Positions 1-64,000 of a DNA stretch of 64,000 nucleotides are shown here, in pieces. The notes under the pieces were generated by a model. The model worked only from the letters and a program-made list of their open reading frames with translations, had not been told where the DNA came from and searched no databases. Positions within the stretch are counted from its first letter, which is position 1. Each line of letters starts with the position of its first letter. Both the position numbers and the translations under genes were made by a program. The stretch is from Chrysomallon squamiferum (Eukaryota > Animalia > Mollusca): NCBI GenBank assembly GCA_012295275.1, contig CM022671.1, positions 29,078,001 to 29,142,000 on the forward strand, given 5' to 3'.

Positions 1-480
1 AGTTTAAAAACAAAAAGAAAAATGTTTGGAATACTTTTATTTACTTGTTTGGTTTATACAAAATGAAAAGATTATTTATAGTTAACAAATTAAAGAAAGA
101 AAAAAGTATATAAGAAGATTTATAGTTGCTACACCTGTATTATATTAAAGTCTGAGTGTCTGGCGATTTATGGAAATGTTTATTTCTTATCTTACACCTT
201 GAGATGAATGTATACATACACACATAAATGTCTCTCTCTGTGTGTGTGTTGTATTATCTGAATGTGTATTGTTTTATATTTATTTATTTATTTATTTATT
301 ATTATTATTACTGCTGCTGCTGTTGTTGTTGTTGTTGTTGTTTTACTTTTCTTTATAGATTCATTTTAATTTATTGTTTTATTTTTATTTTTTTATTATT
401 GTTATTAAAGATTTTTTTTTAAATTTATTTAAATTTATTAAAATTATTTATTTATTTATTTATTTTTTTATTTTTTTTTT

Positions 481-532
<52 letters not shown>

Positions 533-692
533 AGGCCAAATAACAGTTGGTTATAGTTTTATGTGTATTTTAATAGTGATCTGCTTACAACAACAAGCTG
601 TTACACCTTACATTAGTGAACTGTCATTCAAACTTTAATTTAAGGTTTTCTGAATAAAACCATATTGGTTTATATTTAGATATATTTCAGAT

Positions 693-696
<4 letters not shown>

Positions 697-790
<94 letters not shown>

Positions 791-800
791 TGTGTGTGTG
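697..800. repeat. (AG)n followed by (TG)n microsatellite
   Basis: Direct reading. Confidence 0.95.
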
Positions 801-1528
801 GGTAGAAGGGAAACAGAAGTAGGGCAAGGAAAAAGAGAAAGGTGGGAGGGACAGAGAGAGAAAAGAGAATATAAATAAAGATACTATACAAGGAAAGAGA
901 AAGAATGTGACTGAATCAGTTTCGATAGTGTTAGTGAGTTAAAGATGAGTAATCATGAACAAAATACTAAATGAAGGCAAAAAGAAGTTTGCTTGAGATA
1001 AGAAATCATTTAGTAAAATAAAAATAATAAGTAAAGAATTACGTGCGTGAATTTATATTTCTGTTGTATTTAAAGGGTATTTTATCAGTTTTCCTATACT
1101 TGAAAGCCAAAGAGATATAGGCATCTAAATACAAAATTTTAATGGATGTAAATACATACATACAAAGACATGTTTTTTTGTATATGTAGAAGTGGACATA
1201 ATCCCAAATATCTCAGTCTAGGTGTTTGTACCAGAATATATCAAAGCCACTAGAAGAACCACTTAATTAAGCCAGCTGTATTTTACTTGTACTTGTGTGT
1301 GCAGTGGAAGGAACTAACAACTGATGATAAACAATTAATGATGCATATTTTATTACTTTGTTTATCATTTGAATGTAGTTCTGCTGGTTCCATTTTCTGT
1401 AAAACTTGCTTTATGAGGCAGTTAATATAATGATAGATTCAGTCTCAATAATATATTTTTTATTTATTTATTTATTTTATAATATTTGTTTTTGTATAAT
1501 TTAGTTATTTATTATTCTATTCTATTTT

Positions 1529-1563
<35 letters not shown>

Positions 1564-1856
1564 TCAAATATAAAGAAAATATAATTAAATATAGACTAAT
1601 CCAAATATAAATTCCTCTATTTACTGAATATCTTTTAGAAAATATATAACAAAAGGAAATATAGATCAAATATACTAATTTAGGGAAATGTACATCAACT
1701 TTAAAAGTTTATTTAAAAATGGAGACAACATAAAAAGATCTGCAGTAATGGAAAAAGATGGTAAAATTATTGAAATACAGATATAATAATATTATAATTA
1801 TTAAATTTTGACATTTATAAATTTCCATGATTATTGAACTGTAGATGTTATTGATA

Positions 1857-1892
<36 letters not shown>

Positions 1893-2017
1893 CTGACCTG
1901 TAGATTTTATTAAAAATATATTTTCTGAAATATGATATATATAATCTAAGTCATTTCTGTGCTTTTATGTTGTGGCATTGTCATAGCTGCTGTTTTCACT
2001 GATGTTGTTACTTTCAG

Positions 2018-2789
2018 ATGGCTGATGCCATGGAGATGATGCTGCTGTCCATTCTTTCTCCAGCACTTCATTGTCAGTGGCAACTGGAGGGTTACCAGGA
2101 GGCTCTCATTACAACAGTATGAATTTCATTAGTTTGCTTTTTGTTTTTATTTTGTTTTCATTTTCTTATGGCAGTGACCATATGAACTGATAGCCTGTGT
2201 TTTTACAATGTATGTTTTTCCTAGACACTAAACTTGAATAATAATAAAGTTTATTAATAATATGTCATGTCAATGAAGATTCTTCCATATATAGAATAAT
2301 AATAATAATATTAATAATAATAATAATAAAAATAATAAAAATAATAGTATTAATAGTAGTAGCTGTAGTAATAGTAATGAAAGTGGTTGTGATAGCAGTA
2401 GTGATAGTTGTTGAAATAATAATAATAATAATAATAGAAGTAATAGTAGTAGCTGTAGTAAAAGTAATGAAAGTGGTAGTTGTAGCAGTAGTTGTAGTAG
2501 TGGTGGTAGTATAAGTAGTAGAAATAATAATAATAATAATAAAAACATGGCAGTGACAGTAAATATAACAAGCTGTGCAATATTCAGTTTTTTTATATAT
2601 TTCTGTATATAAAATACTTGTCCATGAAAAAGCTATGTTGCATGCTCCTTGAATCTCATTTATTATTATTATTCTCATTATGAATCAGAAAAAATACATC
2701 TGCTTAGTGTGTAGGAAACGTCATTTCTCCATCCATTCATTCATTCATTACTTTATTCATTCATTGCTATGATTTCTCATCTTTTTTAA

Positions 2790-2820
<31 letters not shown>

Positions 2821-4059
2821 ATCAATTTTATTATGGAAAAAAAAAAAAAAGAAGTAAAAAGAAAAGAAAAGATAAACCACAGTATTAAATATCTGAGCAC
2901 TGAGAGGTGTAAAAGTATCAAACTGTTATTTCAGGTTGTGTTTCTGGGAATGATGACAAGTTCAAGTATCTGGGGGACAATCTGTGACAAATATGGCAGA
3001 AGAGTTGTAAGTATATTTGTAAAACTCTACACTAAAAGGTTCATCAAAGTTCTTTTATTATTATGATTTATATTTTTGTTTTAAATATAAAATGGCTATT
3101 ATTTATTTATTTATATAAATCTTTTAGACTATTGATATTCATATGCACACACATACACACACACATGCATACATACATAATGTATACCTTCCTGTTACAT
3201 GCTCATAACATTTAGCATTCAGATTCTGCCTGAAAAAAATCATATAACTTTAATTTGTTCCAATCTGATACATAGTTAAACTCTGTATAGTTAATGACTC
3301 TACTCTGTTATAATATTTACATGTGTTTCAAATATGTTATTGTTAAACTCTGTACTAATCAGTTATTTACTGACGTTATTTTGTTATAATATTTACTTGT
3401 GTTTCAAAAAATGTCATTGTTAAACTCTGTACCATTTAGTTATTAATTGATTTTTCCTGTCTTATATTTTAATTTAACCACATATTTTATATGGATAAGC
3501 CCTAAATTAATTTCTTAATTATTACTTTATTTTCTTATACTGAAATTTTTTAAATAGTTATCTTCTTATTGTTTTAGTGTGCTGTGTTGTTAGCTTGGTT
3601 TTGATTTGAAAATTTTCCACAGTAAAACTTCATGTTATGCTCTCTGTTAAAGGCCTTAGTTTTGTGCTCGCTGTTTACATTCTACTATGGAATACTGAGT
3701 GCTGCCTCACCAAATTACATCTGGATTCTGGTTCTGCGGGGCCTGGTTGGTTTTGGAATAGGCGGAGCACCCCAGGCGTATGTGTTTATCTTTGTTGTGT
3801 TTTTGATCTGCTTAATCTGACTCTTTTTTATACATTTTGAATACAGATGTGTGAAATATAGAATTATAATATTAGTAATTGTTGTATTGTAGTTGTAAAT
3901 GTTTTCTCTAATAACTCTGATAAGAAATGTAGATATGTAATAAACTGAACAATCATATTTTGTAAATTAAAATCAGAGTAAACATTTTGATATGCATGAT
4001 ACCAACACATCTACTTTACAACTTAGCGAGAGCTTTGGTCATGGTAGTAGTAATAGTAG

Positions 4060-4104
<45 letters not shown>

Positions 4105-7100
4105 TTCAGGATATATCATTTTCTTTCTTTGAGGGATAGGTGGAAATACCAGTTTAAAAACAGTTTTATTTTACTGTGCCATGTACCATTTGAATGCATT
4201 CAGATTTTGACCATAGCTTTCTTAAACACATTATGTAAATTAATTTCATCAAGGTGTAATTTTCTTTTTCAGAATAACTTTGTATTCAGAATTCCTGCCA
4301 AGTAAAACCAGAGCTACTTGTGTTATATTGATAGAGGTAACTCTACATTTAAAAAAAAATTATTTCATAATTAAAATTATTTTTAACATGAAATTTAAAA
4401 CATATCAGAAATTATCTTATATTTAAGGAAAACAATACTTTAAAAAATATTAATAATAATAAAAAAGATTTTTTATATTGTTGTAATCACTGAAGAGTTT
4501 AGTTTTTCAGTTTTTTACTAAGAAGAAGATGAAACTAAATGATAGGTAGCCATTAATAACTGTATTGAAACTAATGATGATAAAAAAAACTAATAACTAA
4601 TGAATCATGTATCTACCTTTAGTACTAGTCCACATATAAATAAACATTTGTCACAGGTGTGTGCACACATATATATTCAAAACTGCAGTTGTAAAAAGTT
4701 TTAGTGTTACAAAAGGTAAAAGTTTTGAAGTAGTTCTAGTAAGTGAAACTTGTTTGTGAATGTTTCAGGTGTTCTGGGCTATAGGAGCCTGTTTTGAAGT
4801 ACTTCTGGCTCTGATCGTGATGCCCACTCTGGGCTGGCAATATCTACTTGGCTTCTCAGCTCTTCCACTTCTAGTGTTTGCTATTGGCTGTGTGGTACGA
4901 TATTACTTCTTAAAATCCTTTGTGTTGTAACTATTTACATGTGTGTGTGTGTGTTATAACTATTTACATATGTGTGTGTGAAATAGTATTAAATATTATA
5001 ACCCTGGGTATTTATATTAGTGTTAAATATTATAACTCTGGGTATTTATATTAGTATTAAATATTATAACTCTGGTTATTTATATTAGTGTTAAATATTA
5101 TAACTCTGTGTATTTATATTAGTGTTAAATATTATAACTCTGGGTATTTATATTAGTGTTAAATATTATAACTCTGGTTATTTATATTAGTGTTAAATAT
5201 TATAACTCTGTATTTATATTAGTGTTAAATATTATAACTCTGGGTATTTATATTAGTATTAAATATTATAACTCTGGGTATTTATATTAGTATTAAATAT
5301 TATAACTCTGGTTATTTATATTAGTGTTAAATATTATAACTGTGTATTTATATTAGTATTAAATATTATAACTCTGGGTATTTATATTAGTGTTAAATAT
5401 TATAACTGTGTATTTATATTAGTATTAAATATTATAACTCTGGGTATTTATATTAGTGTTAAATATTATAACTGTGTATTTATATTAGTATTAAATATTA
5501 TAACTCTGGGTATTTATATTAGTGTTAAAATATAACTGTGTGTTAAATATTATAACTCTGGGTATTTATATTAGTGTTAAATATTATAACTCTGGGTATT
5601 TATATTAGTATTAAATATTATAACTCTGGGTATTTATATTAGTGTTAAATATTATAACTCTGGTTATTTATATTAGTGTTAAATATTATAACTCTGGGTA
5701 TTTATATTAGTGTTAAATATTATAACTCTGGGTATTTATATTAGTGTTAAATATTATAACTCTGGGTATTTATATTAGTGTTAAATATTATAACTCTGGG
5801 TATTTATATTAGTGTTAAATATTATAACTCTGGGTATTTATATTAGTGTTAAATATTATAACTCTGGGTATTTATATTAGTGTTAAATATTATAACTGTG
5901 TATTTATACTAGTATTAAATATTATAACTCTGGGTATTTATACTAGTATTAAATATTATAACTGTGTATTTATACTAGTATTAAACATTATAACTCTGGG
6001 TATTTATACTAGTATTAAATATTATAACTGTGTATTTATACTAGTGTTAAATATTATAACTCTGGGTGTTTATATTAGTATTAAATATTATAACTCTGTG
6101 TATTTATACTAGTGTTAAATATTATAACTCTGTGTATTTATATTAGTATTAAATATTATAACTCTGGGTATTTATACTAGTGTTAAATATTATAACTCTG
6201 GGTATTTATATTAGTGTTAAATATTATAACTCTGTGTATTTATATTAGTGTTAAATATTATAACTCTGTGTATTTATATTAGTGTTAAATATTATAACTC
6301 TGGGTATTTATATTAGTATTAAATATTATAACTCTGTGTATTTATACTAGTGTTAAATATTATAACTCTGGGTGTTTTTATTAGTATTAAATATTATAAC
6401 TCTGTGTATTTATACTAGTGTTAAATATTATAACTCTGGGTGTTTATATTAGTATTAAATATTATAACACTGTATATATATTAGTATTAAATATTATAAC
6501 TCTGTGTATTTATACTAGTGTTAAATATTATAACTCTGGGTGTTTATATTAGTATTAAATATTATAACTCTGTGTATTTATACTAGTATTAAATATTATA
6601 ACTCTGGGTGTTTATATTAGTATTAAATATTATAACTCTGTGTATTTATACTAGTATTAAATATTATAACTCTGTGTATTTATATTAGTATTAAACATTA
6701 TAACTCTGTGTATTTATACTAGTATTAAACATTATAACACTGTGTTATGAATCTATGTGTAAAATTATATTTTTAGTGGTTACCAGAAAGTGCTCGTTAT
6801 GACCTGACCCGAGGAAAGCCAGACAAAGCTTTAGCAACAATAGCGAAAATAGCGAAGGAAAACAACAAACCCATGTTGTTAGGAAAACTGGCCGAGCCTG
6901 TGTTGAAAAAAGGAACAGTTGAGGTAGTTAATTAACATCAGCAGGAAAACAAAATCCATTTTAAAAACTAATAATAGAAAATACATATCAAAAAATATTT
7001 GATATTGTAAAGTTTTACTGAATATTTTTGTAAATAATTTTCAAATATAATATATGAATATTGATAGGAATTCTATATTTTCTAACTTTTCATTGAATAT

Positions 7101-8706
7101 TTTTGTAAGTAATTTTCAACGTTTCTGTCTAATTAACAATATTCTGAATATAATTTTTATTTCTGTTTACAGGCAACAACATAAACAAATAACCATATTC
7201 ATGAAACAACTACATAGTGTTTGCTTTTTTAACATGCTCTAGAGATAACATTTTTTTTATATATATATATTTTATTTTGTTGTTTTTCTTTTTGAATTTT
7301 TTTTGAAACATGTTCTCATTTTTTTATTATTTTGACTTTTGTTTTTGGAATTTTTTTTACAGAAATATGTTTTAACATTTATTTTTTTTTTAATACAAAA
7401 TTTAAAAATGTATTTATTTACAGAATGTAAAAAGAGGAAGAATCGTGGATTTGTTCACACCAGAACTTAGACTGACGACAAGTCTTCTGTGGATAATTTG
7501 GTTAGTATTTTGTTTTTCTTTAATATTTTCACTTTTGTCAGAAAAGCATTTCTAAATCCTGTTTTTGGATATGTGTACTAATACATTTTTGAAAAAAATC
7601 TACAAAATATTCAGTTTGAAATTGCTCCTAAATTTTTTGTTTAAAATTTTTATTCAAAACTTGAAACTTTCAACACAGAACATTTTGCAAAGGATCTTTG
7701 CTTAAAACTTTGTTGAAAGTTTTTTTTTTTTTTTTAAAGTTTCAATACAGAACTTTGTTGAAGAATCTACTCAAAGCTGTTTAAACATCTGTTAAATGTT
7801 TCTACTAAATTGCAAGTGAACGTTTCTGTTCAGTATAGTGTTGAAAAAATCTGCTCAAAAGTTTACTAAAAGATTCTACTGAAATTTTTGAGATTCCTGC
7901 CTAATAGTTTGTGATCAAGACATAATTGTTTAAAATATATATTTGAAAGAATTTAATTAAAACTTTGTTAATGGTATCTGGTAAGTGAAAGACAAACAAT
8001 AAAGTTATTCATTAAAAACTGAATACCTCTTTTACAAACATCAACAACACATTCTTTCATTATTTATTATCATTCTTTACAAAGTAACTCTCTTCAGAAA
8101 CTTAATACCAGATGTCATCCTGACTTCAGTGTGTTAATTTGGTATTGGTCAAAGCACATCTTTGCTAAAATGTAAAACATTAAACAAACAGCACCCATGA
8201 TAGTCAGTACATATTTTCAATCAGTTCATTACAATTTTACACTTCAGGATGGTCAATGCTTTTTCATACTATGGCATTGTTTTACTGACCACAGCCCTTT
8301 TTGAAACTCCTGATGGTTGCCATGGTGAGAACATTCTTCTGTTTCTTCTTCTTCTTCTTTTTATTATCAATGTTAGTAGCATTAATGGATTTAATATTAA
8401 ATTAATAATCTTTATTTTAAATTTGTTTTTTGTTTTGTTTTTTAATTTATTAATTTTCTCTTTTCCACTTTCTATTAACAAATCCAGAAAATATCAAATA
8501 AAAGATATTGCTAATGATTTCTGGGTATTTCCATTTAGTTTTATTTCTTTAAGTTTTTTTTTTGCTTGTTTTTTTAAAGTTATTCATTTATTTATTTATT
8601 ACTGTTAGTATTATTATATTATTTATTTTTATTTTTTTAAATTTATTTATTCATTTATTTATTTTTATTTTTTTAAATTTATTTATTCATTTATTTATTT
8701 TTATTA

Positions 8707-8796
<90 letters not shown>

Positions 8797-8847
8797 ATGC
8801 ATAACTGAAAAAACAATCTGTGAAATTTTGGAAGCGTTTCTGAAACT

Positions 8848-8881
<34 letters not shown>

Positions 8882-9243
8882 TTGTTGTTGTTAAAATCTA
8901 TATCAGAAGAAAATGAATGGTTGTTTCAGGAACTGATGTGAAGATGTCTGGAAAACCGGCCTGCATGTTGGAGTGTAAAACTCTCACCATTGACGATTAC
9001 AAAGATCTCATGTGGACAACATTCGCTGAATTCCCTGGTGACTTTTTATTTTATTACTGTACTGCCATTGTGTTTGTCTATGTCACTGCTCTTATTATTA
9101 TTGTTGTTGTTGTATTTTTTGTTGTTGTCATCATCATCATCATGATTATAATTATTATTACTTTTTTAAAATTATTTTTATTATTATTATTATTATTATT
9201 ACTGTCATCGTCGTCATTATTGTCGTTATTGTTGTTGTTGTTG

Positions 9244-9278
<35 letters not shown>

Positions 9279-10030
9279 ATTATGGTTATTATTATCAGTC
9301 ATCATCATTATAATCATAATTGTTGTTGTTGTTATTATTATTATTTGTTTTATTGCCTCCACTATGACTACTAAATTCAGAAAAAAGATGTATACATACA
9401 TTCAGATGCTCACACAAACTTACATCCATATTCATATATTTATTAATTTCCTTGTTTTTACTGTTAATCATATATTGTTATTCATTTATTTATAATTTCA
9501 GGTCTGTTTATCACTATTTTACTGATAGAAAAACTGGGAAGAAAGAAAACTATGGCTTTGGAATTTTTGTTATTCTCATTATTTGTTCTTCTTGTCAATA
9601 TCTGCACAACAAGGTAACTTGCCTTTATATTCTTATGTGCTTTAAGCAGTTCATTACAATGCATATTATATATATATATATAAAAAATATAGACACACAC
9701 ACACAGAATGTATGTTGGAAAAACCAGAATAATTTAATAAATGATAATTGAATTTTCTCTTTTTTTTAATTTTTAAAATGTCCCTCATAATGAGTTTTAT
9801 TAGTATAATTGTTATTATTATTATTGTTATTGTTGTTGTTATTATTATTATTATTGTTGTTGTTGTTATTATTATTATTATTTGTACTAATGCTGCTGCT
9901 ACTGCTATTTCTACTACTACCACTGTTACTATTATTATTAGTACTACTACTACTATTACAATTATTATTATTATTATTATATTTATTATTATTATTATTG
10001 CTATTATTATTATTGCTGTTATTGTTATGC

Positions 10031-10081
<51 letters not shown>

Positions 10082-10439
10082 CATTATTATTATTATTACT
10101 ATTATTATTCACTTAATACTCTTGTTTTGTTTTATTTATCTTTGATATGTATTTTTTAATGTATTTTATTTTATTTTTTATTTTTTATTTCAGAACTGTA
10201 CTAACAGTATTCATCTTTGTAGCGCGAGCTCTTATTTCTGGTGCATTTCAAACTGCTTATGTTTATACTCCTGAGGTTTGTCTCCTGTTATCTCTTTAAT
10301 GATATAGGATTTAATCTACATATTGACATAGGTTATTCAGTTTGCTGTCTAATATATCTATTGATTTTTGTCTATATGTTTATTTTTATTTTTGAATATA
10401 CTGTTACTATGAATGTTACAAGTAGATGTAAGATTGTCC

Positions 10440-10493
<54 letters not shown>

Positions 10494-12319
10494 ACACACA
10501 CACAGACATACACACACACAGACACACACACACATACATATATACAATACATACACACACACATACACACACACACACATACACACACACACACATACAC
10601 ACACACACATACATATATACATATATACAACACATACATATATTCATACAGCCTCAACACCACAACAAGTATGTACACAAACACATTTCACATTTGTGTG
10701 TGTTTGCATACATATATATAAACATACACAAAATGTTCTTACACATACATAAACATATAGTTTATACTGACTATAAGGTAAAATAAATACATAAATGTTA
10801 TATGTATTTCCAGTTCTACCCAACATCTCTAAGAGCCATTGGACTAGGATCTTGTAGTGGGTTTGCTCGTATAGGTGCTTTAACCACACCTTTTGTTGCC
10901 CAGGTAAATCTGTTCTCATTTTCATCAACCTAGTATTAATATATGTAACCTTCTTTATTATTGTTATTATTATTGTTACTATTATTATTGTTATTATTAT
11001 CATTACTAATATTACTATTACCTCTGTTATTACTATTATTTTTATATATTTATTTATTTATTTATTATTATTATTATTATTATCATTATTATTATTGTTT
11101 TTGTTGTTGCTGTTATTATTTATAAATATTCTTATTATAATTTATACAGACTAACTCTTACCTATGCTTAACTAATAAATTTATAAAATTAATTTTCATA
11201 ATATATTATGACACACAGAGAAATAATAAAACATTAGCACTAAATTAAATTATCATTAAATATAAATAAATTATAAACTAATAATATTCACCTCAGGTTT
11301 GATTAATAGTAATTATAATGTAACATATGTATATACAGTACTTTACTTATCTTAACACTTTCTGAATTAATCACAGATTATATAACATTTCCTTTCAGGT
11401 TTTACTTAAAACTTCTTCTTACGCTGCAATAACAGTCTATGGAACAACCTGTATCATAGCAACAGTTGCAGCCATGTTGCTTCCAGTAGAAACCAAAGGT
11501 CGTGCAATGAAGGTCAGTTTCAAAATAATATTTCCTTTCACCTTTTAAAAGCATTATTAAATAAATTTATTTTTGAAATTGTTTTTTTTTTTAAATATTT
11601 ATCATTAATAATTTTAAAAAATGTTCAATGATAACTGAACAGATATTATCATTATTATTAATAGCAATCATTAGGTGTCAGTCACAAATGTTTTTTTTTT
11701 TTTTTTTTACATGATAATGTTATCAAGCAGTAAATCTGTTGCTAAAACTCAAAATGGAAGCTTTTGTCAGTTAGAATTGAAGTTATAAATGTATTAACTT
11801 TTATGAAAGTCAGAAAATACACAGTTTTAGTGTATCTGTGATAAACTGGGTGAACAGCAAATAACCCTGTCAGGAACTTTATTATTATGCAACTGTTGCT
11901 GTTATTAAATTTAATATTCCATCCCCAAAACATTTACATGTCAAACAGTATGAAATACAGGATGCAAAACAGACTGTTGCCATGAGACTATGAATTGACA
12001 AATTGAGACCAAGCTTATACATATATTTTTTTAATTTAAATAAATAAATAAATAGGTAAATATATAAAAATAAAATAAATACAAGTTACAAAAGTAATTT
12101 GAATTTGTATTTTAAATGTGCATTAGGATTTTTTTAAAATATTGCTTCTCTGTTGTTCAAAAATTAAACTTGCTGAAAATACATAAAGAATGCCAAACTA
12201 TGCTCATAAAAATAATAATAATAATAAAAATTATAATAATAATTAAAATAAAATAATGAAATAAATCTGTTATATTTTTTTTGCAGGATGTGGCACATGA
12301 AGTCAGTCATCAGAACTGA
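2018..12319 (+). CDS. SVOP: Synaptic vesicle 2-related protein (MFS transporter); 5' exons lie upstream of the window
   Basis: Phase-consistent GT-AG exons: 2018-2116, 2935-3006, 3653-3777, 4273-4336, 4769-4894, 6777-6923, 7424-7500, 8248-8324, 8930-9037, 9502-9613, 10194-10275, 10814-10903, 11399-11512, 12287-12319 (TGA). Translation includes [68 protein letters not shown] and LPVETKGR, matching SVOP as recalled. Confidence 0.95.
2296..2540. repeat. Compound (AAT)n/(AGT)n low-complexity tract with an internal duplication
   Basis: Direct reading; TAATAGTAGTAGCTGTAGTAA.AGTAATGAAAGTGGT occurs twice. Confidence 0.85.
3275..3435. repeat. Diverged tandem repeat of about 70 bp (about 2.3 copies)
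   Basis: GTTAAACTCTGTA...TGTTATAATATTTAC.TGTGTTTCAAA...ATTGTTAAACTCTGTA recurs. Confidence 0.7.
4984..6745. repeat. AT-rich minisatellite, 34-bp unit with 32-bp variants, roughly 50 copies, in a SVOP intron
   Basis: Unit TATTAGTGTTAAATATTATAACTCTGGGTATTTA in head-to-tail copies with no spacers. Confidence 0.95.
9090..9345. repeat. Compound (ATT)/(GTT)/(CAT) trinucleotide tract
   Basis: Direct reading. Confidence 0.85.
9805..10110. repeat. Compound (ATT)/(GTT)/(ACT) trinucleotide tract
   Basis: Direct reading. Confidence 0.85.
10444..10640. repeat. Imperfect (AC)n microsatellite
   Basis: Direct reading. Confidence 0.9.
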
Positions 12320-12458
12320 TAAAGAATTTTTTTTTAGATTTTCTTAATTTTGTTTTCTTTTTCCATTGCTTGTAAACATACTGAGCTGCTTATTCTTTGA
12401 AAATTTATTTTAAATGTATTTTTCTTTTTCTTCTTTTTCTTATATTCTTTTTTGATCT

Positions 12459-12496
<38 letters not shown>

Positions 12497-13740
12497 ATAA
12501 TATAATAGGACATTATTATTTAATACTAAAACCTTAATTTATTATTCTGTTCTAATCTGTTTATCATGTGTTACACATTTAACAGACACTCTGATTACTA
12601 ACAATGTTCTTCATGTTTTTACATTTGTGTATGCTCATGTTTTACAATATTAAGTAGACTTATGTGATGGTTGTACAATATTGTACACTTTTTGTACAAT
12701 ATTGTAAAAGTCTGTGTAAAGATAACTGTGCAATACTAGGTGCATTTTATACAATTTGAGGTTAAATTTATATATATAGATAATTACATAATATTGTGTG
12801 CATCTTGTTATTTATAAATCTATAATAATAGTAATTGTGTTTATATATTATATAATATTTTCTATCTTACTTTTGTTATTTATTAACCTGTTAACATATA
12901 TACATCTTCAGCCCAATATCTTGCATTATTTTAAAGAAAAAAATATATATATATATTTTCATTTTAATACATTATCTCTATTTATGCTATTTATTATTAT
13001 CTTCATTTTATGGAAGTAAAGTTCATTCCATATTTACATTGAATTTTCTGAGATTTAAAAAAAAAAAAAAAAACATTTAAGAAGTTCAAACTTATAGTTA
13101 TTACATAATCTCTAAATGAATGTTATATATAAATAATAAAAATTATTAAATTTCTAAGACATTTGAGAATCTCAAACCTTTCCAAAAAGGATAATGCATT
13201 TCAAAATCTGTGTTTCTATACATAAGTAAATAATTTAAATAATATAAAAATAATCTTATATGTTAAATTATAAACTTTCTGAAATCTCACTTTTTTTTCC
13301 AAGAATCTCGGACTATCAAAAATATCAAAAAATAAGGAAAAAACAAAATTATATATATAAAATAAGATTTTTGAATGTGATACATTATATTTTTTTTAAT
13401 GTTAAGCATATAATACAAATAATAATTAATTCATGGCAATGAAATACTTATTTATTAAAACAACAACGATGTATAGGCTGACATGTTAACTATATATCAT
13501 TATGCAAGTGAGCTTGTCAGTGTGTCTGTGTGTATAGGTCTGTGCGTGAACATATGAATGTTGGTTTACATCTGCTGCTTAGACTTATTAGAGCACGACC
13601 ATTATATATTAATTTTTTCTGCTTCAGAGAAAATAAAAGCTAAAGATCTATAAAATCAGTTACCTTGACAGTCATGTTTATTCCCAGCTTCATTGTGAGT
13701 TATAATACGAATGAATCACAAGCTTTGTGGCCATTAAGCA

Positions 13741-13793
<53 letters not shown>

Positions 13794-14081
13794 ACACACA
13801 CACACACAACACACATGCACTGGGTAATATCAGGATTTGACTCCAAACATTAGACATTAATGTACATATATTTATGATTACTGTGAAGGGCCTTACATCC
13901 TAATTACATGGATTTACAGATTTTAAACAATGAAAAACAATTGGATATCATCCATTACTTACTACTTAATTGTTAAATTTGTGAGCCAGCATTTGGTTTT
14001 TTACAAAAAAGGTGGAACCTGGAATCACTGTAATTAATTATAGATATTATTATTATAATAAGTTTGTTATTATTGTGATTA

Positions 14082-14138
<57 letters not shown>

Positions 14139-15347
14139 TATTGATGTTATTTTAGTTGGTTTTCTTTACATTTTTATGTATTTTCAAAGAACATGTTTTT
14201 TACATTTCTGAGTTGTGTAAAAGATTTGTGATAAATATATATATATATATATGTTTGGTTTACATTCCAGTTAATTTAATTCCACAGTTGTTATTTTTAG
14301 TGTTGCTGGGATTTTTTTGTTTTTGTTTTTAGTTTAAGGTGTTTTTCGAAAAAAAAAATTCCATGTTTATTTCTATTAAAAGCTTATTCTAATGCTAGAT
14401 AGTGAGGGTTTATATTCTTATAGAAGTCAATATTTTCAAAATGTTCTTTGAATTAATATATAAAATTTGTTTTACATTGTTTACACATTGTAATATGTTT
14501 AACAATCTAACTACTAGTGTGTTATGTTCAATCTGTAATATTTTATTAAAATATGTAATCATTATTTGTTACCTAATACTAACTCCAAAAACATAACAAA
14601 AGAAAACTTTATTTTTGCTTTAATATTATCTACTAATATTATGATTAATTTGAAAATGTAATTTTATTTTGTTCTTCATAACATAACATTTTCTTCCACA
14701 TGAATTTCATTGTATCTTAATTAGATTTTCTTTTTTTTTCTGATTGATTTTTTAATTTTTTGGGTTTTTTTTGTTTACATATATGTTGCATCATCATTGT
14801 TTATGTGTGAATGTGCTTGAAGATAGGTATTCACGAAATAATAAAATAAATATATTTACATTATAAGGAAGGGTATATATTCTAGAAATTTAAAACAAAA
14901 AATTTTTTTCCCTCTGTACCATTGTATCCCCAAAACAATTTTTCTGTTTATTTAAAAACAGTGTACATTGACAGGTTTTGGTTGCATTTGGCATTGTAAA
15001 AAAATCACATAATCTATTAATTCAGATTTATCTTGTATATGTATTTTAAATAACCTTTTTTTTTTTTTTTTTTTTTTTGTACCCTTGCCCCCCTGTATAG
15101 CAGTATTTTCCCCCTCTAAAACCAGCATTCAGTAACCTGTGTGAACTGACAGGTGTAGGTTGTAAAGGGCTTTGAAGATTATCAGATAATCCTATTAATC
15201 CAGATTTACTTTTTTGTTGTTGTGTTTTTGTTTTTGGGTGTGTGTTTTTTAATGACCATGCAGGAATTATTGTATTAGTGTGTACATTTCAGTCATTGTT
15301 GTATTATTTTCAAGGCTATACTTTTCATTGAGAGAAAAAAATTTTAT

Positions 15348-15391
<44 letters not shown>

Positions 15392-16851
15392 TTGGTTTAA
15401 ATACAAAATATAAACACATTAACTTCTGTGTGATTAATTATGGAAATTTTAAATTCAGTTTATTAAAGTATATAACTGAAATTTTAATCAGATTAATAAA
15501 TTTTATTATGATTATTATGATTATGATTATTATTATTATTATTATTATTATTCCATAACTTTTTTAAAAAGATTAAAATAATAATAAAATTCACCATTTT
15601 TTTTATGTTGTGATCATTACTTTCAAAAATAGTCCTATCACAATTGTATATAATGTATAAGTAAAGGAAAACATTTAATACATCTTCAAAACTATGCATT
15701 TAAAATGAATCTGGACAAGATATTTATATTCTTGTGAAGAATTAACTTAAATTATAATTTCTGAGATTGTTTAGATGAAACTGAGGCAATTTAATTTAAT
15801 AACATTAAGTTTTAATATCAGTGAATGATCATGTTTAGATATCTCTTGAATATGTTTAAAAATTTAACTTGTAAATAAGTGCTGTATATTTCTAAACAAG
15901 TATTATATCTGTCTGTGAACATCACACTAACATTTAAATACCTCTTTTAAAATTAATATTACAATATATTATACTTTAAATATTTTTTAAAATAATTTTA
16001 AATAATTCACTGCATCTCAGTGTTTTCTTTTAAATATCTGGCTTTAAATTTCTTCAAATATTTCTAAAATATTTCAGTCTAAATATTATCGAATATTTCT
16101 AAATATTTCCATCCAAATATCTTCAAATATTAATAAATATCTTGAAATATTTCTAAAACTTTTTTTTATGAATGTCATCAAATATTTCTAAAAACAAAAT
16201 ACCTGAATAACTTAAAATTTTTCTAAATCTGTTAAATATCTGATCAAATAAATGTTTAAGTGCCAATGAAACTCTTTTTCTGGATTAAGAGAGAAATAGA
16301 TCTTAATATACGGGTTACTGTATCTATCTATCTATCTATCTATCTATCTCTATATATATATATATGTTGAAAATGTTTTAAAAAGTGTTGTATAAATATG
16401 TATATGAGGATATCATAGAAATTAATTCGAAAATCATGATTTCATTATTCTGCTGACCTTTTGCAACTAAATTTGTTTTTACTTAATAAAGAAAATAAAA
16501 AATAAATAAAAGTTATAAACAACCGAAAAAATGGATTTTGTGAATTTAGAGCAAGGAACAAAACAAATATTTTAATGATATATTTTCATGTTATGTAAAA
16601 TAATTTAGCATGATTTTATAGTACTGACATGTTTCATTTTGATCAGTTTTCTTGGTGCAGTTTTAAGATAACTTACGAAAATTTGTATGTAACGAAAATA
16701 ATTGTGTTGTTGTTTATTTGCATTGAAAGTTGATGGTTTACATGTAAATATTGTTTGTGAAATTGTGATACAGTAACTAATTAAACATACATCTCCACAG
16801 GAGACAGAATAAAACTGTAACCATCATCTCAGATTTTCTTGTTGTTGTTTT

Positions 16852-17095
16852 AAAGGAAAATGTGTTTTATTTCATAATACCATCTGTTTTGATCTAGTTG
16901 TAATTTATATGGCATCATACATATTAGTTAAGGACTGTGCAGATAGATATGATTATTACCGATGCCATGCACTGGGCTATTTTTTTAGCTGAAAGAGATC
17001 TTTTGTACACACCTTCTCATAAACAGAACATATTTTTACAACAGTTTTGATAAATCAGTTACAGGACAGTGGCTGGAATGGGGCAAAAGCCAAAA
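16852..17095 (+). mobile_element. Degenerate interspersed (SINE-like) repeat
   Basis: GGAAAATGTGTTTTATTT...TATATGGCATCA..CATATTAGTTAAGGAC...TGGGCTA...GATCTTTTGTAC...CAGTGGCTGGAATGGG resembles a common gastropod repeat recalled from memory; not checked. Confidence 0.35.
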
Positions 17096-17255
17096 TTAAT
17101 AAGAAAGCAGAGAAAGACTGTTATTACAAATTTAGCAATTTAAACAATTTTTAAATTTAAAAAAATATATATTTATCATTAAAAATCTTAAAGCATCCAT
17201 TTTATGTTGTTATATATTTTACTGAAAGGAAATCAATAAATACTGCTTTAATTCA

Positions 17256-17518
17256 GATAGATGATAAAACCTTTATCTGAACTGAAGTTCTTATGAACAG
17301 AGCTATTTCTGATTCTTGAATATTCAGAGATAGCCTGAGAATACAAAATTACATATATATTTCTTATACAACTTATACAAATAGTCTGCTCTATTTTTTA
17401 TTTTAATGTTTTAATTATTTTGTTCACAAAATAAAGTCTGTGTATGCAAATAAATAAAAAAAACTCCTCAGAAAAAAGTTTCAGATTTTGGAATTTTGCA
17501 TAAGAGATCTTCAACCCT
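17256..17518 (+). mobile_element. Older, degraded copy of the same Tigger-type MITE
   Basis: Shares the exact 17-mer GAGATAGCCTGAGAATA (17327-17343 = 54408-54424), colinear internal similarity, and a degenerate right end AAAAAAGTTTCAGATTTTGG...ATAAGAGATCTTCAACCCT|TA. Confidence 0.65.
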
Positions 17519-20500
17519 TATTCCAAAATTACCAGATGTTTGACACCCAACAGCTAGCGCCAGAAAGTAATTAATCAATTTTCTCCTTAGATTTGTTAAA
17601 AAAGATGTCCAGTGTTGGAAGATTAATAAATATTCTCTATTCATGTTATTGAACAATACTCATTTAGATTTTTTAATTCAAGGAGAATTAACAATGCCTA
17701 AGTAAACATTAAAAGAAGTAATATATAAATGATGTATAATGTGTTTATGCCAAGCTTGGCTTTGTATGAAATTTTGTATCTGGATAGATGCAGAAGTATA
17801 TTAAATATGAAAAATTTGAGATATAATTTTAAAACAAATTTCAAAACACAGCTTTAGCACTTTTGGTATAAAAAAAATAAAAACAACTAAAAAACAAATA
17901 ATATTAAAAAAAAATTAATAATAAAAAATAATAATGATAATAACAATAATAATAGTAAAAAACCATAATGCTATTAAAACTTTCTTGTTACTGGTTATTT
18001 CTATGAAAGTAACAATCAAAACAAACCAACTATAATTAAATGAAGAAGACAAAATAAAGATGAAATGATTTTAACATTTTATTTTGCACACAGTATCATT
18101 TCTATCATATTCTCTTGTTAATATCATGTTGGCCAAATACACATTAATTTAACTATGTACAGTAATATGTTTTGACTGTTATAACAACAGATTTGTTAAC
18201 AATATGTTTCAAAATTATAATATTTTCATGATAAACTTTCCCCTGCATTTCTTTTAACTATCAGTTGATGAAATATGTTGGTCACGTATCTACAGTATTC
18301 AAAAATGTAAATATGTGTATATTTGTGTGTATTTATCAACAGCAATTCTATTTTATTATGAAGATATTTTGAGCATTATCACAAAACAAGTGCATTGGAC
18401 CATAACAACATACTGAAACAATGACTTGTATAATATTAAACATAACAACATTAATAACAACAATAAATAATATTCCAACAATTTATAGTTTTTATATATT
18501 TTACAAATATTGAGGAAAAAAAAAAAAGAACATTGTATATGTATTAGAAATACATTATACATAAATCAGAATATTAAATAGAAAAATAAGTTTAACATGA
18601 AATATTAATAAAGATAAAAATAGTTAACATCAAATTCATCACAGCCCATACGACTGTGAAAATACATATCTATCACAAATAATTTAAATATAAACTGGAA
18701 GTTGTATATTTTCACATTAATTTTTATTTTATATCTATATATATATTTAAAACAAATTAATATGATTTTATATAAATATAAATAAGGAACATGAAAACAT
18801 CACAGCCCATGAAAACAGATGAGTATCAACAACTTTTAAAAGATTTTTGTTTTTTTCAGTTAAAGCCGTCCTAAAATAATTATTTAAAAGTAACAAACTC
18901 CAACTATAGGCAATTAAAATATCTCTAGACTGCACCTTTTCAGAAATTGTTAAAACATGAAATGATGAAAAGTGACTTAAATTTGATGTCTAATGATATA
19001 AATAAGAAATTAAAAAAACCAAGATAAAAACAACTGATTTTGAAAAATAATTACTGCAAAATAAATAAATAAATAAATAAATAAATAAATTAATTAAAAG
19101 AATAAATAAATAAATAAATAAATAAAAGAAAAAGAAGAAAAAGTAAGAAAGAAAACAGTCCAGACACATAAAACATACATTGTTGTAAATTATAATCTCT
19201 ACAAAAAACAAAAATGTGCAGAACTGATCAACTGCTTGAAAAAATATATACACATTAATGAGGATTTTCATTTCCTTGGGCAACATTGTTAACATTTAAG
19301 CAATTATAATATTGTGTTGGTGCATTAAAATGTTGATGGTTTTTTTTTTAAGTGTAGGCTTTCAGTCTGTATGAACTCCAGTATTTAAAAGTGGGGAGAA
19401 TTCTTTCTTATTTCTTAGCCTCTTATCTCTTGTCAGAGTGTATATCTGTGTGTTAGTGTATAAATAACTGGAAGGAAGGAAGAAAGACTAAGAGAAAGAA
19501 AAAATGGTTGACTTGTAAGTCGAGTTTATGCAAAGAGAATATCATGAATTCACTGATGTAAAGTTGATAAACAAATAAAAAACATATCTGGGACAGTTAA
19601 GTACTTTCACTGACTACTAATCTGTACTTATGGTGACAACTTAATGGTCATTATACACAACAGAATCTCTGATATCACAATTTCACTGGTCCAGTACAAT
19701 GCATGAGTACTGTCTATTTCTACTATAATTAACAATCTGGCTGTAAGATGGTTACATCCACCTGAACTGTAAAATACATGCATTTTGTCAATAAAACAAA
19801 ATAAACTCTTGATTAGAGTATGAAAAATTCATAATAATGGTGATGGACATGTATCAAGTGTCATAAACAAAAAGTGAAAAAAAATAATAACTATGCTTTA
19901 CCCGAGGTCACAGCAGCCATTTGGTAAAGGTGGGTAGTAATAAGTAGAATGAAAAAAACCCAACCCATCCCATACTAATCTAATATGCTCAACCAAATTA
20001 TAACAAGATATCAGATTCAATATAAAATATGTATCCTTTTACCCCCTTTTCAATATATATTATTTTATTTTACATTTCTTCATTTTATTTCATTTTATGT
20101 TATTATTATTTTATTATTAACAGTAAAAAGTTGTAAGAAATTGGTAATCAATGTCAAGGGAACAAAAATAAATAAATAAATAACAAAAAAAACAAAGAAA
20201 AAAAAAGAAGAGTAAAATGATAAATAAAAACCTGTAATGTTAATATACTTATGTTTATATATTTCAGCTTATGGTCTTGCAAACAACACATGAAATATTT
20301 GATAGGAATCGTGGATAGGGTTTCTGCATTACATTTCTTAAAAATAAATAAACAAACAGCAGACCAGTTTTCAAAGTCACTGTTTTGTTATGATTGAATA
20401 ATAAACAGTTGATAAGTTATTGAAGACATAACAGTCAGAAATAAAAAAATAAATATCAACTCTACCCTGATGATTTTGACAATGTGGTATTAAAAAAATA

Positions 20501-20974
20501 ATGTAACAGGAGTATTTATTTTTGTTAACATATCATTACATTTCTCAAACATGTAAAAAAAATGACTATAGTTAACAATGTTTGGAGATAGAATATTGGC
20601 CGTTACATGTCTACTTTGTATGTATCTATCAGTGGAACAATCACACACAATGAAAATTGACAGTTCTATAAATATTGTATACTAGTACAGAGCAATGCTT
20701 CTTAAACTATTTCACTGTCCTTTGCCTTTGTCTCATTTAAAAAAAAAAAAAAAAAAAGACGTGCATTCATTAACTTGCAGAGTCTTGTCACTGCTTTCTT
20801 TGTCTTTGGAAACATAAAACTGTATTAGTTATTTCAGTCTCTGTTGTTACAATATCACTTTCCTGACATTTGCGTGATCTCAATCAATACCAAACTCGTG
20901 ATGCTGTATTATTTCAGTCACTGTCCATTATTTCAGCGTCAGGCAGCACAAAATCATGTCAGTCTTAGTCAACA

Positions 20975-21300
20975 GAAAACTAACTTAATTAACTGATTCT
21001 TTCAGCCAGTAGAAAAATGTCTTACTGAACAGTCTCGCCCAATAGAAAACAGATTTACTTGATGGTTTCAGCCAATAGCAAAATGACATACTGTACATTT
21101 CAGCCAATAGAAAAATGACTTACTGAATGGTCTCAGCCAATAGAAAAATGACTTACTGAATGGTCTCAGCCAATAGAAAAATGACTTACTGAATGGTCTC
21201 AGCCAACTGATTTACTGGATAGCCCCAGCCTGCAGAAGCCTGTCAAAAATTTAGTTATTTGGATGACTTCATTCAACAGAAAATTTAATTACTGGATAAT
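20975..21300. repeat. 33-bp tandem repeat (about 8-9 copies, degenerate at the edges) just past the TIR-HEAT stop codon
   Basis: Unit CAGCCAATAGAAAAATGACTTACTGAATGGTCT; period 33 (21121, 21154, 21187). Confidence 0.9.
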
Positions 21301-21327
21301 CCAAGACTTTACGAGATGATGATATTT

Positions 21328-24300
21328 TTATTTTGGTTTAAGAGCAGACATTTCACTGGACAGGACTTCAGTGATATGAATGCAGCGTTTGGCATCTTCG
21401 ATATTCATTCGATTTAAGGCTAATTCTGCAGCTTCTCTCACATTCTTGATTGGATCGTTTCTCCTGAAAAATAAAAACAGTGACAAATGAAATTATTTGT
21501 TCTATCATTAATTCAGTTATTATTAATTTTTTTGTTCATTGATTTAAAAAAAAATTATTTTGTATTAGTTTATATCTGAAATCAAATAACTGACTCTAGG
21601 ATAAAACTGATTTTAACAAATATATTTTAGATATTTAAACAACAATTATAATAAATATAATAATTTCCGTGACAATTATCATAATTATAATAAACCAACA
21701 AAATTGCAATTTAAATAATCATAAAATAATAGAAACACAAACAAAAAGAAAATATTCTTACCATCTGTCAACGACGTGACTGACAGCTCGAACTGCTTTG
21801 AGTGAGCCCAGTGATAACAGAGCACTTTCTCTGACCAGTCTGTCCTCATCTTCCAGTAATCCAACCAGCTTGTCCACTGTGTCCTTTCTGTCCTTGCCTG
21901 AAATACCAAAGTCACCTTTTCTTTTTATACTCATTTCTTTCACTAACTTCAGGTTTCCTCAGCTAATACCAAAAAGGTAACTCAACCTTTTTTTAATTTA
22001 TATTTTATGTGGTTTGTAGAAATAGTCTTAACAATATTTCATATACTTCCTAGTGACTGTAAAGATGATTTTTCTCTTTTGGTATATTTAGCTCATGTTG
22101 TCTGAAGAAACTGGGAAATTGAGTGAACTGTATTTCCATATGTTTCTTTGTGATTGATTGTAAATGTTTACTTTTCACTGTTGTTATATTTAATTTATTC
22201 ATAAATTTCCTCTTGATAGTAATGTTTCTCTTTTATTACAGTTTGTTTGAAATAGCCTAACTATATTTTGATTATATTTCCTATTTATTGTTTTTCAACA
22301 CCAGCATCTGCTAATTATAATGGTTTATAAAAACAAACTGTTTATGAGAAGGCACAAAAACTGATAAATTCTTTTTGTCTGTGATGTTATTTAGTCTGAA
22401 AAATTTTGATTTTGAAATAACTTAGTCAGTTTGTTAGACTTTATTTTTTATTTCTATTTTTATTTTTTTTACAATTAAATGAATAAAATGACCACATTAA
22501 AAAAGAGTAAATGGAAGATGATATGCAGTCACTTCACTGAGTTTGTTTGATGCCTTTAACTTAATTATGTTTAACACAAAATGCTAGTAACAGTGGTATC
22601 CGATATGAATTTATTTTATAAATGACAGAGCTTTGAATTTTCAGTGGAGGTGACAGAATGTTAAATAACGACATTTTTAACAGATTAATTAAAATGTTAA
22701 ATAACGACATTTTTAACAGATTAATTAACAAACCTGCTTTAGACAGAGCTATGGCTGCCACTGCTCTGATGTTTGGATCATCATCTTTCAACATCTCAGT
22801 CAATCCAGAAACAATTGCCGGAAAAGTGAATTTTCCTACAAACCAAACACATATAAACTGTTATTATTCATATTATGAAACCACACCATATAAAGTTTAT
22901 TCTTATACAACAATTACAAACATTTTAAGAGCAGACATGTCAATATTTTATAGTTATTTAGAGCTGACAAACTTGTACGTACCAAGACTCTGAATGGTGG
23001 TCATTCTCAAGGTGCTGTCCATGTCGATGACTTCTCTGAGTGAGAGGTAAGCAATTGTGTATTCCTCCAGGTGATGGTAGAAGCAATGTGGATCTGCAAA
23101 TGGGTTGTTGGATATCACTCTGTCATAGGCCACCTTACTGACTGTCTTGTTCAGGTTGAAGATGTCTTTGTACATGAGGTTCACAAAGAGTTTCTTCTTG
23201 TCTTCAGAATAAGCTTTTATGAGTTTTTCCCCATAGTCTTTGAGAAACGCTTCTTTGAAGTCGGTGAATGAAACTTCGGTTTTACCTTTGAAATGTCGAT
23301 CCCAGAAGTCATAGCTGAGTCCTGTAAAAATGTTTAATTTAATGTTATAATTATCAAGATTTTTAATGATGATAATTATGGTTTCTACTCTTACTAATTA
23401 TCTTTTATATCTAATATATGTATAAATAGGAAAGAACTTTTTTTTCTGTCTGGCACAAGAATAATGGTGCAATACCTAAACCCTTTATTTTTATAAAACA
23501 TATTTTTAGTTACATCACTAAATAACATGAAAGTATATAAAATGTGATGGCCATCTAATATCTTAAATTTAAATAAAAGTTTTCAATTTTGTGAGGCATA
23601 GGCATGATTATACTTTATAAGATATATAACATTCTTGTATCAGACAATGGTATATTTACAAGTTTTACCAGAATAAGAGCACCTATTTAGAAATAAAGAT
23701 TAACATATACTTGGCTACTTGGATATATTTAATATAATGAGTATCAATGAAAGTTAACAGATATATTATCTAGATGTGTTACCTTTCATTTTTGGATCTT
23801 TGGTAGCAGCAACATCAGAATTGTCTGTACAACAGTCATCTGACTGAAGGTCAAGGCCATGTGTAAAGCTCATTTGAAAGTTCATGCCATGAGTGTGAAA
23901 AGTTCCATCAACAAACTCATGCTCTGTCATTTTTCGCCTTTCCATCTCTTGTTTAATACAGGTTATTAGAGCTGGCATGTTTTCTTCATAATGTCCCTCT
24001 TTAAACACAAACGTCCAGTTGATTTTAGCCAACATCAGTTGCCTGGTGTTAGAACAAACATAAAATTTAAACTGTAATAAATCAGCATAGATAAATAATT
24101 GCTCAACTGAAACAAAATATAAAGGTGTATGAGCAAAAATTTAAAAAGCTGTATGTGTCTTACATTATACATTAATATTAAGTATGTTAGAGTGATGATA
24201 AATCATCATTTTAAATTTAAATAAAAGATGTTTAGTATTCCTTTCTCTATAATGGGAAAAGCACATATTTATAGATAAAGAATTCACAGCCTCAAGCTTT

Positions 24301-26699
24301 GACCAAAACGTACCATATAAAAGTTTTTTTTCTATTCTCTATTCTTTCTAACAGGAAAAGCACACATTTATCAACTGTCTTTGAGGCATTCACACACTCA
24401 AACTGTTTTCTAACTTTCTAAGAATACTCACGTTCCTCCACTGAGCTTTGAGCCAAGATCATGGAATGGACTCAGACCAATGGGGAATATGCCAGAGTTT
24501 GAGATGTAAGCCAGTGCAAGTTCATCATTTAGCTGTTTGTCATCAGCTGAACTTTCACTAAGTATTGGTATGAATATCTGCAAGCAGAGAAACTGTCACT
24601 TTAAGAGGCAGTTGATGTGTATAATCAATTGTCTTCCTCCCAGTGTAAAGAAATAGAAAACTCTATTAATTTGTGTCTGTGTCTGTTGGAGTTTTTGTAT
24701 AAATAACAGTGCATAAAATGTTTTTGAATCATATTAATTTTTAAAGGTAATAAATTATCACTTATTGAACTTAAGATTAGTACATTACAAAGTGTAGTAT
24801 AAAATAAAGAAAAGAACAAGAAAAAATTAGATCTAATGGTATTAACAAAGATATTGCTTAATTAAACAGAAAGTAGAGACATTGCAATCAAGGACAGAAA
24901 AAGCCAGCATTCCTGCTTCATTGCTACATAATTATCATTTATTATTAACAAAGGATGACCTCCAGTAAATTGTTTTTAAAACTACACCACAATGGAGTTT
25001 AATTAGGCTATTTTTGATACCATAAAAATCAGTTACCAAATTTTTTTAATAAATCTAGATCAGCAATTATCAACCTTTATTTATTTATTTGTTCTTTTTT
25101 TTGGGAGGGTGGGTGCACAAGTTCATCTCAAGTTCTATGATCCCACTCAGAACAAGGACAAAACAGACAGATAAAAATTTCCATTCTCATATTAGGAGTA
25201 ATTAATAATTTGATTTATCATTACAAGTGATCAGAAAACTAAATGAACAAACCTTGCAGGCCAAGATAGCTTGACTTTTCTGCTGTCCCACTGATGCCGG
25301 GTCTGTAGAGGGACTTGAGTACCACACAGAGAGATTTGATGATCTGATTGTATCTGTCAAAAAAGAAAATCAATAACATATTAAACTTATATTACTATTT
25401 GTAACAAGAAGAACGATGAACAAAAATACAATCAAAACCCATAGAAACAGTTATACACATCCACATAATAAAACAAATTACTTCTGTCAAGTCCTTAGAG
25501 ATTTATATCCTTGGTAAGTCTTGATAAGCAAATGCAAAAACTCCATTACTTTTATAATTATTTATATGTTTACTTCTGTCTGAAAACCAAAAGTATTTAG
25601 CTGAACCATCATTAAGCGTCCATCCATCCAAACTATTAGTTCATTACAGATTGTCTAGTCGGCACAATGACCAATAGAAACCCTTCTGCATTTCACAGAT
25701 TAGAAATTTCTTGCATCATCTATTGCATTTAACTGAATAAAATCTGTCTGTACCTGTGAGACGTCTGACGAAGTGAATGTCTGCTGGAGTATAGGCTATG
25801 ACAACATCATTGACAGTTGGCTGGAGGTTGTCGGAACTGGACATTATGTCAGTGGGTGATTCTGGTCAGCACTTTCAAAGGACTGTGAGTTCTTCAGACT
25901 CTTTCGTTCAGACTTGGGTCTTGGAGAAACTGGTGTGTTTGCACCACTGTACTCGCCAACACTGGTTGGCTCAATTACTGTAAAACAGTAACAAATACTA
26001 CTACTAATGAATAAACACAAAAACAAATAACTGAGTTATACTAGGTTTGTTTATAAATATATAGTCAAACTGGCACAGAACTAGCAGACATGGAACCTCA
26101 CATTAAATAAAAATAATAACAATGTACTTATTAAAAATACAGAAACAAATCAAGAAAACACTATAAAAGGAAAATTCACATACATCACTCATCAAAAAAA
26201 TATAATAAAAATAGAAAAATAAATAAATAACAAATTAATAAAAAAAGCTATCTTAAATGACAGCCATTTTTAATGAACTATGTTTCTCCATTCTGAAGTT
26301 ATATTTCAAACTAATATAACATATTTTATCCAAATTACACACACACACACACGCACACACACACATATCACACACTAACCTCTTCTCTGAAACTAAAAAT
26401 CAAGGTTCTTTCCTTACCAAAAGGTTATTAAGTAAATATTAACACATTTAATTTATTTGATGTTGTTAATGATTTTCTGGTAACCAACTAAGAGATTGCC
26501 TTTCCAGCTACACTTCTTAATATAATTTGTTTAAAAATCTTCTCTGGAGATTAGAATGCATATCAGATAAATTAAATGAAATAAAAAGCAGACAAAATAC
26601 TAAACCAGCTGGATCGTTTATATTAATTATATCTAGAAATAGATTTTAATATACAACCATCGATGTGCTTTGAATGAACTAGCCAAATGCTTTACTATT

Positions 26700-26755
<56 letters not shown>

Positions 26756-27349
26756 GTTTATTATTATTTTATTATTTTTATGTGTTTTTTTTTTTATCAT
26801 TGATGAATGGTTCAAAATGCTGAATGATGAGATGTGTGATTTGGGATGATGTACCTGACACACCTTGACACACCTTGTCACACCCAACACATGAACACAA
26901 CACTGTATAATTATATATAATATTGGATTTTAATAAAGTCTCCTTCTACCAAATAACACATAAGATAAAATAAGCACAGTAATATATCAAACCAAGAAAC
27001 TACATCTACCAAAGAGCATGTTAATATAATGAGCATCTGCAGTTCACTTAATTTACCAAGAGTAATTTCCAGAAAAAAAAAAAAAAAAAAAAATCAATAA
27101 TGCAGACATATAAAAGACATATTAATCTAAAAGTGCAAGTTGGTTAAATGAAAATCATCATACACTATTTGTGTTTTCCTTAAGTAAAAAGAAAAAGAAG
27201 ATAGTAGCTACTGCTTATTTGATCACTTTGTGAAGTATTATCTATAATTGTATCACTTAGGACTAATATTACTGGTAATTAAGTGTCTGTGAAGATACAG
27301 CAGTATTAATATTTACATCAACAGGAATTTGAAGATAACATAAACCTAG

Positions 27350-27424
<75 letters not shown>

Positions 27425-28640
27425 AAGTAAAGTATCTGCTACTGTTTGATTTAAAAACAAATTAGCAAAACCCTTGTATGGCAGCTCTATCTCAGATTAC
27501 TCATCATTTCTCAAACTCATTATTTCCCAAGTAAAGAATTACTCTTCCTGTCTGTAGTAATTAGTAATAGATATGCAATCACATACATGTATACACAAAA
27601 AGACAGACTGTTGATAAGAAATAAATATTTAAATCAGTGCCATTCTGGGCTGTAAATTAAAAACTCTGTAAATGTCAGATTTATGTGAAAATAAGACACA
27701 AAATCAGATTCATGTGAAAAGTTAATATACAGCATCTGAACATATTATAATAAATATTAATGGCATCTATAATTTAGGTTTTAATTTTTATTGCTTTTAT
27801 TCATAGCTTTTATAAAGTGGTAAAAGAAACATACAGATAGATTCACACACTCAAAAACAAATGTGTGTGTGTGTGTGTGTGTACACATATGTAAGCATGA
27901 ATGTAAACACAGACACACACATACATATATATATTTTTTTTTTTTTTTTTTAGAGGTACGCACTTCACTTGGCTTTTGACATTTACTTATGTTAGTGTGG
28001 ATGGAATAGGAATTTGCCATATGTTCCTTTTTAGTTTATTTAAGAAAAGATTAAAGATTTAGTCTTTTTGTGAATGAACAGAACTAAATTACTATACTGA
28101 AATTTCCATACATGCACATGCAAGAACAAATCACACACACACACACACATTTCTTGAATAAATATTACTTATTATAATACCTAGTGAATTTGTGTTCATT
28201 TGTTGTTTTTAAATACAAAACAGTTCCAAGGTAGGAATATACTACAGGCAAACATACTTATTCAGTCAACTTTTCCGTATTTATAGATATGTATAATAAT
28301 GTCCATACAATGGAAAATAACTATTCTCAAATACTAGAAATATTTACTAAGCAGACCAGAAAACAGGAGCATGATGAAGGGACATATCAAATAAAAATAT
28401 GAGAATGATTTATGTCATGAGAATTTATGTTTTTTTTTGTTTCAAAATAAATATGTAACTGGAGATTTAAGAAAATATTTTTAGCATTAATGGCATTTAT
28501 TGAATATGTAATCCTAAATTTCAATAGTTCTGTTTTTTCATATTTTATCCAGTGTTTGTAGTAAATGTATTTGCAGCAAATATATAAGAAATCATTGAAA
28601 GCATCACATTCAGTTTTTTAAGAAAATAATAACAATACTA

Positions 28641-28673
<33 letters not shown>

Positions 28674-30227
28674 ATAATAATAATAATAATTATAATTATT
28701 ATTATTATTCATAAATAAATCAGTAATAATAAATATTAGTATGGATAATGGACAACACATTACATTTTATTTTTTTTTTATATATATATATTTTTTTTCG
28801 ACATATTGACTGAAATTTTTTTTTTTTAAATAAAATAAATTTTTAAACAAATAATTTAAAAAATAAAATTTAATAATATAATAAATAAATAAATGAAAAT
28901 AAAAAATGAACATAATATTAACTCAAACTTCTCTGCCCATGTAAATATCTAATTAATAAATGATTTTTAAAACATTTCATGAACTAGATATTCAAAACTA
29001 ATAGATCAAGAACATTTTTTTCAACTTAAGGAATTGAAAAAGAAAAATTAATTTCCATAAAGGTTTAAATACAAATGAAATTATGTCACATACGACTTTA
29101 AAACATTTAACACAACATTATGAACTACATGTATGTTTCTCACAACAGTTATTATCTGACAGAATATACTGTATTTATGTTCAACCACCACCAGTACCAC
29201 CACAATAACAACCTTAACCACACATTTAACAATACAAACTATATATACACTTCACTAATACTTATATAATCTGACATTACCATGACCAACATCACATTAA
29301 CAACAACATCTTAATCCTACATCATATAATCTGAATAGAACCTAACATCAAATATCATGTATTTATGTAAGCCTTCACCAAAATCACTGCACCATAATCA
29401 TCATCAACAATGAAAACATCATCATCTATCTACATATTAAGAACATAGATTTATAATCTGAAAGATTATGTAAAATCAACAATGTCCCCTCCCCCACATC
29501 TAACACTACATAAGCTAGATATAGATTTTCACAACAATTACAATCTATCAACAGAATATCATATTTATGTAACATTATTATACCAACAACAAAAATAGAA
29601 TCAATGTAACACTATATTAACAGATGTAGGTTCATCAAAACAATTATGATCTGGCAGAAAATCAAAATACTACTACTTTATATATATATTGTATCTGAAT
29701 AGTAAAGCTGTATTTAGTTTTTGTCAAACCCAATAACCAAACAAATTAACAACAGAAAAGATATTTTAAAAAAAGTAATAAAAAAAACTTAAAAACTGTA
29801 GATGAAAAACCCTCCCCCACAAAAACAACAACAAATAATAAAATAAAATAAAATGAATAATAATTATAATTAAAATTAAATAATTAAACAAATAAATAAA
29901 AACAATATAAACTGATATAATAAATATCCAAGCACTAGATTTTTAATTTTTTTCATTATTTATTAAAATTTGATTTATTTATTTTCGTAACTGTTTTGAA
30001 GAAAGAAAAAAAAACAAGAAGAAAAAAAAAAATACAATTTACATTGTAGAAAAATAATGGCCAGCAAATCACCAACATAACATGAATCATGCACTGACAG
30101 TCAGTCAATCACCTAAGCAACAGTGTAACAGAAACACAACACAGATCCAGGAAACATGGATCTTACTGTTAATTCTTATTCCTGCTCTTGCAGTAGATTT
30201 TCCTCTCGACGAGCCTGCACACCCCAT
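21328..30227 (-). CDS. Uncharacterised protein: N-acylation motif, TIR domain, Cbl-EF-hand-like segment, HEAT repeats (about 500 aa; frame break in coding exon 2)
   Basis: Coding exons in gene order: 30227-30167 (MGCAGSSRGKSTARAGIRIN), 25977-25754, 25353-25253, 24577-24432, 24042-23783, 23321-22983, 22835-22734, 21897-21762, 21463-21328 (TAA). TIR: DVVIAYTPADIHFVRRLTDTIRSSNLSVWY...QAILACKIFIPILSESSADDKQLNDELALAY...IFPI. HEAT: LTEMLKDDDPNIRAVAAIALSK, LVGLLEDEDRLVRESALLSLGSL, WRNDPIKNVREAAELAL. All junctions from 25754 onward are in phase; there is a 1-nt frame discrepancy near 25845-25860. Confidence 0.82.
22657..22729. repeat. Perfect 36-bp tandem duplication beside a splice donor
   Basis: AATGTTAAATAACGACATTTTTAACAGATTAATTAA twice. 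Confidence 0.9.
27354..27423. repeat. (GA)n microsatellite
   Basis: Direct reading. Confidence 0.9.
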
Positions 30228-31074
30228 ATTCCACAAAGTCCCGGTAGACAGAGGGCTTTGACCATTTTCACACACTAGGCATAATCAGTGTATGACAATT
30301 CTGACTAGAAATCAAGAATAGTAATTAAAAAATAAATTAAACAATGGTAAACAGGCATGGACTACTGACACAAGCAGTAAGTAATGAAAAAGTTGCTAAT
30401 GAAATGACAATTCTGGAACAGCTAAATCAATGACTGTGAAACACACACACACACACACACAAAGAAAGAAAAAGACAAAATGGACCAATAATGGAAGATC
30501 TCAAATTGCTTTATTTGCTTTCTCTATTAGGACAAACGAGAAAAATCTGTTTATATGTAATTAAGTATTAAACTCTTAATATTACCTACAAAACAGAATT
30601 AACAAGAACTATTCTGAAATGAATTATTATAATTAGTACCTCTCATTCATTTCTTCTTTTTTTTTTAATTATGTTCTTAAAGACAACCTGCGGCACAAAA
30701 CAACAGGTAGTTCAAGGCATTGTTATTGTCAGGGTATGTAAAGTAATTATATTTCATTTAATCTTGCCTTTATTTTATATAGAAAGATTATGTCTCAAAT
30801 ATAATGTCACTCTGTAAACAGCTATTAGGACAGGTTTAATCATTTGATTTGAAATTCTCAGAAAGATGATTAAAAACATTGTAGGATGATGAAGATTTAT
30901 TATGAGCCAAAAGAAAACATTTTTCTGCATTTATATCAATCAGTAGTTATTTTATATGATTCAAAGAATTTTATTTTAATTTTTTTGTTTTTGTTTTGTT
31001 TTACAGTGTTTTCTGTACTGTAGCTAAGTGGGTGAAAAACCAAAACAACAAAACAAAATGAAAATAAAAAGTAA

Positions 31075-31120
<46 letters not shown>

Positions 31121-33839
31121 TTAAAAAATAAAATAAAAATGAGTAAATAATAAAATTTAAAGGAAGCAAAATAAATAACATCTGAATACAATTTATAAAG
31201 AATAATTATGTAATATCAGCTTAATATGAACTTATTTCTAAATGTCAAGAATGGGAAAAAAAAAAAAACACCTCTGTGCATATTAAATTATTGTCATACT
31301 TTATTATTAGTGTGATAACTTATCAGTAACCCCCCCATAAAATAAAATAAATCAAGTAATATTATACAAAATCTATATTTAGGCAATTTGCTGGAGATAG
31401 GCTTTAAAAAATACAGTCAAAATCTTTGAATTTATTGTAAATTAATACCACCAACAGCATAAAAAAAATATCTAAAAACTAATTTTCTTTGACACTATTT
31501 AATAACAGATCTATAAAATTTGTAAATATTTTATCATCATCATCGTCATCTTCTTCTTCTTACAGATGGATGTATCTTAATACAGATCAGCCACAGAAAC
31601 CAATTCATCTGAGATCATAAATATATCTAGAAATGGTTTCATTAAATAGTAAAAATCAAAACCCACTACTGTAAGCCCCTCTAATCAAAGGTATTGATGG
31701 AAATTAATGTATTTTGGTTAGTGAAGCTTGCCATTAAAGGTTTCAAATCAATCCCAGATTTCAGCTTGATTCACTTTTATTTTTTATTCCAAAGAAGTGG
31801 TTTAGAAGTTTTCTACAGACGCAAATAGAAAATAAATTCTAAATGACATATGTTAATCTGGTTATTGCCTTCATAAGTTATTGCCTTCTGCTAAAAAACA
31901 GATGAAAAAGTCTGGGAAATGTTTCTTTAACAGTTCAAGCAAGTTAGGATCATGAAGCCATAGGAAATATCTGGGAATTTTATTTTAAATACTGATGAAC
32001 AATATTTTCATTATTTAATAAAAGCTTCAGTTCTATTCAAATCAAAGGAAATGAAAGTATCTTTTAGTATACCAACCTTAATATTAAAGGTCAGTTTACA
32101 AGCATAATTATAATATTAAGAGCTGTGTAGCTGCCGTTTTTCTTTTGTTTTTTTGAAGAGGTTGGAAATGCCATTTAAAGACATAATAATAAATAATAAT
32201 ATAATACAGTACAGTGAAAAAACAACATTAAACAAATATCAATAAAATGCAACTAAGAAACCAAACTCATCACTAATATCTTTTTTCCTAATATAGTCAG
32301 AGATAATATACACTAATGTGTTTTCTAATAGTTATGAAACATATTTTAATATTTATAAAATAACAACATGAGATAAAAAATAAAAATTTAAAAATGGAAT
32401 AGATAATAGGAAAACAACTGAGGCACTAGGTAGCTTTGTCACATAGATTATTAAGGTTATGACAGATTTATAAGGAAAACAAAATTTACATATATATTAC
32501 AACAACAGTAGATTCACTTAATTTCTAATGAATGAATTAATGAATAAATGTTTAATAACAACCCAGCACAAAAAAGACTGAGTGTTGGGTGTCAGGTACC
32601 ATTAATATATAATTAAATAGTAAAATAATATTCAAATATTCAAAAGTATATAGAACACAGTATAAAGAGCTGCACAAAATATAAATATCTCATAAAATTT
32701 ATTATAAAAAGATGTTTCCTATAAAAATATCAATAAAAAAATCAGGTGGAAATGAAACAATTCATATCTAATAGGACACATGTGTATAATATTCTACAGG
32801 AAACAAAATTAAAAAATCCAGATTTAATAATAATAATAAAAGATAGTTGTTAATTATTTATTTACTGAATACCTATATACATAATAAAAACATTTTAAAT
32901 CATAAGCATATACATATAAAATTTTATTTCTCAATATTGTAAAACCATACTGAAATAAAATTGATAGACACCTCAGAAAATATGAGTATATTGTAGAATC
33001 GCATCATACTGAGTATTAGCTGTTAACCAAAACAAGGATAATGGCTTCTTGCAAGTACTAATTATGATAAAAATAGAATTCTGCTCAAGAATAACACCTG
33101 TTCCAATTATTTAACATCCAATTGTACATTGATTGCTTCCATGTTCTGTCTCACATAAGTGACTATTTTCATCAATATTGTCCTTGATTTATCAGGAACA
33201 TTAGTGAACATATAATCAATCTTGTGGAATAATTATTTGAAAGCTCTGTGATGTTCCTTTAAGCTGCCTTTTCTTACAACTGCTTTAATTGATATAACTA
33301 TGAAACATGCTGTTATTTAATTATTAATGGTTAAAAATTGAGTCTGTTGCAGTGACTTTAATTATTTATAATGCCAGTAACCTTACAGCACCCCATTTCT
33401 TGCTGTCAATATGATTAAAAACTGCCTACAGTTATATTCTGACAGAAAATCAAAATAACACTATTTTGACAGTGGAATTGATCCATCATATCATAGGATT
33501 TAGGAAAAGAAAAATAAATTTATAAAATAAAACAGTCATGAAAACATAATGTGGTGAGCTAACTTGAAGCAAAGTAAAAGAAATATTCGTTCATTTTGGC
33601 TGGTCTGTTTCTGAACATTAAAAAAGTATCATTATGATCATGTCATCGTAAAATGTGTTAATACGATAGATAGAAGATCTGTTCCGTGTTGTCCAGAACT
33701 GGCAAAACACTGAAGTCCCAGGGAACTTAAATGTAATATTTTAAGAACTAAATCACAGCTTTGGATTCCTCTTTGCGTACTTAACACAACAGGCTACTGA
33801 TCAATTACTTTCATGTCTAAGACAAACTAATTAGCTTAC

Positions 33840-34045
33840 CTGATATACAGCAACGATATAACTGTCATCTATCACATAGATAAGTTGAACGGAGAAGATA
33901 AATTGTGTATTTCAGCGATCCTGCCTAGTTACATTGATAACTGCGCACTGACAAATTCCCCGCAACTATGCTAATTAGTAGTAGTACTTTTCATGACCAG
34001 TCTATGATTCCTTCTGCTATTTCTGGTTTTGCACAACACTACAAA
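33840..34045. promoter_or_regulatory. Probable bidirectional promoter shared by the TIR-HEAT gene (-) and ACADS (+)
   Basis: A minus-strand donor (CAG|GTAAGC, exon edge 33840) marks a likely non-coding first exon about 200 bp from the ACADS ATG at 34046; local CpG enrichment. Confidence 0.55.
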
Positions 34046-34275
34046 ATGGCAAGTGGATGTCGAATTTTGTGCAAGTCTTCTTCGAGGTTTCTTTGCGCTC
34101 GTGCAAAAAGTATGATTATAATTACGTTTAACATAGACATCATAAATGTATCAGAAAATAATTTAGAAAGAAATAGCCAGATAAAGTTACTTCTGCACTT
34201 TGACTCTTTAAAGATGCGTAATCATATTGAAAGTACCCTATCAGTATCACATTTCTTAATGACATTTAATACTGT

Positions 34276-34325
<50 letters not shown>

Positions 34326-34358
34326 TCAGAGAGGTTTGAAACTTGTAATTCCATTTAA

Positions 34359-34393
<35 letters not shown>

Positions 34394-37206
34394 GAGAAAG
34401 AAGAAAAAACTGAATTATATAAATATGTATTGTAAATTATTAGATTTTTTTTTTTTTGGTGTGATTAGTATCTCTTTATCTCAACCTTTTTAAATAACTG
34501 CATATAACACGAACAGTATGAATTGTAATTAAGCATTTACAAAAAAAAATGAACTGCCTTGATTTCAGATATCCGATTAAATCATAGATGTTTTAGTGGA
34601 CTGAATGAACTTCCAGAAACCCATCAGCTTCTTCAGAAAACATGTCATGATTTTGCAGATAATGAACTGGTGCCCATTGCTGGACAAATTGACAAAAATC
34701 ACACATTTCCAAAAGATCAGGTTAAAAATATTATCAGTGTTAATAAAGTCAAATGACCTAAATAAACTGGATACTCATTTGCATACTACCAAATTCTGCT
34801 ATATTCCTCTTACTGCCTCTCTCCCTATCTAACCCTCTGTGTGTCTTTGTTTTTTATTTTTTTATTTTAAATATTTACCATATTTGATTAATATTAAGAA
34901 ATAAAATTGTGTTTGCAGATAAAGAAAATGGGTGAGCTTGGTTTGATGGGTATGAATGTGTCGGAGCAAGAAGGAGGTTCAGGTCTGGACTATTTGGCGT
35001 ATGCAATAGCCATGGAGGAAATAAGTCGAGGCTGTGCATCTACTGGCGTCATCATGAGTGCACACAATGTAAATATTTTCATTATAATTTCTTTTTAATC
35101 ATATCTAACCACAGAACACAAAGCAGTCCCTCTACAGGAAAGTAACAGTAGCTAAGTGAGAGATTTCTGTGTAGTTCCTGTCTTGTAGTATTAAAGTCTA
35201 ATAGCTGTTAACTGTTAATATGCAAAACAATCACACATCAGATTATTGGCTTATATTTCATTATGTTATATATTTAACATTTTTGGTTTAACAACTACAA
35301 AATATTTTTGTGTGCATATATGTTTATAGACATATCTTTGAGAAAATGTCTATGGTTTGCTCTTTCTCTCTCTCTCATTCTATCTCTCTTCCCTTACCTC
35401 TCTCTCTCTCCTTCTCACCCTCTTTGCTCTGTTTACAATTCAGTTTCTTATGAAAAAGGCTAAGCTCAATCCAAATTTCTGTTGACAGTCTCTCTATCTT
35501 GGTCCTATTAAAACATATGGAACAGATGAACAAAAAGAGAAATTTCTGAAGCCATATCTAACTGGTGAAAAAATTGGTTGTTTTGCTCTAAGTGAACCAG
35601 GTATGGTTACATTTTCTTTTTTTTCTGATAAAGGAAAAGTACACGAATGATAAAAATAACTGATTTAAAATTAATTGCTTAATATTTCTGCTTTAATTAA
35701 AATAGAATTGAGTTATTACCAATTATGCATTATTCACTAATGCATTAATTTAATCTTTTTTTTTTTTTTAAATAGTATGAATTATCCAGTCAGAATTACA
35801 TTTTATATAGTTTCATATTTTGACAAGCCTTTAATGCGGAGTTTAATTGCTTTTAAATAAATCATACTAATAACATATTCATAGATATGATTTCATTAAA
35901 TTAAAGTTATGTATTTTCAATATTCAGCTAGAAACCTTTGGATATTTACATAATAAAATATATTTTCAAATACATTGCCCATTATAAAAAGAAAATAACA
36001 TTATTTTCTTTCTTTTTCTCGCTTTCTCTTTTTCTTTTTATCCTTTACATATACATGCAACTAACGCAAATGTCAAATTACATAGGCATTTAACATATAT
36101 GACAGCATAACTCTGACAGCTACATTTCCAATGGTTTTGAGGAAAATAACATTGAAGGTCATAATAGGGCTGGGGTCACTGCACATTACAGATACAATAG
36201 TTCAGCATCATATTATTCTTTTTCTCAAAATTGTTAGTTATACACAATGTACTTTACCACAGCAGTATATTTTGTGCAAAAATGCTTATCTTTGTGTGTG
36301 TATGAGTTCATGCACATGTCCCCCATTTGTGTGTATGTTTAATTTTGTGTATATTATTGTTTTAAACATGAACCCAGTGTGTAAAAAGAATTAATTAAAA
36401 TTTCAGGTAATGGCAGTGATGCAGGAGCTGCTTCTACAACAGCCAAACTTGATGGTCACACCTGGGTTCTGAATGGAACAAAATCATGGATAACCAATGG
36501 CTATGAAGCAGATGCTACTGTGGTTGGCATATCGTTTAATTTTTTAATATTTAAAAAATAAATTAAAATTAATTATATATATATAATTATTATTATTATA
36601 GTAAAATATTAATTAAATTTTTATTTATTTATTTATTTATTGTTTTTTTTTTATTAATAATAATTATTGTTATGTAAATTTTTGATTATTATTATTATTA
36701 TTTTCAGTTATTGATAATATTTTAATTTAAAAAAATATATATTCTTTTTGTTATAAATTGACAGTCTAATTAGTATGATTCAACGATATTAAAATCCTAA
36801 TTTCATCTCTTTAAATTAGCTCTTTATTTAAAATATGTAACAGAAAAGATATAAAGATAAATCACCTAAGAAATCTTTCATAAATCCAGTGTAATGTAAT
36901 TTTTTTTTTTAATATTTAATTTTTATATCTCAGGTATTTGCTACTACAGATAAAAGTAAAAAGCACAAGGTAAGCCATTTAGTATGTTTTTGCATACAGC
37001 TATATCTCTGTGTAATATCTGATCTTTATTAGAAAAAGAAATTGTTTCAAAAATAAAGAAAAACCAAAATGATTTCTCTTGCCTGATTTTTTAATATTTA
37101 TTTTATTTTATTTTATTTTATTTTATTTTATTTTATTTTATATATTATTATTTTTATTTATTTATTTTATTTATTTATTCATTTATTTATTTATTTGTTT
37201 GTTTGT

Positions 37207-37265
<59 letters not shown>

Positions 37266-38689
37266 TTTTGTGCATGAAACATTATTTTTTAAACAGTACT
37301 CTCTGCCACAGTATTGTTTTCATTCTGTCATAATTTCCATCAATTGTTCAATTAAATATAATGATTTTTTTAGGGTATTAGTGCCTTTTTAGTGCCTAAA
37401 CCAACTCCTGGGTTGTCACTTGGAAAAAAGGAAGACAAACTTGGCATCAGGGGGTCTTCTACCTGTAATCTTATATTTGAAGACTGCAGAATTCCAGCAG
37501 AAAACCTTTTAGGAGAGCCAGGCTTTGGATTCAAGATTGCCATGGTAGCATGCTTTCTCCACTTAGCATCTGTTTATACATAGTAGTAATATCAAGCTAA
37601 TTTTAAGCATGGTTATTAATTTATTTGTTTTTAAAATGTAGACAGAATTAGGTTTTAATATTTTTCAGTCTGGATGTAATAATTTCTTTGATTTTTTTCT
37701 GACTGATTATAAATCTAAATCAGTGCATTTTATATTTTGATTAAAAAGAAGTATTTAGTTAATAAGGATTTGTTTTCTTTTTAATTTTAAATGGTTAAAC
37801 TGTATTAGAGATGTTTCTTACATATATATATATATATATGTATGTATATTATATATGCACTTAAGACCTTCTGGCTCCAACCCCTCAATATATATATCAT
37901 ACCTGTGCGCACACACATACACACAAATACAGACATGCAACATAGACTTGTATTTTATATAACAAAAAATAATAACACAGCTGCAGTAAAAATAGTAATA
38001 ACCATATCCCTAATGGTAGTATAATTTGTATATTTTTCTTATATATGTTTGCTATTTATGGAATAATGTTGTTTTTTTTTGTTGTTTTTTATAGAAAACT
38101 TTGGATGATGGTAGAATTGGGATTGCAGGACAAGCTTTAGGAATAGCACAGGTATGTTAATTATGTTAATTAAAGCTGATAAGTTACATGTAATATTAAA
38201 ATTTTATTTATGATATAAAATTAAAACTTGGTATATAAAACAAGTATTAAGAATATTTTAACGTTCAGGGATTAGCAACTTATGACCTTCATTAGTATTT
38301 AATATCTTTATTCTTAATATGTTTAATACAGAAGGTTTTAGATACATGCCAATATTCTGTGTTCTTGATTTTTTATACTGAAAATGTAAGTACAGAGAAA
38401 TATTTTTGCCATAAAAAAAAATGCTGGGCTTTATTCTACAAATGAGTAATAAAATATTTATTTTTTTATTATTATTATTATTATTTTTATTTTATTATTA
38501 TTTTTTTTAAATTATTATTTTTTTGTTTTTTTAGGCTGCCTTAGAGTGTGCTATTGAATATTCAAAAACAAGAATAGCATTTGGTTCTCCTATTGCCAAA
38601 TTACAAGCTATTCAGGTAAGCTGATACTATTCACTGCATCTTTTCTAATTATATAATATCTAGATATACCATATGTTATCTACAATGTG

Positions 38690-38742
<53 letters not shown>

Positions 38743-39568
38743 CATATTATTATTCAAGTACAAACACATAAGTTCATTATATTTAAATTCCTTAATGATT
38801 TTAGATCTGTATTTCAGCTAAAAATAGCTGACATGGCTCTTAAACTTGAAAGTTCTCGACTTTTAACATGGAGGGCAGCAGTGCTGAAAGATGCAGGGAA
38901 GCCATTTACAAAGGTATTTTGTTTAAATTCTTCAAAGTGTTAATTGCAGCAGTATTAATAAAGCTATTATTGTCATCATACATTAATTTGTTTACTTTAA
39001 GTTTATAAACTTTATATTTGGTACAGATTTTGTGAACTTACCTAGGCTGTATGCAGTTCATATTTAGTTATATTGGTTTTCTGCATTTAGTCAAGATTTT
39101 AAATATTAGAATATTTAATTGTTATTGTTTTCAAAATGTTTATTGTTGTTCTTATTTCATACATATTACAGATTTAATATAAAATTAAAACCACTTTTGT
39201 TTTCAGGAAGCAGCCATGGCTAAATTAGCAGCATCTGAAACTGCTACTTTCGTTGCTCATCAGGTATATCAGATTTATTCATTTTTTAATTCCAGTTTCA
39301 TTTAGATACTTATTTTCTAACAATTTTTTTGTTTATTGTTGCGGTTATAGTTTCTAACATTTGTTTTTGGCTGTTGTTGCTGCCTTATCCTTTGTTAATT
39401 ATTTATGGTTATTTTTGATTATTTCAGTGTATCCAGGTTCTTGGTGGAATGGGCTACGTGACAGACATGCCTGCAGAGCGACACTACAGAGATGCCAGGA
39501 TAACAGAAATTTATGAAGGCACAAGTGAAATCCAGCGACTTGTCATTGCTGGAAATATTCTCAAATAA
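34046..39568 (+). CDS. ACADS: Short-chain specific acyl-CoA dehydrogenase, mitochondrial (about 410 aa)
   Basis: Exons 34046-34109, 34569-34720, 34919-35068, 35489-35600, 36407-36522, 36934-36969, 37374-37544, 38095-38151, 38535-38615, 38818-38913, 39207-39263, 39428-39568 (1233 nt, in frame). Motifs: [96 protein letters not shown]-terminus is R/S-rich like a transit peptide. Confidence 0.96.
38686..38741. repeat. (GT)n microsatellite
   Basis: Direct reading. Confidence 0.9.
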
Positions 39569-41902
39569 AGTACATTACATATTTAAAAAATAATAAACTG
39601 TTTGGTTTGGACAGCTCCTCGAGCTTTTATACTTTGATATATCATTGTCTTCAAAATATTTTTCTTTAAGCTGAATTTGGTAGACCCAATTATTTCAGGA
39701 TTAATTCAATGCAATCTTATGGTATTTTTTATTGAATGGATGGATATATTAATCAGAATGTTCTAGGTATACTTTATATTACAGATTTGTATTAATTGTT
39801 TATATTATAGATTTGTATTAATTGTTTCTTTTTAAATATATCAATATGGCATTTACAAATTCTACAAGTTGAAGCATTGTATATATTTTTTTAATTTTTT
39901 TTTTCAATATTTAGAATTTTATATTAAAGTATTTTTCAAAGCAGGTCTTTATAGTTAGAGTAATTGTTTCATTAGAGGAGACTACCCTTTTCTAATGATA
40001 AAGCATGACAGTAAAATCCAAAGACACCTTGTAAAAATGTAATCATCTATCTCCATGAAAGAATGCATGTACTCTAGTGACAGTAGATTGATAAAATAAA
40101 GTGTAAATTATTTTCTAATCAAATACCAAAATTATTTTTACAAACAGACTTAAATATGTTTACCTGTCTGTTTTATAACTCCATATATATAAATAGGATA
40201 AGTCACATATAAAATTTTTCTCTTTTTTTAATTTAACAATCATGTACTGTATCACGTCATTAATTTATCCATATACTTGTAATTATGAAACTGAAATTTG
40301 TACAAATTAAAATATGTTATATATGCTTTTGCTTTTTCATTTATTCTTTTTTATTTTCCTATTTTAAACAAATATTAACATGCTCAGACACAAAAAATAT
40401 AATATGCAAACACAAAAAAAATTAATTCCTTTTAGGTGAAACAATGTTTTAAGAAATTAAATAATTTAATAAATATTGTTGGACTTTTCTGTTATATAAA
40501 AGGTTATTATTTTTTCAAAACAAACTATAATATTATATTTGTTAAACAATTACTGCACCATTATAAATGGATAATTTTTTTTTCTTTAAAAAAATAAGTT
40601 TTATATTAATTTATTCCTTAAGTGTTCCAAACATTTTTTTTATTTTTAAGATGCTTAATAATTCAATTTCTTATGTCTTTAGAATATATATATCCCCAGC
40701 TTTAATCAAAACAAAGAAATATTTTATTTTAATAATAATTTTATTGCAACATGTCTGGTGTATGGTGTCCACAAAATGAGAACAAAACATTTTAAAAACA
40801 ATGAACTTTCATTCATAAAACAAACATACAAAAATCCACATTTACACTTTTGAGTAAACTTTCCATAAAGGATATTTTTTAAAGGGAAAACATGGTTATT
40901 AATTAACATAAGAAAACAAAAAACTTCCATATTTCTTACTGATACATAATAACATCCACTTTTTTTATCCTGATTACAATATGACAAACATAAAAATAAC
41001 ATTTATAATTAATTCTGTTTAGTAACATTTATTTAAAACTTACCACTATTTACAGTAATCCACATAACCTAATTAGTTTAATACAAATGTCTTTTATAAT
41101 AATATCTCTTTCAGTAAAGGTTTCCATTTACTTAAAATTATAAACTAACATTACCTTAAATATTTTCTTTTGGAAAAAGACAAAAAATTTATTAATTTTT
41201 CTTTTCCCAGGTTTTTTGAAAATGAAATAAGTTTATGCCTGTACATAAAGAAAAGTAAGTTTTCATTTGAAGTATCAGACTAAATGAAAATGACTAGTGT
41301 TGCTGTATTTTATTAATCGTGATAATGTGTAAAATTCACAGTTACAAAAGCAGATTTAACTAAATTAAATGTAAATAAATGATATGTATGATGAAGAGAT
41401 TCTGTATAAATTAAAAATTATCTGAATGAAATGAAGAAGAAAAATTGGCCAAAGTTCTTTATATAAAATGTAGTTTGTATTCTAAACTCGTATTTAGAAA
41501 GTATGTAAAATAATAAGTTAATCATTATTTTAAATTTATAAGTTTTCCTAAATGTAAATTATATATTTTCTAATTATTTAGTATTCTTTGGACAGACAGA
41601 TTTTACTTTTACATTATAATAATCTCTGTTAAATATTTTAAAGGTTCCTTTAAAATTTATAAGTATTTAAATGATAATTACTGTTTTGTTTTTTTCTTCA
41701 ACATTTATTATTTTTACAAAAAGAAAAAATCTTTGGGCAAACACATTTTATCTCACATGAATGAGAACAAAAACTGGGCAAATATATTTCATAATATTAA
41801 CATGTAATTAAATGGTAAAAAAAGTAAAACGGTATTAAAAATATTTTAAGTAACTAGATAAAGTTCTGACAAATTTGATTGCAAGAAGCTAATATATTTT
41901 CT

Positions 41903-42174
41903 TTACTGTTCTTTCTTCCTCTCTTTCCTCACTGGTAGGGGATTCTGCTTGCATTTGTTATACACTTCATTCAACTCAAAATCTCTGATGACATTATCCT
42001 GAAATGTAGAAACATATTTAAACATTTAGGTTATAATTTTCCAATGTTTTCTGTTAGTGAGTAATCAATTACTAGACAGGTAACAGAATGAAATCATATC
42101 TAATTTGTTATTGCCAGAAATAACAATGTGTGAGATATATATATATATATATACATTAGAGAGAGTGTATGAGA

Positions 42175-42249
<75 letters not shown>

Positions 42250-45200
42250 ATATAGATTTGTAAAACAATACAGTAACCTCATAATGTAGGCTTAATTATG
42301 CTTCAAACAGTGACAGATATTTTGTATAAAAATAATATCGGTACATAATTACTGCTGCTATAAATTTAGAGAAAATAATCATATTCAACAACAGTATCTG
42401 TTGGTTTGTTAAAAAAGTCAATAGTTAATATAACAGACCAACGTCACTGCACCAGAGTAAAAACCATTAATGGAAATTATTATCACAAACTATGACAAGA
42501 ATGTACAAAAGTACCTTTGTAAAAGCATATTTTAATGTTGTCCTTTTGGTTATCATAGGTCTTCTTATTTTCTCCTTCCCATCTTCAAACAGTATCAAAG
42601 TAGGCAATTGTTTTGACCAAGAGCTTGTGTTTATATTATATCTGAAGCAAAAATGAAGAAATCAATGTTCCCTTAATGAAACCGCCAGAGATTGTATTTT
42701 AAAAAGAAACCCTTTCCCCATTCAATGACTTCCATGTATATGTCTGGACAAGTTGGAGCATCTCTTGCATCCAGAAGACAACAATGATCATAAAAGTGAT
42801 AAAAAACACATCTTAGGATTAATATGTATCAGTTTTGTCACTGGATCAAGGAGATAAGGTATATGTAAACGAGTTGTTAAAAGAAATATCAAAATCAAAA
42901 AGTATTTGTATCTCTCCACCATTGTTGGCTGAAGCTCAATATTTGGCTATGTGACTTATGACTTGGTTCAGTGTGATGGGTCACATTTTAGTAACATACT
43001 CACTTTTCAGCTACTTTGGGATATTTTGTTATATCTATTTTTCCAAATTTTAAATTGTCAAGACGATACCTACAAAAATAAAACAATTTATTAATAATTA
43101 AATGTTTAAATATACCAATTAATATATTAAACTGTGAAAATGCTATATTAAAATAATGTTATACTGAGTCTTTTATCTAAATTTAAATTATTGCTTTTTG
43201 GGGGATTGTACTTAAATCTTTTTGTCATGTTGCATAGCTTGTATATTACTTTATATAAAATATTTTATAATCTTAGTATTTTTGGATAGATGCAATAAAT
43301 AAATAAATAATGTTAATACTATTTCAGGAAAGGCCTTCAAATTCAAACATTTTAAAATTCTAAATTATTTTTATGTCATGAATGAATAAGCAGATAATAT
43401 TAAAAACATATTTATAATTACCCTGCCGATAATTCTGAAAATACTGATGCAAAACTGACACAAGGTGGTGACCATGCTGCATAAAATGTGATAACCCAAC
43501 GAATCCTTTTATCCCGTTCCAACTCTTCCTGCAAATTCATGAAATTCATTGCATTAGAATTTCCAATAACAAAATAATCAGTGATTTCTTTATCTGTAAC
43601 TGTTTCATTAACATTATACAAATGTTGCATTTTATTTCGAAATGATATTCATGTTAAAATCTAGAAGAAACAAATAGTTATGACTGATACAAATACCAGA
43701 TTTAAAATGTATGACAATAATTCTGCTGATCATTTTACACCTGTCTCAAGTATTCATCCTTTACTAATAATAAAGTATGAAAAACAAGTATAAGCCTGCA
43801 ATGAAGTATGAAAACCATAATTTTCACTACCATGAAATATAATTTTACAAAAAAAAAAAAAAAAGGTAATATAACTGAAAAATTAATAAAAGATTTGCTC
43901 CCTGATTTACTCGATAATGACAAACATATCTAAATATCTATGAGGTATATTTTATTTTTTATTTTTTTTAAATAACAAAACATTGTTGTGACCTACATTT
44001 TAATTAAAACTTACATCCAGATTTGGTCCTCGGAAATATGTGACATACTCAGGACCTTGGTAACATGGCTCTGGTACAAATATGAATTGCACTGAAAAGT
44101 TAAACATGTCAAATCAAAAACACACACAATCATCACCATATAACATTATTTTGTTGCCAGGTATTTGTGCCTGAGTATTGTTTTGTTTTTTTTGTAGTGA
44201 AAATATAGAACTATGCAAAAAATTGATAGAGAGTTAAAAATAGCATTAACTTTACAGTTTAACATTTCTTTCATAATCGACTTCCATTTTCTTTTTCTTA
44301 ATTTACTCCTTGAATTTATTTAGGTTTCTGATGTAAAACATATATACACTCACATATTAATATAACAATTGGTGTCTGACTGTTAGAAGTCTATATAAAT
44401 ATAGGTGTAGGTGAATAAATGTACAACACAAACTAACGTGGTAAATTAAAAACTACTTACTTAAACAAAGCAGTGGATAGATCAAGCCAAGTGTAAAGTT
44501 GTGTTTAAAGAATAAAAATCCATTCAGAACTTTTGCAAACATGCAAGTTGTAGTTACATAGGAGGCAAATGTTGCTAAAAAGAAAAGAAGGAAAAAAGAA
44601 TTATCTGCAGGGTAATTATATATATATATATAAGAATGAAAAATAAAAGACTAAAGTATTTACTAAAGAATTTGTTTTTGTTTTGTTTTATTTTAAAGAA
44701 AGAAATGAATGGTCAACAATTTTCTACTGTTTGGATTAAAAAGAAAATGTATCTTTGTTGTGTTCTAATAAATACTAATAAATACAAATAATGGATGGAA
44801 TATATTGAACATAATGGTTCCTTCAGTTATTCTATTAAATTATTTTTCAGTAAGATTTATAAACATTGATTTGTTATTATTAATTCTTTTTTATTTAATA
44901 ATTACAGCTTGTCTTTAAGTAGACAAACTATTTAAAAGTTTGTATTTGAAATGTATAAAAATAAATGTTAACATTTAATGACAGAGGTAGTTATGCTGTG
45001 ACAATTTCAAGGTTTAAAACAAATATTTATTACTTTGTTTTCTGTTTTTCAACACAATGACACATCCTAAAAATGTCAGGTATTCCCATTCTTTCTGAAA
45101 ATAAAAATAAAAATATTAATCATTTGATAGTACATTGCAGCCATGTTAACTCAGAAAACTTTGAAAAGGCATCATATTCATAAAATATTTAATATTTAAC

Positions 45201-45795
45201 TGTGATTTTAATACTTGTTTTACTTTTATTTGTACATATTCTAAGAATGTTTTAAATAAATAAATAAATAATAATGTAAAAAAAAAAGGTTTGCACTGTA
45301 CTTCTTATTTTATTATTTGGCAACCCAGGAAAAAAAATTAAAATATTAATATTAACAGAGCTTACTAACTGTTTTTATACCAATATTTTTAAATTATGCT
45401 TCTAAATTCTAATTTCATCTAATTATCTTGTAAGTTATTGTTGTTAGTTCATATTTTGAAAGCTTAATTAAAGACGCTACTAATATATCATTTCACACTT
45501 TGTTTTCTACATGGAATAAGAAATATTACTGATTTAAATCTTGTCTGGACATCATTAGACTAGCTAACAAATTAATCAATTTAATGAAATTTGAAGTCCA
45601 CCTTGAAAATCTTAGACTCGAAGATTCATACTAAGATTAAAAACTTACAAGATCCAATTCACAGTCATGGAATAAAACATCACAAGCAAATGGTAACTTT
45701 TTTAAAATAAAAAATAAGAGAGATAGAAAAATACTGCAGATGTAATATGGAATTAGAATGCTCGCCAGTGCTTTCTTAATTGTTTTCATGTCCAT
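41903..45795 (-). CDS. TMX2: Thioredoxin-related transmembrane protein 2 (about 264 aa)
   Basis: Exons in gene order: 45795-45649, 45094-45034, 44574-44461, 44091-44015, 43528-43422, 43069-43004, 42641-42515, 41998-41903 (795 nt). Motifs: [50 protein letters not shown] (SxxC), [23 protein letters not shown], and C-terminal KKEQ (KKxx ER retrieval). Confidence 0.93.
42179..42246. repeat. (GA)n microsatellite
   Basis: Direct reading. Confidence 0.9.
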
Positions 45796-45799
45796 GTTG

Positions 45800-46200
45800 G
45801 CTGTAAATTCCGGAAGTAGATGCGCACACTCGGGATGAAAATAAATAAACAAACCATAGGCAAATCTAAAAGTCAAATTCGGACATCGTTATGGGATAAT
45901 TACACCAAAAGACGAAACAGAAAACTCGACAACGAAAGCAAATATATATATATAAAGTAATAAAATGCATAACACCGAGCATATATATATTACTGACCAT
46001 ATATGTATATAATACTGACGGAACAGAAAACTCAGCAATAAAAGCAAATATATATATATATTTAAAATATATATAATACCGAACATGTATATAATACTGA
46101 CCATATAGTTCTGAACATCGTCGATTAAATATTAACGGAGCGGACCGCAGCAGTGGATTACACCCATGTCAATCATGCCATAGAACTGTAGTTTAAACAT
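45800..46200. promoter_or_regulatory. Probable bidirectional promoter for TMX2 (-) and DNAJC24 (+)
   Basis: The two genes are head-to-head with ATGs about 850 bp apart; CpG-enriched; ETS motif CCGGAAGT at 45810-45817; an acceptor (TTGTAG|G) near 46484 implies a DNAJC24 5'UTR exon in this interval. Confidence 0.55.
45915..46108. repeat. Diverged tandem duplication of about 105 bp in the TMX2/DNAJC24 intergenic region
   Basis: AACAGAAAACTC..CAA..AAAGCAAATATATATAT...ACCGA.CAT.TATA..TACTGACCATAT occurs twice. Confidence 0.75.
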
Positions 46201-46640
46201 ATTCTTGTAGCATTAACTAAAAATACCTATGTTTACGTCTTAAAAACCAGCATCTTAGTTAGGCCAAGATATTCATTTAAATGCGATCTGTAAAATGAGC
46301 GGTCATTAATGACCATTATTCAATTTATTGCATTAATACTTTATAGGGTTAAATTTCACAGCTCTACGTTATAATAATTATCATTTTGTTCACAACTTTC
46401 GTCTCTGCATTGTAATTTAGCCTTTAAGATATGAATTATTATTAGTAGTAGTAGTAGTAGTAGTAGTTTTGTTGCTGTTTGTAGGTGGTCGAGACTACAT
46501 TTGAATATATTTATTAAATATCCGTAGAAGATATCCTTGCTCTAATTCGTGTTTTAATTCGCCTCTTAAGTCGAAGGAATGAATGCATATTGATATTTGT
46601 CGTGTCTTTGTTTGGAATATTTGCGTACAAATGTTGAAAT

Positions 46641-47096
46641 ATGGAGGATCTTTACGCCGTGTTAAACTGTACAGAAAAGGCTTCATTAAATGATTTAAGA
46701 AAATCGTATTTAGAATTATCAAGGAAATACCATCCAGATAAAGCGGAACAAAATGAAGACCCTGACAAAATATCCACGAAGACTGAGTCTACTGCTATAG
46801 ACGTCAGCACAAATAATTTTATTCGTTTACATCGAGCATGGAAAATATTAAGTGATACCGAACTAAGAAAAGAGTACGATGCCCGATGGAAACAGCGCTG
46901 TTTAGCCCAAGAATGGCCAGTTCATGATAATGTTCACATTGACGAATTTGACGATTCGCCTGAAGAAAACGGTTTTATTTATGAATGTAAATGTGGTGGC
47001 ATTTATTTTTTGTCCCAAAGTGATACGGACTTTCATTTTGACATTGTATGTTGTGATACATGTTCATTGAGTATACGTGTGCGATATGATAAATAA
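46641..47096 (+). CDS. DNAJC24: DnaJ homolog subfamily C member 24 (DPH4, diphthamide biosynthesis), 151 aa, CDS in a single exon
   Basis: J domain (DLYAVL...KYHPDK...AWKILSDTELRKEYD) followed by a CSL zinc finger (YECKCGG...CCDTCSLSIRV). Confidence 0.95.
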   Translation: MEDLYAVLNCTEKASLNDLRKSYLELSRKYHPDKAEQNEDPDKISTKTESTAIDVSTNNFIRLHRAWKILSDTELRKEYDARWKQRCLAQEWPVHDNVHIDEFDDSPEENGFIYECKCGGIYFLSQSDTDFHFDIVCCDTCSLSIRVRYDK

Positions 47097-47149
47097 ACTG
47101 CTAATGTCTGTTATTCAAAGTCAAAAAGACAAGTTTCATATATCAAGTG

Positions 47150-47152
<3 letters not shown>

Positions 47153-47243
<91 letters not shown>
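47153..47243. repeat. (CT)n microsatellite about 57 bp after the DNAJC24 stop codon
   Basis: Direct reading. Confidence 0.9.
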
Positions 47244-47245
<2 letters not shown>

Positions 47246-47857
47246 ATTACAAAATACAGTAAACTTTAACCATATGGAATATACATATGATACATATAAT
47301 ATTATGCATATATATAATAGATAAATAAATCAAATGTGCGGTTTTCAAGCTTGTGCATTAATTCCTGTTTGTAATTGCCATTACTATGCAAACTTTTTGA
47401 TTAATGAAATGTTATACTGAAGAGAAAGCAACGGATGATGTCCCGTTTATAACTGATTAATAATTTTTAGTTGCTTTTATCTATGAAAGCAAAAAAATAT
47501 TGTTATTGTTAAAAAATTATGTTTGCAGTGTCTGAGCTAAATAAGTTACAAAGATACAAAACTTTTACAAAAAGCAGTGCATCCATGAAAAAAAGACGAA
47601 GAAAAGATAGTACTAAATTTATTGTAAGAGTATTATTTTTTTTTCTCCTGAGTGGCATGATAGTAAGAAAAATAAAAAAGCAAAAAGGTATTAAACGTGT
47701 TTATATAAAACTTGTTGTTGTTTTTTGTCGCATTTTTTTCAGTATTTTTGAATTAGGATATAAAAGTTTTATAATTAGAAATGCATTGGCTCGAGCTCTA
47801 AATATATTAAAATATTAGTATGACGCGATCACATAATTTAAACAAAAAACTAATCAC

Positions 47858-47899
<42 letters not shown>

Positions 47900-47949
47900 T
47901 ATATTTAAAAAAAAAAAAAAAAAAAATTTACAACATAAGAAGAAACATA

Positions 47950-48120
47950 ACTCTAACGGTGCCAAGTCACTATCCTAGAGGCCAATCACAATCTCACAGC
48001 TACTATCCAGAGTTACCTCCTTTACGTAACTGACAAACAAATTTTTAAGTATTAATTTTTGTTATATACTGATTTTGAGCTTGGACCACTGAACTTTTTA
48101 TAATAACATATTTTCCGGTA
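47950..48120 (+). promoter_or_regulatory. Candidate promoter and non-coding first exon of the ADAD-like gene
   Basis: CCAAT box (GGCCAATCA, 47980-47988), MYB-like TAACGGT (47954-47960), bZIP palindrome TTACGTAA (48022-48029), donor CCG|GTATGT near 48118, and an acceptor near 48822 before the ATG. Confidence 0.4.
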
Positions 48121-48533
48121 TGTATAATAAAAACATATTCAAGAAGATTTTTGTTTTAGTCATTTGTAGTTGTCGTTTAGGGACAGATCTTGATTCAAAT
48201 TAATAATTCTCCCATCCGCTATCGAAACATCGTTCTTCGACGATTAGAATAATTTGTTACTAATTAATATTTTAAACAGATTTTTTGTATAAAAACATTA
48301 AGAATATAAAGAAATGCTGAATTTTTGTTGTTTTTTAAAAATATTTTTGTTAAATTTTTATAAAAGTCGTATTTCAATTTTGTATTATAGACATTTTTCG
48401 CTCCATAGCATGATGAAAAGCTAAAAGAGTATAAGGGAGTGTTATAAAATGGACTTCAGTTTTATTAAGAATTTCATTATCACAACTATAAACATAACTA
48501 AACAATTATTAAGCTTTTAATTATTTATTTATT

Positions 48534-48635
<102 letters not shown>

Positions 48636-48856
48636 TCATATTAAAAAAACAAACAAATACGAAAACATCAAACAGAAAAAAAAAGAGAAAAAAATCATAT
48701 AGAAAAGTGCCTAGATCACTCACAAATATACATGCACACATTCCCATCAAAATTGATATGAATCCCAAATGCAGTTTTCACCCATTCAGTATATCACAGC
48801 TAATTTCTCATTTTAAACGTAGGTATTTTTCTGTTGACTGAGTAACAGCTGTCCAA

Positions 48857-50016
48857 ATGGAGGATTCAGAGTTTCAACATCCTTCAGCTTCAAAAGCATT
48901 TGAAAATGTACAGAAGTCATATCAGAAAAAGTTATCACAAGTCCAAAAGACCAAATCAAATTACATTCCAGGTATATATTTCTGCATTGTATTATATTTT
49001 CATTATTTAGAATATTTTTTTAAAACTACTAAATTATTATTGTTATGGTTGTTATTGCTACCAATTTATCAATAATTTATTCTGACGATAGGAATGAACT
49101 TTTTAATTAAAGAAAAATTTCAATTTTTTGTTATTCAAAAATATATATTTTAATGATCAGAATTAAATTTTAAAATATTAATTTTAATATTTCATAAATA
49201 AAAAAAATAAAAAAATATAAACTGAATATCTGCGTGTGTGTGTGTGTATCTGGGACACAAAATTGAAAAATTTACAAGATACATACATACATGCATACAC
49301 CTATACTTACATACATATATTTATTTACTGCAACATTACCACAGGACTAACACCCCGGCCTTATGATCCTTCACCTTCTGAACCAGAACCAGCAGCACAG
49401 ATGCCAGCTGCAAATGCTGAGCCAAAAACTGTTCCACAAGAACTTGTACAGAATTTTCTGTCTGGTAAAAAACACCCAATCAGTTGTCTGATGGAATATG
49501 CTGCACTGATGAGGTACCAAGTGAAATTTCAAGAAGTTGCTGTGGACGTGTACTCTATATGTGCAAAATTTGCATCAATGTGTACAATGGATGGCGTGAA
49601 TTACCCACAGGGAGTTGGCAAAACCAAAAAAGAAGCAAAGACAAATGCAGCCAAAATTGCATTTGCTATGGTTTTGGGCTTAAATCAAGATGAAATTGAA
49701 AATGAAGGTTTGTTATTTAAATTCTACTGAAACAAAAAAGAAGAAAAATCGCCTAATGATTTTTGTATGCTTCAAGTCACAGTTTTATTTTGCTAATGGC
49801 AGTCAACCTTTGATAATAATAAAATGTAATTGTAACAAAATTAAGCCCATTGGTTCATTCATGTGCTAGATGTGAACAGAAATGTAAAACAATTCTTCAG
49901 ATTTAGGATATAGTGACTTTAAAACGATTTACTCAGTGTTATATGTCTAATTTTTCAATTTTTTATTATTATTATTTTTAATTTATTTAGAATTTTTAAA
50001 ATTATTATTACTACTT

Positions 50017-50047
<31 letters not shown>

Positions 50048-53000
50048 TTATTTTAACTATTTTTGTCGTTTTGGTGCAAAACGTTGGTTTTATTTCATTA
50101 GACTTTCAATAAATTAATTTTTACAAAAAAAAAAGAATAAATAAATAAATAAAAATAGGTATGTCCTGCCTATTTATTAAATCATTTTATTTCATGTATA
50201 TGTAGATTTGTGCATGCAACACAGACACTGTATTTTCTTCTCTTGAAAATTCAATTTATTTTTGCTTCTAAGATATATTTAACATAATGATTGAAATCCT
50301 CTATTTGCCCTTGTTTTTAATACACATTAATTTTCCATTATGATTTACATTTGTTTCTGTAGAATCGGGAACATTTCAGTATGATGCTATGGGTAGAAGA
50401 CTTTTTATTCCTACGGATGGAGTTTCCAAGCCAGTGGTTGCACACTCAGTCGTGATGCCTCAAGATATGCCAATGATGGCAGCTGCTCCAGAATCTCAAG
50501 AATACAATCCTGTAGTCCTGCTGCAGAATTTCTGTACCAGGTGCAGGATTCCTTTTTCTATAACAGTTGAAGATGATATTGGACCTTATGGGTGAGTAGT
50601 TGTGTTCATGAATATTTTATTCTTTCTATGTTTCACTTCTTTTTATTGTTTTTCTTTCTTGTCTTTCCATATTTCTTCTTTCTTTTTTTTTATTCTTTTG
50701 TTTCTCTCTCTGTCTCTCATTCTCTCTTTTCTTTCTCTAAACTTTTTCTTTCCTTTGCTTTTCTGTACAGTAAATATTGTAAAAGACTGATTTATTCTGC
50801 TTATTTAGTTTCTACAAAAATTTATATCACAATTCTAAGTCAAAAGGTGTTCATAGTTATGACAAATATTTTTATGTGCAGAGGTGATGGAATTTTAGAT
50901 GTACTGAAAGCATATTTAAATTTTTTTAAACTTTTAATACAATTATTTGTTTTATTTTATTTTTAGAATATTTAAGTAAAGTAACTCATTGGAACAGGTG
51001 AAAAGATTGGCTTTATTGATGACTTGTCTGAAAACATTTGAAATACTTTATAATTATTCATAGCTTCAGGGGTATGTGCTGAGATCATGTTATAAGATAT
51101 TCTTTATTATTACATGTAGATATTATGCCGAAGTTAAAGTTCGCAGTGAGAAACTTGTAGAAGTTTATGCTAAAACGAAAAAAGATGCAAAACGCCAGGC
51201 AGCTGAAGAAGCACTGGAAATACTCATGAAAACAGAAAAGGTGAAGTTAACAGCAACTGTAATTAAAACTACTGCTAATATTTTCAAACAGAAAATTCTT
51301 TCTGCAGAACATAGTGGATCACGATGAAACTGAATGATAAGATAAATCCTCATTTAATGACGTATAAAAACCTTTTATGTTAACAGTTATCTCACTTGCC
51401 CCCTTCTCTCTCTCTGTCTCACTCTGTTTCTTTTTGTTTCTTTCTCTTAAAGAGGAAACCTGAATTTATGTATTATTATCTTTTGTTTTTGAGAAAGTCA
51501 CTGCTTTTGTAACACAGTTGCAAATAATCTTTTAAATGCAAAAATGGACATGACATGGATTTTGATACTTAATTTACATGTCTCTATAATATAGTTTTAT
51601 TAAATATTTTGCCTCCATTCAGATAAAACCTAAACATGCTGAGAACATTTGTTTTTTCAGATTGAGGTAGATGAAATGGCCAGCATGTCAGATCCAGATC
51701 GTATAGCCACACTGGCCTACAATAAACTGTTTGGATCTCTCGAAGTTGTGCCAGACCTTTATGCTATCAAGAAAACATTTGCTGCTTTTATTGTAAAGCA
51801 CAGTATGTAGAAATTAACACCATTTTATGCTGATTCAAAGAATATTAATTTTTAGAAAGTTAAAAAAAACAAAAAACCACAGAAGACAAATGATAACTTA
51901 ATCTGCCTAGTATCTGAAAGTTTACATAAACAAATTATATGTAATAAATGGTATCTTTTATTTATTTATTTACTTTTGTTTTGTTTTGTTTGTTTGTTTG
52001 TTTGTTTGTTTGTTTGTTTGTTGTTTTTGTTATTATTTTTAATTTTTATCATCATTATTATATTATTATTATTATTATTTTTTTTTTATTTTTTATTACT
52101 TATTCCTAAAAAAAAAACACCCAAAAATAACTAATTTTATCTCATGTTATTCTGAAGTACAGCACATAATTTATTAATTAACTGTACATTAAATTCTCAC
52201 AGCGGAGACAGATTATGGAGAAGTCGTAGCATTTGGAACTGGAAACTGCAGTCTTTCATCAGAAAAATTAACTAACGACGGGCGATCTCTGTTAGACTGC
52301 ACTGCTGTCACAATGGCTCACAGAGCTTTGTTGAAGTGGGTTGATTTCTTTATTCACTACTTCAGTTACATGTGTAACTTATGTCCCGAACAAGATTATT
52401 CATCATCCTGTATAATAATTTCATTACTCTTTAAGATTAGAACAAAAAATATTTGTTATCCCCAGATCTTCTGTGATACAGATAGCTTTGGGTTAGTGAT
52501 TAGATTGTTTTACAACTCTGTTTTATTGAAAGGTAGTTTAATTGTACATCTTTTTGTTTTTGTTTAATGTTGTTAAATTTGTTAGAGTATCCACTGCAAG
52601 ACATTAGAGCATATTACTGTATACAAATTTTAATCTTAATCTTAATCTTAATCATTTTAATTTTATTTTATTTTATTTTATTTTATTTTATTTTATTTTA
52701 TTTTATTTTTGTTATTTTCAGATACTTTTACAAAGAAATGAAGAGGCACTATGAAGGTGGAAAAGTTCTGTCAATATTTGCACCAGGGTCAGCACCAGAC
52801 CATCTGCAGTTGAAAAAAGACACAACAATACATCTGTACCTCAGTGAGCCACCAGATGGAGATTATGGTCTGTTTGCTGACCAGTACGTTTCTAAACTGA
52901 AAACCTTCTTTCCTGATGTCTATTATAGCTTTTTTCATTAATAATACTTTTTATGATTTGGAGTAATTCATTTTGTTTTAACTATAATTCTATAAAGATA

Positions 53001-53317
53001 ATATTGTTATTCTCCTAATATTTCGTTTCCTATTAACAAAATAATGTGTCTTGAAAGCCTCTTTTCATTTTTTTAAATTAATTAACAAACTTGTTTTAAA
53101 ATCTTTTTCCCCTGAGTAGGACCCATTATATTTTGACTGGGAAAGAGAAAGAAGTGAACAAAATTGAGACTTCATACAGGGTTTCTTGAAAACAAATTTA
53201 AAAATAGATTTTTATCACAGTGACATATGTAATTCTGAAATATGAAATACTTTTCAATGTAAATTTGGCTGGCACAAACTTGCAGATTTATTGATTGCTG
53301 TAAATATCTTCTTTTAC

Positions 53318-53358
<41 letters not shown>

Positions 53359-56300
53359 GGGTGAAAATAGAAATAACGTCATACTTTTAAAGTTTTCTTT
53401 ACTTTTAAAATTATCATAACTTTGGATTAATTTTAAATGTGTAAATAACCGTGATTACAAAAAATACATTTTCAGGCCATCGCCCAAGCTTAGTGCAGAA
53501 AATGAGGAACTGATAAAAAAAGGTGCACACTTTCCTTCATTTGAAAATGAGGCGAATGGATTTTTATGTGTAAAACATGATGATGGTGGGTATTAAAATT
53601 GTTAACAGTATTAAATGTAGTTTTACATATTTGTCAATTTTACTGGTTTTCTCTGTAATCTATTTAAAGCCAATTTGTTCAGGTTTTTTTCTTTCATGTC
53701 TGTGAATGTTGAAATCTTTTTACAAAGCTTACTAAACTCATCACTATAAAAACAGAGAATAAAAAAATAAAGAAAGTGCGCTTGAGTGAAATTTCAATTT
53801 TGTTAGTTAAGAATGCTTATATTAAATCATATTGCAGTAATATACTTACATCTCAGATGTCAAGGAACCACAAAAATTATTTTCATGTAAATGTTAGTTT
53901 AATTAATTACTGGTTAATATTAACTTTCATTCTGGGAGATGCCTGTGGCTGTACAGTAAAGATTTCACTAAGCCATGATAGCCCATGTTGTCATATTTTG
54001 GTCTGTATTTCTCTTTATGTGGCATGATACATATAAAAAAAAAATCTTTCACATTATCAGAACCCATAGATTTGTTTGATTACCAAAATAACCACTAACA
54101 TTAAATGTTCTGAGCATCTGATTGTCAGTGATTGTGTTTCTTCAGGTCTGGCCACGGCAGTGACAGGAGATGAAAAACTGCTTCAAACTTTAGAGTCTTT
54201 ACAATATGGAGAGGATGTCCTGATCATGTCAGCCAGTGATAAGATTTTAAAGTGGAACATTCTCGGACTACAGAGTGCAATATTTAGTCACTTCCTCGAC
54301 CCAATTTACCTGTCTTCAATAACAGTTGGTATGTGTCTAAAGTACAGGTTGAGAATCCCTTATCCAAAATGCTTGGGAGCAGAAGTGTTTTAGATTTTGG
54401 AAAAAAGGAGATAGCCTGAGAATAGGATCTCAGTCTAAATAATGATTCCATTTATATTTCATATAGGACTTGTACAAATGGTTTGCATAATTTGTTACAT
54501 AATATTTATATTAATTTTGTGCATAAAATAAAGGTTGTATAGGCAAAACAATCCAATAAATGTAAGTAATCATTATGGAGCATGCTGGAACTTTGGAAAG
54601 GGATTCTCAATCTATATAAATGTTTTCATTCATCTGTAAAATGATATTAATAATTTTTTTTTTTTTTTCTATATTCTAATAACGTTTTCATAAATTACAC
54701 CATTATTCAGTATTTAATTTTGTTCTTAAATTCACATTTTTTTCAGTTAAAGTATCATCTTTGGTGTTAAAAAAACAAATGTGAAACACTGTATTAAAAA
54801 AATATATTTGTTATTTTTGTCCTCTATTGTATCTTCTTTTTTTCATAATACTTGAACTAGAAACTTTTAAACAATTTACACATGTACTATTTTGCAATAA
54901 AGATTTAAAAAAAAAAAAAAAAAAAAAAAAATTAAATTAAAAAAAAAACAATAAAGTTATTATATGTTTATTATGAACAGGCTCAAAGTTTGACCACGGC
55001 CACTTTTGTCGAGCAGTCTGTTGCCGAGTATACAATGTTTTAGAAGAATCGTTGCCCCACCCCTACAAAATCAACCACCCCAGACTGAACCCAGTGAGTC
55101 TGCCCTTTAGTAGCATGTACCCTGATGGCACACACTCCACCTCTCTCTGTATCAATTGGTCAGATGGTGATGAACAGCTGGAGGTTATTGAGGGATTCTC
55201 AGGACGTGCAGCTCCAATGTAAGTGTTCCAGATTTGAACAGTGATTTTTCACTGCTAAAATTATTCCAGTTAGTGTCATAACACTGATATTAGTTTATCA
55301 CTTTCATAAATAATATAGTAGTACCTGTTTTATTGTGACAACATCATATTAGGGTGTGGCTTTAAGCAAACCGCGAATTTGTTGATACTACAAAACACTT
55401 TTGTTGTCTTTAAAAAAAACATCACTGACATATTAGCTGTCAGTTAAGAACATAATTAGGACATTTACTTTACTTTAAATGGATTTAGTAAAAAGAACAA
55501 ATGAATTGTATACATTTATATATTTTATTTTTAATGTAAAATGAATCACTGATAAATCATAGTTTCAAATAGTTTGCTGGGTTATCAGGGGGTTTTTTTT
55601 AAAGTTTTTTACTGTTTCTCTTTAAATTTATTATTTATTTGTATTTTTTAAGTAAAGTATGTTAACATCAAACTTTTATTATTTTTTATTGTTTTTTTTT
55701 TTTTAATTTATGTATTTTCATTTTTGCATTTATTATAAAATTTAATATTCATATTTTATTATTTTGTTTTCATATTCAGTTCACTTTTTTTTTTGCATTT
55801 TCGCATTTATTTTTTTATCTGTCATCTATTATTCATTATTATGTTATTAACCATTGTGTACTTACATCTTCATTCTACCACAGTAAACCTCGCCTAAGTC
55901 GTCAATGTCCGTAAGTCGTCGCCTTATCGGAAGTCTCGATTTTCTGTAACGTTATATCCAATAAAATATCCCCGTCTAAGTCATCAAATCTAAGTCGTTA
56001 CCTGACTGTTGGTCTCAAGTAACAAAAACCATAGTGAATTTCAAGCTCTAATTCGTCAATGGGAAATCCATCGAAACAGTCTGGCACAATTTATTCGCTG
56101 TCTTAAACTATTGGCATGGATGTAGACGGGCGCTGTGCGCAGACTATTGATACGCACATGACTCGACTCGTGCATGGGCGTGTTGAATTAACATATTATT
56201 TTAGAAAGCGGCGCTCACGATAGTAACTGTTTCAGGGTAGGAAATGGCGACTAGCGGAAAGAGAGGGCTAAATATCAGGATTTACATGGAGAAGTATGAA

Positions 56301-57191
56301 ATAATTAAGTACTGTGAAGCCAGTCTTTGCGAGAGAAAGTGCCTGACGGCGGAGACATTCACGATTCCCCGCACAATATTAAATGAGGTAGTTTAATAAA
56401 CAAACCTGAAGTCTTCGAAGCCATCGAGAATGGTAAGCATCCCGATTCAAGAAAAGGCGGTATGAAACGCATCAAGCACGTGACGTTTGAAGATGTCGAC
56501 TCCGCGCTAATTGAATGGTTTCGACAAATGGATGCTGGATCAGAAATTAGTATCGATGGTGAAATACTTCTTTAAAAAGCACGAGACTTTGCTGAGCAGC
56601 TTGGTCACGAGGATTGTGAGAAACTGAAGTAGTTTGAATTGATCGTTTTAAGGAAAAGCGGGTGAATCTGGGGGTGTTAATACAGCAGTAGCTGAAGAAT
56701 GGAAAAATCGAAGGACATTCTCCAGAACATGTGAACACCGATGAAAGCGGACTATTGTGGCTGCTTCTACAAGAAAAGACGCTAGGATAAGTCGTCACAT
56801 TGCCTACTTACATCTACAAGTAGTCATATCTCTAAATCGTCAGAAAAATCTTGGTCTTGAAAGTGATGACTTAGCTGAGGTCATTACTGTATTATCTTTT
56901 ACGTATTTTCAATTTTCAACTTGTTGTTTTTTTTTTTTCCCCAGCTCTCCCAAAAAGACAGGCCCGTCGCTGGCAAGTCGATTGTGCAAAGCAGCATTCC
57001 TGGCTCGCTTCAGAGAACTGGCACCATTGTCTGAAAAGAAACACCTTCTGAAAGCTTCAACCTACTATGCAGCTAAACAGAGTTCTAAAAAATACCAAGC
57101 AGCCAAACATGCCTTCCGTGACCACTGTGTACAAGCAGGCATTGGTTGTTGGGTTGCTAAGCCTCATGTATTTGAAACCTTCAATAAATAA
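48857..57191 (+). CDS. ADAR/ADAD-like protein: two dsRNA-binding motifs plus a catalytically dead adenosine deaminase domain (about 680 aa)
   Basis: Exons 48857-48971, 49345-49707, 50363-50591, 51120-51240 (or 51258), 51661-51802, 52203-52335, 52722-52883, 53476-53585, 54146-54328, 54981-55218, 56945-57191. dsRBM1 KHPISCLMEY...GVGKTKKEAKTNAA; dsRBM2 NPVVLLQNF...AKTKKDAKRQAAEEAL. Deaminase fold: VVAFGTGN, HLYLSEPP, MSASDKILKWNILGLQ, PIYLSSI, SRLCK, WVAKP. Confidence 0.9.
54345..54614 (+). mobile_element. Non-autonomous Tigger-type MITE (Tigger4/Zombi-like)
   Basis: TA|CAGGTTGAGAATCCCTTATCCAAA ... TTTGGAAAGGGATTCTCAATCTA|TA: near-perfect TIRs with a TA target duplication, 270 bp. Confidence 0.85.
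55881..56889 (+). mobile_element. Decayed, internally deleted pogo/Tigger (Tc1-mariner superfamily) DNA transposon in the last intron of the ADAD-like gene
   Basis: Imperfect TIRs CAGTAAACCTCGCCTAAGTCGTCA ... TGATGACTTAGCTGAGGTCATTACTG followed by TA. Broken transposase from 56244: MATSGKR...EKYEII...FTIPRT (HTH), FEDVDSALIEWFRQ...IDGEILL*KARDFAEQL (CENP-B-type HTH), NTDESGLLWLLLQEKTL (first Asp of DDE); contains stops and frameshifts. Confidence 0.85.
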
Positions 57192-57419
57192 CATTTGAAA
57201 GATCGGTTCCAAAACGCTTTAAATCCATTTTCTTTGTTGTGAGAAAAATGACTATTTCTTATTTGGAGAAGTGATACCAACAAACATATTTTTTCCTATT
57301 TTAATCTTTACCAAATAACTATTAAATCATAACAAGCTAAACAATATAAATTCAGAACATGGTTTATTTTTTTGTTGTTTTTTTTATTATATTATTATTA
57401 TTATTATTATTTCCAAAAA

Positions 57420-57485
<66 letters not shown>

Positions 57486-57594
57486 CGAAAGTCATTAATA
57501 ACTGGTGACTGAGAGATAGAAGCATGTAGCATGCCAATAATTTTCTGTTCAGTCATGCATAACATCTGTGGGATGTGATATTCTTTTAACATGG

Positions 57595-58503
57595 ACTACC
57601 TCCCAAATCAGACGATTTTCATCAAAGAATACAATTTGAGTGCATCCAGTCTGTACATACAAGAACTGTTTTCATCCTGTTTCGGTTAAAACTGTGCTTA
57701 ACCACGTGTGTAGACCATCTACGACTAGACCACTCAATAAAGAATCTGCCTATAGTACAGCGACCACCAATCAGAAAGCAAAAATAGATGACGACTTTTC
57801 TCCAAAAATACAAACGAGAGCTTGGTCCTGTTTGACTTTGTTAGGATTTTAATAAAATGTATTGAAATTCAAGGCAATATCCGCTGGCGTCAGCTGATCT
57901 GCATGACCAAACCGTGCATTGTTCGCAGATGTACACGTGCATGCCACAGACAGCAGTTTGCAACCGCCTGAATGGCGAAGTTTCTATAATTTTTCTCACG
58001 CATGGTCCTCTGGTGGTCTTTGTTTCTTCCCCACAGCAGAAACTACCACTGACTCATCGGCTCCGTTGAAATTGTTAATTATTAATGGTTAATATGGCCC
58101 AAAATGACATGAAACGGCGAGCGATTTTGTTAGATCATGGGCGCTGCCATATTGGATGACATCACGGTAATGGTGGCCAATGATTGATTGAGAGGATGTA
58201 TCGCAGTTTGTGAAAAACTACGATTGGTGCTTATCGCGTTATCGGTGGCGTATAATGCGTTCTAGGGAAAATGATTCTGAGACGTTGAACAGCTGTCAAA
58301 TACTTAACTTTTGATGGCGTTATTTTCATGAAAATTGAATTTGGCATTTTGGAACCAAAGTCTTCATTTATTGTTGTGTTTTGAAACAGAAATGACTGAA
58401 ACAAAATTTTCAAAAATATTCATAACATTTTAGTTGTTGTATGAAATGTAATGTTATTCTTACAAACAAGTACTTTCTTGGTTTATACCTGCTTTATAAC
58501 CTC
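57595..58503 (-). mobile_element. Probable DNA transposon remnant (possibly Sola-like)
   Basis: Abrupt CpG- and GC-richer block. The minus strand begins GAGGTTATAAAGCAGG and encodes an interrupted KKL*KLRHSG...VACTCT...ADQLTPADIALNFNTFY*NPNKVKQDQ, reminiscent of transposase N-termini. No matching second TIR found. Confidence 0.4.
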
Positions 58504-60842
58504 GAAGTACTTAATAAATTATTATGATTTTGTAATATTATCTTGATGTAAATACATGAATTTCCATTGATTGTTAATACGGTTTGTTTTATGCACACAC
58601 ACATAAAGAAATTACATAATCAAAATTGTTTCTTTTTTTTTTTTTTTTAGAAACTACAAGAATTTGTGGTTGGTGCTTTGCTCCATAACATACCAGGTTT
58701 TTGTTTTCATGTGAACATACCGACACCATAAATATTTACAAAGAGTGCATGTGATTCACAATGTAGACCAGTACAAAAGTGTCCCTTCATGAATCAATCA
58801 CAAATGCTATCAACAAACCAACACCATCACTATTTACATTGTTTATTTAATATTACAAAAAAATAAAAGAAAAGAAAATATTCAAATATAAGTCACAAAC
58901 AAATGTTCTGCTATTAACTATAAAAAACTGAACTTTTACTTTTTCAATGGATGACAACACATATTTGCAACATTATTTCAATTTAAACTCATTCTGGGGG
59001 GAAAACAAATTTAAAAAAAAATCCCAGCAAAGAAACAGGCAACTTTTGTCTTATAATCTGGATGTCTAAAGAGAACAGTGACAAAGAAAACACATATTAA
59101 ATAACAAGATCATTTATTTTTTCTTAATTTAACATGAATTGAATTTACACAGTGAATTTGTTTTAAATTAAATTTAATCATGTTTTATATACAATTTCTG
59201 AAAAATAATTTTTAAGTTAGAAACAGTATTTATCCTTCATTCAGATTAATTACAGTTTAGAGGTAATACACTGTTAACACATTTTAATTGTGTTGCAAAT
59301 ATATAAGTGTGATGTTTGAAAAAAATATTCATTTTTCAAATAATACAATTAAAAACAATATTTTATAAAATAAACAAATTCATCATTAATGTTGACTTGA
59401 ATACACATGAAACCAAAAAGTATTTCTTTATAACCATAAAATGTAAATTAAAATAACTTTTAATCAAAAAATAATTACTGATCTATGTAGCATATAATTT
59501 ACAAGTTGAATTGAAATATTTATCCCAGTTCATTCATTAAGAAAGGAGAAAAGAAACAAAACAACAACAACCCTAAGCAAGCTTTCACTCCAAATATTTG
59601 TTTGTTTTCCTGTATTTTTGTTTAGTCAATGGAGGAGAGATGGACATTTAAACCTTTAAGAAATACTTTTTTTTTTTTTTCTGTAACTAATCAATTTTTT
59701 TAAATGAAAGCTCATTTCTGATTTGTGCTTTGTTAGAAAAAGAAAATAATAATAATTAAATAAAAAAAACTGGTTAAAATTTTTATAAAATGATAATAAA
59801 CTATGACCATCACAAATTACGTGAATTCCAATAAAATAAAAAAAGAATCCTGAAATGTTGATTTAATGCACAACTTAGCTGACATTAATGCAACAGTCCT
59901 CTATGGAAGGGTTCATCACAGAAGAAAATTTGAGAGAAGCTGCCACCAATTCCCTCTACATTCATTCTAATAAAATCTTCATTATCGATTACACCACTGA
60001 TTATTTTTAAAAATCCAATAAATAAGCTAAAACATGTTAAATGATATTATCATTTCCAATTTCTTCAAACATTTCTCCAGAAGAATTATTATGAATTGTT
60101 ATGAAATAACATTAACAATCTGTCTGTAATTTTACAAAATTCCTTTTATTAAACTGACTAGTTTTAAATAATTCACAAGGTAGCTGTAGTGCATACAACA
60201 CATTTTTTATTTTATCTTTTAGTCAAATCATGCATGTGTAATGCTGGTGTTAGCTCTATGAAGCCAAAGCAAGAACAGATGGCAGTGATAGAGTTTCCCT
60301 ACTTGTTTGCCATTAATAAATACCTGGCATTAATTATTTCACCCATAAATATTAATACAAAACAACAATACAATAATTCAACCTGGATTATTTTACAATA
60401 GGTATAAAATGTGTATTAATATGATTATACTGGAATATAAATTTAAAAAAAAAAAAAAAAAAAATGTGTAAACTTTATGTTTTAGTTCTTAAGGCTAGAT
60501 TTCACAGGTAAATAACTTTTGAACATGTACTGAAAAACAACCTATGGAATTAATCATAAGGTAAGAGAAACTTTTGTTACACCCAAACAATACTTTTTAT
60601 ATCTTCAAAGACAAACCTACCAAGCAAATTATTAAATGTACTGAAATACCTTCTTAAACAACAGCAAATTCAATTTAATTGATGGCTCAAGGAATTAATT
60701 AATCTAACATATTTGTTATTTGCTTTATTAAAAAAAAAAAAGGAAAACATTTGATATTTTAATTATACGATAAGACAAGTGAAAATAAATGAAAGCTTAA
60801 AGATAATAACAGGTGAAAATACCACAAAGCCTAAAGGTAGAA

Positions 60843-63213
60843 TTATGAAGCAGCTTGTTCCTGTGCATGTGACGAAGAAGATTCCTGCGGCTTCATGACA
60901 TCAGGTAGTTCTGGCGGGCTGGAAAGTTGTGCTATTTCCAAATTTTCCCATTCACCATCTGTCAAATTGTTAAGATATTTAACAAAACTTTCATCCTTTG
61001 AACAATTCAAAACACAGACAAAAGGTAAACAGCTTCAGACTGACAGCCAAATTCAACAGAATGCTAATAATTTTATGTTATGTTTTATAATATCGCTATT
61101 AGAAAAGTTTCTTCAATTATAAATGTTTAGATTTAATTGTTTTTAATTGATAATATTTAATTAACCATCTTTTCTTCATGCAGGATACAATGTAAAGAAC
61201 TTGAAAATAACAATCAAACACAACCTAATGTGTTAAAATGTCAATATTAAAAATTATTATTTATTACAAAATTTTATGTATTCTGGCAGGGTCATTGTCT
61301 ACTTTTATTTTTGCTGGCTTCCTTCTTATTTTAAATTCTACCTCAATATTTCTGTGGAAAAATAATCAAACCCAGAAAATGTTTTCTTTTTCAGTTTGTA
61401 TACCATTATTAATAAAAGAAAATATGTAACAATCTACTGAATAAATTCTATTTAATCCATAATTATAAGCTGTATAAGGATTGAACAACTAAGGAAAAAG
61501 AAATAAAACAGACTGTCACAGTGAAAAGTACTAACAGAAATATTTAAAAAATAAATATTATTGTTATTATTACCTTCCTGTTTAAAGGCAAGACCAATAG
61601 TTGCTGGGGCTTGTGCTCGAGCTGTAGCTCCTGTGAAACCATAATCTCCCAAACTCTTATGATCATCTGACAGTGGCTTAAAACAAACAATAAAATAAAG
61701 AAATAAAGAAAGAAAAAAAAAAATAATAAAACAAACTATCAACCTGCAGAGTGTGATCATGAAAAGTTATGTTTAAGTATGACCTGATTCTTGTTATGAT
61801 AGCAATATAAATATTTAACAATTTTTGAGGGTATTCCATGACCTAATTCGATCTAGGATTTCAAACTTATCACCAGTAAAGAAATGTGATAGCCAAAAAC
61901 TACCAGAAAATGAATGCTCGTATTAGCCACTTAAACTTAAATTTTCACAAATGCTCAGTTTTAAATTCTTTTCTCAAGTATTCATTATTGTCTGTATGAC
62001 CTATTTTTCTCTGAAGTAATTATTGTTTGAAAAAACAATCATACCTGATCATCTTTAAAAAGCTTTTGATTTTCTGGTTCTACTTTGCAGACACCTTCAA
62101 TTATCTTCTTGACTTCACCTAGAGATGTTGTTTCTTTAGCATCTGTGAAAATTGTCACCTTTTTTCGTCTGATCATAAGAAAAACATCCTGTAAAATGAG
62201 AACAAAACATAATTCATATAGAACCATGCAAAAGAGAATATACATATAGATGTATCTATATAATAATTTTTATATCAATTAAAGATGCAGTTTGTGACAG
62301 ATGATATTTCAAACAAGCTTTGGTCCTGACTAGTAAAAACAAAAAGCATTAATTTATTTCCTTTTTTCTACAGATAAACACATCTTTCATCAATATTTAT
62401 TTATTATTATTTTTAATAATAAAAAAATATATATATATATATTTCTATTATTTATAACAATGTAGTTTTCTTTGCCGATTTATTATTAAAAGTAGTATGT
62501 CATGATTCTTGTTCCTGAACATATTTACGCCTTATCCTTATAACATTAAAACTGTTAATTAGTTTGAAATGTGCTGGAACCAAAAACATCACCATTTGGC
62601 ATTTCTATATAACACCACTTTTTAACAACTAACTTTACTAAACTATATTCCCATACTAATTTAATTTTGATATATGTTGTTTTTTGGAATACTGATAAAT
62701 AGAAAGAGTAATTAACCAAAGCTTATTTCTAAAATAATAAAGTAACATAGTTACATATAGTTACTGACTCACTCTAAATTATAAATCACTTTTATAACAG
62801 TAACTGCAACAAAGGGATGAAGATTGTAAGAAAGTTCAACTTCACTGCTATTTGTACATTTATATATATTTTAAAAATATTACAGCACATACATCAAATT
62901 TGCTTTACTCACATTTATTAATAACTATTACATAATATATGAGGAATTTTATAAATAACCATTATCGGCATTTTGAATGATTTTTCATCCTGGTTAACTC
63001 AAATTATTCATGTTTGTTGGCAACGATACAGATCATACACTGATACATCATACAGGTAACATTTTAAAAGGACATGTTTAAAGTACTAACTAAGATTTAT
63101 TAACCCAATTTTCTGTGTAAATTGCATATTTTTCGTTAAAATCTTCAGGCAGCGATAAAACAAAAATTAAAGAAATATATACAATTATCTACACGATCTA
63201 TTTTCCTCACCAT
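60843..63213 (-). CDS. ELOB: Elongin B (about 121 aa)
   Basis: Exons in gene order: 63213-63211 (ATG|GTGAG), 62188-62045 ([19 protein letters not shown]...KDDQ), 61676-61574 ([23 protein letters not shown]), 60958-60843 ([14 protein letters not shown]...TAA); 366 nt in frame. Confidence 0.95.
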
Positions 63214-63257
63214 CTCTAAATGCTTGTGTAGACAACGACATCAAACGCCACTGGATA

Positions 63258-63270
63258 TGACGCATGCGCA
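63258..63270. promoter_or_regulatory. NRF1/Ewg-like site overlapping a CRE half-site at the ELOB 5' end
   Basis: TGACGCATGCGCA about 45 bp upstream of the ELOB ATG; resembles the TGCGCATGCGCA consensus. Confidence 0.55.
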
Positions 63271-64000
63271 GATTTGTAGAAAGTAATAATTCTTTTTTTC
63301 CAGTTATCTCCCATCTAAATAATGTAGATTTTTCTCGATATCCATATTTTAACTCCAACCTAAAGGAACAGAGTTATTAGTTTAATATATATTATTTTGT
63401 TGATCATATCTAACCATCATGATGTTGCAAGGGATATAATCCTCTAACTTCAGTGCATTAAAGCGATGGACAACAGACTACATTTATTGATTAGCAACAA
63501 ACTGTGAGAGTTTTCATGTAAATACAGACTTTTGACAAAGGAATGAGATCTGGTTGGAACAGAAAACAGCCCAGAGAGTACAATGAGCATGAGTGATTGA
63601 TACATTAGGCTTAGCTACAGGTCGTTCAGTGATCGGAGACTGAAGGTTGATCAAAAGTAAAATTTAAAACTGGTATTTTATATCTTTATCCAAACCTAAA
63701 GTAAATATATCAAATTCAGTTTTTAAAAGTTTTTGATATAGTTATTAAGAATAACATTAAAAAAGATGTATACAGAGAGCGGGAAAGACACAACTGGAAG
63801 TGATAATTATAATAAATTGTATGCAGGAAAAAACCCCAATAACGCTTAAAAAAAAAAAACAAACAAAAAAAAAAAAAAAAAAAAAAAAAAATAAAATAAA
63901 CAACAAAAAAAAAAAACGTGACTCTAATTTACACTAACTCGAACACCGGTGTCTTCCCAACTGGTAGAATTCCCAGTTCGTAGAAAAAAAATCATCTACC

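Follow-up and report, generated by a model that had tools for sequence, protein, structure and literature searches.

The analysed stretch of Chrysomallon squamiferum DNA (contig CM022671.1, 64,000 nucleotides, hereafter the window) carries on its minus strand a spliced gene whose product comprises a TIR, a helical and a HEAT part and in front of which stands a separate open reading frame (ORF) of 64 aa, homologous to an N-terminus that in amphioxus and a nemertean is fused in frame to the TIR. The gene is real, spliced and expressed, and it is not a gene for one membrane-anchored protein. The split between the two frames is probably real and conserved. Read as a whole, the data give about an even chance that this is a two-frame ecTIR-DC 11 locus encoding a soluble TIR-HEAT protein and a detachable micropeptide with a membrane-recruiting or regulatory role. 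The protein family itself was known; the new element is the conserved, severed N-terminal ORF, which replaces the earlier reading of an anchor.

Four runs were aligned over positions 19500-28800 of the window. Two of them gave DNA contigs, and X6 (an RNA library of study P1) and X8 (study P2, library type not on record) gave one spliced contig each. The spliced contigs from these two studies supported eight exons and, together with the sequence, defined the TIR-helical-HEAT gene, with every intron of the eight-exon model being GT-AG. At least six of the seven junctions among these exons were present in both X6 and X8 and the seventh (25353|25754) was deduced from the coordinates of the X8 record. 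The first-pass annotation had described nine coding exons forming one ORF from an MGCAGS start to the HEAT repeats; the minus-strand gene with its eight downstream exons and their seven junctions was borne out by the contigs, and the single ORF was not.

All exons lie on the minus strand. The first of the eight, at 25754-25977, is shared by both frames, with 25977-25844 being the remainder of the 64-aa ORF and 25844-25754 the start of the TIR ORF. It is followed by a TIR exon at 25253-25353 (junction 24577|25253 in X6 and X8; 86% in tblastn to P0001, the orthologue LOC121368014 from Gigantopelta aegis) and a second one at 24432-24577, which holds a putative catalytic residue, Glu83 (codon 24523-24521), according to the spliced contigs and the alignment. 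The exon at 23783-24042 encodes the end of the TIR and a disordered linker (spliced contigs and the model of P0001), and the one at 22983-23321 a helical, EF-hand-like middle domain with a weak match to the Cbl TKB type (spliced contigs and model). HEAT repeats are encoded at 22734-22835 (spliced contigs and profile match) and 21762-21897 (spliced contigs; HEAT_2 E 1e-6), and the last coding exon occupies 21328-21463, with the stop at 21330-21328 and the spliced contigs extending to 21177. Upstream of these, the first coding exon of the 64-aa ORF (the MGC exon) was predicted at 30167-30227; it starts MGCAGS and comprises 20 codons, its donor being GTAAG in phase 1. It may be a cassette exon, given an acceptor at 30306.

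The frame opened by the ATG at 30227 (exon 30167 joined in phase 1 to 25977) terminates after 64 aa at the TAA at 25846-25844. The TIR frame begins at ATG 25844, the stop and the start overlapping in a TAATG sequence (25842-25846), and continues for 436 aa to the stop at 21328; four in-frame stops (25973, 25910, 25877, 25868) lie further upstream in the shared exon. The membrane-anchored TIR protein proposed in the first-pass annotation could thus not be retained, as its MGC N-terminus belongs to a separate ORF. Over 25754-25980 the X8 spliced contig agreed gap-free with the window at 227 of 227 letters, and no indel row fell in the shared exon in any of the four runs. By arithmetic, both DNA contigs contain one extra inserted letter within 22699-26327 beyond the listed rows; its position is not shown and it probably sits at a repeat row. 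Because this letter is unplaced, the DNA runs alone cannot exclude an error in the shared exon, which makes X8 the decisive run. The X8 contig joins the shared exon to a 5' exon ending in CAG; the MGC exon ends in ACA, so the exon used in X8 is a different one.

In the amphioxus Branchiostoma (P0048 and P0093) and the nemertean Tubulanus (P0011), the N-terminus homologous to the snail upstream ORF continues in frame into the TIR. The 64-aa peptide aligned to the N-termini of P0048 and P0011 with scores of 58 and 55, respectively, and to an upstream ORF in the metagenomic locus L010 with a score of 85 (0 of 5000 shuffles in each comparison). The MGC exon is itself homologous to the N-termini of P0048 and P0011 and has a counterpart in L010 with an identical intron phase. 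L010 was one of 35 loci found in a scan of metagenome contigs, among which two loci of the clade, L009 and L010, covered the region and carried the same ORF; in two further loci of this clade, L017 and L022, an upstream ORF of this kind was not seen. Both L009 and L010, known from genomic contigs only, are annelid-like and mutually related; in the tree they join Ridgeia (SH-aLRT 94) and lie outside the molluscs. L010 has the same two exons and the same phase-1 intron as the snail gene, its second exon opening with IEPTSV; its upstream ORF of 114 aa ends with TAG, 42 nt from the TIR ATG and in frame 0. The L009 contig begins inside the second exon and is therefore without the first one; its upstream ORF ends with TGA at the codon homologous to the L010 stop, 13 nt from the TIR ATG and in frame +1. 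Joining the upstream ORF to the TIR would thus need a shift of -1, 0 or +1 in the three loci.

Over the first 28 aligned codons of the upstream ORF, L009 and L010 differed with pS of 0.88 and pN of 0.12, and 18 of the 25 changes fell in third positions (p 9e-5). The TIR exons of these two loci gave a similar pN of 0.10-0.12. Constraint was looser over all 79 upstream codons (pS 0.94, pN 0.28). Judged from these substitutions, the upstream ORF is under purifying selection in L009/L010. The best conserved parts of the peptide were the MGCxxS start, present in all four complete N-termini, and an Ix-I-N-(V/I)-I-E-P-T motif common with the fused proteins, rather than the C-terminus. An MGCxxS-type start is a motif for myristoylation and palmitoylation, and both modifications are predicted for the 64-aa peptide. 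A search with a four-row alignment for standalone short peptides, which are rarely annotated, returned 13 candidates, none at E<=10, a result of little weight given that rarity; the ESM Atlas contained no usable match for the L010 peptide.

Each of the 29 named orthologues from molluscs, one for each species, starts with the TIR methionine, no more than 14 residues away from TIR strand A. For many of them, several RefSeq transcripts encode one protein, which would fit alternative leaders. In the window gene, L009 and L010 alike, no ATG occurs between the acceptor and the TIR ATG (shuffle P0 0.009-0.19), and this ATG-free stretch lends modest support to its use as a leader. The stops of the snail and L010 ORFs differ in place (64 vs 114 aa); the splits in the snail and in L009/L010 may therefore be independent, and that of the snail could be a recent one. 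The split may go back to one event, Tubulanus having then re-fused its frames, or to several.

The best reading of these observations is an old gene fission within one locus, and the split probably serves to regulate the place or the time of TIR protein action. According to this reading, an mRNA without the MGC exon, of the type seen in X8, would yield the TIR protein alone via the ATG-free leader, and an mRNA with the MGC exon would make the peptide and allow synthesis of the TIR protein only through reinitiation or leaky scanning. The peptide, dually acylated at MGCxxS, would go to the membrane, and through its Ix-I-N-(V/I)-I-E-P-T motif it would attach in trans to the TIR-HEAT body, a contact that the fused forms would make in cis. 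Such binding, which can be put forward only tentatively, would concentrate the TIR-HEAT protein at the membrane, where the TIR would oligomerise and signal, possibly via NAD+ cleavage by Glu83. A more far-reaching and rather doubtful version is that already before the mollusc-annelid split the anchor was a separate acylated micropeptide, serving as a trans-acting, membrane-recruiting switch of a soluble TIR-HEAT NADase armed by promoter or exon choice. Against the best reading stands that none of the runs, aligned over 19500-28800, showed the MGC exon (30167-30227) spliced in, and that the X8 spliced contig uses another 5' exon. The stops in different places, the lack of standalone short peptides among the candidates searched, and L017 and L022 without such an ORF also count against it.

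The main rival, unlikely as it is, is a conserved-peptide uORF acting in cis only, the translation of which represses or tunes TIR synthesis or triggers nonsense-mediated decay, with the released peptide being inert. Of the marks of such uORFs, purifying selection (in L009/L010) and a stop of its own were found in the upstream ORF, and the stop lies 0-42 nt from the TIR ATG in all three loci. Seven introns come after the stop. An isoform without the MGC exon exists (X8), and a cytotoxic TIR would benefit from tight translational control. However, conservation of the peptide peaks at MGCxxS and at the motif common with the fused proteins, not at the C-terminus, and both the length and the end of the ORF differ between the snail and L010.

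Less likely are two other readings. The upstream ORF could be a relic of a long isoform lost recently and separately in the snail and in the L009/L010 lineage, so that only the short TIR protein matters. One base added near 25862 would join the snail frames, the resulting extension of 65 codons would be close in length to the 69 residues of Tubulanus, and the expressed X8 contig is without the MGC exon. This reading is nevertheless improbable, since the peptide is kept up to a homologous stop (TGA vs TAG) in L009 and L010 despite saturation of their silent sites, and the snail retains the motif common with amphioxus while all 29 mollusc orthologues are short. The Met-Met start of the Gigantopelta protein also implies a TGA at the same overlapped position, a weak indication drawn from the protein alone.

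The other possibility, quite improbable, is that a minor splice form (through a downstream acceptor or an internal intron) or recoding restores a single anchored TIR protein. Both the window (before 25861) and L009 (before 285) have phase-compatible AGs, and the L010 stop, being in the TIR frame, could be read through. Against this, a tract of 12 nt at the AG of the window contains only four pyrimidines, a phase-1 AG is missing between the stop and the TIR ATG of L010, and no GT occurs in the last five codons before the stop in L009 and L010, so that an intron would remove conserved codons. A single recoding mechanism is argued against because the three loci stand in different frames and would demand three different shifts. 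A programmed -1 frameshift was dropped as a candidate, as inspection by eye of the stretch from the last TIR-frame stop to the TAA showed no XXXYYYZ heptamer, and L009 and L010 would need other frames. An assembly error, the gene then making one anchored protein of 500 aa, is hardly credible in view of the gap-free X8 match, the lack of indel rows in all four runs and the independent stops in L009 and L010, even though both DNA contigs carry the unplaced letter and fused forms exist in P0048 and P0011.

The 436-aa product preferred here, a TIR-HEAT protein separate from its former N-terminus, is 85% identical to P0001, on which the domain calls and the full-length model were made. Pfam recognised TIR_2 (E 1e-10, residues 14-135) and HEAT_2 (E 5e-20) in P0001, in agreement with the TIR fold and C-terminal HEAT repeats described before. 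Pfam TIR models gave no match on single exons of the window gene, the TIR fold being shown via the orthologue. No LRR, SAM or death domain was present among the eight Pfam families of P0001 at E<=0.01, as had been anticipated. The full-length model (pLDDT 77.9, pTM 0.47) consisted of the TIR, a disordered linker at 155-201, the helical domain and about four helix pairs; with this pTM and linker, it showed no defined TIR-HEAT contact that would bear on the gating of the TIR by the HEAT repeats proposed in the first-pass annotation. It left no room for extra domains of the TLR or MyD88 type, and the exclusion of these two architectures was therefore sustained, as was that of SARM1, given the N-terminal TIR in reversed domain order and the missing SAM domain in P0001. 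Among structures, SARM1 (Z 16.5) and TIR-1 (Z 16.3) were tied as best matches of the TIR, with RPP1, TIRAP and MyD88 close behind. The middle domain modelled alone reached a pLDDT of 86.9. Its best match, the Cbl TKB EF-hand region (6xar_A), was weak (Z 7.4, rmsd 2.9, 76 aligned), like that to calmodulin (Z 5.7) and the Foldseek hit (E 0.1); Cbl_N2 was found below the cut-off in three of 20 proteins, and the loops lacked an acidic calcium pattern by eye. The earlier EF-hand-like, Cbl-type assignment is thus weakly supported. The ESM Atlas contained no match of >=0.9 for P0001.

Of the 49 matches that a profile search returned at E<=1e-30, 48 belong to the family; they come from sponges, Trichoplax, molluscs, annelids, a brachiopod, nemerteans, echinoderms and amphioxus. 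Names of vertebrates, arthropods or nematodes did not occur among them. A second paralogue was not found within the window. In viral contigs no relative was found, and 17 of the 18 loci from prokaryotic genomes were weak matches to the HEAT region. The remaining strong one, L036, has introns and is sponge-like, and was set aside as probably a misbinned host contig. In a quick IQ-TREE run with 46 rows (SH-aLRT support only, as for all trees), the window clade stood apart from a paralogue clade, most members of which start with MG. The Trichoplax protein TrispH2_006850 (P0119), a family-profile match at E 4e-133, fell inside the window clade, 33 rows with a support of 99, in this first tree; on its long branch, this placing was less sure in the later tree.

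The paper that defines ecTIR-DC family 11 is reportedly that of Gerdol et al. 2017. The architecture of the family, an N-terminal TIR and C-terminal ARM/HEAT repeats with no other known domain, is that found by Pfam on P0001 and in the models. In Fig. S1 of the PMC6321704 supplement, the label ecTIR-DC 11 is given to TrispH2_006850 and to its neighbour 006851; judged by its homology to the former and their joint place in the first tree, the window gene very probably belongs to this family. The family is hence already named and has database orthologues from sponges to amphioxus, contrary to the first-pass view of an unrecognised one; the gene is a new member, and its function is still unstudied in the literature found. 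Elevated expression of family 11 in the mussel gill is mentioned in the accessible part of PMC5549309, and that of PMC13142454 notes several uncharacterised animal TIR clades. The literature covered, thin for subscription journals and including the accessible parts of PMC7075850, PMC6836662, PMC4346834, PMC11797021 and PMC13093298, contained neither a function for the family nor a split ORF. With the same thin coverage, six orthologue identifiers were named in no paper found, and three EukProt orthologue identifiers were absent from the supplements of PMC13142454.

Glu83 aligned with the Glu of the DEL/YEL motif in Cat1, RPP1 and AbTIR, the catalytic position in helix C. This Glu was conserved in 38 of 57 alignment rows (two rows being gaps); most rows from heterobranchs and caenogastropods carry Gln, His or Arg instead. 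In RPP1 and Cat1 a Trp of the ligand pocket is located four residues ahead of this Glu. The window gene has Gln there; Trp was found in none of the 57 rows, and Tyr or Phe in six, all from the other paralogue clade. Because the Glu is lost in many rows and the Trp is missing from all of them, NADase activity is plausible but not safe, and the TIR protein may be an NADase with somewhat less than an even chance.

Like ecTIR-DC 11 proteins, of which P0119 is a profile match, the window protein has a TIR followed by ARM/HEAT repeats, whereas its split N-terminal ORF is not described in the accessible text on the family. SARM1 and C. elegans TIR-1 are the best structural matches of its TIR, and it shares with them the Glu and the presence of helical repeats beside a TIR of enzymatic type. 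It differs from them in its N-terminal TIR, the absence of SAM, the short HEAT repeats of PBS-lyase type, an identity of only about 18% and the missing Trp four residues before the Glu. Some uORF microproteins, e.g., MIEF1-MP and ASDURF, bind the downstream product. The snail locus resembles theirs in that a short ORF under selection precedes the main one, but here the short ORF represents the N-terminus cut from the main protein, which in other animals is still fused to it and which bears a dual-acylation motif. The anchors of TRAM/TICAM2 and those of the Src-type MGC group carry the MGxxxS myristoylation motif; the window gene has the same motif with Cys3, likewise tied to a TIR adaptor, but not on the TIR polypeptide. 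Termination-reinitiation at UAAUG is described for influenza B M1/BM2, caliciviruses and SART1 in the accessible part of PMC10275272. The snail gene has the same stop/start overlap, but it is a cellular gene and the overlap exists in only one of the three loci, the others having the spacers given above. At termination-reinitiation sites, the upstream motif that pairs with 18S rRNA is UGGGA. Termination-reinitiation of the TURBS type was rejected for the snail gene, as TGGGA was absent from the 100 nt upstream of the overlap, which is itself confined to one locus.

Spanning sponges to amphioxus and represented by one clear orthologue across molluscs, the family is a candidate, still open, for a further TIR enzyme of animals alongside SARM1. 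The split is of greater weight. If true, it would be a natural gene fission that has persisted across phyla inside a single transcription unit, with fused forms living today for comparison and with an unannotated microprotein that mollusc gene models have missed. The locus would offer a direct test case for whether a severed targeting sequence can keep working as a subunit, and for how a possibly toxic TIR is held in check.

The surrounding genome is AT-rich. A candidate non-coding first exon was placed at 33840-33915 on the minus strand, its 5' limit not being fixed, with a CAG|GTAAGC donor at 33840, the sole GTAAG among 19 candidates compatible with the upstream CAG of X8. This candidate exon and an acyl-CoA dehydrogenase gene are arranged head to head.

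Two ecTIR-DC 11 paralogues were arranged head to head in three family loci on metagenome contigs (L017, L022 and L023), Trichoplax 006850 adjoined 006851, and the Lingula pair LOC106162413/415 was located on one contig. The active site was more canonical (Tyr/Phe and Glu) in the MG-start paralogue, the clade whose members mostly begin with MG, which suggests an enzyme paired with a partner. No second ecTIR-DC 11 paralogue was found within the 64-kb window.

Most database orthologues from heterobranchs and caenogastropods, as well as those from crinoids, had another residue in place of the catalytic-position Glu, which is Glu83 in the window protein (P0006, P0008, P0106, P0108, P0112, P0114 and P0116). 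Such substitutions suggest a repeated loss of enzyme activity across these lineages. The number of HEAT repeats may be subject to alternative splicing, as the Haliotis isoform P0003 lacked the first HEAT exon. L036, a sponge-like family member with introns, was found on a 482-kb contig filed under a bacterial genome bin, and this contig is probably host contamination of the bin.

In the window, an acyl-CoA dehydrogenase gene (34046-39568, +), of the short-chain type by eye, was oriented head to head with the probable first exon of the TIR gene, with a gap of about 200 bases. The ORF pieces at 49221-55219 (+) resembled an ADAR-type gene, with apparent double-stranded RNA binding and deaminase-like motifs. 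A CENP-B/pogo-like helix-turn-helix fragment (56387-56572, +) and an MFS transporter-like exon (3626-3817, +) were recognized by eye. A short tandem repeat with the unit CAGCCAATAG (21025-21210) was located directly past the end of the spliced RNA-derived contigs of the TIR gene.
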